Below, piece by piece: positions 1 through 64,000 of a DNA stretch of 64,000 nucleotides. The stretch comes from an uncultured Acidobacteriota bacterium (lineage in GTDB: Bacteria > Acidobacteriota > Terriglobia > Acidiferrales > UBA7541). The number at the start of each line of letters is the position of its first letter. Within the stretch, counting starts at the first letter, position 1. The stretch covers positions 1,314-65,313 of the forward strand of contig CAWCGE010000016.1 of NCBI GenBank assembly GCA_963795005.1, written 5' to 3'. Below the pieces are notes generated by a model. The model did not search any database. It had not been told where the DNA came from and worked only from the letters and a program-made list of their open reading frames with translations. The translations under genes and the position numbers were made by a program.

Positions 1-1886
1 AGGTTCATCGCGGTGCGCAGGATGCCTTCCCACAAATCGTTGGCTGCAGCCACAGCCAGCCGGACGGGCTTCCCCTCTTTTTCCGCAAGGGCCAGCACTC
101 TGGTGAAGAGCAACTGCTCGATGGTGCTGAAAAGCTGGTCCGGCGCCAGATCGTATTCGCCGGATGCCGCGCGACGCAGCATGCGCACGTGCAGTACGAC
201 GATCTCCGCTTCCTTCTCCCGAGCCAGCCGTAATACGGCTTCGAGATGATAGAGGGCGTAATATGTGCTGACCGGAACCAAAATATTTCCGGGCTTGACT
301 CCCACGCTTGTGGGGGTCAGTTCGGCTTCCGGAGCAAGGTTAAATTGATCGAGCTCAACATGAGCGGCCCCGGCAGCGCGCGCGCGCATGCGATGCTCGG
401 AGATCTCAAACACGCTGAAGAGCAAAATCGTGAAAGTGATTCCCGCGATGGTCGCTTGCGGCTTGGTGAATAGGTTGATCACCGCGATGGCAAAAAGGAC
501 CAAGGTGATCAGCCCGAGGCCGACCGGAATCTCTTTGCCGAAAATTACGGGATTAAGCGGCACGCGGTACTCGCGGTCCTGCGGGTGCGTGTAGCGCAAC
601 ACCAGCACCGCGATGCCCTTCATGGAAAAGCTCCAGATCACGCCAAAGGCGTACAGGTTTCCGAGAAATGTAACGTCGCCGCGGCTGGCGATGATGGTGA
701 TGATCTGAAACAGCACCACGAGGTTGATAATGCGGTCGGTGGTTCCAAACCGGCGATGCGGGTGGCGAAACCAATCCGTGAGAACTCCATCCTCAGAGAC
801 GCGATTCAGCACACCATTGGACCCGACGATGGCGGTATTCACAGCCCCAGCGAGAATCAGCGTGCCGACCACGACGACAAAGACGTGGAAAGCCACGCGC
901 ACACGAAAACTTCCCACCAAGTGCATCGCTAGCCCGCCGATTAAATTCTCGGTGAAGTTTCCGCGCACGTTATCAGGAATGATCATCACCGCGAAAAAGG
1001 AGACCAACGAGGTAAACACCAGGCTGTAGATGAAAATCACCAGCCCGGCTTTTTTCAGATTCCTGAGCTTGGGGTGCTCGATTTCGCGGTAAACCTGGGC
1101 GAGCGATTCTTCACCGCTCATGGCCAGCACCGAATGGCCCAAGCCAACAAAGATAATGATCAGCGTGACGGTGTGCGCCCAATGGTAGCGGTCCAGCCAG
1201 CCGAGCGAGCCCTTGTCGAGCTTCATATTTTGCGGCGTGGGCATAGGCGGCAAATGCCAGCCCCCGCGCACCCATAGGGTGTAGACGCACCAGGTGATCA
1301 GCACCACCACCATGATGGTGGTGAGTTCCATGATGCGCAGAGCTTTGCCGCTGGATTCCGGGACGCCTTTGATGTTTTCCCACCAAAAATACAGCGTGAT
1401 AGCAATGGCCACCGTGGCAGCTGTGCCGTTCACGTTCAGCTGAAGTGACATTCCCGCGTGGCGGAAAAGCTCGTTGATGACACCCACGAGGTACTGCCCC
1501 GCGGAAACGCCGCTGATCGGGCCAGTAAGGACGTAATCAAACATAAGAGCCGAAACAGAAAACTTGGCGAGAGTGCCGCCGAGGGCCTCCTTTACGACGC
1601 GATATACGCCGCCGCGCACAAACATGCTGCAGCTTTCCACGTAGATCGCGCGCACCGCATAGGAGAACAGCATGATGCCGAGGATGAACCACGGCGCCGT
1701 CTTGCCGATGAATTGCTCAGCCTCGCCGCCGGCGTAATAGGCCGAGGAAGCCAGGTCATTGAGGACGATTGCCGCGGCGCGCCAGAAGGAAATAAAGGCC
1801 AGCATGGCCGTGGTGGCCACGAGGACTTTCGCTACAGGACGGACGCGACCTGGCGTGAATGTGGGACCTGTGGAGTTGGAAACCAT
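1..1886 (-). CDS. APC-superfamily amino acid/polyamine permease with a C-terminal UspA-like domain. The 3' end runs off the window.
   Basis: This gene is not in the ORF track because it has no stop inside the window. My hand translation of the minus strand from the ATG at 1886-1884 gives MVSNSTGPTFTPGRVRPVAKVLVATTAMLAFISFWRAAAIVLNDLASSAYYAGGEAEQFIGKTAPWF..., followed by many hydrophobic helices. It ends in ...ILVPVSTYYALYHLEAVLRLAREKEAEIVVLHVRML..., which looks like a universal stress protein fold. The plus-strand ORFs in this region look like antisense shadows. Confidence 0.72.
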   Translation of the reverse strand, partial: MVSNSTGPTFTPGRVRPVAKVLVATTAMLAFISFWRAAAIVLNDLASSAYYAGGEAEQFIGKTAPWFILGIMLFSYAVRAIYVESCSMFVRGGVYRVVKEALGGTLAKFSVSALMFDYVLTGPISGVSAGQYLVGVINELFRHAGMSLQLNVNGTAATVAIAITLYFWWENIKGVPESSGKALRIMELTTIMVVVLITWCVYTLWVRGGWHLPPMPTPQNMKLDKGSLGWLDRYHWAHTVTLIIIFVGLGHSVLAMSGEESLAQVYREIEHPKLRNLKKAGLVIFIYSLVFTSLVSFFAVMIIPDNVRGNFTENLIGGLAMHLVGSFRVRVAFHVFVVVVGTLILAGAVNTAIVGSNGVLNRVSEDGVLTDWFRHPHRRFGTTDRIINLVVLFQIITIIASRGDVTFLGNLYAFGVIWSFSMKGIAVLVLRYTHPQDREYRVPLNPVIFGKEIPVGLGLITLVLFAIAVINLFTKPQATIAGITFTILLFSVFEISEHRMRARAAGAAHVELDQFNLAPEAELTPTSVGVKPGNILVPVSTYYALYHLEAVLRLAREKEAEIVVLHVRMLRRAASGEYDLAPDQLFSTIEQLLFTRVLALAEKEGKPVRLAVAAANDLWEGILRTAMN

Positions 1887-2031
1887 ATGCTTTTGGAATG
1901 CGGGAATGAACTATACGTTGAAACCGGCGCAAAAAGGAAGACTCGTTAGCGGACTTCTTGCCGCCGGGTAACTAGCCGCGAGCGGCCCGATTGGGCATTT
2001 CGGGGCCCGGTTGAAGGAATCACGCTGAAAG

Positions 2032-2415
2032 CTATGCCGTTTTTTGCTTCGCCGCTGAACCGAACTCGCGAACGCACGCCTCGCATGGGCAAATTTCGCG
2101 AAGGTGCTCGAAGCTGAAAATTCCAGTGGCATGGCTATCGCTGAATTGGATCTGAATCGCGTAATTCCCTACGGCGTTCGCGCTCTTGGCGGTGACGCGC
2201 GGCTTATACATTGGAAGGACCGCCGTCGCGGGTACGGCCTTCGACTTCTTCTCGCGTTCATCATTGCACAGAGCACACGGGCAGTGATCGCGTAAGTAGG
2301 GAAACGTATAGGTGCTTGTGTGCATGTCGGCCCAGGTAATCTCGACGCCTTCGCCGGTTGAGACGTGCACCTTGATGCTGCTAGGTTTCTTGCGAACATC
2401 CTGCGGAATCGGCAT
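2032..2415 (-). CDS. DUF971 family protein (gamma-butyrobetaine hydroxylase-like N-terminal domain)
   Basis: The 127-aa ORF carries paired Cys motifs (LRDHCPCALCNDE ... LREICPCEAC) and the HTSTYTFPYLR signature typical of DUF971. Confidence 0.7.
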   Translation of the reverse strand: MPIPQDVRKKPSSIKVHVSTGEGVEITWADMHTSTYTFPYLRDHCPCALCNDEREKKSKAVPATAVLPMYKPRVTAKSANAVGNYAIQIQFSDSHATGIFSFEHLREICPCEACVREFGSAAKQKTA

Positions 2416-2422
2416 TTACAGT

Positions 2423-2625
2423 TCAGCCTGCAATTTGGAAATCAATCTTCTGGGCTTCCCTAACGCGACGCGAGGCATCGAGAATCTCCATTGAAACGAG
2501 ATTCCCGTCGCCATCGTAATCATGCATGATACCCGCCTGTTCTTCATCACTCTCAGCAACGGAAGCGTTCTCCCTCAGGGATGAAACTAAGCGTGTCCGT
2601 CTTTGGGTCGTAGTTGACCGTTCAC
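2423..2625 (-). pseudogene. DUF2283-like small gene (antitoxin-like partner of DUF4258), apparently frameshifted
   Basis: By hand translation, one frame gives TVNYDPKTDTLSFIPEGE and the next frame (+1) gives NASVAESDEEQAGIMHDYDGDGNLVSMEILDASRRVREAQKIDFQIAG*. Joined, they match the DUF2283 pattern (YD..aD.L.i......e.....v..DyD.dG.lvgiEIldAS). The only start candidate is a GTG at 2625-2623, forming a GTGA overlap with the upstream stop, and it is in a third frame. Confidence 0.5.
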
Positions 2626-2878
2626 TTGCTCTCTGTCGAGCAGTGCAAAACCTTGCTAGTACGATACACCGTTACCACCTCCGGCGCGTTCCCGATCGAC
2701 ATCCACAAAGACGCAAATCAGGTAAGGCTTCGAGGAGCCTTTCATTGCGACGCGCGACTGCAGGACCACACGACCGGGCCGAATTTCGAGCACCTGCTCC
2801 GGGCGCGCAAGAACTGTAGGATATTGCCGGCCGCTTCATCTCAAAGCGCGCGTGATCTCCCAGAACATATTTTGCCAT
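2622..2878 (-). pseudogene. DUF4258-like small gene (toxin-like), apparently frameshifted twice
   Basis: The track ORF 2672..2878 starts MAKYVLGDHARFEMKR and then turns into junk. Switching +1 near 2829 gives RQYPTVLARPEQVLEIRPGRVVLQSRVAMKGSSKPYLICVFVDVDRE. Switching +1 again near 2688 gives APEVVTVYRTSKVLHCSTESK*. The joined sequence resembles the DUF4258 signature (HA..Rm..R.i......l..pe.v........... yl..Vvv..d....VvTvYrtsk). Confidence 0.5.
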
Positions 2879-2897
2879 ATCCCCGCCAACGATCGGT

Positions 2898-3578
2898 TCA
2901 CACCGGCTCGGGTTTCAGAGTCGCGCTGATGTGCGCGAGACGCCCGTGAGCGAGCTCAATCCGCCGGTCCGCAAGGCAGCCGATGGATGGGGCGTGCGTG
3001 ACCATCAAGATGGTGTGGCCTTCCCGATGCATTTCGCGCAGAAGCTTGAGCACGATTTGTTCGTTCATCTCGTCGAGGTTACCGGTCGGCTCGTCCGCCA
3101 GAACCAGCCTTGGATGATTGATCAGGGCACGCGCGACGGCCACGCGCTGCTGCTCGCCGCCGGAAAGCTGCGAAGGAAGGTGTTCAGCGCGGTCGCCCAG
3201 TCCGACGCGCTCGAGAGATTGGCGCGCTTCTTTTTCATCCGTAGTACTGTGAAAATATTGCGCCAGCATCACGTTCTCCAGCGCCGTGAGGTAGGACACC
3301 AAATGAAACTGCTGGAATACGAAGCCAACCTTTTCGGCGCGGAAACGCGTGAGCCCAGCCTCATCCAGGCGCGCAACATCGGTGCCAGCCACGATTGCCC
3401 GGCCGGAAGTCGGGGTATCAAGCCCGCCAAGAATATTGATCAGCGTGGTCTTGCCCGAGCCCGATGGACCCATGATGGCGATCCATTCGCCTTCGTCGAT
3501 GCGCAGCGAAACGTCGTCGAGGGCGCGCACGCTGCCAAATACCTTGCGCAGATTATTGATCTCAACCACCGTGGCCAC
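2898..3578 (-). CDS. ABC transporter ATP-binding protein (MacB/LolD-type)
   Basis: The protein has Walker [10 protein letters not shown], signature [15 protein letters not shown] and Walker [13 protein letters not shown]. It is the last gene of the FTR1/FtsX operon. Confidence 0.9.
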
Positions 3579-3584
3579 GATTCC

Positions 3585-4730
3585 CTACTCTCCCCGCAAG
3601 ATGACGGCTGGCTTCACGTTCCCTAATGTGCGCAACGGAAGTGCGCCCGCCAGGGCTACCACGATCATCAATCCGATCGTCACCGGAAAAATTTCCCAGC
3701 GTGGCGAGATCGCGGCGCCAAACACGCGCAACCCCATCCAGTAGGAAAGTGCGACTCCGAGGATCGCCCCGAAAAGTCCGCCAACGGCGCCCAGCACGCC
3801 CACCTCGACCAAAAACAATCCAACGATGCGCGAAATGGAACCGCCCAGCGACTTCATCAGCCCGACGTCCTTGCGGCGTTCCATAGCCAACGCGGCCATG
3901 GTACCGAGTACGCACAGCGCCGTCAGAACCAGGATCAGCACCACCATCGAAAAAATGAGAAGCTGGATGCGGTCTAGCAACGCGCCCTCGACTTCAGTCA
4001 CCTGACGCATGGGCCGCACCTGCACTCCCGCGCGAACGGCGTTGGTCAGACGCGCGGTATATTCTGCGACGGTCCTGGCCGCGCCACTTACGCATATTTG
4101 CACCAAGCTGATCTGCCCGTCCAAATTCGCCAGCGCTTGCACGGTTCGCAGGCTGGCGAAGACCTGGTCATCGTCGGTGCCCCCCGCATCCACGATTCCT
4201 GCGACCGTGAATTGGGCGGAGCGATTCAAATAATCGAGCTTGAGCACTCCGCCCGGCGCAAGATGCAATTGGCGCGCCACGGCGCGGCCGATCAGGCAGT
4301 GCGAGTCATCTTCGCGCGACGAGATCCAACTCCCTTGCAGCTTCCACGTCGGCTCGATTTTCTGCGCCTGATCCAGCCAGGTTCCGGCCACTACAACCGG
4401 TGTGCCTTGCGCGCGCGCGACGATATAGAGATACGGCGCTGCCGGAACCACTTCCGGTGATTCCAAACGCTCGAGCGGCGGAAGGACCTGGTCTTCTCGC
4501 ATCAGAGTGGGCGGTGCAGCGCCGTTCTCCGATGATGCGCCCGTCGCCGGCGAGATCACGATATTCGCGCCCAACGAGCGAAATTCTTGCGTCAACTTGC
4601 TCTGCACGCCGAGATCGAGATTCAGCAGGGCGGAAATCACCGCAGCTCCACTGACGATCGCGAGAATCGCGACTGCCAACCGGCCACGACTCCCGCGCAG
4701 AAGTTGAAACACCAGGCGCCAGAACATCAT
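3585..4730 (-). CDS. ABC transporter permease, FtsX/MacB-like
   Basis: I trimmed track ORF 3585..5231 to the internal MMFWRLVFQLLRGSRGRLAVAILAIVSGAAV... start. Its ATG at 4730 forms an ATGA overlap with the upstream stop at 4727-4729. The protein has an N-terminal TM helix, a periplasmic domain and a C-terminal FtsX 4-TM bundle. Confidence 0.85.
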   Translation of the reverse strand: MMFWRLVFQLLRGSRGRLAVAILAIVSGAAVISALLNLDLGVQSKLTQEFRSLGANIVISPATGASSENGAAPPTLMREDQVLPPLERLESPEVVPAAPYLYIVARAQGTPVVVAGTWLDQAQKIEPTWKLQGSWISSREDDSHCLIGRAVARQLHLAPGGVLKLDYLNRSAQFTVAGIVDAGGTDDDQVFASLRTVQALANLDGQISLVQICVSGAARTVAEYTARLTNAVRAGVQVRPMRQVTEVEGALLDRIQLLIFSMVVLILVLTALCVLGTMAALAMERRKDVGLMKSLGGSISRIVGLFLVEVGVLGAVGGLFGAILGVALSYWMGLRVFGAAISPRWEIFPVTIGLMIVVALAGALPLRTLGNVKPAVILRGE

Positions 4731-6055
4731 CCGCCCCTTAGAATCAGGGCCGCTTCGAAATGCGCCGCACGTCTCAGGGGAAGCAAACTTCCGGCAATCG
4801 CCACGATCGCCGCGAGACCAAGGACGATTGGTAGCAAGACCAAACGAGGCGATGCCGGACTTCCAAACACGCTCTCGCCCAATATCCGCGCCAAAGCCGT
4901 TCCGGCAACAAAACCCAGCGCGCCGCCGATGATCGCCAGCAGCACCTGTTCGGCAAGAAAAATTCCATTCACCAAAGCGTTGCTCGCGCCCAGAGCCTTC
5001 ATCACGCCGATTTCCGCTTGCCGCTCGAGTACGGTAGTCGCGGACGTGGCCGCGACCGCCAGCCCAGCGGCTATCAGTGCCGCAAGGGTAACAATCCAAA
5101 GCAGCGTGCCTACGCGGTCGAGAATGCGGCCCTCGGTTTCCGCCACTCGCCGAATGGTGTGGACATCGGTGCCGGGCAGCACTGTCTTGATCTGGTAGCT
5201 GATCGAGGAAATGTAGGGAGAACAGAACCAACGATCGTATTCCGTCGGAGTAAGCTGAATGCTCTGGTCACTCTGCGCGCGCTCGCCGCGTTCCGCCAGT
5301 GCGTCGGCGGGCTTGGTTAAAGCGCTGACGAAGAGTTGGCGAAATTCGCCGGGATGCCCAGATATTTTCTGTGCCACGGAAAGCGGCACGAGAATTCCCC
5401 TATCTTCGGCATCCTCCGCCGAGACAATGCCCGTCACCCTAAGCGGCGTCACGGTTGCGCCGGTTTTGTCGCCCGCCTCGCGGCCACTCACATAAATCGT
5501 CTGGCCCGGCTTAATATCGGGCATCTTCTGGGAAAATGCCGCTCCCAGGACGCATTCGCCAGCCCCATCCGCGAACCAGCGGCCTTCGATTTTCCACCAA
5601 GGATGCGTCACGCTCAGACCTGTCTTGAACGCGGTGCCATCCGGAACAGGCACCCCGTGTTCATACCAAGTTCCTATCAGGGTCACGGGAATGGGCGCTT
5701 GGTCTTGCCGGGTCGACATCGAGGCGGGAACATCAAGAAAGGGCGTGAAGCCCAAAATATTGTGGCGCCAGAATATCGTTTTCAATTTGCCGAGGTCAGC
5801 CTCTTTCAGATAGGCGCCTTCATCCACGGGGCGATAATCCACGCCGCCAATTTCCACGGGCAAGGTGTCCGATTCCGGCGTAACCAGCAGATTGGCGCCG
5901 AGGCTGCGGAATTCGCGTGCCAGCCGGTCGCCCACTTCGAGCGCGACGGTGAGCGTCGCCGTGGCCACCGCCATTCCGACGACCAGCGCGGCAGCGGTCA
6001 ATAATTTGCGGCGCGGATTGCGAACGAAAGATTCCCGTACCAGGCGAGCGAACAT
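4727..6055 (-). CDS. ABC transporter permease, FtsX/MacB-like
   Basis: The 442-aa protein starts MFARLVRESFVRNPRRKLLTAAALVVGMAV and contains a large periplasmic domain. The C-terminal FtsX region reads ...EIGVMKALGASNALVNGIFLAEQ... Confidence 0.85.
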   Translation of the reverse strand: MFARLVRESFVRNPRRKLLTAAALVVGMAVATATLTVALEVGDRLAREFRSLGANLLVTPESDTLPVEIGGVDYRPVDEGAYLKEADLGKLKTIFWRHNILGFTPFLDVPASMSTRQDQAPIPVTLIGTWYEHGVPVPDGTAFKTGLSVTHPWWKIEGRWFADGAGECVLGAAFSQKMPDIKPGQTIYVSGREAGDKTGATVTPLRVTGIVSAEDAEDRGILVPLSVAQKISGHPGEFRQLFVSALTKPADALAERGERAQSDQSIQLTPTEYDRWFCSPYISSISYQIKTVLPGTDVHTIRRVAETEGRILDRVGTLLWIVTLAALIAAGLAVAATSATTVLERQAEIGVMKALGASNALVNGIFLAEQVLLAIIGGALGFVAGTALARILGESVFGSPASPRLVLLPIVLGLAAIVAIAGSLLPLRRAAHFEAALILRGG

Positions 6056-6059
6056 CGCG

Positions 6060-7322
6060 TCAGGAGTGAATCTTGGAGGCGGCGTCGCCCAGCGCCGAGA
6101 GGTCCACGATCACTTCGCCTCCTTCCACGCGGGACTTCACGCTGATGGGATTGCATCCGCCCGACTGGCCGATCGAGGGTATGTAGATGGACGCTCCGCA
6201 ATTCCGGCAGATGACGTTCTGGCCGTCCTGCCGGTAACCGGCCGTGCCGCAAATCTGGCAGGCATCCAGCGCTACCGCGTAGTCGCCGTTTTGCTTGTGA
6301 ATCACCAGAAAACGGATCACCGTGCCGTTCACGTCGGCCGTATAGAAGTGCAGGCTCGAATCGGTCAGCTCTGACAGCGGTATGCGGACATGGCTATCCT
6401 GGGCGATGAGCGTCTTGGCAGGCGAAGGCGCAGCAGCAACGCGCCCGTACACGTATTCTCCAGCGAATGAAATCACGACGGCGACGCACAAAATCGCTGC
6501 GGCAAAACTCCAGCCGCGCTGGCGCCGGAATTCGTGTTCTCGCATGCGCCGCTCGGCAGGGTTGGCCGCTTGGTCTGCGGCGGGCTGCTTCGCGCTGAAC
6601 CATTCGCGGAGGACCACCAGCGCCGCGGCGCCCAAAATCAAAACGAAAAAGAAGACTTCGTTGCGCACGATCGGGCCGATGGTGGACATCTCCGTCTTGC
6701 TCGAGGGAATCCACATTGCTTCGCTCAGTTCATGGACGCCGGTGAGCGCAAGCTGAAAAGCGACCACCATCAAAATGGCGCTGGTGGCCTTGAAAAACCG
6801 GCGGAGCGGAATCCGCAACGTACCTTGAAAAAAGAAGACCCCGACGGCGATCGCGATCGCAATGCCGATAGCCGTGCCGATCCAGACCTGCACGCCCGCG
6901 CTGGAAAGTTCCACGGCGCGCAGGACCAGCACCAATTCGGCGCCTTCGCGCACCACCATCAGAAAGACGAACAGGCCGATACCCCATCCCGCGGCGCGCG
7001 TCGATTTCTGCGCGTAGGCCTCCACACGCTGCTCGATTTCTTTTTTCAGATGCCGCGCCACGCGGTTCATCCAAACAATCATCGAGATCACGAGGACCGA
7101 AGCGACCAGCATCAGCAGGCCCTCGAAGCCATCCTCGCTGACCTGCCAGCGGTCCAGCAGCACGGCGGCCGCAACGCTCGCCACGGAAGCGAAAATCACG
7201 CCAGCCCAAACGTAACTAGCAAGTGCACGGCGACCCGTGCGTTTCAAATACACGAGGACGATGCCGACGACGAGGGCAGCTTCGACACCTTCACGGAGAG
7301 CCAGGAGCAGCGCAGAGAGCAT
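6060..7322 (-). CDS. Fusion protein with an N-terminal FTR1-family iron permease and a C-terminal DUF2318 Cys-rich membrane domain
   Basis: Two REGxE motifs are present (LREGVEAALV near the N-terminus and VREGAELVLV) within a polytopic N-terminal half. The C-terminal roughly 150 aa contains ...LDACQICGTAGYRQDGQNVICRNCGASIYIPSIGQSGGCNPISV..., which matches the DUF2318 pattern (CxxC...CxxC...GGCNP). Confidence 0.8.
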   Translation of the reverse strand: MLSALLLALREGVEAALVVGIVLVYLKRTGRRALASYVWAGVIFASVASVAAAVLLDRWQVSEDGFEGLLMLVASVLVISMIVWMNRVARHLKKEIEQRVEAYAQKSTRAAGWGIGLFVFLMVVREGAELVLVLRAVELSSAGVQVWIGTAIGIAIAIAVGVFFFQGTLRIPLRRFFKATSAILMVVAFQLALTGVHELSEAMWIPSSKTEMSTIGPIVRNEVFFFVLILGAAALVVLREWFSAKQPAADQAANPAERRMREHEFRRQRGWSFAAAILCVAVVISFAGEYVYGRVAAAPSPAKTLIAQDSHVRIPLSELTDSSLHFYTADVNGTVIRFLVIHKQNGDYAVALDACQICGTAGYRQDGQNVICRNCGASIYIPSIGQSGGCNPISVKSRVEGGEVIVDLSALGDAASKIHS

Positions 7323-7331
7323 ATCTTTCTC

Positions 7332-7363
7332 AGTTGTAAGTCATTTACAACTGGAAATTCCAG
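7332..7363. promoter_or_regulatory. Two adjacent perfect palindromes in the divergent control region
   Basis: The first palindrome is AGTTGTAA-gtcat-TTACAACT (7332-7352). It overlaps CTGGAA-A-TTCCAG (7351-7363) by two bases. The first lies only 10 nt upstream of the FTR1-DUF2318 start codon at 7322. Confidence 0.5.
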
Positions 7364-7412
7364 TTTAGCCCTGCCTTGCTCTTAAATCAAGCGAATTCAC
7401 TGCGACAACACT

Positions 7413-10400
7413 ATGCTCACCTTTCACGGTAGAATAGCATCTTACAGTCGAATGACTTCCCTCCGCCATTGCTGGCACCGTTCCCTTAAACCCGCGGCAA
7501 CCTTACCGGGCCGGATCCTGATTGCCGCCTTGGCGGCGCTCCCTGCGTTTTTCTTTTCGCTCTTGACGCCGAACGTCTCGGTCGTAAACGCCTTCCCGCA
7601 TCCTCAAGACGAGCAATCGTCCTCGGCGCAGAAACAGATTCAAAATCCTCCAGCTACAACTAACATTTCGCCTCTAGAGCAGAAACTGCCGTCGCCTCCT
7701 GGTAAGGCCGACGTCAAGAAGGGCAAACAGGCTTATAAGCAGGGCCTCAAGCTGGAAGAGTCGGGCGATTGGCAGGCGGCCTACGATGGCTATTCCGAGG
7801 CCGTGGATTGGGACCCCAGCATTCGAGAGTATTGGGTGCGACAGGCCGTTGCGAAAGGCCACGTAGTGCAAATGAAGGTTGATCTGGCGGAGCGCGAGGC
7901 GGTGTCTGGCCGGCTCCTGGATGCGCTGCACGCCATGCGCGAGGCACGGGAGCTGGATCCATCGAACCGCACCGTCCAGGAGCGCCTGAGCGAACTGGAG
8001 GCTCTCGATCCAGCGCGCCTCAGGCAAGTCGCCGCCAGCCCTGGACTCGCGCCTGAAGTCCGGCTGGAGCACCGCCCCGGGACCCGATCCTTTGAACTGC
8101 GCGGCCAAACGCAGGGGGCGTATCAAGAAGTGGCCCAGAGATTCGGCGTCGAGGTTGCGTTTGATGTGGACCTGCGCAACGAGCCCGTGCGCCTCGACCT
8201 GAAGGACGTTGACTTTGCCACGGTCATGCGCGTCCTGGAGGAGGAGACGGGGACCTTTTGGAGGCCCCTCACCAAACACTTGTTCTTTGTGGCGCAAGAT
8301 ACGGCGCAGAAGCGCAAGGACTACGACGTTTCAATCGCTCGCACCGTGCTGTTCTCCGCTTCGGAAACAAACGAGCAAATGACCGAACTGTCGCGGATGG
8401 TCCGCGAAGTTGCCGGAATAACTCGAACGGACCTTGATTTGAAGAGCCACACGCTGACGATGCGCGCTTCTCCGCAAGCGATCGCCGTCGCCACCGGCAT
8501 CATTGAGGACCTGGAACAGCCGCCCGCCGAACTGATCCTGGAACTTGAAGTCCTTGAAGTGGATCGCAATCGCAACAGGGATTTGGGTATCACGGGACCG
8601 CAGACCGCGACGATTTACTCCATTCCATCGAACGCGCAGCAACTCGTGGCGGAAGGTGGTGCCGCGGCGCTCAACGCCTTGCTGGAACAAGTTTTTGGAT
8701 CGTCGTCATCGATCCCGGGCCTGTTCGCTTTCGGCGGAGGGAAGACGACTTTTTTGGGCACACTCCCAGGGGCTGCCGCCAGTTTTTCGAATATGCTCTC
8801 GACCGTGCGCACGGGCCACCGCGTTCTACTACGAGCCGAGGACGGCCTGCCGGCTTCCTTTTTTGTGGGTGAACGCTTTCCAGTTTCCCTGGCGCAGTAC
8901 TCTTCCAGCCTGGTCGGTAACGCCAATAGCACCGCTACCGGCACCCCCACGGTCTCCAGCGGCTCCGCCTCCAGTCTCCCCATCACAACCCTCGCGACCG
9001 GAACCAACCCTGACTTCGTGGTTACGGGCGACCTGAACAACGATAACTTTCAAGATATCGTCGCGGCAAATTTTACGGACGGAACCCTTTCGGTGTTCTT
9101 AGGCGCTGGCTTGGGTACCTTCGGCACTCCCAGCACGGTTCCTGTCGGCAAGGGACCGACATGGATCGCCACGGGAAACTTCAACGCCAAGACCAACACG
9201 AGCGGAATTATCGATCTCGCAGTTGCGAATCAGGTAGACAACACCGTCTCGATCCTGCTGGGAAACGGCGATGGAACCTTTGCGGTGGCGCCTTCCTCGC
9301 CACTTGTGCTGCCAAGTGGCGCAAGTCCCACTGCAATCGCGGTGGGAGACTTTAACAAAGATGGTTTCGCGGACTTGGCAGTGGTCAATATGACGGCCAA
9401 CACCGTAAGCATTTTCCTGGGCAACGGTGATGGCACCTTTAAGACGCCGACTACGGTGGTCACCGGCAGCGCGCCAACTTCGATTGTCGCCGAGGCATTC
9501 AATCCCAGCAATCCATCACTTATAGATTTGGCCGTGACGAACTCCGTTGACAACACGCTTGAGATCTTCATCGGCAATGGAGATGGCACATTTCAGAAAG
9601 GCGTCACCTACGCCACGGGCGTGACCCCGGTATATGTCGCATCCGCTGACGTCAATGTCGACGGCAATCTGGATTTGGTGGTGGCCGATAGTGGCGCGGC
9701 CACCGCCTCGAACACCGTAGGCAATAGTGTCTCGGTTTTCTTGGGCAATGGCGACGGCACGTTCATCCTGCCGGGCGGCACGAGGATGGACTTTCCCGCC
9801 GGAACAAATCCCACATCCATCGCCATCGCCGATTATAATCAAGACGGCCTGCTGGATCTCGCCGTCACGGCGACTGGAGACAACTCTTTCGCATTGCTGC
9901 TTGGCGCTGGTGGTGGCGCGTTTAACTCTCCGATTGAGGTGCCCGTAGGCACTACTCCGGATTCGGTCGCGACCGCCGATTTCAACGGCGACGGGCTGCC
10001 TGACCTCGCAATTTCGAATTTCGGCTCGAACAGCGTGTCGGTGATTCTCGATTCGTCGTCGCTTATTGGCCTTCTTTCCAGCAATGGAGTCGGCACGCAA
10101 TTCCCGGGCGCCGAATATATGGACATCGGGCTGAAGGTAAAGGCCACGCCTCGAGTTCATCCGGACGGCGACGTCTCACTGCAATTCGAGTTTACCCTCA
10201 GCAGCCTCGCTGCCAACAGCGTCAACAACATTCCGGTGGTCAACAATCAGGAAATCCATCAGACCGTGCGCGTGAGGATCGACCAAACCGCCGCGCTCGC
10301 AGCTTACCTCGCGCCGCAAAACAGCACTTCGCTGAATGGTTCGCCCGGGCTGGGCAGCTTGCCGCTCAACGGCATCATCGGCGGGACGACCACCACGCAG

Positions 10401-10718
10401 TATTCCGACACCGAGTTATTGATCCTGGTGACGCCGCGGATGGTGGAGATGGCGGCGCCGCGCAAGGACCACCTGATCTATGCAGGCCGGGGCCAGGTGG
10501 AAGGCCCCTCGTCGCTAGGGCCCACGATTCAAGAACGCCGTGGATTCCAGCTCCCTAATGCGCAGCAGCCGCGGCCAATCGAGACTCAGCCGGAGCCCCA
10601 GCCAGCCCCACAACCAACCCAGCCCCCGCAGCCGCAGCCTCCTGCGGAGCAGTCGCCCGCAGAACAAACGCCAGCGAACGCGCCTCCGCCACAAAATTAC
10701 AACCCGCAGCCGCAGTAG
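7413..10718 (+). CDS. Secretin-family outer-membrane protein with an N-terminal TPR-like region, an internal FG-GAP repeat propeller and a Pro/Gln-rich tail
   Basis: The start may be the second Met at 7452 (MTSLRHCWHRSLKPAATLPGRILIAALAALPAFFF, signal-like). Secretin N-domain and secretin-domain signatures are present: ELILELEVLEVDRNRNRDLGI, VLLRAEDGLPASFFVGERFPV, then, about 370 aa later, AEYMDIGLKVKATPRVHPDGDVSLQFEFTLSSL...ELLILVTPRMV. Seven D-x-N-x-D-G...LAV.N....SVFLGNGDGTF repeats lie between those two parts. Confidence 0.8.
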   Translation: MLTFHGRIASYSRMTSLRHCWHRSLKPAATLPGRILIAALAALPAFFFSLLTPNVSVVNAFPHPQDEQSSSAQKQIQNPPATTNISPLEQKLPSPPGKADVKKGKQAYKQGLKLEESGDWQAAYDGYSEAVDWDPSIREYWVRQAVAKGHVVQMKVDLAEREAVSGRLLDALHAMREARELDPSNRTVQERLSELEALDPARLRQVAASPGLAPEVRLEHRPGTRSFELRGQTQGAYQEVAQRFGVEVAFDVDLRNEPVRLDLKDVDFATVMRVLEEETGTFWRPLTKHLFFVAQDTAQKRKDYDVSIARTVLFSASETNEQMTELSRMVREVAGITRTDLDLKSHTLTMRASPQAIAVATGIIEDLEQPPAELILELEVLEVDRNRNRDLGITGPQTATIYSIPSNAQQLVAEGGAAALNALLEQVFGSSSSIPGLFAFGGGKTTFLGTLPGAAASFSNMLSTVRTGHRVLLRAEDGLPASFFVGERFPVSLAQYSSSLVGNANSTATGTPTVSSGSASSLPITTLATGTNPDFVVTGDLNNDNFQDIVAANFTDGTLSVFLGAGLGTFGTPSTVPVGKGPTWIATGNFNAKTNTSGIIDLAVANQVDNTVSILLGNGDGTFAVAPSSPLVLPSGASPTAIAVGDFNKDGFADLAVVNMTANTVSIFLGNGDGTFKTPTTVVTGSAPTSIVAEAFNPSNPSLIDLAVTNSVDNTLEIFIGNGDGTFQKGVTYATGVTPVYVASADVNVDGNLDLVVADSGAATASNTVGNSVSVFLGNGDGTFILPGGTRMDFPAGTNPTSIAIADYNQDGLLDLAVTATGDNSFALLLGAGGGAFNSPIEVPVGTTPDSVATADFNGDGLPDLAISNFGSNSVSVILDSSSLIGLLSSNGVGTQFPGAEYMDIGLKVKATPRVHPDGDVSLQFEFTLSSLAANSVNNIPVVNNQEIHQTVRVRIDQTAALAAYLAPQNSTSLNGSPGLGSLPLNGIIGGTTTTQYSDTELLILVTPRMVEMAAPRKDHLIYAGRGQVEGPSSLGPTIQERRGFQLPNAQQPRPIETQPEPQPAPQPTQPPQPQPPAEQSPAEQTPANAPPPQNYNPQPQ
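9020..10055 (+). repeat. Seven tandem FG-GAP/VCBS-type coding repeats inside the secretin gene
   Basis: The repeats are TGDLNNDNFQDIVAAN, TGNFNAKTNTSGIIDLAVAN, VGDFNKDGFADLAVVN, AEAFNPSNPSLIDLAVTN, SADVNVDGNLDLVVAD, IADYNQDGLLDLAVTA and TADFNGDGLPDLAISN. Most are followed by ...S(V/I)(F/L)LGNGDGTF. Confidence 0.8.
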
Positions 10719-10803
10719 CGGCAGGATAATCTTCCCCGAGTCCGTTGGACGCGCAACACTTGCAGAAAAAGGTGAACCGCAGCCTGCTCCAACGGGCCGA
10801 GTC

Positions 10804-11778
10804 CTAAGGCATTGCTTCCAAAACCACCAGTGGTTGATAGGTGCGGGGAACGACCGGCTCGGCGATCGCGATCAATTGGCCTTGCTGGTTAAATACGCGA
10901 AGGCGTGAGGGCTTCCAATCACCCGAGTCCAGCTGCTCTGGAGCATTCTGCGCCGAACTGGCGAGTCCCGGCTGAATCTGCGCGAGCGTCAAATTGAATT
11001 TCGCGCCGTGGCGCACGCGTTTTTCGACTACGGGCAGCACGGTCGCGCGCGGCAGGTCGGTCAGCAATTTTTCAAGCGGAATTACGCGCTCGAGCAAACT
11101 TCCTGCTTTGGCATCTTCTTCAAGCTCGGCAAGCGAAAGGGCGTCATCCAAGGTGAATTCGCCGACCGCTGTGCGCGTGATCTCCGCCAAGTGCGCGCCG
11201 GAGCCTTGCAACTTTCCCAAGTCATACGCCAGCGAGCGGATGTATGTTCCGGCGCCACACTCCACGAGAAAACGAGCCACCGAGCCTTGCACACCAGTTA
11301 GCCGGAACTCGAATACTTCCACTTCCTTGGGCTCCAGCTTCACCGGCTTATTTTTTCTCGCGAGCTCGTGCGCCGGACGGCCATGAATTTTTTTTGCGGA
11401 ATACGCAGGGGGAATCTGCTGAATCTTGCCGACAAAGCGAGCCGCGTGTGCGGCAATTTCTGGGGCGTTCACCGTCGGAGCTGAATCTGGACCGAGAGGT
11501 TCACCGTCGGCATCATACGTGTCGGTTTCAAAACCGAAACGCACAGCGCACGTATAACGCTTGCGGCGGCCTGTATAAAAACGCGCCAGACGTGTAGCGC
11601 GACCGAGAGCCACCACCAACACGCCCGTCGCCAGCGGATCGAGCGTGCCCAAGTGCCCGATGCCGCGAAAACCTAACAGGCGGCGCACGGACTCAACCAC
11701 GTCATGGGAAGTCCTTTCACTTGGCTTGTTGACGACGAGTATTCCGTCGCAGGGAGGAGTTTTGGGTGCGCGAGACAT
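10804..11778 (-). CDS. truB: tRNA pseudouridine(55) synthase
   Basis: The protein contains GILVVNKPSERTSHDVVESVRRLLGFRGIGHLGTLDPLATGVLVVALGRATRL. It is the last gene of the nusA-infB operon. Confidence 0.92.
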   Translation of the reverse strand: MSRAPKTPPCDGILVVNKPSERTSHDVVESVRRLLGFRGIGHLGTLDPLATGVLVVALGRATRLARFYTGRRKRYTCAVRFGFETDTYDADGEPLGPDSAPTVNAPEIAAHAARFVGKIQQIPPAYSAKKIHGRPAHELARKNKPVKLEPKEVEVFEFRLTGVQGSVARFLVECGAGTYIRSLAYDLGKLQGSGAHLAEITRTAVGEFTLDDALSLAELEEDAKAGSLLERVIPLEKLLTDLPRATVLPVVEKRVRHGAKFNLTLAQIQPGLASSAQNAPEQLDSGDWKPSRLRVFNQQGQLIAIAEPVVPRTYQPLVVLEAMP

Positions 11779-11893
11779 GATGTGGTTGTAGCGCTGGATT
11801 ATTTCGGGAATCTGTCATCCGCAAGGCCAAAGGCCCTACGGAGGAATGCAGGGCGTCTCCTCGTTCAAGCTGGATTGGCCAAGCGTGGCGGCG

Positions 11894-12262
11894 CTACGGA
11901 GTGTGATCCTCCGGAGTCTTGGCTTTGCGCAGCAAGTTCTCGATGCGCTGGCCGTATTCTTCCGTCTCATCGAGGATGAAGAGCACCTCGGGCGCGCGGC
12001 GCATGTGCAGCCGCTCGACCAGCTCGTGGCGCACGTAACCCTTCGCGGCCTGTAGACCCTCGAGGGTGGTCGCGCGCTCGGCCGGATCACCCGCCAAACT
12101 CACAAACACGCGCACCGTGCGCATTCCCGCGCCCATGCGCACTTCCGTTACCAGCACCGGCGCAGCGAGCCGCGGATCCTTAAGTTCTCCTGCCAGCATC
12201 AAACTTACTTCGTTGCGAATTTCCTCGGCGATGCGCTCCGAGCGATGTCCTTGAATCGTCAT
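11894..12262 (-). CDS. rbfA: Ribosome-binding factor A
   Basis: The protein contains RSERIAEEIRNEVSLMLAGELKDPRL and sits in the conserved operon context. Confidence 0.9.
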   Translation of the reverse strand: MTIQGHRSERIAEEIRNEVSLMLAGELKDPRLAAPVLVTEVRMGAGMRTVRVFVSLAGDPAERATTLEGLQAAKGYVRHELVERLHMRRAPEVLFILDETEEYGQRIENLLRKAKTPEDHTP

Positions 12263-12558
12263 GCACCTTCCTCATTCTCGAAATATTCCACTTCCTGCGA
12301 GACCAAATCGCGACCCAACACGCGCTCGGACTCCGCCGCGATTTCCGCCAGCGATTTCTCCAGATATCCGACGTCGCCTGAAATCGTCACCACGCCGATG
12401 CGCGAGCGCTGCCAGGTGTCCTGATGCTCGAGCTCCGCGACGGCCACGTTGTAATGAGCCCTCAGGCGGTCCTTCAAGCTACGCAGAACTTGCCGTTTGT
12501 CCTTGAGGGACTGCGCATCGAGGATGTGAATTTCCAGGGTAAGGAGGCCGATCGGCAT
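12259..12558 (-). CDS. DUF503 (YlxP-like) protein
   Basis: I trimmed track ORF 12259..12777 to MPIGLLTLEIHILDAQSLKDKRQVLRSLKDRLRAHYNVAVAELEHQD.... The upstream extension is Arg/Ser-rich junk that overlaps the infB 3' end. The position between infB and rbfA is typical for this family. Confidence 0.8.
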   Translation of the reverse strand: MPIGLLTLEIHILDAQSLKDKRQVLRSLKDRLRAHYNVAVAELEHQDTWQRSRIGVVTISGDVGYLEKSLAEIAAESERVLGRDLVSQEVEYFENEEGA

Positions 12559-12619
12559 TTTCGTAGTGGCGCAGTCACGCTGGGCTGCGCGGTGGAACCT
12601 TCCGCGCCAGGAAACTGCG

Positions 12620-15523
12620 TTACTGCGTCCTGACGCGCTCTGCCGCCGCAGCGCGCTCCGGCCGGGGACGATCTGGCGGAGGCGGAGGAAGCGCCGCGGT
12701 TTTCTCGATCGCAAAACACTCAAGTATATCGCCAACTTTGACGTCGGCAAAATTCGATACACCAATGCCGCATTCAAATCCCTGGCGGACTTCCTTCACG
12801 TCATCCTTAAAGCGCTTGAGCGAGCTCACTCTGCCGGTATAAATCACCGAGGCTTCGCGAATCACGCGAACTTCGGCATCGCGTTTGATGATGCCATCGA
12901 GCACCGAGCAGCCCGCGATGGTGCCCACACCCTTGACGCGGAAGGTGTCACGCACTTCGGCGCGGCCCAGGAATTGCTCCTTGATCACGGGCGCCAGCAA
13001 ACCCTCGACGGCCTTCTGCAACTCGTCCAGCAACTCATAGATGATCGTGTGCGTGCGAATGTCCACGCCTTCGCGCTGCGCCAGTTCCGCGGCCTTGCGC
13101 TCCGGCCGCACATTGAAAGCCACGATCACCGCACTCGAAGTGGACGCGAGAAGGACGTCGCTTTCGTTCACCGCTCCCACGCTCGCGTGAATCACTTTCA
13201 GTTTCACTTGATCGTTCGAAAGCTTCGGCAGCATTTCGTTCAGCACTTCCACCGAACCCTGCACGTCCGCCTTCACCACCACGGGCAATTCCTTCACTTC
13301 ACCGATCTTCAATTGCTCGTGCAGCTGATCCAGCGTCAGGCGACCGCTCGCCGATTTCGCCAACGTCGCTTCGCGCGCCTTGCCCTGGCGGTATTCGACG
13401 ATGTGTCGCGCTTTGGCTTCGTCCGCCACCTGGAATTGATCGCCCGCTTCCGGCACGCCCTGCAAGCCGAGGACTTCGACCGGCGTCGAAGGACCCGCCT
13501 GCTTGATCGCTCCACCGCGATCGTCGAACATCGCGCGCACTTTGCCATACACCGCGCCGACGATGAATACGTCGCCGACGTGTAGCGTGCCGTTCTGCAC
13601 GAGCATGGTTGCCACGGGGCCGCGGCCCTTATCCACACGCGATTCCAGCACGGTCCCGCTTGCGGGCACGCCGGGATCCGCCTTCAACTCGCGCATGTCG
13701 CCAACCAGCAAGATCATTTCCAACAGCTTGGGAAGGTTCTTTTTCGTCTTGGCCGAGACTTCCACCATCACGGTGTCGCCGCCCCACTCTTCGGGCATCA
13801 AGCCTTTGTCGGAGAGCTGGCGCTTCACGCGTTCAGGCTGGGCGTCGGGTTTGTCCACCTTGTTGATAGCTACAACGATTGGCACCCCCGCGGCGCGCGC
13901 GTGTGAGATAGCTTCCTCGGTCTGCGGCATCATGCCGTCGTCCGCGGCCACCACCAGCACCACGATGTCGGTAACCTTGGCACCGCGTGCGCGCATGCGC
14001 GTGAAGGCCTCATGGCCCGGCGTATCCACGAACACGATGCGCTTCCCTTGCACGTGCGCTTCGTACGCGCCGATGTGCTGCGTAATTCCGCCGGCTTCGC
14101 CGCCAGCCACGTCCGCTTCGCGGATGGCATCCAGCAGGCTGGTCTTGCCGTGATCCACATGGCCCATCACGGTGACCACGGGCGCGCGCGCGACTTCATT
14201 GCCAGTGCGCTCTTCTTTGACCTTTTCTTCCTGCACCAACTGCTCTTCAAAGCTGACGACTTGGACTACGCCGTTGAACGCTTCGGCCAGGCTTGTGGCC
14301 GTCGGCACGTCGAGCGCCTGGTTAATGCTTGCGAATACGCCGCGGTCAAGCAAAGTCTTCAACAAGTCCTTGGCGCGAATATCGAGTTTTTCAGCCAGCT
14401 CGCGGACGGTGATTCCTTCCGTCACAGTCAGAGGGCGCGGTTCGCGTTTTACCGGTGCCACCGGCTCAATGGCAGTTGCACGTCCTCCGGGGCCAACGCC
14501 CGCGCGCGGGCGAACCGGATGCAGCTTGCGCTCGCCTTCCGCGTATCGCTTTTCGATGAGCGGCCGGCCACGCGCCGCAGGTTTCCGGGCATAGAGCGGC
14601 TTGCCGGGTTCAGCCTTCGGGACTCCCGCGCCAGGACGCTGCCCGCCGACTGGCGCTTTATTGTCACGACCTCCCGAACCACCACCGCCAGGACGCGTCG
14701 GGAACCGTGAAGGCGGCCCGCCGGGACGCTGGCCGGGTGCTCCGCCAGGTCGACCTTGCGGCGCGCTACTCGGACGATATTGTTGTGGCGCTCCAGCTGG
14801 GCGCAGGCCCTGCGGAGCACCTGGACGACCTTGCCCAGGACTCGAAGGAACCCCGGGACGCGCTGGATATCGTTGCCCTGGCGCTGGAGCGCCACCAGGC
14901 CGTACTGCGCCGCTCGGTGCCGCTGCCGCTGGACGTGCCGCCGAAGGAGCCCCGGGAGCCGTGCCCGGCGTCGCAGGCCGAAGAGGTACGCCAGGTCGTG
15001 GTCCCAACGCCGCTGGTGCCGAAGCGGGTCTTGCCGCCGCAGGTGACGCAGGCGGCGCCAGGGGTGCTGCTCCGGGTCTTGCCGCGGCTGGAGCAGCGCC
15101 AATTGGATGTGTCGCAGAAGGACGAGCATTTGGCGACGTCGCCGGTGCGGCAGGACGCGCGGTTCCTGGCGCTACCGCGGGACTGGTTGGCAGGCTTCCG
15201 GGTTTTGCGACTGTTGCTGGCGCGGCGCTGGCAGCCGGCTTAGCAGTGATTCCAGCAGGGGCAGCTGGTACCGCAACGCCTGGCCTCGGCGCGGACTTTT
15301 TACCCGCGGCCTTGGCAGACTTGTCCGCTTCCGCAGCCTCTTCGGCGGCCGCCAGACCGCGGAAATGCTTGCGCACCAACTCAGCGTGCTGCAAGTCGAT
15401 CGAACTCGAGTGCGTCTTTTTTTCCGTGACGCCGACTTCCGGCAGGAAGTCGATCAAAACCTTCGCTTTGATCTCCAGTTCGCGCGCCAGTTCATTGATA
15501 CGGACTTGATTGGAATCTGCCAT
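12620..15523 (-). CDS. infB: Translation initiation factor IF-2
   Basis: The 967-aa protein has the G-domain motifs [25 protein letters not shown] and NKVD. It also has a long Pro/Ala/Gly-rich N-terminal linker. Confidence 0.97.
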
Positions 15524-15613
15524 TCGCCTCTATCTTCCTTGGTGCTCCGCGATGCCATTCACAATTTACACGACGATCTTCCACCGGCCAGCTCGACGCG
15601 GGTCGTGATCACG

Positions 15614-17167
15614 CTACGGCTTTTCCGCGCCTTCTTCGGTCTCGCCGATTGCTTCTTCCCTCACTTCTTCACTGGCCTCTTCGGTCGCTTCATCAAGCGC
15701 TTCTGCCTCGGCTTTGGCAGCCGCGGGATTCACGGTAGCGGCTTCTTGCGGCTCGCCAGATTCGTCCGCAGCCACTTGCTCCGTAGCTTCCTCGGTCGCT
15801 TCGTCCACCGATGCAGCCTCTTCTTCCGCAGCAGCCTCCGTTTCGACAGCGGTGCCGTCACTTTCCGCAACGCCCGCCGCTTCGGGCGCGGCGGTAGCGG
15901 AGGCTTCCAGGGCTTCGAAGTACGCGGCCACCGACTGATGAATCTTCTCCACCATTTTCTCGCCGATACCTGGAATCTCCACCAGCTGTTCGGGCGTCAT
16001 GTCCGCTAGCTTCTCGATGGAGGAAATCCCCGCCGCTTCGAGTTTCTCGATGGTCTTCGGACCGACGCCCGCGAGCTCGGTCAACGCCGTGCCAGGCGCG
16101 GTGAGAGCCGCCATCTGTGCTTCAATCTCGCGGCGCTTCTCTTCTTCGCTCTTGATGTCAATATTCCAGCCGATCAATTTGCTGGCGAGCCGCACGTTCT
16201 GGCCCTTTTTCCCGATGGCCAGCGAAAGCTGCGTATCCTCGACGATCACTTCCAGGCGCTTCTCTTCCGGATCGATCACCTGTACGCGAGTCACCTTCGC
16301 GGGACTCAGCGCCTTTTGCGCGAACGCGACGGTCTCCTCGTTGTACGGGATGATGTCAATCTTCTCGCCGCGCAACTCGCGAATGATGGACTGCACGCGC
16401 ATGCCCTTCATTCCCACGCACGCGCCCACCGGATCCACATCTTTGTCGCGGCTTTCGACCGCAATCTTTGTGCGTTCTCCTGCTTCGCGAGCCACCGCGC
16501 GAATCTGCACGGTGCCGTCGTAAATTTCCGGCACTTCCATCTCGAATAAACGTTGCACCAGGGCGGGATCGGCGCGCGAGACCACCACCTGCGGACCTTT
16601 GGCAGCCCGTTCCACCGCGCGAATCGTGACGCGCAGGCGATCGCCCACGTTGTACGCTTCCAGGCGCGACTGTTCGCGCTTCGGCAAACGCGCTTCGGTG
16701 CGGCCCATGTCCACGATGATGTCCGGCCCTTCCATACGCTTCACTACACTATTGATCAGCTCACCGACGCGGGTGTGAAATTCGTTGTAGATCGTATCGC
16801 GCTCGGCTTCGCGCACTTTCTGCAGGATCACCTGCTTGGCCGTTTGCGCGGCGATGCGGCCCAGAACGTCCGTAGGCTTGTTTTCGGTGATCTCGCCGCC
16901 TACTTCGATTTCCGGCTGGCGCTTGCGCGCGTCGTTCAAGGAAATTTCGCGCACGGGATCCGCAACCTCCTCAACCACCGTGTGCACTGAATACACGTCT
17001 ACCTGGCCGGTATCCGCATTGAACTTCGAACGGAGTTCCTCCTCGGTACGGTAATATTTCCGCGCCGCCACCACCATCGCGTCCTCAATGGCCGCGACGA
17101 TGATCTCCGGTTCAATGTGCTTCTCCCGGCTGATCAGCTCGATTTGCTGGTACAGCTGACTCGCCAT
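15614..17167 (-). CDS. nusA: Transcription termination/antitermination factor NusA with an acidic Ala/Glu-rich C-terminal tail
   Basis: The N-terminal domain, S1 domain and two KH domains are present (VVSRADPALVQRLFEMEVPEIYDGTVQIRAVAREAGERTKIAV...). An HhH motif follows (LAGVGPKTIEKLEAAGISSIEKLA), then about 100 aa of E/A-rich low complexity. Confidence 0.95.
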   Translation of the reverse strand: MASQLYQQIELISREKHIEPEIIVAAIEDAMVVAARKYYRTEEELRSKFNADTGQVDVYSVHTVVEEVADPVREISLNDARKRQPEIEVGGEITENKPTDVLGRIAAQTAKQVILQKVREAERDTIYNEFHTRVGELINSVVKRMEGPDIIVDMGRTEARLPKREQSRLEAYNVGDRLRVTIRAVERAAKGPQVVVSRADPALVQRLFEMEVPEIYDGTVQIRAVAREAGERTKIAVESRDKDVDPVGACVGMKGMRVQSIIRELRGEKIDIIPYNEETVAFAQKALSPAKVTRVQVIDPEEKRLEVIVEDTQLSLAIGKKGQNVRLASKLIGWNIDIKSEEEKRREIEAQMAALTAPGTALTELAGVGPKTIEKLEAAGISSIEKLADMTPEQLVEIPGIGEKMVEKIHQSVAAYFEALEASATAAPEAAGVAESDGTAVETEAAAEEEAASVDEATEEATEQVAADESGEPQEAATVNPAAAKAEAEALDEATEEASEEVREEAIGETEEGAEKP

Positions 17168-17249
17168 TCGCGCTTCTCCCGTACTGCTCGTCCATGAAGT
17201 TATGAAAACCGTTCCACAAAAATGGAATCACCGCTAATTCCAACGGCCC

Positions 17250-17723
17250 TTACAGTTCCACCACCAGATTCGCTTTCTTGATCCCCGCGTACGGCACATC
17301 CAACTTGCGATCCCGCACCGTGACCTTTACCACTCCGTCGGCGTATCCGGCCAGGCGCCCCTCCAGATACGCTTGCTTCTCGATCGGCTCGTTCAGCCAG
17401 ATTTTCGCCAATCGTCCTGCGAAACGCTCGTAATCCGCCGGCTTGATCAGCTTGCGGTCCAGCCCGGGCGAACTAACTTCCAGGATGTATGCCGGCCCAG
17501 GCACCAAATCTTCCACGTCCAGGATCACGCTGAGCTGCTCGCTCACCCGCTCGCAATCCTTGTGGGTCACACCCAAGCCTTCCGGGTTCTGCGGGCCGGG
17601 CAGCCGGTCGATATAGACGCGCAGCAAACGCTGCTTGCCGATCTTCCACTCGACGTCGAAAATTTCGAGGCCGAGCGAGCCTGCCACCCGCTCGGCCGCA
17701 TTGCGAATCTTTTCCAGTTCCAT
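17250..17723 (-). CDS. rimP: Ribosome maturation factor RimP
   Basis: The 157-aa protein contains LLRVYIDR...GVTHKDCERVSEQLSVILDVEDLVPGPAYILEVSSPGLDRKL and lies directly upstream of nusA. Confidence 0.9.
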   Translation of the reverse strand: MELEKIRNAAERVAGSLGLEIFDVEWKIGKQRLLRVYIDRLPGPQNPEGLGVTHKDCERVSEQLSVILDVEDLVPGPAYILEVSSPGLDRKLIKPADYERFAGRLAKIWLNEPIEKQAYLEGRLAGYADGVVKVTVRDRKLDVPYAGIKKANLVVEL

Positions 17724-17889
17724 TCTATTCTAACGGCAATATTTAGCTCACGGCCAGAGTGGAGCCAGGCGCCGTCCAACCCGAGTTCCTCCACTTCCAT
17801 TCTAACCCGCGTCCCAGCCGTACTAGCGCTTCGTATGCAGGCACCTTTAGCAACGACGCTTCGGCGCTTGGCCATTTGTCGCGTCCAAC

Positions 17890-17912
17890 AAAAAAAGTGG
17901 GCTCGCGCCCAC
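17890..17912 (-). terminator. Intrinsic-terminator-like hairpin plus a T7 tract in the rimP leader
   Basis: The minus strand reads GTGGGC-GCGA-GCCCAC followed directly by TTTTTTT. It lies about 165 nt upstream of the rimP ATG and about 25 nt downstream of a promoter-like element. Confidence 0.6.
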
Positions 17913-17942
17913 TGGTTCATGCGACCTGTCTGGAAGCAACTT

Positions 17943-17971
17943 AGTATAATTTCTATACCGCAAAAAGGCAA
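17943..17971 (-). promoter_or_regulatory. Sigma70-like promoter on the minus strand, overlapping a plus-strand TATAAT
   Basis: The minus strand reads TTGCCT, a 17-nt spacer, then TATACT. On the plus strand a consensus TATAAT occupies 17945-17950, 135 nt upstream of the S41 peptidase ATG. Confidence 0.45.
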
Positions 17972-18084
17972 GACCGCCCGAAAACCGCCCAGCAACTCGC
18001 CTCAAAAGGCCGCTTGGCGGAAATCGCCCGTTCATGTATATATCCCAGTGATACGTTCCCCAAGCGTACCCCTGGAGGGATTCC

Positions 18085-19416
18085 ATGCCCCAGCGTCGAA
18101 TCCTGAAATTAGCGCTCGCTTCGGCATTTGTGGCGGCCGCTTTGCCTGGCGTGCCTCTGCGATCGCGGCAGAAGATGGACTCCCTCAATCAAGATCGCGC
18201 GCGGGGGATGTTGCGGGATGCTTATGACAACGTGAAAAAGCGTTACTACGACCCGAAGTTCCATGGTTTGGACATCGACGCGCGCTACCGGGAATTCGAC
18301 GAGAAAATCCGCAATGCCGTATCCCTGAGCCAATCGTTCGGCGTGATTGCCGGGTTTCTCGACGGCCTGAACGACTCCCACACGTTCTTTACCCCTCCCT
18401 CGCGGCCCTATCGAGTGGATTACGGATACCGCATGCAGATCTACGGCAGCGACTGCTTTATTTCAAGGGTGCGGCCCGGGACCGACGCGGAGTCCAAGAT
18501 CCATCCGGGTGATCAAGTGCTTGGGTATAACAAGTTCACGGTAAATCGCGCGGACTTTTGGAAGATGGACTATTACTTCAACAGTCTGGCGCCACAGAAG
18601 GCCTCGATTCTTGAGGTTCGCGATGGGAACGGCCCATCTCGGCAAGTAACGATTGATGCTAAGGTCCGCGAGTTGAAAAGAGTCCTCGACCTCACCGGGC
18701 AAGATGGGGGAAGCGACATTTGGGATTTGCTCAGGCAAGAAGAAAATTCGGATCACATCGTGCGCCAACGCTGGGTGGACGTGGGCGACGTGATGATCTG
18801 GAAAATGCCGGAGTTTTTCATCGAGGACCACGAAGTAGATCGCATATTTAGCGATGCGCGGAAACACAAAACCCTGATTCTGGACTTGCGCGGGAACCAC
18901 GGCGGCGCGATCACTACGCTGGACCGAATGCTCGGCAATCTCTTCGACCATGATGTGAAAATTGCGGATCGCCTAGGCCGTAAGGAAATGAAGCCGGAAA
19001 TCGCGAAAACTCGCGGCAACGACGTATTCACGGGCAAGTTGATTGTCCTGGTGGACAGTGTTTCGGCGTCCGCCGCGGAACTATTCCCGCGAGTCATCCA
19101 ACTTGAGCAGCGCGGCACGGTCGTGGGGGACCAAAGCGCAGGAGCCGTCATGGAAGCCAGACACTATCCCGGGTCCCAAGGGACGGATACTAAGATCTTT
19201 TACGGGTTCTCCATCACGGAAGCCGACCTCATCATGAAAGACGGCAAGAGCCTGGAACATGTGGGCGTCACGCCCGAGGAGCTGGTGGTTCCCACCGCAC
19301 AAGACCTTGCCAATGGAAATGATCCCGTTCTGGCCCGCGCCGCTCAGATGAGCGGTTTGAACCTGAATCCGGCAGCCGCAGGAAAAATGTTCCCTTTCGA
19401 GTGGCTTCCGAACTAA
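18085..19416 (+). CDS. S41-family (tail-specific/C-terminal processing) peptidase
   Basis: A signal-like N-terminus is present. The protein contains LILDLRGNHGGAITTLDRMLGNLF and LIVLVDSVSASAAELFPRVIQ, which look like the S41 catalytic core. Confidence 0.8.
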   Translation: MPQRRILKLALASAFVAAALPGVPLRSRQKMDSLNQDRARGMLRDAYDNVKKRYYDPKFHGLDIDARYREFDEKIRNAVSLSQSFGVIAGFLDGLNDSHTFFTPPSRPYRVDYGYRMQIYGSDCFISRVRPGTDAESKIHPGDQVLGYNKFTVNRADFWKMDYYFNSLAPQKASILEVRDGNGPSRQVTIDAKVRELKRVLDLTGQDGGSDIWDLLRQEENSDHIVRQRWVDVGDVMIWKMPEFFIEDHEVDRIFSDARKHKTLILDLRGNHGGAITTLDRMLGNLFDHDVKIADRLGRKEMKPEIAKTRGNDVFTGKLIVLVDSVSASAAELFPRVIQLEQRGTVVGDQSAGAVMEARHYPGSQGTDTKIFYGFSITEADLIMKDGKSLEHVGVTPEELVVPTAQDLANGNDPVLARAAQMSGLNLNPAAAGKMFPFEWLPN

Positions 19417-19434
19417 CAATTGAACTGCAAAAAT

Positions 19435-19467
19435 AAAGGCCTCCCAGTTTGCGCCCGGGAGGCCTTT
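19435..19467. terminator. Bidirectional terminator hairpin between convergent genes
   Basis: The stem is AAAGGCCTCCC...GGGAGGCCTTT. On the minus strand it is followed by TTTATTTTT, downstream of skp. On the plus strand it is followed by TTT. Confidence 0.65.
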
Positions 19468-19510
19468 GGGGGTTCCGAGGCTCGGCAGCGATCTCGTCCG
19501 AGCTGCTCAG

Positions 19511-20140
19511 CTACTGTTGCGGCGGCGTTTGCGGCTTGGGCGCTGGAGCACGCTGCTGTGCGGGCGGCCGTGTCGTTGCACCGGTCTTCACCGGATAGGT
19601 TTGGTCATACAGGCGAATGATCTCCTGCGTCACGTCCACCGAATTCGCGGCGAAAATTACCGGCGAGCTTTGGCCGGAACGGTCGAGAATCACGCTGTAA
19701 CCGTTGTCCCGGGAGTATTTGGTCAGAACATCAATCATCTTGCGCCCGATGCGGTCCACAATCTCGCGCTGCGCTTCGTTGAAGTCATCTTGCGCATCCT
19801 GCGATTTTCGCTGGTAGGAGCGCTGCAACTGCTGGCCTTCCCGATCGAGCCGCGCCTTTTCATCGTCGCTCAACGTCGTCTGCCCCGTGCGCATGCGCGT
19901 TTGAATATCTTCCATCTGCTTCTGCATGCTGGTGAGCTCTGTCTGCCGCGGCGCGAACTGCGATTGCAACTCCGCAGCGGCCTGCTTTCCTTCCGCAGTG
20001 CTGGTGATGGCCACCTGAACGTCAATGACGCCCACCTTCTCGGCTCCTGCCGCCGCTGCGCCGCCCGTTTGCGCCCACATTGCGGGAACCATCAGGAACG
20101 CCACCAGGGCTGTTGCTGCCAATCGAATCTTCATTCTCAC
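19511..20140 (-). CDS. skp: OmpH/Skp-family periplasmic chaperone
   Basis: The signal peptide is MRMKIRLAATALVAFLMVPAMWAQ. The coiled region reads VGVIDVQVAITSTAEGKQAAAELQSQFAPRQTELTSMQKQMEDIQ.... A strong AAGGAG Shine-Dalgarno sequence precedes the start. Confidence 0.88.
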   Translation of the reverse strand: MRMKIRLAATALVAFLMVPAMWAQTGGAAAAGAEKVGVIDVQVAITSTAEGKQAAAELQSQFAPRQTELTSMQKQMEDIQTRMRTGQTTLSDDEKARLDREGQQLQRSYQRKSQDAQDDFNEAQREIVDRIGRKMIDVLTKYSRDNGYSVILDRSGQSSPVIFAANSVDVTQEIIRLYDQTYPVKTGATTRPPAQQRAPAPKPQTPPQQ

Positions 20141-20233
20141 TCCTTAGAGTAGATGTTCATGTTCATTCGGATCATGATTCCCAGAGTCTGCCGCACGTAC
20201 TGCCAAGTACAAATCACCAAACACAAATCGGGA

Positions 20234-20263
20234 ATTATAGCTGTCGCCGGAGAAACAGGTCAA
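20234..20263 (-). promoter_or_regulatory. Near-consensus sigma70 promoter for skp
   Basis: The minus strand reads TTGACC, an 18-nt spacer, then TATAAT. It lies about 90 nt upstream of the skp ATG in a low-GC 269-bp spacer. Confidence 0.55.
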
Positions 20264-20409
20264 TCGGTTTCAGCTAGCATCGCGCCACACAACATCGCTA
20301 TCCGTGGCGGCCATTTTGTGATGCCCTGGCACGATGCATGGTTGGCCCCGGCGGCACCGCTCGGCTGTGGCCCGAGTCACTCCGCCAAGGCCACAAAATT
20401 CATCGCTGC

Positions 20410-23400
20410 CTAATTCGGCAGCGGCACCAGCAGCACGCGATTGTTCGTCGGATCCACTTGCACGGCCACGTTCAACCGGGGATCGATGGCCACCGAGTTC
20501 GGACCGATCACCAGCGACGCAGCCGGCATCAAGCCGCCCACGTCAATGATGTCGTGCACCTGCGGCGTCGGGCAGTTCGTCGCGCCGTTCGGATTCGGCG
20601 GACAAACATAGTCCAGGACCGAAAGCGTATTGCTGGCCGCGTTCGACGTCACCAGCGTGCTCGCATTGAAATTGTAGTCGAGCGATGTCGGGTTGATACC
20701 CGTGCTGAGTGTACCCAGGACGGCGCCCGTCAACGGATTCACGATGAGGATGTCATTCAGCGAACTGTCCACCACCAGAAAATCCTGGTTCGCTGCGTCA
20801 AAGACGACGCCCGTCGGAAGCTGCAGGTTGCTCACCTGCGGTATCGGTATGCCCCCACCCGGGAGGACCAGGAGATCGAGCGCGCTGGTCTGCGAAGCAA
20901 TTGTAACGGCTCCGATATTTTGAGACGGATCGTTGTTGGGAGCAGGGTCGATAGCAACGGCCAACGGTTGAAAGTCAATGGGCGATCCGTTGGAGACGAT
21001 CGTTGACGCGGTCGCCCCGGTCACGATAAACGTCCCGAGTGCTCCCTCGTTCGCGGGATTACCCCCTGAGCTGGGCGGAATCGTGTTGGTGACTGCGGCC
21101 AGAGCAGAGTCCTGATTCAGCGCCACCCCAATAGGCAGCGTTCCTCCCCCTATCGAAAGCGTTACGGGACTGTTGAAAACCCCGTTTAACCCTTTCTCGT
21201 CGAGAATCGTGACGTCGTTGCTTCCGTTATTCGCGACCACCGCCTGCCCGGTTCGCGCGAGGATCGCAACACCGTATGGCGTTGTTCCAGTGTTAAAGAA
21301 ACTCGGCGATTGCGGCGATATCAGCGAACCGTTCAACAGGTTCACCACCGAGATGTTGCCGCTGCTGGAATTCGTCACCACCGCCTGATCCAGATACGAG
21401 TCCACGGCCACACCCACGGGGCTCGTACCCACCGTCACAGGCTGGAACACGGTTAGATCGGTGACGTTCGAAATCGCTGCGCCATTTTGCACGTAGACAA
21501 TGTAACGTCGCGCCGTCGCCAAATCGGCTGCGGGAATCGCCGCCGTAACCTGCCGGCTGCTTATCGGCGTTGTAGGCACCGCGGTGCCGTCCAGGACCAC
21601 TTGCGAACTGCCGGTAAAACCGTTGCCAACAATGGAGAGGGTCACGCCGACTGCGGGGGTCTGAGCATATACAACGGACGGGCTGGATTCCAAAATCTGT
21701 AGCGGGTTCGGCGTTGTCGTTGCCAAGAGCACCACCGACACGGTGTTGTTCCCTTGATTCACCACGTAGGCAGTATTCGTCACCGCATTCACCGCCACTG
21801 CCTGCGGGTTGCTGAAGCCCGCAATCGTCTGCAGTACGATGCTATTTTTCAGGTCCACCACATACGCATTGTTCGCGGCTCCGTTCACCGCAATTCCAAT
21901 ATTCGCCAGTGGGTTCACAGCCGCAGCGACTAGCCCTGTCGGTGAGAATGTCCCACCCCCAGGCAGCGTGAACGAAGCTGAACTGACCGATTGATCGAGC
22001 AGACTGAACGTTGTCAGACTAGGCTCCGGGGTAGGCACGTCGATCGGGCCGTTTGGGTCGGTCAGTAATGCTTGGTGCGTTTCGCTGTTAATCCCGATTC
22101 CGCGCGTCGAGGTGGAAACCAGCACATTGCCGATCACCAGAGGAGTTCGTAGCACGTCCGTCGAGTTCGCACCCACCCCTCGATTGTGGCCAAGGTCTAC
22201 GATGGTAATGGCGCCCGCACCTCCCGGCGTGCTAATCGCCCAATTCAATCTCGGGTCGACCGCCACCTGAGGTTGCAGGCCGGTGCCGACCGTAGCGATC
22301 GTCCCGCTCACGGTTTGGACGTAGGTGGGCACCCCGCCCGAGAAATCGAGGATCACAGCAATGTTGGTGGATTGAAAAACCACCATCCCGCGATGAGTCA
22401 GGGGATTGATCGCAATCGCGTAGGGCACGGGTTGCGGATTTGGCGGCGTGTTCGGATTGGGCAACGGTAGCGTTGTTACCGCCAGCGTGGTGAGGTCAAT
22501 CACCGAAACCGAATTGTCTACGCTATTGGTGACAGCGGCGATGTGATCGCCCAGCGTTCCGATAGACGTGGTGATTTGATCGTCAATCGCGACGCTGGTC
22601 GGACTGTGGCCGACTGCCACCGGCGAACCGGCCACAGGTGTGTTCGTCGCCAGATTGATAATGCTGACTGTGTTGTCGCCCGTGTTAGCGATGACTGCCA
22701 CGTTTAGCGAAGGATCAATCGCGATGGCTTGAGGCGACGTTCCTACCGCAAAGCTCGATGCCACGGCGGTGGCGATATCCCCCGGCCCAGGCTCGACTGC
22801 AATATTCGCCGCCGACATCGCGGGATTCGGCGCCACAACGTCGCTATTCCGGACAATCAGCGGATAGAGACCCGGCGAAGACACGCACCCACCTGGTATC
22901 GTGACGCTCAATTGCTGGCTGCTGGTGAGCGCAGCGGCCGCGGTCACGCCATTGCATTGAACCCTGGTCTGCGGCGAGAAATAGCCGCCGACTACATTCA
23001 CACCCAGATTCGTTCCGCCCGATATCAGCGTGTCCGGCGTGATGGCCACCACAGCAGGGCGGGACGGCACCACCGTCAAACCCTGCGGTCCGGATAGTCC
23101 AGTCGAGACATCGCCGTTTTGCGCTTGCACCACCAGTTGCAAAAGCCCCGCGCTCGTTAGCGAGCTCGCAGGAATCGTGGCGCGCAACAGCGTTCCAGTT
23201 ATGAAGATTGTGGGTATCGCCTGGGCCGGGTTGCCCACCAGAACCACGTCGTTTGAATTAAAATTCGTTCCAGTGAGATAGACGTCTTGCTGCAGCGATC
23301 CTTCGCCGACCGTATTCGGCACTAGCGAAGTCAGTGTCGGAGCGCCCGCGGAGGAGATCGATACGGTCGCTGTCCCCTGCACCGCGGGATCGAATGCCGA

Positions 23401-24072
23401 AACCGCCGAGATCGTCACGGACCCAGGTGCGCCACTGACCGGCGCGAAATATTCGCCCGCAGTACAGGCCACCGTGATCTGCGAACTCGGGCAGATGTAG
23501 CCATCCGCCGCGGTGCCTCCCGCTGTTCCACCCACTTCCCAGGTGACATTCGTATTCGTTGTACCGGTCACGTTCGCGGTGAATTGGAAATGGTCGCCCG
23601 CGGCGATCGTCGCAGTGGCGGGTATGATGTTGACCTCGATGCCCGATTTGAGTGTCACGGTCGCAGCGCCGAAAGCCTGGGTGTCCACGGTGCTGGTGGC
23701 CACAATTAAGAACGGATTGGTCGCCGGGGCGGTTTTGGGCGCCGTATACAGGCCCCCCGGAGTGTTGTTCTGTCCGGTGGTAATGGTCCCGTATCCACTT
23801 GGCAATTGAGTCTGGCCGACTGTTGCCGGGCTGCAGGTTGTCGGCTGGACGTTGCTCGGCGTGGGAGGCAGGCAAATTTGCCAAGTGACCGTCGTGGTGG
23901 AAGACCCCGTTACGGTCGCCTGAAACTGAAACTGTGCGCCAAAAGGAACCGTTTCCGTAGGGGTGTTGATGGTGACGCCCACGGGCGTCGAGTTCCCGCC
24001 GCAGCCGGACAAGACTGCAAGCGCGCAAACGACAAACGCCGGCGCAGCCAACTTCAAGAGCTTATTGCCCAT
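20410..24072 (-). CDS. Giant lipoprotein with Ig-like and IPT/TIG domains plus two or more YVTN-type beta-propeller repeat blocks
   Basis: I trimmed track ORF 20410..24168 to MGNKLLKLAAPAFVVCALAVLSGCGG, which carries the lipobox LSGC and is preceded by GAGGGTGGAAGAA. Recurrent ...VG.SP.(A/G)(I/V)A(I/V)D....A(V/I)V(A/T)N.....VS(V/I)(I/V)(D/N)L... repeats are present. IPT-like segments such as VYLTGTNFNSNDVVLVG also occur. Confidence 0.8.
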   Translation of the reverse strand: MGNKLLKLAAPAFVVCALAVLSGCGGNSTPVGVTINTPTETVPFGAQFQFQATVTGSSTTTVTWQICLPPTPSNVQPTTCSPATVGQTQLPSGYGTITTGQNNTPGGLYTAPKTAPATNPFLIVATSTVDTQAFGAATVTLKSGIEVNIIPATATIAAGDHFQFTANVTGTTNTNVTWEVGGTAGGTAADGYICPSSQITVACTAGEYFAPVSGAPGSVTISAVSAFDPAVQGTATVSISSAGAPTLTSLVPNTVGEGSLQQDVYLTGTNFNSNDVVLVGNPAQAIPTIFITGTLLRATIPASSLTSAGLLQLVVQAQNGDVSTGLSGPQGLTVVPSRPAVVAITPDTLISGGTNLGVNVVGGYFSPQTRVQCNGVTAAAALTSSQQLSVTIPGGCVSSPGLYPLIVRNSDVVAPNPAMSAANIAVEPGPGDIATAVASSFAVGTSPQAIAIDPSLNVAVIANTGDNTVSIINLATNTPVAGSPVAVGHSPTSVAIDDQITTSIGTLGDHIAAVTNSVDNSVSVIDLTTLAVTTLPLPNPNTPPNPQPVPYAIAINPLTHRGMVVFQSTNIAVILDFSGGVPTYVQTVSGTIATVGTGLQPQVAVDPRLNWAISTPGGAGAITIVDLGHNRGVGANSTDVLRTPLVIGNVLVSTSTRGIGINSETHQALLTDPNGPIDVPTPEPSLTTFSLLDQSVSSASFTLPGGGTFSPTGLVAAAVNPLANIGIAVNGAANNAYVVDLKNSIVLQTIAGFSNPQAVAVNAVTNTAYVVNQGNNTVSVVLLATTTPNPLQILESSPSVVYAQTPAVGVTLSIVGNGFTGSSQVVLDGTAVPTTPISSRQVTAAIPAADLATARRYIVYVQNGAAISNVTDLTVFQPVTVGTSPVGVAVDSYLDQAVVTNSSSGNISVVNLLNGSLISPQSPSFFNTGTTPYGVAILARTGQAVVANNGSNDVTILDEKGLNGVFNSPVTLSIGGGTLPIGVALNQDSALAAVTNTIPPSSGGNPANEGALGTFIVTGATASTIVSNGSPIDFQPLAVAIDPAPNNDPSQNIGAVTIASQTSALDLLVLPGGGIPIPQVSNLQLPTGVVFDAANQDFLVVDSSLNDILIVNPLTGAVLGTLSTGINPTSLDYNFNASTLVTSNAASNTLSVLDYVCPPNPNGATNCPTPQVHDIIDVGGLMPAASLVIGPNSVAIDPRLNVAVQVDPTNNRVLLVPLPN

Positions 24073-24179
24073 TTCTTCCACCCTCTCTGCTGAATTCATC
24101 GCGCACTGCAATCCGTCCAGCGCGTCATCGGTCGTCGCGTCGTTATAGCTCGAGATCTGCCAACTCAACCGTTCGATCT

Positions 24180-27068
24180 TTAGAACGTCTTACCCACCGT
24201 AAACCGGAAGGTATGCTGCGGCTCGAGCAAGTTGGCCGGAATATGCTGGGTGTTAGTATTAATGATCGTTTGCAACTCCGGCGCAATCTGCGTCTCCAGG
24301 ACGCCCGGAGGCAGAGCATTTTTGACAGCGTCACTCAGATAGTAGCCGCCGCTCAAACCGTTAATGGTCTGATCCAGCCGCAAATAATTGTACGCATAAT
24401 AAACGCGAAATGGCGCGTTGACGATCGGCAATATCACGTCCAGCTCGATTCCCGCCGAGGTGTGTGGCCGGAAATTCGTTCCTCCTACGATCGGAAGATT
24501 GCTCGCAACCTTCAAATTCGGAAAATCCGGGTTGGGATATTGCTGCTGATAGACGGTCACCGCCGCGGGGTCTAGCGCCAGCTGTGATTTTCGCAGAATG
24601 CCATTCACGCCGATGTCGTTGAAGAAAGTGAGTGTGACGGGACCCGCGATCGGGATGCGGTATTCAAAGTTGGCAACGTTCTGAAAATCGCCGCCCGGCC
24701 GCGTGGGGAAAAATTGAATCATGGGTACGTTGATGACCTGCTGCAGGGGCTTTCCTTGTTGATTCAAAATGGTTGGATTCACGTACGGCACGGCCTGGCT
24801 GGTTGCCTCCGGGATTTCCACGAAGGGCGCGATCGTATAAAAATCAAAACCGCGCACATCGTTTTCGCCGCCCAGATAGAACCGGCTGTAAGGCGGAATG
24901 TTTTTCCCGCCGTAGCCCGTGATCATTCCGGTCTGGAATTTCAAACCGATGACGTTGCGGCGTTTATTGACTGGATGGAAGTACGTAGTCACGAAAGAGT
25001 TCGTGATGGTGTTGACGTTGCCCTGGAGCGGCCCGCCCTCGAATCCCAGTCCGTAGTAAAAGCTCTTGCCGCTGGTCGGGTTTTGCGGATTATTTACCGA
25101 GCTGTAGGAGATGGTCGGCGTGATTTTGCTGGAGTCGATTCCGTTCAGCGCCGAGGGTCCCGCCAAGCCGGTAAACTTGATGCTGTCGAACAATAATTGC
25201 GCAGATGTACTGAACGTCTGAATATTCGTGGTGGAATAGCCGTAGGTCAGGCCGATGCGCGTAAAGGAAAGCTTCCGCAGCGGATAGCTAGCAAAAACCG
25301 TCAGGCCCTTCGTGTTGGTCGTGTAATTTTCTTCCAAAGCGGGGTTCAGCGCTACCTGCTGGCCGTAGAAAATGCCGAGCTGTTTCGCCTGGTTGTAGTC
25401 GAACTTGGTCGAAAAAATTGTAAAACCCGTTGAAATCGGCCGGTCGAAAAGGTATGGCTCGGTAAATCCAAAGCGAATGTCGCGCTGGAAGCTGCCGATC
25501 TGCGCGGACAGTGACAGAGTTTCGCCCAGGCCCAGGAAATTATTCGTGGTGTAGGAGCCGCCGATGAAGGTGCCGGCGATGCCGCTCACGCCGCCATTGA
25601 AGCTGATGGATTGCTTGCCTTTCTCCTTGAGCTTCAGCTTGATGTCCACCGTGCCGGCCTTCACGTTGCGTTTCAGTTCCGCGTTTTCCGGTTTGATCGT
25701 GTCGAAATAATTCAACTGATTCAAACGCAGCAAGCTGAGTTCCCAGCGTCGATTGTCGAATACCTGTCCTTCGTCGAGAAGCAGTTCGCGGCGGATAACT
25801 TTATCGCGCGTCGTGGTGTTTCCGGAAAACTCGATGCGCCGCACGAAGAATTGCTTTTGCTGGTCAAACTCCATGGTCAGATTCACAATCTTCTTCGTGT
25901 CATCAATATCCGACAGCGGCGTGGCCACGAAATCAATGTAGCCATACCCGCCGTACAGCTTCTTGTAGTTGTCCAGCGCCTTGCGGATTTTATCCGCTGC
26001 GAAAATGTCGCCTTGCTTCAGCGGAAACACGTTCGCCAGGAATTCCGGCTTGAAAACCAGCCCCTGATCAGGATCGGCGCTGCGGAAATTTAGCTTGCCC
26101 ATGCGGTACTGTTCGCCTTCTTCAATGCTGATCGTAATATCGGCGCGCTTGCCGTTCTTCGAGCCGATCACCGGCCATGGGCCGGGGATCCCGCTGCGAA
26201 CGTCATCCGTGATCTTCACCACCGGATCGCTCAAGTTCACTTTGAAATACCCGTGGTCCTGATAGATGCCGCGAACGCCAACCCCTAAATCCTCGTCCAG
26301 CTTGGCCTTGTCGTAGGTCTTGCTCAGCACCGGAATTTCCGTGATATAGAGCGGAATCGCATAGGGCCGGTCATTGCGCATCGAGCGGATGAGTTTGCGA
26401 TTGGAAAAAGCCTTGGCGCCGACGAACTTGATATCTCCGACCTTTACCTTCGGGCCTTCATCAATATTGAAGACCAATTTCACAGCATTGGTGGCGGCGA
26501 TGCGCTCGTAGGTGGGCTTCACCGTGGCAAACTGCCGGCCATGTTCGGCGAGCAGTGCCTTGATCACCACTTCCGCGCGCTTGATCTTGGTGGGATCGAA
26601 CTGGCTTTCCACCGAGAGGCCCACCTTCTTGTCCTTGAACGCGTCCAGGATGTCAGACTCGGTGATTGATTTGTTGCCCTTGTACTCGATGCGCCGGATG
26701 ATCGGACGCTCTTGCACGTAGAAAACGAGAATTTTTGCGTTGGGCTGGTCGGGGCTGTCTTCTACTTCGAGGCGAATATCTTCGAAGAATTGCGTGTTCC
26801 ACAGCGCCTGAAAATCGCGCCGCACTGCTTCTTCATTATAAGGATCGCCCGGCCGCGAGAAAATCCGGGCCAAAAGCGTGTCGCGCTGGATGCGCCGGTT
26901 GCCGATAAACTCGATTCGCTCGATGACGTATGGTGGGCCGTTGCCTTCCTGCCCGCCCTGAGACTGTTGAGCCGCAAGGATTTGCGCGCAGGGATACGCG
27001 AACAAAGACACACCGGCGAGAAATTGGAATAAACGCAGAAAAATTTTCCTGCAGGCGGCCATGGTCAA
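24180..27068 (-). CDS. bamA: Outer membrane protein assembly factor BamA
   Basis: The 962-aa protein has POTRA repeats (YVIERIEFIGNRRIQRDTLLARIFSRPGDPYNEEAVRRDFQALWNTQFFEDIRLEV...). The C-terminal barrel ends ...HTFRFTVGKTF. Confidence 0.93.
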   Translation of the reverse strand: MTMAACRKIFLRLFQFLAGVSLFAYPCAQILAAQQSQGGQEGNGPPYVIERIEFIGNRRIQRDTLLARIFSRPGDPYNEEAVRRDFQALWNTQFFEDIRLEVEDSPDQPNAKILVFYVQERPIIRRIEYKGNKSITESDILDAFKDKKVGLSVESQFDPTKIKRAEVVIKALLAEHGRQFATVKPTYERIAATNAVKLVFNIDEGPKVKVGDIKFVGAKAFSNRKLIRSMRNDRPYAIPLYITEIPVLSKTYDKAKLDEDLGVGVRGIYQDHGYFKVNLSDPVVKITDDVRSGIPGPWPVIGSKNGKRADITISIEEGEQYRMGKLNFRSADPDQGLVFKPEFLANVFPLKQGDIFAADKIRKALDNYKKLYGGYGYIDFVATPLSDIDDTKKIVNLTMEFDQQKQFFVRRIEFSGNTTTRDKVIRRELLLDEGQVFDNRRWELSLLRLNQLNYFDTIKPENAELKRNVKAGTVDIKLKLKEKGKQSISFNGGVSGIAGTFIGGSYTTNNFLGLGETLSLSAQIGSFQRDIRFGFTEPYLFDRPISTGFTIFSTKFDYNQAKQLGIFYGQQVALNPALEENYTTNTKGLTVFASYPLRKLSFTRIGLTYGYSTTNIQTFSTSAQLLFDSIKFTGLAGPSALNGIDSSKITPTISYSSVNNPQNPTSGKSFYYGLGFEGGPLQGNVNTITNSFVTTYFHPVNKRRNVIGLKFQTGMITGYGGKNIPPYSRFYLGGENDVRGFDFYTIAPFVEIPEATSQAVPYVNPTILNQQGKPLQQVINVPMIQFFPTRPGGDFQNVANFEYRIPIAGPVTLTFFNDIGVNGILRKSQLALDPAAVTVYQQQYPNPDFPNLKVASNLPIVGGTNFRPHTSAGIELDVILPIVNAPFRVYYAYNYLRLDQTINGLSGGYYLSDAVKNALPPGVLETQIAPELQTIINTNTQHIPANLLEPQHTFRFTVGKTF

Positions 27069-27141
27069 GGCCGCAGTATCCCGCCCAAGATTATGTGCTC
27101 CCCCGCCGGACCGCTCCCGTTCCGGCTTGCGCGTAGGATTC

Positions 27142-29568
27142 CTAGTGGGCCACTGGGGTTGCTTCTACGACGGGTCGGAACGCAAGACCTTCGCTCCCGA
27201 GATAAATTTCGAGAGTGGCGGGGCGTTGCAATCCTCCCTGTATCAAAGCTTCCGACAATGGGTCTTCGACGTACTTCTGTAACGCGCGCCGGAGCGGCCG
27301 CGCGCCATAATTTCGATCGCTGCAGGTCTTCTCGAGAATCCACTGGCGCGCTTCAGGCGTGAGTGCAATTTGCACCTGGCGATGCACCAGCGTTTCGTTG
27401 ATCTGGCCCACGAGCAAGTCAATAATCCGCAGTAGGTCGTCGTCGGTGAGTGAATTGAACAGAATCACTTCGTCCAGACGATTGAGGAATTCGGGATTGA
27501 ATACCCGCTTTACCTCGCTCATCACCATGTCATCCTGGCTCTTGGCCATCGCATCCAGTTCCTTCGACGCGAAACCCAGGCCGCTCTGCTTCTGCAATTG
27601 CCGCGCGCCCAGATTCGACGTGAGGATGATAATGGTGTTGCGGAAATCCACCGTGTTGCCGAGCCCGTCCGTCAACTGCCCATCTTCAAAGACTTGCAGC
27701 AGGATGTTGTACACGTCTGGGTGAGCTTTTTCAATCTCATCCAGCAAAATTACGGAATAGGGCGTGCGCCGCACGCGTTCCGTCAATTGACCACCTTCTT
27801 CATACCCAACGTATCCTGGGGGCGCGCCGATCAGTTTCGACACGGAATGTTTCTCCATGTACTCGGACATGTCGAAGCGGATCAACGATTTTTCGCTGCC
27901 GAAGAGGAACTCGGCCAGGCGCCGCGCAACTTCCGTTTTGCCCACGCCCGTGGGACCGAGGAATAGGAAACAACCCACTGGGCGTCCCGGAGCCTTCAAA
28001 CCCGCGCGGCTGCGGCGAATCGCGCGTGCCAGCGCCGTGATCGCTTTGTCCTGGCTGATGACGCGGCGATGCAGTTCTTCTTCGATACGTAGCAATTTCT
28101 GTTGCTCGTCTTCCTTGATGGCGGATACCTGAATGCCCGTCCAACGAGCCACCACTTCTTCGATATCTTCGCGGGTAACGACGCCGGTAGAAGAATCGTC
28201 AATCTTCAACTTTTCGCGAAGCAGGCGCAGGTGTTCCTTCTCTTTGCGCTCTTCTTCGGAATAGAAACGCGCCTTCTCGAATTCATGATTGGCGATGGCC
28301 GTTTCCATGCGGTGGGTGATGAACTTCACGCGCTTCTGCACTTCGGAAACCTCGTCGGGTAGCATCGCCTGGCGCAGCTTCACGCGCGAGCCGGCCTCGT
28401 CAAGCAGGTCAATCGCCTTGTCCGGAAGGAAACGGTCGGGAATATAGCGGTTCGATAGATACACCGCGTACTGGATGGCTTCGTCGGTGTAGCTGACCGC
28501 ATGAAACTTTTCGTAGCGGTCGCGCACTCCTTGCAGCACGCGAATCGCCTCTTCCTCATTCGGAGCGGAAACCTTCACGGCCTGGAAGCGCCGCTCGAGC
28601 GAACGGTCCTTTTCCACGGATTTGCGATATTCGCCGGGCGTGGTTGCCCCAATGCACTGGATTTCACCGCGGCTCAGTGCGGGCTTCAATATATTCGCTG
28701 CGTCCAGGGAACCTTCCGCCGAACCTGCGCCCACCAGCGTGTGCAGCTCATCAATGAAGACGATGGCATTCTGGCTTTCCATCAGCTCCTTCATGATGGT
28801 CTTCAGCCGCTCTTCGAACTGACCGCGATATTTCGTGCCGGCAACAATCAGAGAGAGATCGAGCGACAAGATTCGTTTGTCAGCAAGAAACGGAGGCACG
28901 TCGCCATCGGAAATCCGCTGCGCCAGCCCTTCGACAATCGCCGTCTTGCCGACGCCGGGCTCACCAATCAACACAGGGTTATTCTTCGTGCGGCGGCACA
29001 AGATCTGAATCGCGCGCTCGAGCTCGCGATCTCGTCCCACCAGCGGATCGAGCTGGCCTTCCATCGCCGCCTGCGTCAAATCACGGCTGAATTCCGCCAA
29101 CAGCGAAGCTTCTTTTGGCCGGTTCACTGGCACCTTCTCTCCCGCGCTGCGTCCCAACTCCTCGCGCACGGTTGAAAGCCGTAATCCCCGCTCCAACAAA
29201 ATTTCCGCGCCGAAGGATTTCTCCTCGCGCAGCACACCTAATAATAGATGCTCCGTCCCCACGTGCTTGTGGCCCAGGCGTTCGGCTTCCTCGGCCGCGA
29301 AATTCAGGATACGTTTGCATTCCTGGCTGAGCGGGACCTCCACCGAGGTCGAGATGCGCTCGCGAACCGTGATGCGCGCCTCGATTTCCTTACGGATGGA
29401 TTCGATCGAGCCGTGCGAACGCAAGAAACGGTTGGCCAGCGCCTTGTCTTCGCGCAACAACCCGAGCAGCAAATGCTCCGTCTCGATGTACGGGCTGCCG
29501 TACTGGCTGGCCTCATACCGGGCGAAAAAAATCACGCGCCTAGCTTTTTCTGTATAGCGTTCAAACAC
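27142..29568 (-). CDS. clpC: ATP-dependent Clp protease ATP-binding subunit (ClpC-like, two AAA+ modules)
   Basis: The Clp_N repeats begin [24 protein letters not shown]. Walker A motifs are GEPGVGKTA and [13 protein letters not shown]-like motif is [16 protein letters not shown]. Confidence 0.9.
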
Positions 29569-29571
29569 GGG

Positions 29572-30393
29572 TCACCCACGCTCCCCCGGAGTCTGCGCCC
29601 CAGCACTCGCTGTCTGCGGGAGAGGAACCGTCGAACCTGCGAGCGCTTCTGCACCCGAACCTAGCTTGCCATGTTCCAGAGTCAGAACGCGGTGGGCGCG
29701 GCGGGCGATTGAAATGTTGTGTGTTGCAAGAATAGAAGTCAGCTGATGAGTCTTGTGCAGATGCTGCATGAGCTCGAAAACGTTTTCCGCGCTGCGTTCG
29801 TCCAAGTCGCCGGTAGGTTCGTCCGCCAGCAACAATTGCGGGCCATTCACCAGAGCTCGCGCGATGGCCACACGCTGTTGTTCGCCGCCGGATAATTGAC
29901 CCCCGCGCTGCTCCGCTCGATCGGCCAATCCAACCTCGCCTAACCAGTTTGCCGCGGTGCGCAGTGCCTCTCCCAAAGAGGTCCCCCGAATCAGCAGAGG
30001 CATGGCCACATTTTCCGCAGCCGTGAAGTCGGGCAGAAGATGATGTCGCTGCCAGACAAAACCCACCGCGCGATTGCGATACTCCGCTAATTCCGCTTCC
30101 GCAAGCGACTCGAGCGAATTCTCGCCGAAGTATACTGTACCGCTCGTTGGAGTGTCCAGCGCAGCCAGCAGGTGCAGCAGCGTGCTTTTGCCGGCGCCGG
30201 ACGGCCCGACAATGGCGACCATTTCGCCGCGCGCAATCGAAAAATCCACTCCGTCGAGCGGCGTAACCTGCTGGCCTCCGGAGCGGAAGGTCTTGCGTAG
30301 ACCCGCGCCCCGCAGGATTTCCGCGGCGCTGGACGCGACCCCCTCGCCAGCATCTTCCAGGACTGCAACGCTCGAATTGGACTGTGTGCGCAT
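29572..30393 (-). CDS. lolD: Lipoprotein-releasing system ATP-binding protein (LolD-like)
   Basis: The protein contains [38 protein letters not shown] and [12 protein letters not shown]. It lies downstream of a LolC/E-type permease. Confidence 0.8.
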
Positions 30394-30667
30394 CCCTAGG
30401 GACTGGTCTCTTTCACGTTAGATGCCGAACCTGCCCTATCAGTATGTCCTTCCTTTACAAACAACTATGTATTCCCGGAACGAAGCCGCTCATCAGCAAA
30501 TCCAAAGAATTTCTCATTATTGCCGTACCGTTACCTCTAGCAACTCCTTTGCTTGCAGGAATCGGAAGCTTGGCCACCTCCCCAAGTTCGCTTCTTGTTC
30601 GATTCTAACACGGAGCACGGCGAAATGTTGGCGCGTCCACGGACATTTTCGGCTAGCGGAAGCGATT

Positions 30668-31894
30668 CTATTCGAAGCGGAGAATCTCAACGGGAAGAAC
30701 GCTCGCCGCCGAACGAGCCGGCAAGATCGTCGCCGCGATGCTAATCAGCAGGGCGGCGGCGGCGATCCATACGGCGTCCAGCGCATTCGTGTGGAATGGG
30801 ACGTAGGGAATTGCATACACCTCGGGATTCAACGGGATCAATCGCCAGCGATCCGCTACACCCGCAAATGTGTAACCGATCAGCAGGCCCGCGAGGGTGC
30901 CAGCAATACTCACGACCAATCCTTGCAGAACAAAAATTTTGCGCAGTTGCTGCCGCTGCGCGCCCATGGCCATCAGCACGGCAATGTCGCGCGCGCGATC
31001 GGTCACCGTCATCGTGAGGACGACCAGAATATTCAGCCCGGCCACAAATGTAATCAGCCCTATGAAAAGAGCAGTCACCAATTTCTCCAGACTTAGCGCG
31101 CGAAACAGCGCGCGATTTTCATCCATCCACGTTGAAGTCGTGAACCCGCTCCCCGCGCGCTTCAATAGTTCATCGGCGATCGCGCCGGCGTTGTCCATGT
31201 GCGTTACTCGCACCTCGAGCAGACTCACCACATCGCCGATCCCGGAAAGCCCCTGCGCCGCCGGTAAGGTGACGAATCCCCAATTCGCGTCGTAATCGTA
31301 AAACCCGGAGTCGAAAACTCCCGTTACTCGAAAACGCCGCGACCGCGGCAGCATCCCGAAAGGGGTCAAGTTTCCTTGCGGGCTGGTCAGCGTCACATAA
31401 TCGCCCGCGGTTATTTCCAGGTCATTGGCCAAAATCCGGCCCACCAAAACCGCCGGAATCCCGTCCGCGTCCGGCGCGAATTCTCCGTTACCCGCAACCA
31501 GGTGGTGTAGCGCCTCGCTCGCGCGCTGCTCGAGTTCCGGATCAACTCCCTTCAGCACGATTCCCCGCGCGCGGCCGCCGGACGAAAGAAGAACCGTGGC
31601 ATAGATCGCCGGCTCAATTGAGCGCACGCCGGGAGTATCGCTGAGACGAGCCATCCACCCGCGATAGTCGCGGATTCCGTTTGGCCCAATTGGTTTGAGG
31701 TTGACGTGCGCGGTCACGCTGAGCAAGCGATCGCGGATTGCCTGGCGGAATCCGGTGTTCATCGCGAGCGCAATTACCAGCGTGGTGACGCCTGCCGCGA
31801 CTCCTACAACGGCCAGTAGTGTGACGATTCGCAGCACCGCAGGTCGGTTCGGCGACCGCAGATACCGCAGCGCCACCAGCCACTCGAATGTCAT
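30668..31894 (-). CDS. Lipoprotein-releasing system permease (LolC/E family)
   Basis: The protein starts MTFEWLVALRYLRSPNRPAVLRIVTLLAVVGVAAGV and ends in an FtsX C-terminal bundle. An ATGA overlap with the lysS stop sits at 31891-31894. Confidence 0.85.
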   Translation of the reverse strand: MTFEWLVALRYLRSPNRPAVLRIVTLLAVVGVAAGVTTLVIALAMNTGFRQAIRDRLLSVTAHVNLKPIGPNGIRDYRGWMARLSDTPGVRSIEPAIYATVLLSSGGRARGIVLKGVDPELEQRASEALHHLVAGNGEFAPDADGIPAVLVGRILANDLEITAGDYVTLTSPQGNLTPFGMLPRSRRFRVTGVFDSGFYDYDANWGFVTLPAAQGLSGIGDVVSLLEVRVTHMDNAGAIADELLKRAGSGFTTSTWMDENRALFRALSLEKLVTALFIGLITFVAGLNILVVLTMTVTDRARDIAVLMAMGAQRQQLRKIFVLQGLVVSIAGTLAGLLIGYTFAGVADRWRLIPLNPEVYAIPYVPFHTNALDAVWIAAAALLISIAATILPARSAASVLPVEILRFE

Positions 31895-33555
31895 CTTATC
31901 TCGCCGCTCGTGGTGGAATCGCTTTCCGGGGGCTCATCGGATTCCTTGCGCAACAATGGGAAGAGGACGACCTCGCGGATGGCGTGCGAATCGGTCAGCA
32001 ACATCACCAGGCGGTCTATGCCGACTCCTTCGCCGGCGGTCGGCGGCAAACCATGCGAGAGCGCTCGTATGTAATCCATGTCCACTTCTTTCGGCGCTTC
32101 TTGCCCGCCCTTTTCCACTTGCGCGCGGAAGCGGCGTTCCTGGTCGAAGGGATCGTTCAACTCCGAGAAACCATTCGCCAGTTCCATCCCGGCCACAAAG
32201 AGCTCGAAACGCTCGGTCAACGATGGATCATCCGGCTTCTGCTTCGAGAGCGGCGAAATGGCTGTCGGGAAATCGTAGATAAATGTCGGCTGTTGCAAAT
32301 GCCTCTCGGCGATCGCTTCGAACAGTTCCCCGGTCACTTCCCCATCGGAAAGCTTCGGCGCATGGGCGACCGATTCGGCGCCATGTGCCCGCGCATAAAC
32401 ATTGTAGCGTTCGGCTATGGCAGCAGGGCCGCCTTCTGTGCCGAGTTCCGCGGTAGTGGGCGCTGCACCTGCCGCGCTCGGCCAATACTTCACGATCGCT
32501 TCGCGCATCGAAAGCCGTTCGAATCGGCTGAAATCAATTGTTTGTTCGCCAAACTTGATTTGCGTTGTTCCACAAATCTTCTCCGCGAGCCCGCGAAACA
32601 ATTCTTCGGTCATGTCCATCAGCTCAAGGGAATTGCTATAGGCCTGGTAAAACTCCAGCATCGTGAATTCCGGCTGGTGGATTGCGTCAATGCCTTCATT
32701 CCGGAAGTTGCGATTGATCTCATAGACGCGGTCAATTCCGCCCACAACCAGCCGCTTCAAATACAGCTCCGGCGCGATCCGCAGATAAAGGTCCATGTCG
32801 AACGTGTTGTGGTGAGTTACGAAAGGCCGCGCCGTGGCTCCTCCCAGAATGGGATGCATCATTGGCGTTTCCACTTCCACGTATCTGCGCGCATCGAAAA
32901 AATGCCGGATCTCGCGAATAATCTGTGCGCGGCGGATGAAAATTTCGCGTGCTCGTTCGTTCACGATTAAATCGAGGTACCGGCGGCGATAGCGCTGCTC
33001 GATATCCGCAAGCCCGTGCCATTTTTCCGGCAGCGGCAGCAGGGCTTTGCTGAGCAATTCGATTTTTTCCACCTTCACAGTGAGTTCGTTGGTTTTCGTA
33101 CGGAAAAGATGGCCCGCAACTCCGACGATGTCACCCAAATCCAAAAGCTGGAGCAACTTATAGATCTGTTCCCCTACGACATCCTGCCTGACATAGATCT
33201 GCAGTCGCCCGCCATCTCCGGCCATGTGTGCAAAAGCCGCCTTACCATGTGGCCGCAGCGCCACAATCCGGCCCGCCACGCGCACCTCGACCGGATCCAA
33301 GGTCAGTTGCTCTAAGGTTCGCTCTCGGAACTTCTCGACTACTTGCTTCGGCGTATGCGTCCAGGCAAACTTTCTCGGATAGGCCGGGTGGCCGAGCCCT
33401 TCAATTTCGCTCAGCTTCTTCAGTCGCTGTTGAAACTGGTCCAGCGGTTCAAATTCCAATAGGTCAACTTCCTTTCGGCGGCCAGGACCTGGCGGCGGCG
33501 AGGGCCTTACGGAGAGCCGAGCGGCAGTATAGCGGTCGGCTTCCGCGAGCGTCAA
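31891..33555 (-). CDS. lysS: Lysine--tRNA ligase (class II)
   Basis: An OB anticodon-binding domain is present (VRVAGRIVALRPHGKAAFAHMAGDGGRLQIYV). Class II motifs include FRNEGIDAIHQPEFTMLEFY and GVGIDRLVMLL. The N-terminal about 30 aa may be an over-extension. Confidence 0.93.
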   Translation of the reverse strand: MTLAEADRYTAARLSVRPSPPPGPGRRKEVDLLEFEPLDQFQQRLKKLSEIEGLGHPAYPRKFAWTHTPKQVVEKFRERTLEQLTLDPVEVRVAGRIVALRPHGKAAFAHMAGDGGRLQIYVRQDVVGEQIYKLLQLLDLGDIVGVAGHLFRTKTNELTVKVEKIELLSKALLPLPEKWHGLADIEQRYRRRYLDLIVNERAREIFIRRAQIIREIRHFFDARRYVEVETPMMHPILGGATARPFVTHHNTFDMDLYLRIAPELYLKRLVVGGIDRVYEINRNFRNEGIDAIHQPEFTMLEFYQAYSNSLELMDMTEELFRGLAEKICGTTQIKFGEQTIDFSRFERLSMREAIVKYWPSAAGAAPTTAELGTEGGPAAIAERYNVYARAHGAESVAHAPKLSDGEVTGELFEAIAERHLQQPTFIYDFPTAISPLSKQKPDDPSLTERFELFVAGMELANGFSELNDPFDQERRFRAQVEKGGQEAPKEVDMDYIRALSHGLPPTAGEGVGIDRLVMLLTDSHAIREVVLFPLLRKESDEPPESDSTTSGEIR

Positions 33556-33610
33556 GAAAGCCCCCGCGCGAGGAACCGATGGTATAATTCTCGCTCACCT
33601 TGGGGGCAGC

Positions 33611-34327
33611 GTGTTTTTCAAGCGGAAGCCGGGAACTTCCTACTTTCAACGCAGTGTCTCAGACGATTGGATCGCGGCGTTGCCGCGAGAAAAGGCCCAT
33701 GTATTTGACGCGGTAGTCCAACGCTGGGAAGCTTTCTACGCCATGTTGAGCGTTTCGCTCGATGATGCGATTTCCGTGCGCGCCCGTGGTGAATTGGTAT
33801 GCGCGCGGCAATATGTTTCGGTGTCCGCTGATTTGCTGGCGCAACTCGCGGCCGAACTGGTGGGAGCTTGCCGCAGCCTGTCCAACCGGGGACGTCATTT
33901 AAATAACGTCCCGAGAGTAGAGCCTCTCCAAACGGAGTTTTTTCGGGGCGAAACAGCGCAAGCGGCCGCATCGTGGAATGATTTCCTGCATCATGTTCTT
34001 TTCGCGGATCGCTCCAGGTATTTCCAGAAGTTGCGGATCTTGGCGGAAACCTTGGAAACCCTGATCCGCGAGTACGATGCTGCGGCGGAGGACGTAGTCG
34101 CCGGACTTTCGGTTCGGCCGGGCGCCAGTTGGGATGCGCTCGAATGCCTGCACTATGATTTCACTACGTGCCTGCGTGAGTCGGAAGTCCTCTTGAAATC
34201 ATTTTTACGCGCATTGCCGTCCGAGCAGGTTACTGCTTTCGCCGCTGAGCTTTCAGATGCGCCGCCGGTGGAGCGGTTGCGTGCGAAATCCAGCAGTCGA
34301 ACGCGCGCCTTGCGCGCGTCGGCGTAG
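33611..34327 (+). CDS. Hypothetical protein
   Basis: This 238-aa ORF is the only long frame here and has plausible composition. I recognise no family signature. Confidence 0.5.
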   Translation: MFFKRKPGTSYFQRSVSDDWIAALPREKAHVFDAVVQRWEAFYAMLSVSLDDAISVRARGELVCARQYVSVSADLLAQLAAELVGACRSLSNRGRHLNNVPRVEPLQTEFFRGETAQAAASWNDFLHHVLFADRSRYFQKLRILAETLETLIREYDAAAEDVVAGLSVRPGASWDALECLHYDFTTCLRESEVLLKSFLRALPSEQVTAFAAELSDAPPVERLRAKSSSRTRALRASA

Positions 34328-34672
34328 CCGCTCCCAATATTGGTAGACTTGGTCCGCCACTTCGGAACCACATTCCTCCCAAGTTGGTTTAGCCTAATAA
34401 CTCCCGCTGATTCTTCGCGATTGGCGGCCGTCGGCAAGCGAGAGCAAAACGAACACAATGGACCTTGGTGGCGAATCTAACGAGAATACCGCAGGCTTTG
34501 GGTGCCGCTCCTGGATCAAAAAGGGCTGAGTGATTCCCCTGATCAGCGTTTAGCCCGGCAGACCGGCCCCCTAGCGTATTAGTTTCATCGGTAGCACACT
34601 TGGGTAGCACAATAAGTACAACTCATGGAGCGGCGGACGCATCGCAGCTAAGGACGCGTCCCAACGGGTAGC

Positions 34673-35317
34673 GTGGCCCGAACGAGACGAATCGAAACTG
34701 GGGAGATGCCGGAGGCGGATGCGATCCGGCTCGCCCAGCAGGGCGATGCAGCGGCCTTTGAGCGACTCTACCGGCTTCATAACCGACGTGTATATTCTCT
34801 ATGCCTGCGAATGGTCGGTAACACGGCTGAGGCGGAGGATCTTACTCAGGAAGCGTTTCTGCAACTCTTCCGCAAGATTGCCACGTTCCGCGGAGAGTCG
34901 GCGTTTTCGACCTGGCTGCACCGTCTGGCAGTAAATGTCGTGCTGATGAAGTTGCGCAAGAAATCCGGCACGGAGAGTTCACTGGAAGAAATTACCGAGC
35001 CCGATGAGGAATCGGGAGGGCCGCGACGAGACTTTGGCGGACCGGATTTGCGGCTCAGCGGTTCGATTGACCGGGTGAACCTGCAGCGCGCTGTCGAGCA
35101 ACTGCCGCCGGGTTACAAGTCGGTGTTCGTCCTGCACGATGTGCAGGGTTATGAGCACAACGAGATTGCGGAAATCATGGGCTGCTCGATCGGCAATTCG
35201 AAATCGCAATTACACAAGGCGCGCATGCGGCTTCGCGAGTTGCTTCACGAAGCGCTCCGTGCCAAGGCCCGCGAAGATCGCAAAGCTGCCAGCGCCGAAG
35301 CTGGCGGCGAGGACTGA
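34673..35317 (+). CDS. ECF-type RNA polymerase sigma factor (module 1)
   Basis: The start codon is GTG. Region 2 reads [63 protein letters not shown]. Region 4 reads [39 protein letters not shown]. Confidence 0.9.
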
Positions 35318-35322
35318 ACGAA

Positions 35323-36009
35323 ATGGCCATCACCAAGTGCGAGCGGTTTCTCGATCATCTCGAGCCCTGGATGGAAGGTGAGCGGCGCGCCGACATCCAG
35401 GCTCACTTTCGTAACTGTCCTCAGTGCCAAGCAATCCTAAACGATCTGGAGGCTATCCGCGCAGAGGCCCGCACTTGGAGCGCCTCAGAGACAGAAGCGC
35501 CCGAACACGTTTGGGTGTCGTTGCGCGAACAACTTGAACAGGAAGGCCTGATCCGGGATGCGGATGCGCATTCACCTTCGCGCGAGCGTGGGCGGGTAGC
35601 GGCAAGCCGAGGCTGGCTACGTGGTTTATTCGGCGGAATACCCCGCCCGGTACTCGCCGGCGGATACCTCGCCGCGTTAATAGCCGTCGCGTTTGCTCTG
35701 AGCGGTCCCATCCATAAGAAGGTGAACGAAGCAAAATGGCTCGAAGGCACGCGAATTGCTACCTCACCCCTGAGAGCGCAACTGAACAGCGCCGAACAAA
35801 ACTCGATTTCTTTTGCCAATTCGAATTCGGATGTTTCGGCTTCCTTACATCAGAACCTCGCCATCGTTGACAACTACATCGCTTTGTGTGAAAAAAGCGT
35901 ACGCGAAGAACCCCAGAACGAACTAGCACGGGATTACCTCTATGAAGCGTACCGGCAAAAAGCGGACTTGCTGGCGCAGATGAGCGAACGCGGAGAAAAC
36001 GTCCAATGA
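35323..36009 (+). CDS. zf-HC2 anti-sigma factor (module 1)
   Basis: The protein contains CERFLDHLEPWMEGE...AHFRNCPQCQAILNDL (the H-x3-C-x2-C motif) and one central TM helix (VLAGGYLAALIAVAFAL). Confidence 0.8.
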   Translation: MAITKCERFLDHLEPWMEGERRADIQAHFRNCPQCQAILNDLEAIRAEARTWSASETEAPEHVWVSLREQLEQEGLIRDADAHSPSRERGRVAASRGWLRGLFGGIPRPVLAGGYLAALIAVAFALSGPIHKKVNEAKWLEGTRIATSPLRAQLNSAEQNSISFANSNSDVSASLHQNLAIVDNYIALCEKSVREEPQNELARDYLYEAYRQKADLLAQMSERGENVQ

Positions 36010-36896
36010 GCACTCGTTCCTTTGTTCCCGTGCGATGGAATCTCCAGATAACTCGCAAAGCCGCCGGACTGCTGGCGGCCGGCCTTCTTTTCAGCGCCGC
36101 CCTCTTCGCTTCCCCACACCGCCAGGAACAGCACTTTACAGTGGACGCGCGTCCGGTAATCACCATTCACAATCCGAACGGCCTGATTACCGTGAAAGCC
36201 TGGACCAAGTCCGAGGTGATGGTGATTTCCACCCTCGCCAGCGACCAAGTCGCCGTGGACGCCGAGCAAATGGGTAATCGCGTGGAAGTTTCGACGCACG
36301 GCCTCTCAGAATCAGTCAGCCCCGATGATCTGCGCGCTGATTTCCAGATCAACGTTCCCGAAGACGCTGAATTGCAGATTCACAATGACTCTGGCAGCGT
36401 CAACGTATCGAACGTGATGGGCGATATGAACGTCGAGACCGTAGCTGCCGGCGTGGACCTAGAGGACGCCGCAGGCTATTTGACCGTCAAGACGGTGGGC
36501 GGTTCCTTCCAGTGTATCCGCTGCGCGGGCCGCATCGAAGTGTCGTCCATCAGCGGCAACTTCAGGCTCATTGATTTGCGCAGCTACCACGTCTGGGCGC
36601 AGACTTCGACTGGCAACATTCTTTTCAACGGCGAGTTTCTCCCCAATGGAACCTATTCCCTCAAAAATTACAGCGGCGTGATTGAAGTTCGCTTCGCTCC
36701 CGGCGATTCTTTCGACATGAGCGCCACTTCGCTGAAGGGAAAAGTGAATAACGAAGCAAAACTGACGCCTCCGGCCCACCAGCATCACTTCGTGCCCAAA
36801 TGGGGCAATGCGCTGTTTGGCACTTTCAATCAAGGACGCGCGAAGGTTGAGCTGACCTCCTTCGATGGTACAATCAACATTCTAAAACGTGATTGA
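36006..36896 (+). CDS. DUF4097-family beta-strand repeat protein (module 1)
   Basis: Its start overlaps the anti-sigma stop by 4 nt. A signal/TM segment is present, and recurring G.(V/I).(V/I) strand repeats occur (GDMNVETVAAGVDLEDAAGYLTVKTVGGSFQCIRCAGRIEVSSISGNFRLIDL). Confidence 0.7.
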   Translation: MSTRSFVPVRWNLQITRKAAGLLAAGLLFSAALFASPHRQEQHFTVDARPVITIHNPNGLITVKAWTKSEVMVISTLASDQVAVDAEQMGNRVEVSTHGLSESVSPDDLRADFQINVPEDAELQIHNDSGSVNVSNVMGDMNVETVAAGVDLEDAAGYLTVKTVGGSFQCIRCAGRIEVSSISGNFRLIDLRSYHVWAQTSTGNILFNGEFLPNGTYSLKNYSGVIEVRFAPGDSFDMSATSLKGKVNNEAKLTPPAHQHHFVPKWGNALFGTFNQGRAKVELTSFDGTINILKRD

Positions 36897-36932
36897 TTCA
36901 TCCATCTCACCACCGAACACGCAATAACACCG

Positions 36933-37478
36933 ATGACGAATGAAATCCGCACTCGCACGCTCGTCTGCTTGACGGGATTCATGGGCAGTGGCAAATCTAC
37001 CGTCGCCCGCCTGCTAGGACGTCAGATCGGCTGGCAGCACGTGGATCTCGATAAACGCATCCAGGAAGCGGCTGACCAGAGCATCCCCGAAATATTCGCC
37101 AAGCGCGGCGAAGCGGAATTCCGCATCATCGAACACGAACAACTCACTCGAATCCTGGGTGAGGCCGTCGAACAGCAAAAACCTCGTGTCGTATCGCTCG
37201 GTGGCGGCACCACGGCACAACCGCAAAATCTAGCGTTGCTCCGTCAGGCCAGCGCGGTCTTGATCTGGCTGCACTGCCCTGTCGAGGACTTGCTCAAACG
37301 CATCGCACACATTCAAGACCGCCCGCTTTTTCGAGACGAAGTGAGCTTCCGAAAGCTGTATCAGGAGCGTTTGCCGTTTTACGAATTGGCGGATTACCGC
37401 GTCGAATCCAATATCGAGCCCCTGCGCGTGGCGGAGCAGATTGTTGCGTTGGGCATTTTTCCGAAGGTGACCGCATGA
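36933..37478 (+). CDS. aroK: Shikimate kinase
   Basis: The protein contains LTGFMGSGKSTVARLLGRQIGWQHVDLDKRIQEAADQSIPEIFAKRGEAEFRIIEHEQL. Confidence 0.9.
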   Translation: MTNEIRTRTLVCLTGFMGSGKSTVARLLGRQIGWQHVDLDKRIQEAADQSIPEIFAKRGEAEFRIIEHEQLTRILGEAVEQQKPRVVSLGGGTTAQPQNLALLRQASAVLIWLHCPVEDLLKRIAHIQDRPLFRDEVSFRKLYQERLPFYELADYRVESNIEPLRVAEQIVALGIFPKVTA

Positions 37479-38287
37479 AGCGAATCATGAAGCCGAGCCA
37501 GACGCTGTTTTCGCGCAGTTCGATCGCTGCAACCGTGCTGGCCGTAGCCGTGCTGTCCGCCGGTGTGTCCGTGCTTTTCCTTCAAGCGCCGTCCCCGGCG
37601 GGCGCCACGACGCTGCGCGCCAGCGTCTCCGTACTGTTTGGCGGCAATAAAAAATCGGAGAGCAAATCGCCATCTCCATTTGTCGCGGATAAAGGTAAGT
37701 TCCGCATCATGGTCAGCGGCCAACAGGTGGGCAAAGAAGAATTTGAAATTGCGCCGAGCGGCAGCGATTGGACCGCGCACGGCACTGCGGAGATCCAATC
37801 GCCGCAGGGGAATACGCACGTCACCGGAACTCTGACGTTTCATCCGGACGGCACGCCTGCGCACTACGAATGGGCCACCCAAGGTGCAAAGAAGGCCTCC
37901 GCCGTAATCGGATTCAGCGGAATGAGCGCCACGGTCGAGCTGCAGCTCCAGGGCGCGCGTCCTTTCACGCAGCAGTTTACGTTCACTTCCCCGCTGGTCG
38001 TCGTGCTCGACAATAATCTCTACCATCAGTACGAGCTCCTTGCGCACCTTTATGATTGGGAGAAGAAGGGAGCACAATCTTTCTCCGTGCTGGTGCCGCA
38101 AGAATTGACGCCCGGAACCGTCACCGTGGATTCGTTAGGCGAGCAGGAAGTAAGCGGCAAGAAAGTGCAGGAGCTACGCGTGCGAACCGAAGACAACGAG
38201 ATTGATCTTTATATGGATGGCCCGAAGTTGCTGCGCGTGGTCGCGCCGGCCGCCAACGCCGAAATCATTCGCGAAGAATCCCGCTAA
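37475..38287 (+). CDS. Hypothetical secreted protein
   Basis: It forms an ATGA start/stop overlap with aroK. A signal-anchor-like N-terminus is present (SIAATVLAVAVLSAGVSVLFLQAPSPAGA). The rest is beta-rich, and I recognise no family. Confidence 0.6.
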   Translation: MKRIMKPSQTLFSRSSIAATVLAVAVLSAGVSVLFLQAPSPAGATTLRASVSVLFGGNKKSESKSPSPFVADKGKFRIMVSGQQVGKEEFEIAPSGSDWTAHGTAEIQSPQGNTHVTGTLTFHPDGTPAHYEWATQGAKKASAVIGFSGMSATVELQLQGARPFTQQFTFTSPLVVVLDNNLYHQYELLAHLYDWEKKGAQSFSVLVPQELTPGTVTVDSLGEQEVSGKKVQELRVRTEDNEIDLYMDGPKLLRVVAPAANAEIIREESR

Positions 38288-38294
38288 AAACGAA

Positions 38295-38323
38295 AAGGCC
38301 CAGAATCCATTTTTCCGGGCCTT
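38295..38323. terminator. Hairpin between convergent genes
   Basis: The stem is AAGGCCC...GGGCCTT, flanked by an A-run and a T-rich sequence. Confidence 0.4.
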
Positions 38324-38356
38324 CTTCGATTACTGTTGACTGTAGCGCCGGCCTGC

Positions 38357-39574
38357 CTACAGCTGCGCTCGATGAACGACGTGCGTGGACTCCACCGGCT
38401 GCGGCTTTTCGATGGTCACGGCCACATTCATCTCGGCGCCCTTGCGCAAAATTCCCAGGCTCACGGATTTTTGATCACCCTTATCCTTGAGTTGCGCGCG
38501 CAAATCCGCGAGTGTATGCACCGGCTTGCCGTCCACTTTGATGATTACGTCGCCCGCCTTCAATCCCGCTTTCTCTGCGGCCATCCCAGGACGCACTTCA
38601 CGAATCAACACGCCGGCGCCGTCCGGCGCGCCGAAATAGCTTCCCAGTTGCCCGGAAACATCTTCCGCGCTAACCCCCAGAAGCGGACTGCGCCCTTCGA
38701 CCATGGGCACGGCGAACGAAAAATCCGGATTGGGCATCGAGAACGCGTAGGCATTATCGAAGTCGCGCATTTTGCCTTTCATCTTCTTCTCGAAGAACGC
38801 GCTGCGGTCGCCCAGATCCACGGAAATGTTCTGCGTGCTCCCATTGCGCGAAATCCCGAGCGTCACCGTCCGGCCCGCGGGCGTTTCGCGCACCAATCGG
38901 CGAAATTGCACCGTGCCTTCGATAACTTGCCCATCGTACTGGGTGATGACGTCGTTTTCCTTCAATCCTGCTTTGGCCGCGGGACTATCCGGCTCCACGT
39001 CCATCACGATTACGCCGCGGACCCCCGCTAGCTTCAGATCCTTCGCTTTTTCCGCCGTCACCTCACCGATTTCCACGCCCAGCCAGCCGCTGCCATCATC
39101 GCTGGACATCACCAAGACGTCCTGGTCCTGATCCAGCGTTTGCTTGGCCTTGTCCTGCGCCATATCCGCTAGTTCCGCGGCGCGGTCGGCGAGCTCACTC
39201 GCATCGGCTTCGAATTGGCCCTGGTTGCTTCGCAGCTGCGCCGAAAGACCTTGCAGCCGTTGAAGCTCCGGCGAATTCATCGCGACCTCCTTCTGCACTC
39301 GCTCGCGCAACCCGGCGAGGTTCTCCCGCATTTCTCGATTGACCGTACTATCGATACTACGTACGGCGTCCTCCATTTGTTCCATTGAGAGATTGCCATT
39401 GGCGCACCCCACGTCGGGGGCGTCGGGTGTTGCGGGAGTAACACTAGAAGGGGTTGTAGGTACAGGCTTTGCGGTTTGGTCCTGGGTTTGGCCGTATAGA
39501 GCGGTCGGGCCGAGCCCGAACGCCAACAAAAGCAAGCCCCAGCCGGCAAGGTTCAAGTATCCTGCGAGCTTCAT
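38357..39574 (-). CDS. Periplasmic protein with two PDZ domains (module 2, last gene)
   Basis: I trimmed track ORF 38357..39730 to MKLAGYLNLAGWGLLLLAFGLGPTALYGQ. The PDZ motifs are GWLGVEIGEVT...GVRGVIVMDVEPDSPAAKAGLKENDVITQYDGQ and PLLGVSAEDV...GVLIREVRPGMAAEKAGLKAGDVIIKVDGKPV. Confidence 0.8.
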   Translation of the reverse strand: MKLAGYLNLAGWGLLLLAFGLGPTALYGQTQDQTAKPVPTTPSSVTPATPDAPDVGCANGNLSMEQMEDAVRSIDSTVNREMRENLAGLRERVQKEVAMNSPELQRLQGLSAQLRSNQGQFEADASELADRAAELADMAQDKAKQTLDQDQDVLVMSSDDGSGWLGVEIGEVTAEKAKDLKLAGVRGVIVMDVEPDSPAAKAGLKENDVITQYDGQVIEGTVQFRRLVRETPAGRTVTLGISRNGSTQNISVDLGDRSAFFEKKMKGKMRDFDNAYAFSMPNPDFSFAVPMVEGRSPLLGVSAEDVSGQLGSYFGAPDGAGVLIREVRPGMAAEKAGLKAGDVIIKVDGKPVHTLADLRAQLKDKGDQKSVSLGILRKGAEMNVAVTIEKPQPVESTHVVHRAQL

Positions 39575-39608
39575 GCCAGTTGTCCTCACTTTAGGTGAAT
39601 TCGCCCCG

Positions 39609-40535
39609 TCACACGCCCGGTCGTTGCACCACCAGGCGAATGCCGCCATTAATTGTACGGACTGAAATCTCGCCACCGCCACTTCCCGTCCCCAGCTTGG
39701 CGCGAAACGCCCGCGCCGCGGGAGATCCAACCGTTGAACTGACCGGTAATTCAGAATAGAACTCGCCGTTCATACTCAGAACCTTCAAATCGCCTTGTGC
39801 CCCAGGCGGAAGGCCGAGGAGAACCGAGCCGTTGACCGTCTCAAGATTCATCGGCCCGCCGGCCATCAACTGGCGAAGTTCCAGGCGCAGGTTTCCGTTA
39901 GTGGTCTTCTCGCTGAACCGGCCGGCGCTGTCGAAGACTTCGACGTTTCCATTTACCGACTTCAGTTCCCCGCCACCCTCGACTCCCCGAACCGTGACGC
40001 TTCCGTTGACTGTCTCGACGTTACCCAACAGCACGCGATAAGGCACATGAACGTGGTATTCCACGGCCACTTCCGCGCCCTGACCCTTGGGATAGCAGGT
40101 GTGCACCGCCACTTGCCCCGGACTGCTGTCCACTTCGATTTTTACCTGGTCCAGTTCGTGCGGGTCGTTGTGGCCTGTCTTGACCGCGCTTACCTCCACC
40201 TCGTCGCGGCTCCAGCCCTCAACCTGCACCGATCCGTTCACGTTTTCCAGGGCAAAGCTTCCGCCGGACGGCAGGGGATATATCTGATGAAAATTCTCGT
40301 CGGCTGCGATACTGGGAAGCGCAAGGCAGGCGGCTCCGGCGAGCAGCACTACTGTGCGCAGTGTGAATCTGGCAATCCGTGACGGACGCCCCTGGGATTT
40401 CTTGCTCAGCGGCTGGCCTTGAGTATGCGTTTGCACGATACGCCCCCTCCAGTGAACCACCCTCTTCACTAAGACATTCGGCCGCTTCCAGTCGGCCGGA
40501 CTCCTGGTCACGTAAATGCCAACTCGCCGCGACAC
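39609..40535 (-). CDS. DUF4097-family beta-strand repeat protein (module 2)
   Basis: The protein contains VNGSVQVEGWSRDEVEV...VNGSVTVRGVEGGGELKSVNGNVEVFDSAGRFSEKTTNGNLRLEL...VNGSVLLGLP...INGGIRLV. The start codon is uncertain. Confidence 0.7.
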   Translation of the reverse strand: MSRRVGIYVTRSPADWKRPNVLVKRVVHWRGRIVQTHTQGQPLSKKSQGRPSRIARFTLRTVVLLAGAACLALPSIAADENFHQIYPLPSGGSFALENVNGSVQVEGWSRDEVEVSAVKTGHNDPHELDQVKIEVDSSPGQVAVHTCYPKGQGAEVAVEYHVHVPYRVLLGNVETVNGSVTVRGVEGGGELKSVNGNVEVFDSAGRFSEKTTNGNLRLELRQLMAGGPMNLETVNGSVLLGLPPGAQGDLKVLSMNGEFYSELPVSSTVGSPAARAFRAKLGTGSGGGEISVRTINGGIRLVVQRPGV

Positions 40536-40557
40536 CGCAATCCCCGATAACTGGCGC

Positions 40558-41955
40558 CTAGGGCGAATTCTCAGCGGTTGGCTGCGATTGTTCGAGCAGC
40601 CGCAGTTGCAATTGCAGGTTCCGCTGTAACTGTTCCATTTGCTGCTTGTACAGCCTGAGTTGCTGATTGGCGTCGCTTACCGCGACGCGAATGTTGCCCG
40701 CCAGTGCACGCAAGTGGACTACTTCCCCGCCTCCGTTCAGCACGCCTTCGGCACGAATCGACTGGTCTCCATTCGCAGCTGCGTCGCGGCTGATTGTCAT
40801 CGGAAACGCCGGATCAAACGTGACATGGTGCTCGTCGCCAGATTGCACCTGCGCATCAATCGTTATCGGCAGTTCGCGGGGGATGTACACGACGATGTCC
40901 CCTTCGCCCGATTGCAGTTCGCATTGGTCCGGCTTCTTCGCCGGAGCAACAAACCACGCCGTAATTCCGCCGGCTCCGGTAGAGGCCTTCACTGCGCTGT
41001 CCACCTGCGTCAGGTAAATGCTGCCGCCGCTGGTTTGCAGATCGGTGGGACCGGATACGCGCACCACCCGAATTCCTCCGCCGCCCGTCTTTGCCCGCAC
41101 CAGGCCAGAGGTCTCACCCACTTCGATCTGCCCGCCGACCGTTTCCGCGATTAACTCGCTTCCGGAGTGTTCCACCGAAACGTTACCGCCCCCTGTGGAA
41201 ACGCGCGCAATACCATCTACTGACGCAACCCGTATGTGCCCGCCGTTCGTGTGCAGCGTGGCGTTACCTTGAATCGCACCCGTGGTGATATGTCCGCCTC
41301 CGGTCGCTGCAATTAATTCGCCCGCAACATTCTTCACCGTGATATGTCCGCCGTCGGTGGTTAGATGTGCAGGTCCCCCTATATTTCCCGCGACAATATT
41401 CCCGCCAGCCGTAGCGAGTGTGGCGAAGCCGTTGAGGTCTTCGGTCTCGATGTTCCCACCCCCGGTCATAACGTCCAGGCTGTAATTTCTTGGAACATTT
41501 ACTTCCACGATCACCCACAAGCGCCCGCTCGCGGCGCGGCGTTCCAAGCTTTGCCCGCGGAAATACACTCCCTCGGATGTAACGTGCGCGCTGACCAGAA
41601 AGCTTCTTAGAAGCTGCTTCGCATCCTTCTGCGAGGCGTCCGCCTCGAGATGGACTTTGTAATCTATTTTTCCGGAATTCTGGGTCTTGACGATGATGTT
41701 GCCGAGGTCGGTCACGAGATGGAGCCGCTGGCCTTCGCGAGTTGCCACCGACCCAGTCAGTTCGGCACTCAACCGCGGCGGTGAGCTGCTAGGACGCTGG
41801 GCCTTGGCCGGACCATCGGCGGATGCGTAGCGGGGGCTCAGCAGGAGGGTCGCAAGAAATGCCACGGTGACGCCCGCCAGCAAAATCTCTACCGGCACAC
41901 CGAGCCGTGCCCCGAACTTTGGCCGGGCTCGCAAAGTGAGTGATTTGCTGCGCAT
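40558..41955 (-). CDS. DUF4097-like beta-helical repeat protein with a C-terminal coiled coil (module 2)
   Basis: An N-terminal TM segment is present. About ten repeats of GG(G/N/H)(I/V)x with a period of about 19 aa occur (GGGNIETEDL..AGGNIVAGNI..DGGHITVKNV..GGGHITTGAI..NGGHIRVASV..GGGNVSVEHS..VGGQIEVGET..GGGGIRVVRV..SGGSIYLTQV..GAGGITAWF). The tail reads QQLRLYKQQMEQLQRNLQLQLRLLEQ. Confidence 0.7.
   Translation of the reverse strand: MRSKSLTLRARPKFGARLGVPVEILLAGVTVAFLATLLLSPRYASADGPAKAQRPSSSPPRLSAELTGSVATREGQRLHLVTDLGNIIVKTQNSGKIDYKVHLEADASQKDAKQLLRSFLVSAHVTSEGVYFRGQSLERRAASGRLWVIVEVNVPRNYSLDVMTGGGNIETEDLNGFATLATAGGNIVAGNIGGPAHLTTDGGHITVKNVAGELIAATGGGHITTGAIQGNATLHTNGGHIRVASVDGIARVSTGGGNVSVEHSGSELIAETVGGQIEVGETSGLVRAKTGGGGIRVVRVSGPTDLQTSGGSIYLTQVDSAVKASTGAGGITAWFVAPAKKPDQCELQSGEGDIVVYIPRELPITIDAQVQSGDEHHVTFDPAFPMTISRDAAANGDQSIRAEGVLNGGGEVVHLRALAGNIRVAVSDANQQLRLYKQQMEQLQRNLQLQLRLLEQSQPTAENSP
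40920..41460 (-). repeat. Periodic (about 57 nt) coding repeats of the GG(G/H/N)I beta-strand unit
   Basis: See the CDS at 40558..41955. The periodicity is at protein level and is not a CRISPR-like DNA repeat. Confidence 0.6.
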
Positions 41956-41957
41956 GT

Positions 41958-43025
41958 CTAGAATTTTTGCCGCGGGCCAAGGTCGCGAATGACGGCCGCG
42001 CTTTGCAATCGGATGTAGGTGCTGGGATCTTTTTTCATGCGTTCATGAAGAACCGCGAGCATATGATCGTCGGCATCCACTTGGCCTTTGGCGGCCATGT
42101 CGCGCAGCGCATTAATCGCTTCCACGCGTACCCCCGGATTTTGGTCGTCCACCAGCGCGTCGAGGAGCGTCTGGCGGACCAGGTCCTGAGGCTCGGCGCC
42201 GTTGAGCGCTTCCAGGGCCTTCAATCGCACCGCCGCATTGTGATCCGTGTGCACCGCTTGGCACAGCGCTGACCGAACATCCGGATCATTGTTGCGCGCG
42301 CGCAGCAAATCCACCGCATCGAGGCGCACATCCGGATCAAAACGTTGATTATTGTGGAGGACGAACATCAGCACGCGTTTTACGTCATCGTCATTCACAG
42401 TGCCGGACACCATGAACGGCTGTCGCGCCCTCATTTGCAATTGAACCCGCGGAGGCTCATTGTCCGAGGCCGGAAACACGTTGATTCCCGCCACGTCGGC
42501 GGTGTGCAGATCCAGGGAACTGAGGGAGGAAGAGGAAGTGAGGTCAGCAGCTGGGTCCGAAGGCTGGGGCGCTGAAATATTGGACGCGGTCAACTGGCTC
42601 GTGCCGCCACTCGGCACCGCCGGATGCCGCAGCAGGCGCGGTCCTAACATTCCCACCGCAAATCCGATCGCCAGCAAGAGCGCGGCGCTCCACGCCGGCC
42701 GCGGAGATATCCAACTGGAAGGTAGCAGCGTGCCAATCGTTTGACGCAACCAGCCGCGCTCCTCCTGCTGATCCAGTGCATCGTCCAGCGAAGCGCGGCA
42801 GCCGGCCAGCAAGGACGCATCGGGCTCGCGGTGATTCGCACAGAGCAGCGCGAACAATTCGTTTTGCTGCGCCATGGCTTGGTTGCAACCGGGACAATGC
42901 AGAAGGTGGTCGTGCACCTCTGCCATCTCCGACGCATCCAATTCACCCGCCGCGAAGAGAATGAGCTGCGGCTCAAATTCCTCGCACGCCGGACTCTTCA
43001 TTCCCTCGATTCCCTCTTCCCGCAT
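41958..43025 (-). CDS. zf-HC2 anti-sigma factor with C-terminal HEAT-like repeats (module 2)
   Basis: The protein contains CEEFEPQLILFAAGEL...VHDHLLHCPGCNQAMAQ and a TM helix (AWSAALLLAIGFAVGMLG). The C-terminal part has DPDVRLDAVDLL, DPDVRSALCQAV, NAAVRLKALEAL and NPGVRVEAINAL. Confidence 0.8.
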   Translation of the reverse strand: MREEGIEGMKSPACEEFEPQLILFAAGELDASEMAEVHDHLLHCPGCNQAMAQQNELFALLCANHREPDASLLAGCRASLDDALDQQEERGWLRQTIGTLLPSSWISPRPAWSAALLLAIGFAVGMLGPRLLRHPAVPSGGTSQLTASNISAPQPSDPAADLTSSSSLSSLDLHTADVAGINVFPASDNEPPRVQLQMRARQPFMVSGTVNDDDVKRVLMFVLHNNQRFDPDVRLDAVDLLRARNNDPDVRSALCQAVHTDHNAAVRLKALEALNGAEPQDLVRQTLLDALVDDQNPGVRVEAINALRDMAAKGQVDADDHMLAVLHERMKKDPSTYIRLQSAAVIRDLGPRQKF

Positions 43026-43049
43026 TCTTTCCGTCCTCGCTGCCCGCGA

Positions 43050-43847
43050 TTAACGCATACCCTCCAGGCTCGCGCGCAATTTTCGCGTCGCCCGGAACAG
43101 CGAATTCTTTACTGTCTCTTCTGACGTGCCTAGCATGTCTCCGATAGCACGCAATTTCAATCCCTGATAATGCTTCATCTCGAAGACCATGCGCTCGCGC
43201 GGTGACAGCCGGTTCAAGGCCGTCGCGATGTGCTGGCCCAGTTCCTGGCCCAATAGATTTCTCTCCGGATTTGCCGCGGCTCTCTGTTCGGGTTGCCGGT
43301 CGAAGAAATCTCTAGTCCCGCCTTCCGCGTCTTCCGGAACAGGTGCTTGATCTTCTCTCCGGCTCGTCCTGCGCCGCAAGTGATCGAGCGCCACGTTGGT
43401 CACGATGCGATAGAGCCAGGTATAAAAACTGCACTCAAAACGGAAGCGGTGCAGGTTCTTGTAAACCCGCAAAAAACTCTCCTGGTAGATGTCCCGCGCG
43501 TCTTCCGGACGATGCACCAGATTCATCGCCAAGCGCAACACCTCGCGATCGAACCGGCGCACCAATTCCTCAAACGCCAAGCGGTCGCCCGCCTGCGCCT
43601 TCCGGACGAGTGCCTGCTCTTCTGCGAGCTTCACCGCCGCTGCCTGGCGCGCCTCTCCCTCGAGTGCGACGCTCATCCCCATGGTGTTGGTCGTTGGCCT
43701 GGAAACGCCCGCGTTCGGTGCCACCGAAGTCGGTGCGTGAGTTCCGCTGTTCCCGGCATCAAGCCTTTCTACAGGTTCCCTAAGGATAGACGGACCTTGT
43801 GGGCGTTGGTGAGCACCCGCGGACGTCACTTTCCCACTATCGGACAT
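43050..43847 (-). CDS. ECF-type RNA polymerase sigma factor (module 2)
   Basis: The protein contains FEELVRRFDREVLRLAMNLVHRPEDARDIYQESFLRVYKNLHRFRFECSFYTWLYRIVTNVALD and region 4 MVFEMKHYQGLKLRAIGDMLGTSEETVKNSLFRATRKLR. I set the start at MSDSGK (43847). The track ATG at 43910 lies inside a perfect palindrome. A still later start (MGMSVALEG) is also possible. Confidence 0.85.
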   Translation of the reverse strand: MSDSGKVTSAGAHQRPQGPSILREPVERLDAGNSGTHAPTSVAPNAGVSRPTTNTMGMSVALEGEARQAAAVKLAEEQALVRKAQAGDRLAFEELVRRFDREVLRLAMNLVHRPEDARDIYQESFLRVYKNLHRFRFECSFYTWLYRIVTNVALDHLRRRTSRREDQAPVPEDAEGGTRDFFDRQPEQRAAANPERNLLGQELGQHIATALNRLSPRERMVFEMKHYQGLKLRAIGDMLGTSEETVKNSLFRATRKLRASLEGMR

Positions 43848-43985
43848 CTGCTCCAAAGCACACCTTCTCGCTGAGACGCATGCGCGCTTAGGATGCTGTA
43901 AACACAGCATTTAAGAACACCACGAGCGAAGGGCCTGTAGCCTCGTAGCGTTGCGCAACTCGGCAAGCGGGTAGATTGCAAGGTG

Positions 43986-44243
43986 TCAGCCACTTCCGGA
44001 CAGCCTCATCTTGGAACCCAGACGGATCAGCCCATAGACACCCAGGCATACGACGAAATCCACCAGGCTGCCCCAATCCAGCAGGAATCCCTGGTGACGC
44101 AAGGCCACTGGCAGGTGTGGCACAAGAGAAAAATAATAAATCGCATTCCCTAAAAGGATCGCGGCAAGGTATTCGATCCAGCGTCGGACTGGAGTACCCA
44201 GAAAGTTGCGCGCCATGAATTCCCGAACGATTCCTCCACTCAA
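43986..44243 (-). CDS. Small putative two-TM membrane protein
   Basis: The 85-aa ORF (76 aa from MARNF) has two hydrophobic helices (WIEYLAAILLGNAIYYFSLV and LVDFVVCLGVYGLIRL). It is co-directional with and directly upstream of the module 2 sigma factor gene. Confidence 0.45.
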   Translation of the reverse strand: MSGGIVREFMARNFLGTPVRRWIEYLAAILLGNAIYYFSLVPHLPVALRHQGFLLDWGSLVDFVVCLGVYGLIRLGSKMRLSGSG

Positions 44244-44344
44244 TCTTAGGCCACCGTCCGACTCGACGCAAACAACCTTCCCCGCAGCGAACCGATGGTA
44301 TAAAAGTGTGGCACTCGCGCTGTGCGGGTCCTGCGCCTCGCCTA

Positions 44345-46462
44345 ATGCCCATCGCTCTCAGCAATCCGGTTAAATACCTGCGCGGAGTCGGACCGCAGCG
44401 CGCCGCCACACTGGCAGAGCGCGGCATCCTCACTGTCGCCGATCTGCTCGGCTATCTTCCCTTTCGCTACGAAGACCGCCTCCGCTTCACGCCCATCGCC
44501 GAAATCATTCCTGGACAGGTGCACACGATTTTCGCAGAAATTACCGGCGGAGGAGGAACCACGGTTCGCTTCCAACGTAGCCGCCGCTCCATTTTTCACG
44601 TCACCGTGCGCGATGCTTCCGGCACCGTCCACGTTCGCTTCTTTCACGGAGGCTATCTCGAAGGGCGTCTGAAAGACGGCCAAAAAGTCGTGCTGCATGG
44701 AAAAGTTGACGCGGATCTGTATCACCCTCGGCAGCTGGAAATGGTCAATCCGCAAATGGAGCTGGTTGGCGCTACTGCTGGCGCAGCCGCGGACTCCACC
44801 GAAGTCGGCCGCATCGTCCCAATTTATGAGGCCATTGGCGGCATCAGTTCCCGGATGCTGCGCCGGATTATTTACGCTGTGCTGGAAGATTTCGAGGGCA
44901 ATATCCCCGACCCGCTGCCGCCGGACATTCTGGAACGCTATCGTTTTCCATCGCGCCGCGACGCTTTGCTGTATGCGCATTTTCCGCCGAGGGACGTTAG
45001 CGTCGAGCTTCTTAACAATTACCGCAGCCCCGCGCAAATCCGCCTAATCTTCGAAGAGTTTTTCTACTATCAACTCGCCCTGGCGTTGCGCCGCTTGAAC
45101 GACCACAGCCGCCGCGGTATCGCCATGCGCGTCCGCGAAGAAAAGGTTCGCGCGGCGTTGAAACGCATCTTGCCCTTTAAGCCGACCCCGGCGCAAAAAC
45201 GCGTCCTCGCCGAAATCGCTGCCGATCTTGAGCGCCCGTATCCTATGAACCGCCTTCTCGAAGGTGACGTGGGCAGCGGAAAAACAATCGTGGCGCTCGA
45301 AGCCGCCACCATCGTCATCGAAAACGGCTATCAAGTCGCGCTCATGGCGCCCACCGAAATTCTCGCCGCGCAACACTATCTCTCCGCGCGACGCATCTTC
45401 GAACCCGCAGGCTACGGCGTTGCGCTGATCGTGAGTCGACACACCCGCTCCGTAAAGGACGAAGCCCTGGCGCGCGTCGGCAGCGCCGCGGCGCAAATGG
45501 TTGTGGGAACGCACGCGCTGATCGAAAATCCCGTGGCTTTCCATAAACTGGGCCTGGTGATCGTGGACGAGCAGCATCGCTTCGGCGTGCTGCAGCGCAA
45601 ACGCCTGATCGAAAAGGGCGCATCTCCGCATGTGTTGGTAATGACCGCGACGCCCATCCCGCGCACGCTTGCGCTTACCCTCTACGGCGACCTCGAAATT
45701 TCCGTGATTGACGAAATGCCGCCTGGCCGCGCGCCCATCGAGACGCGCTGGACTGAAGAAGCGCAACTCAACGGCGTTTGGGAATTCTTGCGCCAGCAAA
45801 TCGCGCGCGGCCGCCAAGCCTACGTGGTCTATCCGGTCATCGAAGAATCGAAGCAGGAGCTCAAAGCCGCCACGGCGGAATACGAACGCCTCGCCAAACA
45901 CGTTTTTCCCGGGATTCGCGTGGGCTTGCTGCACGGCCGCCTGAAAAACGACGAAAAAGATTCCGTGATGGAGCAATTCCGCCGCAATGAAATCCAAATT
46001 CTCGTCGCCACCACGGTGATTGAAGTCGGCGTGGATGTCCCAAATGCCACCCTCATGGTAGTTGAACACGCCGACCGCTTCGGCCTCGCCCAGCTCCACC
46101 AGCTTCGCGGTCGCATCGGGCGCGGCTCGGAGAAATCACGTTGTATCCTGGTGGCCCGCAAAAATATTAGCGGAGAGGCGCGCGCGAGAATCGAAACGAT
46201 GGTGGCGACGTCCGACGGATTTGCGATCGCGGAGCAGGATTTGCAGCAGCGCGGCCCGGGAGAATTCTTTGGCACTCGCCAGCATGGCGACGCAGCCTTT
46301 TCGGTGGCACAGCCGCTCCGCGACCATGAAATCCTCGAGTTCGCGCGGCGCGAAGCTTTCGCACTGGCGGAAAATCCCGCGCGCGCCGGCCAAATCATCG
46401 CCCGGCTGGAATCCCTCAGCCCCGCTTGGCGCAAACGATATCAATTGGCTTCGGTGGGGTAA
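44345..46462 (+). CDS. recG: ATP-dependent DNA helicase RecG
   Basis: I trimmed the ORF to MPIALSNPVKYLRGVGPQRAATLAERGILTVADLLGYLPFRYEDR. The helicase motifs are GDVGSGKT, DEQHRFGV, TATPIPRT and QLRGRIGRG. Confidence 0.93.
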   Translation: MPIALSNPVKYLRGVGPQRAATLAERGILTVADLLGYLPFRYEDRLRFTPIAEIIPGQVHTIFAEITGGGGTTVRFQRSRRSIFHVTVRDASGTVHVRFFHGGYLEGRLKDGQKVVLHGKVDADLYHPRQLEMVNPQMELVGATAGAAADSTEVGRIVPIYEAIGGISSRMLRRIIYAVLEDFEGNIPDPLPPDILERYRFPSRRDALLYAHFPPRDVSVELLNNYRSPAQIRLIFEEFFYYQLALALRRLNDHSRRGIAMRVREEKVRAALKRILPFKPTPAQKRVLAEIAADLERPYPMNRLLEGDVGSGKTIVALEAATIVIENGYQVALMAPTEILAAQHYLSARRIFEPAGYGVALIVSRHTRSVKDEALARVGSAAAQMVVGTHALIENPVAFHKLGLVIVDEQHRFGVLQRKRLIEKGASPHVLVMTATPIPRTLALTLYGDLEISVIDEMPPGRAPIETRWTEEAQLNGVWEFLRQQIARGRQAYVVYPVIEESKQELKAATAEYERLAKHVFPGIRVGLLHGRLKNDEKDSVMEQFRRNEIQILVATTVIEVGVDVPNATLMVVEHADRFGLAQLHQLRGRIGRGSEKSRCILVARKNISGEARARIETMVATSDGFAIAEQDLQQRGPGEFFGTRQHGDAAFSVAQPLRDHEILEFARREAFALAENPARAGQIIARLESLSPAWRKRYQLASVG

Positions 46463-46465
46463 CCT

Positions 46466-47029
46466 ATGCGCGTGATTGCAGGAAAGTATCGCAGCCGGCA
46501 TTTAAAGGGACCCGGAACGACGCGCGTGCGCCCGACCAGCGACCGCCTCCGTGAAACTCTCTTCAACGTGCTTGGCCCGGCGATGGCCGACTCCTACTTC
46601 GTGGATCTTTTCGCCGGGACGGGCGCCGTCGGCATCGAAGCCATCAGCCGCGGCGCTCGCGACGTATTCTTCGTCGAATCGAATGCCCAAGCCGCGCGGC
46701 TGGTCCGCGACAATCTCGCATCGCTCGAAATCAGCAGCGGTGCCGAGGTCATCGAAGCAGACGCTGTGCGCGGCTTGCAAAAGCTCGCGGCCCGCCGAAT
46801 CATCGCGGACTTCATTTTCCTCGATCCACCGTACGAAAAGGCCGACGAGTACTCAGAAGTGCTCGAATTTCTGGACGCCTCGCACCTGATCGCGCCACGC
46901 GGAATCGTTATCGTCGAACACTTCAACAAGATGGAATTGCCGGACCGCCTGGATCGCCTCGAATGCACCCGGGAAATCGAGCAAGGCGACGCCCTGCTTT
47001 CTTTTTACAGGCTGGCAGCCGCAGCCTGA
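46466..47029 (+). CDS. rsmD: 16S rRNA (guanine966-N2)-methyltransferase
   Basis: The protein contains MRVIAGKYRSRHLKGPGTTRVRPTSDRLRETLFNVL, DLFAGTGAVGIEAISRGA and FLDPPY. Confidence 0.88.
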   Translation: MRVIAGKYRSRHLKGPGTTRVRPTSDRLRETLFNVLGPAMADSYFVDLFAGTGAVGIEAISRGARDVFFVESNAQAARLVRDNLASLEISSGAEVIEADAVRGLQKLAARRIIADFIFLDPPYEKADEYSEVLEFLDASHLIAPRGIVIVEHFNKMELPDRLDRLECTREIEQGDALLSFYRLAAAA

Positions 47030-47058
47030 GGTCGGCGCATCCTATCCGCTCAGGTATA

Positions 47059-48759
47059 ATGTCCGGGTCAATGCAATCTGCCGCGAAACGCGTCCTGGTA
47101 CCTGTCCAAGAAACGAGCGTCGAACTCCCTGCCCACTGCAAGCTGCCGCGGCTCGCTCTCGGCGTGGACTGGAGTTCTCCCTGGCAGGATTTCTGGTCGA
47201 GCTGGCGCACCTATTGCAATGGCGAGCGAGTACCGCAAGATGCGGAGATGCCTGCTGATTCCGATCTGCGCGTCGATTGGATTCAGGGCAAGTTTCCCGG
47301 CCGCGCCTTCACTGCGGCGGTGTTGTGGCACGTGGCCGCTGTAGCAATTATGTTGCTGCCGATCTGGCATTTTCTGGCGAGCAATCCCCCCAATCTCGCG
47401 CCCGTGCGAAGCGAACTCACCTGGACCAATCCCTCGCAGGATTTGCCGCCCATTTCCCTGCCCGGCCGCGATCCGAAGCCCAGCCCCAAGGGTGACCCTG
47501 CCAAGCCTCTTCCGCGCAAAGGCGCGGACGCTTTTCACCCGCGACAAACGATTCTATCGGAGCCGATCCAGGTAACGCACCCGCGGCAAACCTTGATTCA
47601 ACCGGACGCGCCGGCAACCCCGCCCAAAATCGAAACTCCCATGCCGAATATCGCCGAGTGGGCGGCAACTCCAGCGATTCCCAAACCGCAGCTTCACCTT
47701 GGCTCAGCGGCGGCCGCCCCGGAAATGCGGCATCGCGCCACAACTGACCTGACCGCCCCCGAAGTGAATCAAGAAAAAAATCCCGGACCGCTCGATATCG
47801 CTGCTTCTCCCCTAACCAACAGCCAACCGCGCATGCCTGTCGAGCCTATGTCCCGCGCGGTCGCCGCAAAGCACGCCACCCAGGCGGACGCTGGCGCCGC
47901 TCCGGAAGTTGCTGCAGCATCCGCCGGCGATGCGAGCCTGCACCGGCTGATCGCGATTTCCGCAGCCCCGGCTCCCCCTGCGCCGGAAGTGAGTGTGCCG
48001 CAAGGAAACCTCGCCGCACGCGTTGCGATTTCGCCCGACGGCAAACAGCCAGGCGTTCCCGGCGGCGCTGAAAACGGCTCGGCAGGAAACGGTGGCGCGG
48101 GCGGCACCAACTCCAGTGGCGGCGGACGAGGGACTAGCGCAACGGGGGGCGCAAGTGCCGGCTCCACTGCGGCGGGTGTGAGCATTAGCGGAGGCAACGG
48201 ACGCTCCGGAAGCGGCGGACTGGCGCCCGCTGGCCGGACCGCGAATAAATTAAATTTGAAGCCGCTGGCGCCCGGCGATGCATTGGCCGCGCCGCACACT
48301 GGCCCCTCGGCGATCGGCGCGATCGATCCCAGCTTGCCGCCCGAAAAAATCCTCTCCGGCAAAGAGGTTTACACGATGCATATCAACATGCCGAACCTCA
48401 CCAGCGCCAGCGGCACCAACTGGATCATGAATTTTGCCCAACTCGAGGAAGGCAATCCGCCCTACGTCAAGCCGCAGGGCAAGCTCACCGGCCTTGAACT
48501 GATCCGTAAGGTTGACCCCAAATATCCGCAGACCTTGATTAAGGAAAACGTGGACGGCGAAGTGGTTCTTTACGCGATCATCCGCAAAAACGGCACGGTG
48601 GATAGCATTCAAGTCGTGCACAGCGTTGATCCGCAACTCGACCGGAATGCCATGGAAGCCTTGTCGCGCTGGGAATTTAGTCCTGCCCTACGAGACGGTC
48701 AACCTGTGGATCTCGAAGCAGTCGTGCGCATTCCGTTCCACTTCCGTAAGCCTGAATAG
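47059..48759 (+). CDS. TonB-family protein with long Pro-rich and Gly/Ser-rich linkers
   Basis: I trimmed the start to MSGSMQ; an alternative start is at 47071. A TM helix is present (AAVLWHVAAVAIMLLPIWHFL). The C-terminal TonB_C region reads KVDPKYPQTLIKENVDGEVVLYAIIRKNGTVDSIQVVHSVDPQLDRNAMEALSRWEFSPALRDGQPV. Confidence 0.8.
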   Translation: MSGSMQSAAKRVLVPVQETSVELPAHCKLPRLALGVDWSSPWQDFWSSWRTYCNGERVPQDAEMPADSDLRVDWIQGKFPGRAFTAAVLWHVAAVAIMLLPIWHFLASNPPNLAPVRSELTWTNPSQDLPPISLPGRDPKPSPKGDPAKPLPRKGADAFHPRQTILSEPIQVTHPRQTLIQPDAPATPPKIETPMPNIAEWAATPAIPKPQLHLGSAAAAPEMRHRATTDLTAPEVNQEKNPGPLDIAASPLTNSQPRMPVEPMSRAVAAKHATQADAGAAPEVAAASAGDASLHRLIAISAAPAPPAPEVSVPQGNLAARVAISPDGKQPGVPGGAENGSAGNGGAGGTNSSGGGRGTSATGGASAGSTAAGVSISGGNGRSGSGGLAPAGRTANKLNLKPLAPGDALAAPHTGPSAIGAIDPSLPPEKILSGKEVYTMHINMPNLTSASGTNWIMNFAQLEEGNPPYVKPQGKLTGLELIRKVDPKYPQTLIKENVDGEVVLYAIIRKNGTVDSIQVVHSVDPQLDRNAMEALSRWEFSPALRDGQPVDLEAVVRIPFHFRKPE

Positions 48760-48766
48760 CGCTCTC

Positions 48767-49798
48767 TTACGATTGCGAGGAACTAGCCGGCCGCGCTTGT
48801 TGATGCCGTGCTCCGCTTTCTTCCAGCAGCTTCACCATCGCGTACACGGAGAAGTTGCTCGGCGTCGCCACGCCTAGCTTTTGGCCGAGCGTCGCTACAT
48901 AGCCATTCAGCAACTCGATCTCCGTGCGCTTGCCGCGCGCCAAATCGTGCGCTGTGGATGACGTCGCCGTCCCGAAATTCGCCAGCGACTTGATCCCTTC
49001 GTCCATAAAATCGTGGTTGGGCAAACGAATGCCGTCCGCGCGCGCTACTGCCACTGTTTCTTCGATCAAGCGGCTCATCAATTGGCGCGACGCGGGATTC
49101 CGCGCCGCCTCTGCATACGAGCATTGCGCGATTGCCGTCACCGCGTTCCCCGCACAGTTCATGATGAACTTCGCCCAAATATCGGCTTCGATATATTCCG
49201 AAATTCGGCAAGGCACCCCGGCCGGGACAAACAGCGCGGCAATTTTCTCGACGCGCGGCGACCTCGGAGATGCGGAACCTGAAGCGGCGCCGCCCGTTAA
49301 TTCGCCGACCGCCAAATCTCCACGCCCCAAATGCTTCACATGTCCCGGCTCCGGCAGTGCCGAGGCGATATACACAACCGCGGGCAGCGCAGCAATGCCA
49401 GATGCCGCTCGGATCGCCTCGATATTGTCCACACCATTCTGCAAACTCACCACGATCGCGCCAGCCTTCAAGTGCGGTGCAATCGCCCGCGCTGCCGCTT
49501 CGTTATCAGTTCCTTTCACGCAAAAAAGAACGACGTCCGCGCCCGCCACGGCAGCAGGATCGGTCGAAGCCTCCACCGCCACGCGCTCCTGAAACGTAAC
49601 CGCATCCATGAATAACTTGTCTCGCCGGATCGCTTCCACGTGCGCGACCCTTCCAATCAGAACGACGGGCACTCCGGCGCGCGCGAGCATCCCGCCGAAA
49701 TAGGAGCCCACGGCCCCCGCTCCCACGACGGCGACGCGAGATTTCGCGTTCGCCCGAGTTCCTTGCGACGTAGCCACGGCAACCTCCAGCCCGATCAA
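48767..49798 (-). CDS. panE: 2-dehydropantoate 2-reductase (ketopantoate reductase family)
   Basis: The Rossmann motif is VAVVGAGAVGSYFGGMLARAG. The C-terminal ApbA domain contains ...SSTAHDLARGKRTEIELLNGYV.... Confidence 0.8.
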   Translation of the reverse strand: MIGLEVAVATSQGTRANAKSRVAVVGAGAVGSYFGGMLARAGVPVVLIGRVAHVEAIRRDKLFMDAVTFQERVAVEASTDPAAVAGADVVLFCVKGTDNEAAARAIAPHLKAGAIVVSLQNGVDNIEAIRAASGIAALPAVVYIASALPEPGHVKHLGRGDLAVGELTGGAASGSASPRSPRVEKIAALFVPAGVPCRISEYIEADIWAKFIMNCAGNAVTAIAQCSYAEAARNPASRQLMSRLIEETVAVARADGIRLPNHDFMDEGIKSLANFGTATSSTAHDLARGKRTEIELLNGYVATLGQKLGVATPSNFSVYAMVKLLEESGARHQQARPASSSQS

Positions 49799-50481
49799 AA
49801 ATGTTCGCGCAAGTCGCGAAAACTATTCAGGATAAGCAGTTTGCCCGTGCCGCTTTCCAGCTCTGCGTGTTCCAAATGCCAGGTATTCGAATGCGGAATG
49901 AAGACGGCATTCAAGCCCATCTGCAGGGCCGGATTGATGTCGCTGAGCGGGCTATTTCCCACCATCCAGCCGTACGTCTTCACGATTTTGAACTGCTCAA
50001 CCATTCGCTCGTAGACCTTCGCGTCTTTTTCCAGCACGATTTCAATCGCATCGAAATGAGGTTGCAACCCGGAGCGCTCGACCTTCGCGGCTTGCTCGGC
50101 CGGTTCGCCCTTCGTCAGTAGGATCAGCCGGTGATGTTTCGCGAGATATGCCAGCGTTTCGGGAACTCCGTCAAGAATGTGTGGAGGCGTTGCTTCCAGC
50201 TCCGCGGCGATGCGCGCGATTTCCTGCACCAGTTCGCGTCTCGCCGCGTTTCCCGCCAGCTTCATGTACGTTTCTTCCAGCGACCGCCGGAAACTGCGCA
50301 CGCCGTAGCCATGCTGCCGGATATTCCTTTTTTCCGTTTCGTTCAGAATGTGGCGGATGTATTCGCGGGTGTAACCGAGATGCTCCAGCTGGGTAATAAA
50401 ATGCTCGATGGATTTCTCAAAGAAGATATTGTTTTCCCAGAGCGTGTCGTCCGCATCAATCAGTAACGTATGCCGAGCCAT
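49795..50481 (-). CDS. HAD-superfamily hydrolase
   Basis: Motif I is LLIDADDTLWEN. It also contains LILLTKG and MVGNSPLSDINPAL. A 4-nt overlap links it to the panE start. Confidence 0.8.
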   Translation of the reverse strand: MARHTLLIDADDTLWENNIFFEKSIEHFITQLEHLGYTREYIRHILNETEKRNIRQHGYGVRSFRRSLEETYMKLAGNAARRELVQEIARIAAELEATPPHILDGVPETLAYLAKHHRLILLTKGEPAEQAAKVERSGLQPHFDAIEIVLEKDAKVYERMVEQFKIVKTYGWMVGNSPLSDINPALQMGLNAVFIPHSNTWHLEHAELESGTGKLLILNSFRDLREHF

Positions 50482-50574
50482 TCGAAATTTTGCGCTCCAG
50501 GTCCTTTAGGGTATGCGTTCGTTTTTGGGGGGCACAACGCTAGCCGCGCGCTGACTTGCGCCACATCGTGGCGG

Positions 50575-50811
50575 TCAACTAGTCGCGGAAGCCTTGCGCG
50601 AACCGACCGCCAGTCGGTCCAGAATCGTGCGCGCAATTTTCTGCGCTTCGCCGAAGCGCGCCAGATAATCCTGGAACTCGCGGTTCAAATCCAGCGCGGT
50701 CGTCGCATCGAGCTTGGTCCGCAGAATCATATCCCGCAAGTGGACGGGATGAGGCAGCACCGCGTCGTCCCGCAATTCATCGAGCGCCGTAACCGGATCG
50801 TAGTGATACAT
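50575..50811 (-). CDS. Hypothetical small protein
   Basis: This 78-aa ORF has plausible composition and lies between co-directional genes. I recognise no family. Confidence 0.35.
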   Translation of the reverse strand: MYHYDPVTALDELRDDAVLPHPVHLRDMILRTKLDATTALDLNREFQDYLARFGEAQKIARTILDRLAVGSRKASATS

Positions 50812-50862
50812 GTGCCCCCCGTGTCAGGCAAAAAACAATTCTACTCTGTTTTGCGGGAAGCG

Positions 50863-51243
50863 TCAGGCGGAGGTGGGGAGAAATTCGTAGCGGTCGATGC
50901 GCGCGGCCACGCCGCGATGGCCGTTGCGCGGCTCAACCCGCAGAACGTGCGCGTAACAGCGGATGTGCACGTCGCCGGCGAGTGTGATCTGTTGCGGTAG
51001 AGTGAGCACGAACTCAATCGGAGTACCAGCTTCGACGCGCGCCTCGATCGTGAAATAAAGTCCCCGGAAACTGACGTCGCGCGTTTCTCCTTGTTTTTCC
51101 AACACTTTATCTTCAGATGAAAATCGCACTTTCAAGGGCAACATCATCGAAAATCGGCGCGCAGCGCGGCGTTCGACCGCCTTTTCCATCGGTCCTCCCG
51201 GGAAACTTACCGATTTCGTCAAACTATCACCGCTTCGAGCCAA
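50863..51243 (-). CDS. PilZ domain protein
   Basis: The RxxxR motif (ERRAARRF) and the D-x-S-x-x-G motif (RDVSFRGLYF) have the correct spacing. An alternative start, MEKAVERR, is at 51189. Confidence 0.75.
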   Translation of the reverse strand: MARSGDSLTKSVSFPGGPMEKAVERRAARRFSMMLPLKVRFSSEDKVLEKQGETRDVSFRGLYFTIEARVEAGTPIEFVLTLPQQITLAGDVHIRCYAHVLRVEPRNGHRGVAARIDRYEFLPTSA

Positions 51244-51377
51244 GGCGCAACCGGTTTTACGCCTCGCCGCGCTGCATTTTTCAAAACGTTCGCCGTTACT
51301 GCAGCGTTAAATACCAGCGGGCGTACTCCTGCCGCGAAGTTTGACGTGCTTCGTCGCAGCGGCTACGATATGCCCTC

Positions 51378-52028
51378 ATGATTTCGGCTCCCAAACCCCT
51401 CGAATTGCGTAAGCACCCCCGCGCCCGACTCCGGCTGCCGGCGCGCATCCGCTGGCGCGGGCCGCTGGGAATGCGTGTCGAGGCGGCGCACACGCTCGAT
51501 ATGGCGCGTGAGGGCATCCGTTTGCAGCGCGCTGAGCGCTGTGGATTGGGCGCCCGCGTGTGGGTAGCGTGTCCGTTTGACGCTGATTCAGCCTCCAGCG
51601 TGCCACCGGGAACGCCGGCGCACAATCGTTCGCCTGGAAACGGGTCCGCAGGGTGGCTATGAGGTCGCCCTGCATCTTGAATTAGCTCCGCGCAGGGCGC
51701 CACGCCCTGCTGAAAACGAGCGCCGCGCCTGCCCCGGATGTCCTTCGCGCTACCGATTTCTGTTCGCGCTCCGGATTCGCCCTGGCCGGAGGAATCCATG
51801 ACCCAGGATATTTCGCGCGCCGGCGCACGTTTACTCCGCCGGCGATGCGGTGCTGGCAAAAATCCCTTGGGGCGAGTGGGAGCATGCCGGGGAAATTCCG
51901 TCGCGCATTGTGCGCGTGGAACCCGCTGAGAATCCGCTGGGACCTGCGCCCGTTCCGATCCGGAAGCGGGCATCAGCGCCATGCTCGCCAGCGTCGCCGT
52001 CCGCTGGGACTCGCCTAAAAAATCCTGA
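51378..52028 (+). pseudogene. Tandem PilZ-domain gene that reads through only by alternating between two frames
   Basis: Frame 0 gives KHPRARLRLPARIRW...HTLDMAREGIRL...VWVACPFDADSA. Frame 1 gives (R)IVRLETGPQGGYEVALHLELAP...ENERRA. Frame 0 gives PRMSFALPISVRAPDSPWPEESMTQDISRAGARL. Frame 1 gives YSAGDAVLAKIPWGEWEHAGEIPSRIVRVEPAE. Frame 0 gives ...SAMLASVAVRWDSPKKS*. The apparent switches are near 51620, 51725, 51836 and 51928. Confidence 0.45.
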
Positions 52029-52091
52029 GGCGCGCCTCGTCGCCTTTGCGCGACTGGAAGCTCTTCGTTACACTGAATCGCAAGCGACTCC

Positions 52092-52760
52092 ATGGCTGAT
52101 ACATTTCATCGCAATTTCTTTCTCAACGGTCCCGCCGGCAAGCTCGAAGCTCTGCTTTGGACCGTGGCAAATCCAAATCCTCCGCTGGCCGCGCTCGTTT
52201 GCCACCCTCATCCGCTTTTCGGCGGCACCATGCACAATAAAGTCGTGTACCAGACCGCGAAGGTGCTGCATCGCCGCGGCCTGCCCGTGTTGCGTTTCAA
52301 TTTTCGCGGCGCAGGTTCCAGTGAGGGTACGCACGATCGCGGAGAAGGCGAGCAAGAAGACGTGCGCGCTGCGCTCGATTACCTTGCGTCGGAATTTTCC
52401 GCGGCGGAGATTCTACTCGCCGGGTTTAGCTTCGGCTCGCGGGTGGGATTAGAGGTCGGGTGCGCAGATGAACGTGTGGTAGAGGTGATCGGCCTCGGAA
52501 TTCCGGTGGATGACTCGGACCTGACTTTCCTGCGTGAATGTACCAAGCCGAAACTCTTCATTCAGGGCGGATACGATCAGTTCGGTTCGCGCGCCAACGT
52601 CGAAGCACTCTTCGAAACCCTGCCCGAACCCAAGCGCTTGGTCGTAATCAACGGCGCCGACCATTTTTTCACCGGCCAACTCGACAAAGTCGCAGGCGCG
52701 ATAGACGCCTGGCTCGATGAAGGCCATCCACGCGCCGTTGCACTCCCGGCGGAATCCTAG
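52092..52760 (+). CDS. Alpha/beta-fold hydrolase
   Basis: The protein contains ALVCHPHPLFGGTMHNKVV, LRFNFRGAGSSEG and the nucleophile-elbow-like LLAGFSFGS. Confidence 0.8.
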   Translation: MADTFHRNFFLNGPAGKLEALLWTVANPNPPLAALVCHPHPLFGGTMHNKVVYQTAKVLHRRGLPVLRFNFRGAGSSEGTHDRGEGEQEDVRAALDYLASEFSAAEILLAGFSFGSRVGLEVGCADERVVEVIGLGIPVDDSDLTFLRECTKPKLFIQGGYDQFGSRANVEALFETLPEPKRLVVINGADHFFTGQLDKVAGAIDAWLDEGHPRAVALPAES

Positions 52761-53896
52761 CTCCTCGGTTCGAACAGCTTCAGGAACTGCTCGCGCGACG
52801 CAGGCTCGACGCCAATCAGTTGCAGGTTGGCTTTCACATGAGGCACCTGGCTCATACCGACCAGCGCGGTACTCAGTCCGGGAACCGAACGCGCGAACTG
52901 CAATGCAAGCGAGGCGTTGTCCTTCAATCCCAGCGCGCTATTGATGAACGCGGGCAAATTCTTCGTGAGCTGGCCCTGTAGCAGCGCCGCGCTGGTAACC
53001 AACGCGATGCCCGCGGAGCGCGACGCCTGCACCATCGGCACGGCGCGGCCGTCCACCACTTGGTTCGGGCGCGTCAACGCCTCCGGCATCGCCAGGTTGA
53101 ACGGCAATTGCACGAAGCGGAAGTGATGATCGTCTCCGGCCACGTCCTTCGCAATCTGGACCATTTCCGCGAGCGATAAAAACCCCGCCGCTTTAGGATC
53201 CTCGCGAAAGGAATTCCACGTGGCCATGCCGTACGCGCGAATTTGTTTCGATGCTACAGCAGCCTCCAGAAATAGGAACGCCTCGCGGATGCGCCGGCGA
53301 AATTCATCCGGCGGAACTTCGCTCAGCTGCGTCTCCGGATTGTGCAGGTAGAAGACATCAATCGTTTCCAGGCCCAAATTCCGGCGGCTGCGGTCCAATT
53401 GATCCGCCAGGTAACCGGACGCCATGCAGTGGCAACCGGCGGCAATGTCCTCCACGCGAAACACACCGCGCTCCAGGAACTCGTGTGAAAAATACGAGTT
53501 GGGATCCGCGGGCATTTCGCCGTCCGGCGTCAAAAATCCCGCCTTGGTGCAAACCATGATTTCGTCGCGCCCGAAGCCTTTGTGGAACAGTTCGCGCAGC
53601 GCCGCGCCCACCGCTCGTTCGCTGCGTTGAAAGCGGTAATTGATTGCGGAATCCACCACGTTGATTCCGCCCTCGATCGCTGCGACCACCGCATCGGTGT
53701 AAGCGCCGTCGGTGGCTTCGTCGGGTTCGCCAAGGTATGTCCCGATCCCAATTGAAGAAAGCACCAAACCGCCGCGAATTTCGCGGAAGTGCCCGGCGGC
53801 CGCGCGCCCTTGGAATCGTGCCGCATAGCGCAACGTGCCTTCCGCAGTGGCGGATCCGGGCTTGCGCTCGTCATTCAGCGGCGCGACGGATGACAT
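52757..53896 (-). CDS. Aldo/keto reductase
   Basis: The protein contains LSSIGIGTYLGEPDE, INVVDSAINYR, VCTKAGF and IDVFYLHNPE. Confidence 0.85.
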   Translation of the reverse strand: MSSVAPLNDERKPGSATAEGTLRYAARFQGRAAAGHFREIRGGLVLSSIGIGTYLGEPDEATDGAYTDAVVAAIEGGINVVDSAINYRFQRSERAVGAALRELFHKGFGRDEIMVCTKAGFLTPDGEMPADPNSYFSHEFLERGVFRVEDIAAGCHCMASGYLADQLDRSRRNLGLETIDVFYLHNPETQLSEVPPDEFRRRIREAFLFLEAAVASKQIRAYGMATWNSFREDPKAAGFLSLAEMVQIAKDVAGDDHHFRFVQLPFNLAMPEALTRPNQVVDGRAVPMVQASRSAGIALVTSAALLQGQLTKNLPAFINSALGLKDNASLALQFARSVPGLSTALVGMSQVPHVKANLQLIGVEPASREQFLKLFEPRS

Positions 53897-53985
53897 TTAG
53901 TCCTCTCTTGGCTGGAAGAAAATTGCATTGCGCGCAGTATAGCAGAACCGCCATGCTGCTGGGTCCGACGCCAAGACGCAGAAGC

Positions 53986-55347
53986 TTAGCGCGCGGCGAT
54001 TTCCTTGGACTGTTCGGCGGGCGACAATCCCTGCGCGGTAATCAGTTGGCGCGCCTCAAACCGTAGCTCAGGCAAACGCCGCAGAAAAACCGCGGCACCG
54101 GCGATAGCACCCATCCCGCCAATCGCCACCGTCCACGGCGCGCCGATTTTGTCGGCAAGCGCCCCCGCAAAAAGCGAACCCATCGGCGCCATTCCCATAA
54201 ACATCATGGTGTACATCGCCATCGCCCGGCCGCGCAGTTCGTCTGGAACCATGGCCTGAATCAACGTGTTCGAGCTCGACATCTGCAGCATCACGGAATA
54301 ACCCACCGGAATCAGCAAAGCGACGGATAGCCAGAAAGATCTCGAAAACGCGAAAAGGATCAAAGAAACTCCGAAGGCGCCGGCGGCGAGACCGACCACG
54401 CGCCCCAGTCCTTGCACTCCCCGCCGAATCGCCAGAGTGAGCGCTCCGAGCAGAGCTCCGATTCCTGTCGAGCCCATCAATATGCCAAGGCCGTGCGCTC
54501 CACGGTGCAGCACGCGGTCCGCGAAGATCGGCATCAGCACGGAGTAAGGCACAGCGACCAGGCTGACCAACCCGATCAAAAGCACCAGCGCCAATATTGG
54601 TTTCGTGCGGCGCACGAACCGGAATCCCTCGGCAATATGTTCGAACGGCGACGAATCTGTCGACGCGGTGCGCAGCGGCCGCAGCTTCATCAGCAGCAGG
54701 CCGATGATCACCGCGATATAACTCACCGCGTTGACGAAAAAGCACCAGCCTTCACCGATGCGCGCCACCAGCACACCAGCAATAGCAGGGCCAATCACAC
54801 GCGCGCCGTTGAACATCGAGGAGTTCAGCGCAATGGCGTTCATCAGGTCGTCGCGCACCACCATCTCGATCAGAAAAGATTGTCGGGCCGGAACGTCAAA
54901 CGCGTTCACGACGCCCAGCAGCGCCGCGAGAACGATGATTTCCCACACTCGTACCACGTGGAAAAGCGTCAGGGCCGCGAGCATAAACGCCAGGATCAGC
55001 GAAGCCGTTTGCGTGCCGATCACCACGCGATGGCGATTCCAACGGTCCGCCGCCAGACCGCCGAGAGGTGCGAAAAGAAAAATCGGAATCTGGCCCGCGA
55101 AGCCGACCACGCCGAGCAGCAAGGACGATCCGGTGATCCGGTATACCAGCCAGGCCTGCGCGATGTTCTGCATCCAGGTGCCGATCAGCGAGATCAGCTG
55201 CCCGCTGAAGAAAAGCTGAAAATTGCGATGACGTAGCGAACGGACCAGGTCGCGAAATCGGGAACGATTTTCCGGCGCCGGTGGGGACGAAATCGGTGTG
55301 TCCGCGATGGCCATCGTATCAATTGTACGATGCAATCCTCGCGGCAC
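53986..55347 (-). CDS. MFS transporter (EntS/DUF894-like)
   Basis: The protein has 12 predicted helices. It contains FRDLVRSLRHRNFQLFFSGQLISLIGTWMQNIAQAWLVY and GGLAADRWNRHRV. Confidence 0.85.
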   Translation of the reverse strand: MPRGLHRTIDTMAIADTPISSPPAPENRSRFRDLVRSLRHRNFQLFFSGQLISLIGTWMQNIAQAWLVYRITGSSLLLGVVGFAGQIPIFLFAPLGGLAADRWNRHRVVIGTQTASLILAFMLAALTLFHVVRVWEIIVLAALLGVVNAFDVPARQSFLIEMVVRDDLMNAIALNSSMFNGARVIGPAIAGVLVARIGEGWCFFVNAVSYIAVIIGLLLMKLRPLRTASTDSSPFEHIAEGFRFVRRTKPILALVLLIGLVSLVAVPYSVLMPIFADRVLHRGAHGLGILMGSTGIGALLGALTLAIRRGVQGLGRVVGLAAGAFGVSLILFAFSRSFWLSVALLIPVGYSVMLQMSSSNTLIQAMVPDELRGRAMAMYTMMFMGMAPMGSLFAGALADKIGAPWTVAIGGMGAIAGAAVFLRRLPELRFEARQLITAQGLSPAEQSKEIAAR

Positions 55348-55373
55348 CTGTTTCGAATCTGCGAGTGGGCGGT

Positions 55374-56636
55374 TTACGACGCAGGATGTGGCGGAACTTT
55401 TTTTCCTTGTGGCGTTTCACGCGGACCAGAAAGCAGCCGGCTGCAAGCGCGCAACATGCGGCGGTACGGCCAGACTTTGTCGCGAAACAGAATCTCGCCG
55501 TCGCGCGGCTTGGAATAGAACCAGCGCGCGATCAGCCACAAATGCTCCGGCAATTCAGGAGGTGCCGTGCGCAGTCCATATCGTGAGCGCCAATCCGCTG
55601 CACTTTCCGGCGGCGCGCCAGATTGCGGCTCCTCCACTTGCGTCTGCGTCACGGCTTCCGGCGTGGCGGTGTCTTCGCCAGGCTGAACCTCCGGTTCCAG
55701 CTTCTGTTTCAGAATGGCTTCCACCGATCGCGGCTCGCTGGAAATTTCGGCGAAGCGCAGGAAAAGCGGCTCATCCAATAATCCGCCGCGCACTGGAAAC
55801 ACGGCTATGGTCTGATATTCCGCGGCACGTTGCAGAATCACGACATCGAGATCTTCCATCCGCCGCGCGATGTCCGGCATTCCGCGCAGCGCCGCGGAGA
55901 CTTTATCCAGGCGCTTGTGCAGCGCCGCGGCGCGTTCGAAATCAAGCGCCTCACTGGCAGCCTCGCGCTCGCGCGCCAGCTCTTCAGTGAGCGACGCGCC
56001 CGAAGATTCCAAGGTTGCCAGCACGCGTCCGACTTCCACGTCATATTCTTCTTTGCTGCAGCCCGCAAAACACGGAGCAAGACACATTTTCATTTCCGAA
56101 TACATGCACCCGGGATAATCGGGATCGCGCCGAATTTTAATCTGGCAACGGCGTGTCTTGAAGAGGTCGAGGAAGCCTTCGCTGAAATCCTCCGCCGAAC
56201 GGCGCGACGCGAACGGGCCAAAATAAAATCCCGCGTCGGCGCGAATGCGCCGCGTCACGTAGCAGCGCGGATAGGCGTTCCGCAAATTCACTTTCAGCAG
56301 GGCTGGAGGGCGCAAACGCATCAGGTCGCGGTAACGGCGCGGGAAATACGCGCGGGCGTTCTCATAAAACGCGAAGGTTTGCTCGAATTTCGAGCCAGTG
56401 ACGCGATAGCGGATCCGCCTCACCACTTCTCGCAAATTCAAAGCCTTTGACGCGGTTTCCGGCCGGCTCAATAGACGTTCGGCAGCGCGCCGGAGATCTG
56501 CCGTACGAGCAAGATAAGGCTGCGCACCAACTTCCCGCATCTCCAGCAGGAAGATCCCGGGTCGTGCGGGCAGCGCCGCAAAAAAATCGGCATCGAAATC
56601 AGCGAAGAATTCCAGTCCGCAGTCGAGCTCAAGCAT
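55374..56636 (-). CDS. UvrC N-terminal-half homologue with a degenerate GIY-YIG-like region, a Cys cluster and a UVR motif
   Basis: The protein contains ARPGIFLLEMREVGAQPYLARTADLRRAAERLL, FYFGPF, GCMYSEMKMCLAPCFAGC and the UVR-like LDFERAAALHKRLDKV. No C-terminal endonuclease or HhH region is present. I trimmed the start to MLELDCG; the track start is 56699. Confidence 0.6.
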   Translation of the reverse strand: MLELDCGLEFFADFDADFFAALPARPGIFLLEMREVGAQPYLARTADLRRAAERLLSRPETASKALNLREVVRRIRYRVTGSKFEQTFAFYENARAYFPRRYRDLMRLRPPALLKVNLRNAYPRCYVTRRIRADAGFYFGPFASRRSAEDFSEGFLDLFKTRRCQIKIRRDPDYPGCMYSEMKMCLAPCFAGCSKEEYDVEVGRVLATLESSGASLTEELAREREAASEALDFERAAALHKRLDKVSAALRGMPDIARRMEDLDVVILQRAAEYQTIAVFPVRGGLLDEPLFLRFAEISSEPRSVEAILKQKLEPEVQPGEDTATPEAVTQTQVEEPQSGAPPESAADWRSRYGLRTAPPELPEHLWLIARWFYSKPRDGEILFRDKVWPYRRMLRACSRLLSGPRETPQGKKVPPHPAS

Positions 56637-56868
56637 CGCTACGATGTTACACCGTGCGGAAGTTGAAGGTGAGCAATCGCGAGTGAAATTGGGCGACACG
56701 AAAGTGGCTGGAAGTCGGCGATTGATTCGGGGTCGCGGCGCTTTGCTTTGTGTAACTTATAGGCGTTTCGAATCGCACCGGTTGGCGATTGATTTGGGCT
56801 TGGTTCGTGGCGATGTAACAATGTGACATGGGCGGGAACTTCGCATGATTGCTGAGCTGCGCATCGCG

Positions 56869-56894
56869 GGTCGCAACCCGTGATGCGGGCTGGG
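56869..56894. other. Stable 11-bp hairpin in a 430-bp non-coding region
   Basis: The hairpin is GCATCGCGGGT-CGCA-ACCCGTGATGC, with one G:T position. It has no adjacent T-tract on either strand. Confidence 0.4.
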
Positions 56895-57135
56895 CCGCCG
56901 TTCGCCATATCCTTTCCTTCCTATGGCGCGATAAAAGCTCGATCTTGTGATAACACATTAGTTAACTTTAAGAACGCAAAAAACCGGCCAGGGCGATATG
57001 TATATCCGAGGCCAAGACTTAGCTAAATGTGAAACGGCGCTCTGGCTTGCTGCGTCGTAAGTGTCGAGCATATTGCTCTTCGGCGGCATTCATCCTTTCC
57101 CGAAAGCATCGGGGATCCCCAACGGAGGACTTGCG

Positions 57136-57822
57136 ATGACGACGCGGGAATCACGCGGCCGGGTGAATACGCGGTGGGCGGCCTGCCTAGTGGCTGGCGC
57201 CTTGCTTGCGCTGACTAGCTGTACAGCCGTCAAGGTGAAGCTGGGGATGAGAGTTTATTTGGCGAATACTCCGGTCTCGTCCATGCAAGCCAGCTTGCCC
57301 AATGGTCCAGCCATCGCCCCGGGAGAGAAGTCGCCGCTGATCGTGCAATTCACCCAGCCGGACGGCAAGGTGCTGGTGACGGAAGGGAAAGGCAAGGGGA
57401 AGGTTCTGTGGGCCGACATCATCGTAACTCCAACCGTCGTCACCGCTAACAATAAAGGCATCGTGACCCTGGCTCACGACCCACGGGTCAGCGACGGGAA
57501 AACCGCGCACGTCACCATTACGGTACCCAGTCATCCGGACCTCCACGCGGAACTAGACATTCCCATCACGTACGATTACAACTTCGTCGCAAATTTTTCC
57601 GGCGCACCCGGCTCCGACGGCTCAAACGGAAGCGACGGAATGGCTGGCTCGAGCGGCACTATGGGTTCGACCGATCCGAATAATCCATCACCCGGCGGAG
57701 ATGGCGGGAACGGAACCAACGGCTCGGATGGCGGAGATGGAGGCAACGGAGGAAACGCGCCGCCGGTGCAAGTACGCGTGACATTGAGACCCGGAGCGCA
57801 TCCGCTGCTCCAGGCGAGGTAG
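57136..57822 (+). CDS. Lipoprotein with a Gly/Asp/Asn/Ser-rich C-terminal region
   Basis: I trimmed the ORF to MTTRESRGRVNTRWAACLVAGALLALTSC, which carries the lipobox LTSC. The C-terminal part reads GAPGSDGSNGSDGMAGSSGTMGSTDPNNPSPGGDGGNGTNGSDGGDGGNGGN and then ends abruptly in VQVRVTLRPGAHPLLQAR*. Confidence 0.6.
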   Translation: MTTRESRGRVNTRWAACLVAGALLALTSCTAVKVKLGMRVYLANTPVSSMQASLPNGPAIAPGEKSPLIVQFTQPDGKVLVTEGKGKGKVLWADIIVTPTVVTANNKGIVTLAHDPRVSDGKTAHVTITVPSHPDLHAELDIPITYDYNFVANFSGAPGSDGSNGSDGMAGSSGTMGSTDPNNPSPGGDGGNGTNGSDGGDGGNGGNAPPVQVRVTLRPGAHPLLQAR

Positions 57823-57926
57823 TTCCAGAAGCCAGAACCAACGCCGCGCGTTCTGCGCGGGGCGATCGCGGATGGTCACAGCGGCGACATCCGACCCTGC
57901 CGCGTCCCCGTCTAGCTGCGGATGCC

Positions 57927-58245
57927 TTGGTAGCTGCGCCCGATAATCACACCGTGCTGTGGGAGAACGAGCGGGTGCGTATGCTGCTGCAGACGCGCAT
58001 CCCGCCCGGCGATTCGACTCCCATTCATACTCACCGTTGGCCGAGCGTGATGTTTGTGTTCGCCTGGAGCGACCTGCTCCGGTTTGACACTCAGGGCAAC
58101 CGAGTCATGGACACTCGCCAGTCCGCTGAGGTGCCCAAACTAATGGCAGCAGCCCCTCCCGCCTCATTCGGTAAAAAATATCGGTGACGCGGAGTTCCGC
58201 GCCGTGCAGGTGGAACTCAAGGATGCTCCATACCGGTCTGTATGA
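57927..58245 (+). pseudogene. Small cupin-like gene with an apparent single frameshift
   Basis: Frame 0 gives ...DNHTVLWENERVRMLLQTRIPPGDSTPIHTHRWPSVMFVFAWSDLLRFDTQGNRVMDTRQSAEVPKL. The +1 frame, from about 58144, gives WQQPLPPHSVKNIGDAEFRAVQVELKDAPYRSV*. That is the expected cupin C-terminus (pH...N.G....r.i.vElK). Confidence 0.45.
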
Positions 58246-58252
58246 AGGGGAC

Positions 58253-58588
58253 CTATGTCGACAACATCTGAATCAGATTGCTGAGGCGCATCAGTTCCAG
58301 CACGCGGGGCGTCATGTTGGCAAATTCCAAAATGCATAAACCTTGGTTGATAGCAGACACCTTCAGGCCCACCAGCGCTCCCAGGCCGGAGCTATCGAGA
58401 TAATTCACATCACCAAGGTCAACGACGATGCGGCCGCCCTCTGGGAGCAGATTCTTGACCACGCCTTTCAGGTCTCCCGCGGTCTCACTCACCAACTTGC
58501 CGTGACATTTGACCATCGTTACTTTATTCCCTTGCGGATCATCGTTCGCCTTCTCAACTTGACAATGAAAAGAACTTGTTGGTGTCAT
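58253..58588 (-). CDS. STAS-domain protein (anti-sigma-factor antagonist-like)
   Basis: The protein contains GKLVSETAGDLKGVVKNLLPEGGRIVVDLGDVNYLDSSGLGALVGLKVSA. Confidence 0.8.
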   Translation of the reverse strand: MTPTSSFHCQVEKANDDPQGNKVTMVKCHGKLVSETAGDLKGVVKNLLPEGGRIVVDLGDVNYLDSSGLGALVGLKVSAINQGLCILEFANMTPRVLELMRLSNLIQMLST

Positions 58589-58598
58589 GGCTCGGCAA

Positions 58599-58645
58599 CC
58601 TCCCCTGGTCTGAAAACGGGCATCCTAGCACCGACTCAGGGGAGG
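58599..58645 (-). promoter_or_regulatory. 5'-UTR hairpin pairing an anti-SD sequence with the STAS gene Shine-Dalgarno
   Basis: The minus-strand RNA reads CCUCCCCUG, a 29-nt loop, then CAGGGGAGG, followed by ttgccgagcc and the AUG. This is a perfect 9-bp stem that includes GGAGG. Confidence 0.45.
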
Positions 58646-58725
58646 AAATGTTAAGTTCAGGTTACACGAAGCCATTAGTCCGGCTCGACTGCCGTCCTCC
58701 TCCAGTGCGGCCAAACGCGAGCGTC

Positions 58726-61188
58726 CTATTCGTGGCGCAGCGCCACCATCGGGTCCACGCCCATGGCGCGGCGCGCGGGAATGTAACAGCCCAGGGCGGC
58801 AACGGCAACGAGAAGCAATGACGCGGAAACGTATGCGAGAGGATCGAGGCCGCCGATATTGACAAGCAGGTTCTCGAGAAATTTTGACAGAGCCGCGGAC
58901 ATCGCGACGCCGATCACGAGGCCCGTGAGCACCATCCTCAATCCCTGGCCAATAACCATCCCGAAGATGTTCTGCTGCTGCGCGCCCAGCGCGATGCGGA
59001 CCCCGATTTCGTGCGTGCGCTGATTGACGGCGTAAGAAATCACGCCGTACATGCCGGCGACCGCGAGCAGCAGACTCAAACCACCCAACGCTCCGGCAAA
59101 GATGGCGGCAATGCGCAGGAAGAAGAAGCCGTTGCCGCCCTCAAGAGATTCGGACATGGACATGACGTCGAAGACCGGAAGATTCGGATCGAGCGCGTGC
59201 ACCTGCGCGGCGACTTCTTGCGCGACGTCCGCGGCGGGAAGCGCGCTGCGCACGTGCAGAACACGCACCGAGGTGTAGTTCTGCGTGAGTGGGACATAGA
59301 AGTAAGGAGCGGGAGTTTCGCCGATGAAGGCGGTCTTGCTGTATTTCGCGATGCCGACGACTTCGACGTCCGGCGTGTCGCTCATGCCGCGGCGGAAATG
59401 ATGGCCGATGGGATCTTGCCCCGGCCAAAGCTTCTCTGCGAGGTATTCGTTAATCACAGCCACGGGTTGCGTGGCGCTCTGGTCGCGCTCGTCAATCGCG
59501 CGCCCGCGAATAATTTCGATGCCCATCGCCCGGAAATAATCCGTGTCCACTTTGTTGAAGGGCACGGCGGGGACCTGAGTGACAGGCAAGCCGCGCTGGC
59601 TTTCGTTCCAGAGCGGATTGCGTCCGGAGGCGTAATAGCCCATGGGTACGGAGTAAGCGAATGCGGCAGACTCGACGCCGGGCAAAGCGCGCACGCGATT
59701 GTCGAGTTCGCGGTAGAAATTCGCGCCGCGCTGCGGGTCGTAACCAAGTTCGTGGACGTCCATGGTGAAATTGAGCAGGTGCGTGGGATTGAAGCCGAGC
59801 TCGGACTTCTGCGCCTTCTGCAAGCTGCGCAGGAACAGTCCTGCGGTGATGAGGATGACAAGCGAGCCGGCCGTCTGCGCCACCACCAGGATGCTGCGAA
59901 AGCGATGGCGCGCGATCCCGCTCGTGAGGCTGCGGCCGCTTTCGCGGAGCGTGTCGTTCAGATCAATTCGGGAAGCACGGTACGAGGGAACGAGGCCTGC
60001 GAGAAGTCCTGAAAGGGCGGCGATCGCCCCGACGAAGAGGAACATGTGCCAGTCAAAAGGCTGATCGGTGCGCAAGGCCATATCGCCAGGGAGACGAATA
60101 CCTTCTATCCATTTCATGAGCCACAGGCCGATGACGGCCCCTCCCATAGCGCCGACGGCGGAGATCACCAGACTTTCGGTGAGCAATTGGCGAAACAGCC
60201 GCGGGCGACTCGCTCCCAGAGAGGCGCGCACCGCCATTTCCTTGGCGCGAATCGCGGCGCGCGAGAGCAGCAGGCTGGTGACGTTCAGGCAGGTGACGAT
60301 CATTACCAGGCCGACCAGTCCCAGGAATACGGCGGTGACCACTGGCCACGCGCTCGCGTTGGCAGCCTCGGGACGCGCGAGTTTTTCCGGGATTACGTCC
60401 ATCTGCAGGCCGACGTCGCTATCGGGGTATTCACGCGCGAGATTGTCGGCGATTACCTGAACAGAGGCGGTGGCCTTGGCGAGGGAAACGCCGGGTTTCA
60501 AATGCGCGAGGACGCGGAGCTGGCGGTCCTTGCGTTCGGTGAGGAAATCGGAGGAACCGGCACTGCTGGCGAACATGGCGAGAGGCACGTAGGCGTCGGA
60601 ATCCACGATATAGAACGTGCCGAAGAATGGTTTGGGCGCGACGCCGATGACGGTCACGGGCTGGCCGTTCAGATTCACAGTTTTGCCCACGATCGAGGGG
60701 TCCCCATTGAAGCGGCGTTTCCAGTAGGAGTAACCAAGAACGATGACTGGATCGGCGCCGGCGACTTCGCCCTCGCCGGCGAGAAAAAGGCGACCGAGAG
60801 CGGGCTTGATGCCGAGTGAGGAAAAATAATTGCCCTTGGCGTAAGTGACGAAGACGCGTTCGCTGCGGTCGCCGGTGCTGAGGCCCGCGAAATTGACAAG
60901 GAAGGCGGTCAGGTCTGAAGTGACTTCGCTATGGGCTTGAATGTCGCGGAAATCGGCATTGGAGAGCTGGTGAGGATAGTTAACGTTTGGGTCGTGATCC
61001 GCGATTACGACGAGGCGGCCGGGATCTTTCACGGGCAGCGGATTAAAGAGATAGGAATTGGCGATGCTGAAGACGGCAGTATTGGCGCCGATGCCGAGAG
61101 CTAGGGTGAGCACCACCACGATGCTGAAGCCTGGATTCTTCGCCAACATGCGGATGGCGATGCGGACGTCTTCAATGAGCATCCTCAT
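58726..61188 (-). CDS. ADOP-type duplicated FtsX/MacB-like permease
   Basis: The 820-aa protein starts MRMLIEDVRIAIRMLAKNPGFSIVVVLTLALGIGANTAVFS. It has two MacB-periplasmic plus FtsX halves. Confidence 0.85.
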   Translation of the reverse strand: MRMLIEDVRIAIRMLAKNPGFSIVVVLTLALGIGANTAVFSIANSYLFNPLPVKDPGRLVVIADHDPNVNYPHQLSNADFRDIQAHSEVTSDLTAFLVNFAGLSTGDRSERVFVTYAKGNYFSSLGIKPALGRLFLAGEGEVAGADPVIVLGYSYWKRRFNGDPSIVGKTVNLNGQPVTVIGVAPKPFFGTFYIVDSDAYVPLAMFASSAGSSDFLTERKDRQLRVLAHLKPGVSLAKATASVQVIADNLAREYPDSDVGLQMDVIPEKLARPEAANASAWPVVTAVFLGLVGLVMIVTCLNVTSLLLSRAAIRAKEMAVRASLGASRPRLFRQLLTESLVISAVGAMGGAVIGLWLMKWIEGIRLPGDMALRTDQPFDWHMFLFVGAIAALSGLLAGLVPSYRASRIDLNDTLRESGRSLTSGIARHRFRSILVVAQTAGSLVILITAGLFLRSLQKAQKSELGFNPTHLLNFTMDVHELGYDPQRGANFYRELDNRVRALPGVESAAFAYSVPMGYYASGRNPLWNESQRGLPVTQVPAVPFNKVDTDYFRAMGIEIIRGRAIDERDQSATQPVAVINEYLAEKLWPGQDPIGHHFRRGMSDTPDVEVVGIAKYSKTAFIGETPAPYFYVPLTQNYTSVRVLHVRSALPAADVAQEVAAQVHALDPNLPVFDVMSMSESLEGGNGFFFLRIAAIFAGALGGLSLLLAVAGMYGVISYAVNQRTHEIGVRIALGAQQQNIFGMVIGQGLRMVLTGLVIGVAMSAALSKFLENLLVNIGGLDPLAYVSASLLLVAVAALGCYIPARRAMGVDPMVALRHE

Positions 61189-61562
61189 GGTGTGGCGCCT
61201 CCAGTCTTTTCGGTTGAGATTGCAGGAAAGGCCTGGAAGTATTGGAGCATCTTCAGTGCCAGAGTGCTTGGTTGCTAGTGCATTGATCTGGTGTGGCTTA
61301 TTTGTTGGTTCGGGATCGTGCGCGGGCGAGCTGTGCGCGCGTGGGACGCGGCGTGTCTTGAGAACGGACAGATTGCTGACTATTCGAGCTTTGCGGCACG
61401 GCTGAAGAGTCTTTGTGAGAACTGCAAAGGCGGAACTTCAGCGGCGAAAGCCGCTTGGATTGGCGGCCTCTTGTGGTGGCTAAAAGCCACGACCACAATG
61501 ATTCTGCTGCTCTCATAGAGGCTGTAAAGCGGCGCCTTTCGGTAGGCGTTTGTGAAATGGCT

Positions 61563-62708
61563 CTAGTAGCTTTTCAAGACCCAGGCGGCGATTACGAGAC
61601 GCTGAATTTCGCTGGTGCCTTCGTAAATCTCGGTAATGCGCGCGTCGCGGTAGGCGCGTTCGACAGGATATTCGCTGCTGTAGCCGTAGCCGCCGTGAAT
61701 CTGAATCGCTTTGTGGGCGACGCGGGTGGACATCTCGCTGGCAAAAAGCTTGGCGATGGCCGCTTCCATTGAAAAACGCGCGCTGGAATCTTGTTTCCAC
61801 GCAGCGCGACGGACCAGCAGACGGGCCGCTTCGATTTCCGTCGACATATCCGCGAGCATGAATTGAATGGCCTGAAAATCGGCGATGGGATGGCCGAAGG
61901 CCTGGCGTTGCTTGGCATAGCTTAGCGCGGCTTCAAAGGCGCCCTGCGCGATACCGGTGGCCTGCGCGCCGATGCCGATACGGCCGCCATCCAGAGTGGA
62001 GAGAGCGACTTTATAGCCTTCGCCTTCCTCGCCGATACGGTTTCCGGCGGGAACTTCACAATCGCTGAAGGCAAGCTCGGTGCACGCCGTGGCGTGGATG
62101 CCGAGCTTTTTTTCTTCCTTGCCGACGGCGAATCCCGGCGTGCCTTTTTCGACGACCAGCGCGGTGATGCCCTTCTCGCCTTTTTCCGGCTGCGTGTTCA
62201 CGTAGACGATGGCTGCGTCCGCCGCGCCGCCATTGGTGATCCAGGCCTTGGTGCCGTTGATGACGTACTTGTCGCCCTGGCGCACAGCCTTTGTCGCCAG
62301 CGCCGCGGCGTTCGAGCCTGCCTGCGGCTCGGTGAGCGCGTAGCATCCAATTTTTTCGCCGCGCGCGAATGGCAGCAGGAATTTTTTCTTTTGCTCGTCA
62401 GTGCCGAAGCGGTGGATAGGGTCGCAGTAGAGCGAATTTTGCACTGAAAGAATCACGGCTGTGGAGGCGCACACGCGCGCGATCTCTTCGATGACGATCG
62501 CATAGCTGATGTGATCCATCCCCGAACCGCCTTCGTTTTCGGGGATGGCTACGCCGGTCAGACCCAATTCGGCGGCCTTCTGAATCAGTCCGCGCGGAAA
62601 TCTTCCCGTCTCGTCGTTTTCCTTCGCGAGCGGCTTCACTTCGGCTTCGGCGAAGTCACGGACGCTTTTTTGCAGGAGCTGCTGTTCTTCGGTGAGTTGC
62701 AGGTTCAC
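61563..62708 (-). CDS. Acyl-CoA dehydrogenase (short-chain/butyryl-CoA type)
   Basis: The protein contains ALTEPQAGSNAAALATKA, WITNGG and ...IQIHGGYGYSSEYPVERAYRDARITEIYEGTSEIQ. Confidence 0.92.
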   Translation of the reverse strand: MNLQLTEEQQLLQKSVRDFAEAEVKPLAKENDETGRFPRGLIQKAAELGLTGVAIPENEGGSGMDHISYAIVIEEIARVCASTAVILSVQNSLYCDPIHRFGTDEQKKKFLLPFARGEKIGCYALTEPQAGSNAAALATKAVRQGDKYVINGTKAWITNGGAADAAIVYVNTQPEKGEKGITALVVEKGTPGFAVGKEEKKLGIHATACTELAFSDCEVPAGNRIGEEGEGYKVALSTLDGGRIGIGAQATGIAQGAFEAALSYAKQRQAFGHPIADFQAIQFMLADMSTEIEAARLLVRRAAWKQDSSARFSMEAAIAKLFASEMSTRVAHKAIQIHGGYGYSSEYPVERAYRDARITEIYEGTSEIQRLVIAAWVLKSY

Positions 62709-62815
62709 CCGGATATCCTTAGGCGTTACTTTCGATCAATGGAAAGAACGTAAATTCTAGGCTGGGGCGTAGGAATAGGGAAGCGAAAACCGGCGCTTCT
62801 AAGCCTAGATATTTT

Positions 62816-63484
62816 TCAGCTGCTGATAGGACTTGTAGCGGGGGTAGGCTGTGAAGCCGTCTCCGCCTGTCGCGGCAGCACACAAACGCGAAAATCGGCA
62901 ATGTCTTCGTCGAGGATATTGGAATAGATGGCATACAGACCGACAGCGCCGGAAATGATCACGCCGACGACACTGAAGAAGAGCGCGGCGAACAGAGGGG
63001 TCGGCTTAAAAAGCCCAAGAAACGAGCTCAGCGGCAAAACAACTACAACCCACGCAATGGCACCGTAGGCGAAAGTGCGCCACGAGTACGTCCACCAGAC
63101 TCGCAGCGTGCGCCCGAAAGTCGGCGCGAGCGGCTGGGCGCCCTCGCCGCCCCGATTCCCTAACAGACCGATGCGAAAATGCCGGAAACTCTTGCGCAGG
63201 ATGTAATACATCCCGAAAAAAGCGACTGCGTAGCTCAGCCCGTAGGGATCGATCTTCAAGACAGGGCCAACGAAGCTGGCGGGCAACGCCAAGTCTTGGT
63301 AAAGACGCCGCAGCCAAAAATTCAGGACGAACGTTAAGAGCCCAGAGACCAAGGCTGTCGGCCAGTAGAACGCCCACCAAATCCGCAAGCCGTGGCCCAA
63401 ATTCGGCTGAATATAATTGCTGTTCAGCGGTGGCGACGCGTGCGTCGGAGACGGCGCCTCGAACATCGAAGCAGGACCTGACAT
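62816..63484 (-). CDS. Hypothetical membrane protein with an internal duplication
   Basis: Two similar halves begin GLRIWWAFYWPT and TLRVWWTYSWRT. Each is followed by two hydrophobic helices. Confidence 0.55.
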   Translation of the reverse strand: MSGPASMFEAPSPTHASPPLNSNYIQPNLGHGLRIWWAFYWPTALVSGLLTFVLNFWLRRLYQDLALPASFVGPVLKIDPYGLSYAVAFFGMYYILRKSFRHFRIGLLGNRGGEGAQPLAPTFGRTLRVWWTYSWRTFAYGAIAWVVVVLPLSSFLGLFKPTPLFAALFFSVVGVIISGAVGLYAIYSNILDEDIADFRVCVLPRQAETASQPTPATSPISS

Positions 63485-63553
63485 GGCAATTGGGCCGGAT
63501 TCTGCACCGGCAGTAGCCGTCGAGTCAAGTAGCCATTCTTAAAACGGCCTCTG

Positions 63554-64000
63554 CTAGGAAGAAGCGAGAGATTTGCGGAGCTTTTCGTACGTGGTGGTCA
63601 AATCTTCGGGTTCGATGCGAGTTTCGCCCACAACGGTCATGAAATTGGCATCGCCGGCCCAGCGTGGCAGCACGTGCATGTGCAAATGGCCCGTCACCCC
63701 TGCGCCGGCTGCGCGGCCCAGATTCATGCCGAGATTGTAGCCCTGCGGGTGATAAATCTTTTCGAGCGCCGACTGCACGCGCTGCGCCAGCAGCATCATC
63801 TCCGCCAGAGTCTCTGCATCGGCCGAGGAAAGTTCGGCGACGTGAACGTAGGGAACGATCATCACGTGTCCGGAAGTATAAGGATACAGATTGAGGATGA
63901 CGAAATTTTTGCGCCCGCGGAAAGCAATCAGGGTCTTTGCGTCGTCATTCGCCGCCAGCGCCGCGCAGAAGATGCAACTTTCGTCCTTCTTGGCATCCGC
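63554..64000 (-). CDS. HIT-family protein. The 5' end runs off the window.
   Basis: The histidine triad is GHLHMHVLPRW. Hand translation upstream of the track Met continues in frame as ...KKDESCIFCAALAANDDAKTLIAFRGRKNFVILNLYPYTSGHVMIVPYVHV. Confidence 0.85.
   Translation of the reverse strand, partial: ADAKKDESCIFCAALAANDDAKTLIAFRGRKNFVILNLYPYTSGHVMIVPYVHVAELSSADAETLAEMMLLAQRVQSALEKIYHPQGYNLGMNLGRAAGAGVTGHLHMHVLPRWAGDANFMTVVGETRIEPEDLTTTYEKLRKSLASS

Follow-up and report, generated by a model that had tools for sequence, protein, structure and literature searches.

The fetMP-fetABCDEF, fls and flp loci form an iron-uptake, virulence-associated cluster found in Campylobacter, uropathogenic E. 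coli, Salmonella and Yersinia. In C. jejuni, deletion of fetA, fetB, fetC or fetD hampers growth under iron limitation, and fetM, fetP and fetA-D are all required for full iron-limited growth (PMC10783030). A fetMP-flsDA mutant has lowered cell iron, with Zn and Mn unaltered (PMC7285068). Both studies state that it is unknown what FetA does biochemically and which substrate FetBCD handles (PMC10783030, PMC7285068). Here, we describe a locus from a soil acidobacterium that has FetA, FetB, FetC and FetD homologues in the same order, and in which the FetA homologue retains an intact FTR1 permease domain.

The operon and its products

The window, by which we mean the whole 64-kb stretch of DNA that was analysed, carries a tight four-gene operon on its minus strand, running from 7322 to 2898; all features described below are on that strand. 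The first gene (6060..7322, ATG start) encodes a fetA-like protein of 420 aa that consists of an FTR1 permease, an eighth transmembrane helix (TM8) and a periplasmic DUF2318 domain (PF10080). There follow two genes for permeases with MacB_PCD and FtsX domains by Pfam, one fetB-like (4727..6055, 442 aa, ATG start) and one fetC-like (3585..4730, 381 aa, ATG start), and a fetD-like gene for an ABC ATPase (2898..3578, 226 aa, GTG start; Pfam ABC_tran). The fetB-like and fetC-like genes overlap in an ATGA stop/start at 4727-4730, as read from the letters, and the remaining intergenic gaps are 4 nt and 6 nt. An initial annotation had described the two FtsX permeases, their ATGA coupling and the ABC ATPase, and had likened the operon to the Campylobacter-type locus. 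Our analysis bears this out: identity to the E. coli plasmid proteins is 34% for FetB (full length), 34% for FetC and 64% for FetD, with the same gene order and reciprocal best pairing.

Upstream of the operon lies a divergent secretin/FG-GAP gene, and downstream a decayed TA remnant and a DUF971 gene. No gene for P19, EfeO or a thioredoxin adjoins the operon, as had been noted for P19 and thioredoxin, and neither the operon nor its flanks contain a second FTR1 (a separate FetM). An HMM made from five P19 seeds gave no match at E <= 1 in all frames of the full 64-kb window, and Pfam scans of 30 more ORFs of the window gave no P19, EfeO, cupredoxin, thioredoxin, Fur or DtxR. We surveyed the neighbourhoods of other FTR1-DUF2318 fusions. 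The order fusion gene, FtsX, FtsX, ATPase was kept in 80 of 80 species-level acidobacterial loci, wherever the contig permits, and the fetB-like gene follows the fusion gene in 80 of 81. Two FtsX genes also follow the fusion gene in the archaeon Methanoperedens, in KSB1 and in Blastocatellia, and an ABC ATPase gene comes after them in Methanoperedens and KSB1; in Clostridiales, one FtsX gene follows before the contig ends. The operon form is widespread in Acidobacteriota and is found in Archaea, KSB1 and Clostridia too. Its flanking genes vary between orders, and no conserved periplasmic partner gene appears in the flanks across orders. The P19 HMM had no match at E <= 1 in any of the intact-type loci, tblastn did not find P19 either, and a TlpA query matched at just 2 of 81 loci, outside the operon.

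The FTR1-type seven-helix permease domain of the 420-aa protein comprises residues 1-243 (6594..7322) and is supported by Pfam, an AF2 model and hhalign. Pfam FTR1 (PF03239) matches residues 1-202 (E = 2e-39, 136.1 bits against a cut-off of 25.3), and hhalign pairs the domain with unfused FetM at 99.8%. The NCBIfam EfeU equivalog also matches (E = 1e-47), with a score of 162.6 that is below its cut-off of 255, and we ruled out this assignment. Both REGxE motifs given in the initial annotation are present in the translation, REGVE in TM1 (residues 10-14; 7281..7295) and REGAE in TM4 (residues 125-129; 6936..6950). A further motif, HELSE, lies at the periplasmic end of TM6 (residues 197-201; 6720..6734); its FetM counterpart is K-E-L-Q-E. 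R10, E11 and E14 do not vary among 61 of 61 intact homologues, and the 8 degenerate ones have lost them; the second REGxE motif is likewise invariant in all 61 and lost in degenerate forms; and H197, E198 and E201, again invariant in the 61, are replaced by Q, V or A in 7 of the 8.

An AF2 model of the whole protein (pLDDT 89.9, pTM 0.79) has seven helices ahead of an Arg-rich cytoplasmic linker, which together with TM8 makes up residues 244-299 (6426..6593; AF2 helix 255-296). The permease probably has its N-terminus outside and its C-terminus inside, judging from the linker and the topology of yeast Ftr1p. The RRMREHEFRRQR stretch of the linker would be compatible with the positive-inside rule, and TM8 is predicted to bring the C-terminal domain back to the periplasm.

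This C-terminal beta domain (residues 300-420; 6060..6425) is DUF2318, now named 'FtrD-like' in Pfam: PF10080 matches residues 320-413 with E = 1.8e-28 and a score of 99 bits (cut-off 26.3), in agreement with the DUF2318 assignment made earlier. Its Cys cluster, C355-x2-C358-x13-C372-x2-C375-x14-C390-N-P392 (6147..6260), includes the previously noted CQICG...CRNCG...GGCNP. The cluster columns are invariant across 69 sequences, and all five Cys are constant in intact and degenerate classes alike. The spacing, exactly x13 and x14, conforms to the published DUF2318 motif, CxxC-x13-CxxC-x14,15-C (PMC6083913). The domain was modelled with a pLDDT of 94.4, and Rieske or NirD domains account for all of the top 50 Foldseek matches to the model (E = 2e-3 to 2e-2, none passing 1e-3; TM 0.45-0.60). 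We detected no sequence similarity to PDB Rieske chains, and the Rieske CxH...CxxH ligands are absent, with CxxC...CxxC instead. DUF2318 is predicted to have a Rieske-like fold with all-Cys ligands. Since the Foldseek E-values fail 1e-3 and the ligands are CxxC rather than CxH/CxxH, the domain may hold Zn, mononuclear Fe, [2Fe-2S] or redox-active disulfides.

The fetD-like ATPase has the Walker A motif GPSGSGKT, the signature LSGGEQQR and the Walker B motif LVLADEPT. With the FtsX and MacB_PCD domains of the two permeases and this cognate nucleotide-binding domain, the module has a MacB/LolCDE-type (type VII) architecture. The nearest NCBIfam models for the ATPase are the MacB NBD, LolD and FtsE, and the best match for the fetC-like permease is lolCE (46 bits against a cut-off of 362). 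All of these scores are far under the curated cut-offs, and we rejected LolC/LolE/LolD or MacB proper as the identity of the module. A separate Lol-like set is encoded in the same window at 29572-31894.

Classical FetA and the co-occurrence of P19

Classical FetA/FlsD, compared here as the E. coli plasmid orthologue, with C. jejuni FetA placed by published orthology, has the same layout as the window protein: seven TM helices followed by a counterpart of TM8 and, in the periplasm, DUF2318. Its 7-TM part is missed by Pfam FTR1 and has lost REXXE and HExxE. A profile of 44 such REXXE-less N-termini nevertheless matched the intact family in hhalign at 99.8% (E = 4e-29, 254 columns) and unfused FetM at 91.9% (E = 7e-7, 200 columns), with reversed-sequence controls at <= 1.3%. 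E. coli FetA alone reached 85.9%; with phmmer, it aligned to the window protein over residues 156-397 (E = 7.5e-30), and a residual Pfam FTR1 signal was detectable in P0268 (E = 5e-4). The membrane part of classical FetA is homologous to FTR1, and in sequence terms it is best read as a degenerate (dead) FTR1 permease. An NJ tree built on the DUF2318 domain has a single split that places 42 of the 43 degenerate forms, and with them 3 intact ones, on the same side.

Since classical FetA already has the 7-TM, TM8 and DUF2318 layout, the window protein is FetA with an intact permease domain. We therefore rejected its description as FetM (ftr1) fused to a DUF2318 protein. The initial annotation had proposed a fusion of components that are separate in Campylobacter; the fusion itself is genuine and conserved, and it is the derivation from FetM that fails.

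FTR1 and P19 genes lie immediately upstream of degenerate FetA in 6 of 6 loci. In contrast, intact FetA is without a separate FTR1 and P19 in 87 of 87 loci; 82 of these count as Acidobacteriota (a few with other bin labels), and since the 87 are phylogenetically clustered, the count overstates their independence. The search for P19 covered 64 kb of the window genome and +/-10 kb in relatives. Across the 93 loci examined, P19 occurs wherever, and only where, a separate FetM accompanies a degenerate FetA. What is missing from the window locus is the FetM and P19 pair, as a unit. Hence P19 pairs with FetM, and nothing in these loci requires a substitute for P19 in the window operon, although a P19 gene farther off in the genome is conceivable; the earlier question of what replaces it is thereby recast.

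We think it reasonably probable that the four gene products together form a self-contained metal importer of the inner membrane, with iron as the likeliest substrate, and represent the FetABCD core in a 'live' form. Family membership and regulators point to iron as the substrate, and the direction of transport is presumably inward. The operon could instead be an incomplete Fet system, reliant on genes in other parts of the genome for a P19- or EfeO-type periplasmic protein and perhaps for thioredoxins. The stretches in view, 64 kb here and +/-10 kb in the relatives, leave room for such genes, and C. jejuni needs fetM, fetP and fetA-D together for full iron-limited growth (PMC10783030). We nonetheless consider this improbable, given that P19 is absent from the window and the 87 intact-type loci and adjoins all six degenerate-type ones, that the permease residues are strictly conserved only where FetM and P19 are absent, and that an archaeon and a Clostridiales MAG carry the same P19-free form.

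Proposed mechanism, metal and regulation

If the operon is a self-contained importer, its FetA homologue can be its own channel, since the FTR1 domain keeps two REGxE motifs and HExxE at the periplasmic mouth. TM8 would tether the Cys5 Rieske-like domain over this mouth. There, the domain may bind a metal or an Fe-S centre and pass iron and/or electrons to the channel, a job done elsewhere by soluble P19, EfeO or Fet3. The two FtsX/MacB-type permeases and the ATPase would form a LolCDE-like heterodimeric ABC machine, acting on the tethered domain or on chelated iron; LolCDE-like machines perform periplasmic work through mechanotransmission, with no passage of substrate over the membrane. Classical FetA (FlsD of E. 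coli and Salmonella, and C. jejuni FetA by published orthology) would be the same protein with a dead permease domain, transport having moved to a separate FetM, which brings P19. The window operon hints at what the Fet system is built around. More tentatively, and with somewhat less than even confidence, we suggest that FetA proteins started out as self-sufficient iron permeases (an FTR1 channel with a tethered Rieske-like all-Cys redox or metal domain, driven or helped by a LolCDE-like mechanotransmission ABC module) with no soluble periplasmic partner. The window operon would be the ancestral working form, and FetA of Campylobacter, E. coli, Salmonella and Yersinia a pseudo-permease derived from it once, now a scaffold or electron relay for FetM/P19. 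On that reading the operon would be the first FTR1-type importer to be assisted by ATP, and the uncharacterised FetABCD proteins would gain a concrete role.

The region upstream of the fusion gene contains a candidate operator, the perfect 9-5-9 palindrome CAGTTGTAA-ATGAC-TTACAACTG (7331..7353), that ends 8 nt ahead of the start codon and is the sole exact AGTTG-N11-CAACT site of the window. With at most one mismatch allowed, 40 of 40 loci (>= 57% protein identity) carry the motif in the 200 nt ahead of the fusion gene, as against a shuffle mean of 0.24. A third half-site, AACTGG (7360-7365), overlaps a putative -10-like hexamer, TAAACT (7362..7367), which is TAGACT or TACACT in relatives. A -35-like hexamer, TTGATT (7385..7390), is positioned 17 nt upstream of the -10-like hexamer. 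It was not called in a strict consensus promoter scan, so that its sole basis is the phylogenetic footprint: 'cTTGAtt' is preserved among Acidoferrales loci although the flanking bases change. A metal-responsive regulator probably represses transcription at the palindrome, between the -10 and the start codon. The candidate operator of the window is unlike a Fur box, and no regulator is encoded in the window. In the sister clade, a Fur-box-like palindrome lies upstream of 23 of 40 Terriglobales-type homologues, with 15 of 19 matches to the E. coli Fur-box consensus. A DtxR/FeoA-type repressor gene adjoins the Methanoperedens operon, fragments of such genes occur at two other loci, and a Fur gene lies beside the Omnitrophota locus.

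Transport of another metal (Cu, Mn, Zn or Pb), or a redox or efflux device in place of an iron importer, seems unlikely to us. The YHS domain, often tied to copper, is found at the C-terminus of some intact homologues and of classical FetA, but not in the window protein. The FTR1 family includes lead transporters; however, REXXE motifs are the iron-path residues of Ftr1p and EfeU. DtxR-family repressors can respond to Mn, and the window operator is not Fur-like, whereas sites in the sister clade are. MacB-type ABC systems are mostly exporters or extractors, which would suit efflux. Against all of this, the orthologous fetA-D have iron-dependent phenotypes (PMC10783030), with lower iron and the same Zn and Mn in the mutant (PMC7285068).

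That two genes were joined into the fused ORF by a sequencing error, a misassembly or a frameshift, the last two being concerns raised in the initial annotation, found no support, has a negligible chance of being correct and is refuted by the homologues, the 80 species-level genomic loci with the fusion, independent contigs that cross the junction without indels, and the high-confidence single-chain AF2 model with its connecting TM helix. The protein has 5199 homologues at E <= 1e-5, the best 120 of which all have both domains, and well over half of the best 150 50%-identity representatives match over their full length in a single stretch, down to 26% identity. Logan contigs from four independent soil metagenome runs cover the operon region with zero indels; contigs X1, X2 and X4 span the inter-domain junction, X2 with 0 differences over 5854-6680.

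A self-contained FetABCD importer would matter in two respects. A dead FTR1 in FetA, a live stand-alone FetABCD and the predicted Rieske-like fold of DUF2318 make the FetA/FetBCD problem more tractable, and a minimal four-protein system from non-pathogenic soil bacteria offers a testbed for the roles of the MacB-like ABC module and of the Cys domain. Acidobacteriota of acidic soils and peat also carry the system in abundance, and it may hence be a major, so far undescribed route of iron acquisition there.

Comparison with known systems

The closest relatives of the window operon are FetMP-FetABCDEF of C. jejuni, FetMP-Fls of Salmonella pUO-StVR2 and E. coli F11, and FetMP-Flp of Y. pestis, which share with it the FetA-B-C-D order, the Cys5 motif and the 8-TM plus periplasmic-domain layout of FetA. 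Unlike these systems, the window locus lacks a separate FetM as well as P19/FetP and the thioredoxins FetE/F; its FetA has no YHS domain by Pfam, and its upstream operator is distinct. Window FetA also keeps both REGxE motifs and HExxE, which classical FetA has lost, and therefore scores as a bona fide FTR1 in Pfam.

EfeUOB of E. coli and B. subtilis and yeast Fet3p-Ftr1p also have an FTR1/EfeU-type permease with two REXXE motifs, helped by a partner in the periplasm or outside the cell that is redox-active or binds metal. In the window protein, however, the partner is covalently tethered and its fold is unrelated to EfeO, EfeB or multicopper oxidases; furthermore, the window operon has an ABC ATPase module that is without counterpart in those systems. 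In Bordetella and Brucella, FtrABCD combines an FTR1 permease with a membrane-bound putative Fe-S protein, the proposed electron partner; PF10080 bears the Pfam name 'FtrD-like'. FtrABCD differs in having P19 (FtrA) and the cupredoxin-like FtrB, and no FtsX/ABC module. The Cys domain may resemble Rieske [2Fe-2S] domains (Rieske ferredoxins, oxygenase alpha-subunit N-domains, NirD) in its predicted beta-sandwich fold and in having two metal-binding knuckles, spaced by about 17 residues, and after them a third loop rich in Gly and Pro (GGCNP in the window protein), but has CxxC...CxxC plus a fifth Cys where Rieske domains have CxH...CxxH. Finally, the ABC module resembles LolCDE and MacB in its two distinct FtsX-type subunits, each with MacB_PCD, and its separate LolD/MacB-like ATPase, whereas its genomic partner is a metal permease and not a lipoprotein or efflux component.

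The operon and its fused first gene

The operon comprises four open reading frames arranged head to tail on the minus strand: the fused FTR1-DUF2318 gene (6060-7322, 420 aa), a first FtsX permease gene (fetB-like; 4727-6055, 442 aa), a second FtsX permease gene (fetC-like; 3585-4730, 381 aa) and an ABC ATPase gene with a GTG start (fetD-like; 2898-3578, 226 aa). An ATGA stop/start overlap joins the two middle genes, and spacers of 4 nt and 6 nt separate the genes at the other two junctions. Pfam assigns FTR1 (PF03239) to residues 1-202 of the 420-aa protein (E 2e-39) and PF10080 ('FtrD-like', formerly DUF2318) to residues 320-413 (E 1.8e-28), MacB_PCD and FtsX to each middle protein, and ABC_tran to the last protein, in which Walker A, signature and Walker B are all intact. 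The permease motifs of the fused protein are REGVE (10-14) and REGAE (125-129), and its cysteines follow the pattern C355-x2-C358-x13-C372-x2-C375-x14-C390-N-P. These results agree with the initial annotation, which had proposed an FTR1 and a DUF2318 domain from two REGxE motifs and a Cys motif, followed by two FtsX permeases with ATGA coupling and an ABC ATPase.

The initial annotation had also considered that the fusion might be an artefact, with a frameshift or an assembly join linking two genes. A word-indexed protein search found 5199 relatives, the best 120 of which all carry both Pfam domains. An exact look-up of the window protein in public assemblies gave no record, and P0003, 95% identical to it, served in its place. 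An exhaustive search among 50%-identity representatives gave 213 clusters at E<=1e-30, and full-length, single-stretch matches account for well over half of the best 150 representatives, down to 26% identity. By scanning one genome per species with a search pattern located in the FTR1 part and derived from an 18-sequence alignment, we identified at least 588 relatives; the best 80 of these, analysed below as the 80-locus set, are all fused. The nearest relatives place the organism in Candidatus Acidiferrales, Acidobacteriota. Four independent soil metagenome runs yielded Logan contigs that cover the region with zero indels, and three of these contigs (X1, X2 and X4) cross the inter-domain junction. 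Fused homologues en masse, together with independent contigs across the junction, rule out an artefact.

Genes in the loci were identified by tblastn and a GC3-weighted ORF caller. The order fusion gene, FtsX, FtsX, ATPase is found in all 80 loci wherever the contig is long enough, down to 43% identity. Protein searches, rather than the 80-locus set, place the fused protein outside Acidobacteriota, in Ca. Methanoperedens (an archaeon), KSB1 and a Clostridiales MAG, and it was also found in Blastocatellia. Some of the fused proteins from these four lineages have an extra C-terminal YHS domain; all four contexts examined are P19-free, with FtsX genes after the fused gene. At the Ca. Methanoperedens locus (L087), the fused and FtsX genes are separated by inserted genes for a PhnD-like binding protein, an ABC ATPase and a permease (9340-11804), and a DtxR/FeoA-type repressor gene follows the operon (15248-15907).

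The periplasmic domain and the putative operator

PDB structural matches to AF2 models of the DUF2318 domain alone (pLDDT 94.4, pTM 0.88) and of the whole protein were exclusively Rieske-type. The top 50 are all Rieske oxygenase N-domains, Rieske ferredoxins or NirD (E 2e-3 to 2e-2, TM 0.45-0.60), the best small target being the carbazole dioxygenase ferredoxin 2de7_E (TM 0.60, rmsd 4.1 A over 107 columns). Sequence-profile searches of the PDB found a solved relative for neither the FTR1 nor the DUF2318 domain. The two CxxC knuckles are spaced 17 residues apart, and a Gly/Pro-rich loop (GGCNP) comes after them; we take this layout to mirror the CxH / CxxH / Pro-loop of Rieske proteins, with cysteines replacing histidines. 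The domain is predicted to have a Rieske-like fold, the fold match being moderate, and this arrangement of cysteines supports a putative metal or Fe-S site, being compatible with either.

Upstream of the start codon, on the minus strand, are a -35-like TTGATT (7385-7390) and, after a 17-nt spacer, a -10-like TAAACT (7362-7367); a strict sigma-70 scan did not call this promoter. A perfect 9-5-9 palindrome, CAGTTGTAA-N5-TTACAACTG (7331-7353, minus strand), ends 8 nt before the ATG. Three half-sites, CCAGTTG/CAACTGG (7330-7365, minus strand), make two overlapping palindromes, AACTGGAA-T-TTCCAGTT and CAGTTGTAA-N5-TTACAACTG, that extend over the -10 and the 5'UTR and suggest two adjacent dimer sites at a putative operator. 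The palindrome core, with at most one mismatch, is present upstream of the fusion gene in all 40 loci with at least 57% protein identity (shuffle expectation 0.24). A regulon search of the window for exact AGTTG-N11-CAACT found this one site and no further operator copies. Among the more distant, Terriglobales-type loci, the palindrome is replaced by TGAAAnTGAAnTTCAnTTTCA in 23 of 40; by our count, this element matches the E. coli Fur-box consensus at 15 of 19 positions. Several homologous operons have a DtxR-family repressor gene or fragment, or a Fur gene, as a neighbour. We infer that the operon may be subject to metal-responsive repression.

Flanking genes and the search for a partner

The initial annotation had described the operon as having no adjacent P19 or thioredoxin gene, and our searches bear this out. 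An E. coli P19 query had no match within +/-10 kb of any of the 80 loci, and a P19 HMM built from five seed sequences, which retrieved only its own seeds, gave no hit at E<=1 anywhere in the 64-kb window or at any fused locus. A thioredoxin query matched in only two loci of the 80-locus set, neither match being inside the operon. Pfam analysis of 30 more window ORFs identified housekeeping genes only, including those for BamA, Skp, a ClpB-like protein, LysS, RecG, ECF sigma factors, a TonB-C protein and a second Lol-like set. Acidoferrales loci are flanked by secretin/FG-GAP, DUF971, AA permease and MscL genes, and Terriglobales loci by SprT-like, TPR, UvrA, MurI and SDR genes, with TonB in 11 loci. 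Since these two sets of flanking genes are wholly different and mutually unrelated, we rejected the idea that a conserved periplasmic partner accompanies the operon.

Directly downstream of the operon lies a gene for a small Cys-rich DUF971 / GBBH-like_N protein (2032-2415, minus strand), syntenic in 28 Acidoferrales-type loci and absent from that position in other orders. Its membership of the operon as a fifth gene is unsupported, since the synteny is Acidoferrales-only and a toxin-antitoxin remnant intervenes in the window. This decayed pair (2416-2897, minus strand; about 480 bp), between the ATPase and DUF971 genes, includes what we take by eye to be a DUF4258-like reading (...VVTVYRTSK) interrupted by at least two frameshifts and a DUF2283-like reading (YDPKTDTL...YDGDGNLVSMEILDAS) interrupted by one; two close relatives (L082 and L083) have a mere 78-nt gap at this position. 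Upstream of the operon and divergent from it, the neighbouring gene, kept in Acidoferrales synteny (7413-10718, plus strand), encodes a 1101-aa protein in which TPR and multiple FG-GAP/VCBS repeats are combined with a C-terminal secretin domain, an unusual secretin architecture. Elsewhere in the window, an FtsX/MacB_PCD permease and an ABC ATPase next to lysS (29572-31894, minus strand) probably form a true Lol system, an 820-aa ADOP-type duplicated FtsX permease is encoded at 58726-61188 (minus strand), and a 1252-aa ORF with no Pfam match at 1e-5 lies just upstream, in the direction of transcription, of BamA and Skp (20410-24168, minus strand). An apparently broken AA-permease gene at 1-1805 is simply an ORF cut short by the edge of the window.

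FetA ancestry and comparison with fet, fls and flp systems

The most distant full-length homologues align over the whole window protein and lack both REXXE motifs, reading for example 'LTDGFEAAL' instead of 'LREGVEAAL'; Pfam detects PF10080 alone in these proteins, with sub-threshold traces of FTR1. Classical FetA, represented here by the E. coli plasmid copy, aligns end to end with the REXXE-less homologues, whereas its alignment with the window protein covers TM5 and what follows (whole-sequence E 7.5e-30). In profile-profile comparisons restricted to N-terminal domains, 44 REXXE-less sequences matched the intact fused family with a probability of 99.8% (E 4e-29, 254 columns) and four unfused FetM permeases with one of 91.9% (E 7e-7, 200 columns); the intact family matched FetM with a probability of 99.8% (E 1e-30, 231 columns), and reversed-sequence controls reached at most 1.3%. 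The E. coli FetA N-terminus alone matched the intact family with a probability of 85.9%. Nine permease residues (R10, E11, E14, R125, E126, E129, H197, E198 and E201) are invariant in 61/61 intact proteins and replaced in the 8 degenerate proteins of that alignment, and the five DUF2318 cysteines are invariant in both classes. We conclude from these alignments that the membrane part of FetA is a degenerate FTR1. One 486-aa homologue (P0264) is an intermediate form that has lost both REXXE motifs and kept HEFSE at the TM6 mouth, DUF2318 and YHS. Database annotations such as 'high-affinity iron transporter' and 'Fe-S-containing protein' already show the domain pair; in the DUF2318 literature searched, there is no description of the intact fused form, of an FTR1 ancestry for FetA or of a Rieske-like fold.

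Degenerate FetA lies immediately behind a stand-alone FTR1 gene and either one or two P19 genes in 6/6 loci (an E. coli plasmid, a metagenome contig, Calderihabitans, Sporomusa, Omnitrophota and Cohaesibacter), and intact FetA never does (0/87 loci, a phylogenetically clustered set of the window, 80 species loci, L082, L083 and four other lineages). This strict co-occurrence argues that P19 is the partner of FetM, not of FetA; as to what replaces P19, a question raised by the initial annotation, probably nothing needs to. In a rough, unrooted neighbour-joining tree of the DUF2318 domain alone, without support values, a single split sets 42 of 43 degenerate proteins, and with them only three intact proteins (the Clostridiales one among them), apart from the remaining sequences. 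This parting of the two classes suggests that degeneration occurred essentially once, from a fused ancestor. In the Omnitrophota MAG (L091, 3376-6979), a Fur gene directly precedes FetM, and an Alginate_exp-type outer-membrane porin gene lies between P19 and degenerate FetA; the porin is a possible outer-membrane entry route for the Fet system.

At the sequence level it is established that the permease domain retains every iron-path residue, that a Cys5 domain is tethered to it and that a LolCDE-like ABC module accompanies them, in a strictly conserved operon with no FetM/P19 at the loci examined. Iron would enter through the FTR1 domain, and the tethered Rieske-like domain would deliver or redox-condition it at the HExxE mouth. 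In the manner of type VII ABC transporters, the ABC module may use ATP to do work in the periplasm instead of providing a second translocation path. Classical FetA would be a pseudo-permease that kept its Cys domain and ABC partnership, with transport taken over by FetM/P19.

The components correspond to those published as fetMP-fetABCDEF (C. jejuni), fetMP-fls (Salmonella, E. coli) and flp (Yersinia) (PMC6083913, PMC10783030, PMC7285068). On the E. coli plasmid (L001), the order is FetM (FTR1), P19, a 459-aa protein, two FtsX permeases, an ATPase and a TlpA-like thioredoxin, whereas the window operon lacks FetM, P19 and the thioredoxin at its locus. The 459-aa 'Fe-S-containing protein' is FetA/FlsD, with PF10080 and YHS and without Pfam FTR1. 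Plasmid FetB, FetC and FetD are the reciprocal counterparts of the three proteins encoded downstream in the window operon (34%, 34% and 64% identity), so this operon is fetA-B-C-D. The resemblance to a Campylobacter-type ftr1-p19 locus drawn by the initial annotation stands as this fetA-B-C-D match; its reading of FTR1 fused to DUF2318 gives way, FetA itself being, on our alignments, a degenerate FTR1. FetA is described as having eight TM helices, DUF2318 and YHS (PMC10783030). In the AF2 model of the window protein (pLDDT 89.9), seven FTR1 helices are followed by an eighth helix and then DUF2318.

Follow-up and report, generated by a model that had tools for sequence, protein, structure and literature searches.

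Secretins and Gate-Associated Propellers

Secretins such as GspD/XcpQ, PilQ, RcpA/CpaC, InvG, and f1 pIV share VGxxxP...ExxxxG stems, two hinge glycines, a Gate 2 and a terminal (V/I)TPR strand, with an N3-like ring domain directly upstream of the barrel and an N0-like domain before it. The Gate 1 hinge and loop are defined in the work on pIV, in which the inner barrel is 90 Å across, the particle is 96 Å tall, and opening swings Gate 1 upward and outward (PMC8563730).

A propeller has been seen in association with one such channel: a single PilY1 propeller occupies the outer cavity of Pseudomonas aeruginosa PilQ (PMC11525922). PilY1 is a separate protein, unrelated by homology to FG-GAP proteins, and is brought in by the pilus with its minor pilins at one copy per 14-mer. 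FG-GAP propellers of the integrin-alpha kind (ITFG2 in KICSTOR, alphaIIb) have seven four-stranded blades with a characteristic repeat signature and DxDxDGxxD loops, and are N-terminal or stand-alone.

A further comparison is with a group of acidobacterial TPR-N-secretins of about 600–620 aa (here P0154, P0138, and P0170), found in Terriglobales and Ca. Koribacter MAGs. Uncharacterised so far, they are annotated as “type II and III secretion system protein” or simply as “hypothetical.” We refer to them below as unsplit relatives.

Architecture of the Split Secretin

The window analyzed here is a 64-kb stretch of DNA from an uncultured soil acidobacterium. An open reading frame on its forward strand (7413..10718) encodes a 1,101-aa protein which, by its Pfam domains, is a TPR-N-secretin with a propeller inserted at Gate 1. 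In order, the product has a signal peptide, a TPR domain, two N-type domains, a secretin domain, and a P/Q-rich tail, with the secretin domain split by a seven-blade FG-GAP propeller (aa 524–878) on two flexible linkers.

The signal-like N-terminus (aa 1–60; 7413..7592) runs from a basic stretch through a hydrophobic RILIAALAALPAFFFSLL to VNA|F, and includes a helix at aa 36–47 in the AlphaFold2 (AF2) model. Because the mature part has no cysteine, the protein is not a lipoprotein. M14 may be the true start codon; the N-terminus is variable among relatives. A TPR-like helical domain follows (aa 96–200; 7698..8012), modeled as six helices over aa 98–197 with pLDDT ~90, and then two alpha/beta N-type domains (aa ~215–370; 8055..8522), both at pLDDT 74–93. 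The first of these is N0-like (b-a-b-b-a-b-b, aa 225–295); the second is N3-like (b-a-b-b-a, aa 308–367), and aligns to N3 of XcpQ (5wln). The TPR-like and Secretin_N domains of the original prediction are sub-threshold by Pfam in this protein and are backed instead by the AF2 model and by relatives: TPR_2 and TPR_14 rise above threshold in P0154, and Secretin_N, at 13 bits here, reaches 23–28 in relatives, against a cut-off of 28.2.

The N-terminal part of the secretin domain (aa 371–492; 8523..8888) spans the first barrel strand, the helical/lip region, and the ascending Gate 1 strand, FFVG(486)ERFPVSLAQ. Linker 1 (aa 493–523; 8889..8981) is 71% S/T/G/A/N and predicted to be disordered, with pLDDT <50 at aa 493–520; in alignments, this region is mostly gap in the unsplit relatives. 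On the far side of the propeller, linker 2 (aa 879–899; 10047..10109) has pLDDT <50 at aa 890–900 and is poorly conserved, with an identity of 0.22 among distant members. The C-terminal part of the secretin domain (aa 900–1012; 10110..10448) holds the descending Gate 1 strand AEYMDIG(906), inner-barrel strands, Gate 2 (NNIPVVNNQE), and the final strand ELLILVTPRMV. A post-barrel segment (aa 1013–1045) with a conserved IYAGRG motif, whose Y1023, A1024, and G1025 show no variation in split members, leads into the disordered tail (aa 1046–1101; the two together 10449..10715). The tail is 61% P+Q, in line with the P/Q-rich tail first noted, and pLDDT is <50 from aa 1024.

The propeller itself (8982..10046, 35.3 kDa, pI 4.05, no Cys) is recognized by FG-GAP_3 (PF13517; 147.8 bits vs. 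26.9, E = 1.4e-43, in six stretches) and by FG-GAP (PF01839; 67.9 bits vs. 22.1, E = 6.3e-19). Seven repeat units can be counted in the sequence, and AF2 models them as 28 strands at pLDDT 90–97, a high-confidence propeller between two disordered linkers, bearing out the closed seven-repeat propeller first proposed. By strand counting, the N-terminal strand 524–528 appears to complete blade 7 (velcro closure), leaving the two ends side by side. Foldseek matches are to seven-blade propellers, with target-normalised TM scores of 0.62–0.66 for ITFG2 and 0.49 for the alphaIIb headpiece. Five blades have DxDxDGxxD-type loops (aa 540, 646, 746, 807, and 856), making this a putative Ca2+-binding propeller; unlike the integrin-alpha examples, it sits within a loop of a membrane beta-barrel. 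Some members of the family nest further modules inside the propeller, either three Big_2 or two He_PIG (Ig-like) domains, and one distant TPR-secretin bears a C-terminal cohesin. FG-GAP, Big_2, and He_PIG are extracellular-type modules, typical of surface proteins.

The Secretin Domain is Interrupted at Gate 1

In the native protein, PF00263 scores 77.4 bits against a gathering threshold of 27.5 (E = 1.2e-21), but the match is confined to aa 896–1011, or profile positions 51–168 of 169. There is no contiguous secretin domain: profile positions 17–50 sit ~400 residues upstream, and align only once the insert is removed. When aa 498–889 were deleted in silico and the construct re-scored, the match extended over profile positions 17–168 and the score rose from 77.4 to 89.1 bits. 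Against solved secretins, the excised construct gives an uninterrupted alignment from N3 through the C-terminus, both with XcpQ (5wln residues 295–573, E = 3e-12) and with GspD (5wq7). The repeats therefore lie inside the secretin domain, as first suggested, and not between the N-domains and an intact one.

The original account needs one correction here: the C-terminal flank scores as PF00263 unaided, but the N-terminal flank alone (aa 201–510) falls short of it. We assign this flank to the secretin domain because of the excision gain, the continuous alignments to solved structures, the colinear unsplit homologues (PF00263 positions 16–169 are matched by P0154 and 20–166 by P0138), and Foldseek hits (PilQ, PulD, and InvG) that span both sides of the insert. 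The AF2 model is only moderately confident in the barrel parts (pLDDT 45–83), which is not surprising when a single subunit of an oligomeric barrel is modeled alone.

The break falls between the invariant Gate 1 hinge glycines, G486 and G906, which correspond by alignment to G267 and G297 of pIV (numbering of PMC8563730). This places the insert at the tip of the Gate 1 hairpin, the loop that seals the center of the pore. The hinge glycines are 419 residues apart in the window protein and 385–478 in 36 split members, vs. 28–44 in 11 unsplit relatives, 29 in pIV, and about 29–44 in known secretins. In all 47 sequences G486, P490, D904, G906, P941, and P1008 are invariant, as are P898, T912, and P978 of the C-terminal part; the Gate 1 stems, Gate 2, and the terminal TPR strand are all present. 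The position of the pIV Gate 1 arginine, R293, is a tyrosine throughout the TPR-secretin clade, split and unsplit.

The best sequence matches among solved structures are RcpA-like 8jvb, XcpQ 5wln, GspD 5wq7, and PilQ 6ve2. In addition to the long separation of its hinge glycines, the window protein differs from known secretins in having an N-terminal TPR domain and a P/Q-rich tail, and no S-domain. No NCBIfam model reaches its cut-off on it: GspD (TIGR02517) scores 68.8 vs. 351, PilQ (TIGR02515) 53.8 vs. 284, SctC (TIGR02516) 39.8 vs. 238, MshL (TIGR02519) 30.5 vs. 250, and HofQ 29 vs. 554.

The Amuc_1098 family (NF042912) is a T4P outer membrane secretin family that also has an N-terminal TPR-like region. 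Membership can be rejected (29.5 bits vs. 750), the match being limited to the TPR region (aa 99–204, E = 2e-7).

Distribution and Ancestry

Relatives were found in 517 species-level genomes, of which the best 80 all have full-length copies; all of these 80 are uncultured Acidobacteriota MAGs (Ca. Acidoferrales). More than 120 protein clusters, at 60–100% identity, carry the identical Pfam set; the insertion is conserved in related genomes. Such proteins appear in databases as “FG-GAP-like repeat-containing protein,” as “hypothetical,” or under the names GspD, HofQ, or CpaC. Full-text searches found no literature description of the architecture, which is conserved yet undescribed, covered by no paper or curated family model; the original suggestion that it is not a characterised family agrees with this.

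Split members form one clade, whose sister is the unsplit P0154, found in the same genomic setting. The window protein is colinear with the unsplit relatives over the TPR, the N-domains, and both secretin parts, at 26–41% identity; these have a 28–44-residue Gate 1 loop, with neither propeller nor P/Q tail. In an unbootstrapped NJ tree the unsplit P0138 nests within the split clade, so the propeller may not be essential.

Distant members share an identity of 0.43 in the propeller and 0.44–0.48 in the barrel parts, and all parts of the protein are under comparable purifying selection. The rest of the barrel has been kept under purifying selection, including its hinge glycines, Gate 2, and terminal strands. 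The gene product is a secretin-superfamily, predicted outer-membrane protein, descended from a clade of ~600-aa TPR-N-secretins that were already orphans in Acidobacteria. The alignments and tree indicate that a complete propeller, putatively of the Ca2+ type, was inserted at the Gate 1 tip in one ancestor of Ca. Acidoferrales.

Genomic Neighborhood

No T2SS, T4P, Tad, or T3SS genes were found in the 64-kb window (40–64 kb searched, 1–18 kb covered by synteny with annotated loci, and 18–40 kb by ORF reading) or in the ±10 kb around the gene in some 80 related genomes. Neighboring genes for an ATPase, platform, (pseudo)pilin, or pilotin are likewise absent from the window and from ±10 kb in related loci, and the unsplit relatives in Terriglobales have no partner genes alongside. 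The orphan status originally reported for the window thus extends to these genomes and relatives.

Synteny at the locus is near-universal among related genomes. Upstream, on the reverse strand, is a divergent operon (2898..7322, from Pfam annotation of syntenic loci) of an FTR1/FtrD-like iron permease (6060–7322), two MacB_PCD/FtsX permeases (~3585–6004), and an ABC ATPase (2898–3584). It is found in 75–78 of 86 loci and also adjoins the unsplit P0154, which occupies the same slot as the split gene, between the FTR1 operon and truB; it is absent beside P0138. The intergenic region shared with this operon (7323..7412) contains a perfect 9-5-9 dyad (7331–7353), whose arms covary in related loci, and a conserved AAATCAAGCGAATTCA (7384–7399). 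A functional link of the secretin to the FTR1 iron-uptake operon is possible; it is uncertain that the intergenic region is part of the secretin system.

Possible Roles

An architecture this unusual might by itself suggest a chimeric contig, a decaying gene, or a fusion of an FG-GAP protein with secretin fragments. That explanation can be given practically no credence, and is refuted by the recurrence of the same in-frame architecture and junctions in >120 clusters and 80 independent MAGs, closed chromosomes among them, by the invariance of the junction residues, and by the comparable purifying selection on all parts.

The explanation we prefer, to which we give about even chances, is that the barrel now serves a new purpose, as a self-sufficient anchor that displays a multivalent, Ca2+-dependent binding ring; the insert has probably turned the channel from a conduit into a plugged ring for display. 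The geometry assumes the usual 12–15-mer double barrel. Given a canonical oligomer of this kind, and only then, the ring of propellers on one face envisaged in the original prediction would soundly follow. The center of the pore would be the origin of 24–30 flexible linker strands; with the pore filled in this way, the channel would be permanently occupied, leaving no conduit for pili or folded proteins. The combined solid volume of 12–15 propellers of 35 kDa each would be ~510,000–640,000 Å3, roughly equal to or exceeding the whole lumen of pIV (~610,000 Å3); since this is more than the barrel has room for, they would form a ring or crown outside it. Against a display ring, the retained hinge glycines and Gate 2 could mean that the gate still opens for a substrate.

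In a rather unlikely alternative, the protein is still a working conduit, for a machine of the T4P, T2SS, or Tad type whose genes lie elsewhere, and the propellers are an accessory collar or cap, a built-in cis equivalent of the PilY1 cork or a Vibrio-type cap gate, swinging aside for a filament or substrate. Nothing is missing from the barrel core: its hinge glycines are invariant and its Gate 2 is conserved. The N0-like and N3-like domains, which normally contact inner-membrane partners, are present. A filament partner could be encoded elsewhere, as the distant TPR-secretin P0211 is followed by two N_methyl pilin-like genes, and there is precedent for a propeller plugging a secretin (PMC11525922). 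PilY1 resembles the present case in being a seven-blade propeller of Ca2+-binding type at the gate or outer cavity of a secretin, blocking the channel and exposed to the outside (PMC11525922); here, however, the propeller is covalently part of the gate loop of every subunit, and pilus genes are absent nearby. The lack of partner genes in the window, around the related loci, and beside unsplit relatives argues against a conduit, as do scores far under every equivalog cut-off (GspD, PilQ, SctC, MshL) and the linker strands, which, issuing from the pore center, would take up much of a 65–75 Å opening. An alternative we consider unlikely is that the propellers are periplasmic, hanging below the gate through the N-domain rings, where they would block or control a channel for small solutes, or serve as a docking site for some periplasmic partner. 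One candidate partner would be the FTR1/FtrD permease with its MacB-type ABC transporter, the secretin then supplying the outer-membrane part of an envelope pathway related to iron. This is the simplest topology, requiring no translocation of folded domains, and several features of the neighborhood are consistent with it: the frequency of the divergent FTR1-FtsX-FtsX-ABC operon, including its presence beside P0154 at only 49% FTR1 identity; the conserved dyad and motif between the two; an Fe_dep_repr_C domain on the operon ATPase in one locus (L005); the suf or hem genes adjoining other unsplit relatives; and the iron cycling proposed for the lineage. The synteny is, however, within one order, with neighbors more conserved than the secretin itself, and may reflect no more than gene order passed down by descent; there is no FTR1 operon beside P0138, and Terriglobales relatives lie in unrelated contexts. 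The FG-GAP, Big_2, and He_PIG modules are also typical of surface proteins, and by the same geometry the periplasmic vestibule would be too small for the propellers as well.

For a binding ring anchored by the barrel, the cell surface is slightly favored over the periplasm as the propeller side, because the FG-GAP domain, like the Big_2 and He_PIG domains nested in it, is a module of extracellular type, because opened Gate 1 loops point outward, and because the PilY1 propeller is known in the outer cavity of PilQ. A surface site would oblige gate-attached domains of ~35 kDa to cross the outer membrane, which a periplasmic one would not, and we know of no mechanism for such a movement. A doubtful but conceivable reading is a “self-displaying secretin,” the barrel threading its 12–15 Gate 1 inserts outward through its own pore to fold into an integrin-like crown. 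Folding outside the cell would perhaps be driven by Ca2+, and in some species the crown would be extended by the Ig-like domains.

If true, a self-displaying secretin would be a previously unrecognised design for a surface organelle, one without an ATPase, a pilus, or a separate cargo. With it, an abundant uncultured order of soil Acidobacteria would have a ring for adhering to, or capturing, minerals, polymers, or cells with high avidity.

A Split Secretin Domain

One long ORF, at 7413..10718 (+), encodes the 1,101-aa protein discussed here (“the window protein”). In Pfam searches it matches FG-GAP_3 (E=1.4e-43, in six stretches) and FG-GAP (E=6.3e-19), as well as Secretin (PF00263; E=1.2e-21), with the last restricted to aa 896-1011, or profile positions 51-168 of 169. 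The original prediction was that the repeats interrupt the secretin domain, rather than adjoining it. Removal of aa 498-889 in silico bears this out: in the resulting construct the PF00263 match widens to profile positions 17-168, and its score increases from 77.4 to 89.1 bits. The same construct gives an unbroken alignment, extending from N3 through the final strand, with residues 295-573 of P. aeruginosa XcpQ (5wln; E=3e-12), and likewise with E. coli GspD (5wq7); these alignments pair “vllraedglpasffVGerfPv” with “ll-tlDnqkaeilVGqnvPf,” and “aeymdiGlkvkatPrv” with “verkdiGvslkvtPhi.” The expectation of two separate PF00263 segments flanking the repeats held for the C-terminal part but not for the N-terminal flank, which by itself gives no PF00263 match in Pfam; its secretin identity therefore rests on the combined evidence.

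NCBIfam models for GspD, PilQ, SctC, MshL, and HofQ gave only partial, far sub-threshold matches, all to this same C-terminal part, and membership in any of these families or in Amuc_1098 is ruled out by the curated cut-offs. Judged by score and conserved motifs, the window protein falls within the secretin superfamily and in none of the named subfamilies; it departs from the secretin pattern of one contiguous domain.

The Insertion Replaces the Tip of Gate 1

To our knowledge, Gate 1 is a short, conserved, pore-sealing loop in every solved secretin. In the sequence of f1 pIV, G267 lies within a VGQNVPF motif and G297 within ERQNVG. Cryo-EM of pIV places Gate 1 in the loop between these two glycines, which are conserved hinges (PMC8563730); the residue numbers given there (G267, N269, G275-Q289, R293, N295, and G297) agree with this sequence. 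In the window protein, G486 (FFVGERFPV) can be equated with G267, and G906 (EYMDIG) with G297. Both are invariant in a 47-sequence family alignment, as are P490, P898, D904, T912, P941, P978, and P1008.

The hinge glycines of the window protein have 419 residues between them, vs. 29 in pIV and a glycine-to-glycine span of 28-44 in 11 unsplit relatives (TPR-N-secretins of ~600-620 aa), so that the insert takes the place of the pore-sealing Gate 1 tip. In 36 split members (the window protein and relatives with a propeller inside the secretin domain) the span is 385-478 residues. The closed gate of pIV is stabilized by R293 (PMC8563730); in the 47-sequence alignment, almost all members of the clade, whether split or unsplit, have a tyrosine at this position (Y902 in the window protein).

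Predicted Structure

An AlphaFold2 monomer model of the window protein, made from the 47-sequence alignment (mean pLDDT 72), predicts a helical TPR-like domain (aa 98-197; pLDDT ~90), an N0-like alpha/beta domain (aa 225-295; b-a-b-b-a-b-b pattern), and an N3-like alpha/beta domain (aa 308-367; b-a-b-b-a pattern), followed by secretin strands in an N-terminal part (aa 373-384 and 465-492) and a C-terminal part (aa 900-1012), both with pLDDT 45-83. Between these lies an all-beta propeller (aa 524-878; pLDDT 90-97), with linkers at aa 493-520 and 890-900 (pLDDT <50); the tail, from aa 1024, is predicted to be disordered. The propeller has 28 strands, or seven blades of four, in agreement with the seven repeats originally proposed. 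Going by the strand count, blade 7 appears to take its fourth strand from the N-terminal end of the propeller (strand 524-528), an arrangement that would leave the propeller ends side by side, as needed for insertion into a loop.

A Foldseek search of the PDB with the model matched seven-blade propellers (ITFG2, an FG-GAP protein in KICSTOR; LGI1 EPTP; and integrin alphaIIb) and secretins (PilQ 6w6m, PulD 6hcg, InvG 6q14, and 8co1). The secretin matches cover 817-843 alignment columns, and thus bridge the insert. The propeller is acidic (35.3 kDa, pI 4.05) and without cysteine, and has DxDxDGxxD-type loops in five blades. Linker 1 is 71% S/T/G/A/N, while P and Q make up 61% of the tail.

Distribution and Origin

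The architecture is common to >120 clusters at 60-100% identity, whose source names are limited to “FG-GAP-like repeat-containing protein,” “hypothetical,” and generic GspD, HofQ, or CpaC. An exhaustive profile-free search with the propeller-less construct found ~30 more 50%-identity clusters (950-1,340 aa) matching in two or three pieces at 36-53% identity, and many ~600-aa proteins matching in one piece across the TPR, N-domains, and entire secretin (28-41%). A relative is present in 517 of 185,579 species-level genomes; the best 80 of the 517 are all full-length (47-89% identity), with 76 labeled as Acidobacteriota MAGs (Ca. Acidiferrales/Acidoferrum, Terriglobia) and the other four as Verrucomicrobiia, Dormiibacterota, or Cybelea. 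An artefact or chimera was rejected as an explanation, given the number of clusters sharing the architecture, the full length of these best 80 relatives, and a propeller conserved like the barrel (0.43, vs. 0.44-0.48 for the barrel parts, in distant split members).

In a neighbor-joining tree on 508 non-propeller columns, without support values, all split members group as one clade, with an unsplit protein (P0154) as sister. A second unsplit protein, P0138 (621 aa, with a 40-residue Gate 1), is placed within the split clade and may have lost its propeller secondarily, but as the tree has no support values this placement is not relied on. We regard the split family as having a single origin and as being under purifying selection.

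Several split members have further domains nested in the propeller: Pfam finds three Big_2 domains in P0143 and P0157 and two He_PIG domains in P0137, while P0123 (1,336 aa) has extra repeat segments without a Pfam match, which we read as Ig-like. There are thus two levels of insertion, of domains in the propeller and of the propeller in Gate 1, in proteins as long as 1,336 aa. A reading of P0157 as unsplit, with an extension following the secretin at the C-terminus, was rejected: by sequence and Pfam matches it is a split member, truncated, in which Big_2 domains are nested. The distant TPR-secretin P0211 (L087, 10001-13169) is unsplit and has a cohesin domain at its C-terminus; its gene is directly followed by two N_methyl (pilin-like) genes.

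Genomic Context

The secretin gene stands alone, both in the window and in relatives. As originally noted, no T2SS, T4P, Tad, or T3SS components were found in the 64 kb, searched by synteny to annotated loci (1-18 kb), by reading of ORFs (18-40 kb), and with Pfam (40-64 kb). The stretch read directly has genes for a peptidase S41, a 1,253-aa repeat protein, BamA-like and ClpC-like proteins, LolD, LolC/E, LysS, an ECF sigma/anti-sigma pair, shikimate kinase, and a PDZ protein. The 1,253-aa protein (20410-24168, -) has a lipobox-like LSGCGG and many “VAV..N.A.V.N...NTVSVI”-type repeats, with no Pfam match at E<=1e-5; its gene is directly upstream of the BamA-like gene (24180-27068), and one relative's locus (L001) holds a 1,220-aa counterpart, also without Pfam matches. 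The window also has two ECF sigma/zf-HC2 anti-sigma/DUF4097 “toastrack” modules, at 34673-36896 (+) and 40558-43910 (-), the second including a HEAT-repeat anti-sigma-like protein, and a 599-aa protein (46963-48759, +) in which a C-terminal TonB_C domain is combined with a very long spacer rich in Pro, Ala, Gly, and Ser.

Upstream of the secretin gene is a divergent operon (2898-7322, -) encoding an FTR1/FtrD-like iron permease (a fusion of FTR1 and a Cys-rich domain resembling FtrD), followed by two MacB_PCD/FtsX permeases and then an ABC ATPase, after which comes a GBBH-like gene. The genes on the downstream side are convergent: truB-rbfA-DUF503-infB-nusA-rimP. This arrangement is kept in 71-79 of the 86 loci examined, where the flanking genes are better conserved than the secretin. 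The unsplit P0154 occupies the same slot, at a locus (L005) where the operon's ATPase carries a Fe_dep_repr_C domain; the P0138 locus (L004) is without the FTR1 operon. Unsplit TPR-secretins of Terriglobales (~615 aa) are likewise orphans, and adjoin suf genes for Fe-S assembly, along with an Rrf2 regulator, or else ccsA-hemA-hemC-hemD (L089, L090). Together with FTR1 these neighbors form a recurring iron theme, which may be due to chance. The FTR1-FtsX-ABC operon resembles the cFtr1/P19-associated cj1661-1663 genes of Campylobacter. The uncultured order Ca. Acidoferrales (UBA7541) is reported to be abundant in acidic soils and to be a candidate iron cycler (PMC7980381).

The 90 bp between the divergent secretin gene and FTR1 operon (7323-7412) include a perfect 9-5-9 dyad, CAGTTGTAA-GTCAT-TTACAACTG, at 7331-7353, whose arms covary among relatives (e.g., TTGATA-N5-TATCAA), and a conserved AAATCAAGCGAATTCA at 7384-7399. 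AAATCAAGC is found in 36 of 80 related loci, mostly immediately upstream of the secretin start. The secretin gene and the FTR1 operon may share this region as an operator or promoter. A Fur-box or DtxR-box was considered for the dyad; as it resembles neither consensus, it is left unassigned.

Possible Functions

No description was found, in the open-access literature or in a curated NCBIfam model, of a folded domain inserted into Gate 1 of a secretin, consistent with the original supposition that the architecture was undescribed. The nearest relatives are the uncharacterized unsplit acidobacterial TPR-N-secretins. In function, the closest analogue is PilY1, the cork of PilQ, which differs in acting in trans, once per ring (PMC11525922).

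Should the protein assemble as the usual 12-15-mer, its propellers would have a combined solid volume (35.3 kDa x 1.21 Å3/Da x 12-15, or ~510,000-640,000 Å3) about equal to or above that of the pIV lumen (pi x 45^2 x 96, or ~610,000 Å3, with dimensions from PMC8563730), and must then lie outside the barrel. Linkers 1 (31 residues, aa 493-523) and 2 (21 residues, aa 879-899) have extended reaches of up to ~105 and ~70 Å, respectively, and in such a ring could reach either barrel opening. The 24-30 linker strands leaving the pore center would then fill much of a 65-75 Å opening, making it unlikely that the protein acts as a conduit for pili or folded proteins. The secretin core has an intact hinge and Gate 2, with the propeller on flexible linkers at the Gate 1 tip. 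From this geometry and the absence of local partners, we favor a repurposed secretin: a self-contained barrel that would anchor Ca2+-type binding propellers in a ring.

The inserted and nested modules (FG-GAP, Big_2, He_PIG) are of an extracellular type, which favors the surface over the periplasmic side for these propellers. Opened Gate 1 loops point outward (PMC8563730) and the PilY1 propeller is located in the PilQ outer cavity (PMC11525922), which favor it as well, and we consider surface placement somewhat more likely. It would, however, need gate-attached domains to cross the outer membrane, for which we know of no route. Periplasmic propellers, with the shared intergenic region as a possible link to the FTR1/MacB-like iron system, are a serious rival. 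Confidence in the anatomy of the protein is high, and in its function low.

Retention of the barrel and hinge, with a 35-kDa domain conserved at Gate 1, calls into question the view of secretins as conduits alone. The split family may provide a natural multivalent-display scaffold, located on the outer membrane or beneath it, for which the unsplit sister proteins would be a natural experimental control. Within Ca. Acidoferrales, the split secretin gene appears to be nearly universal and syntenic; what it does may be relevant to the attachment of these bacteria to minerals or polymers, or to their use of them.
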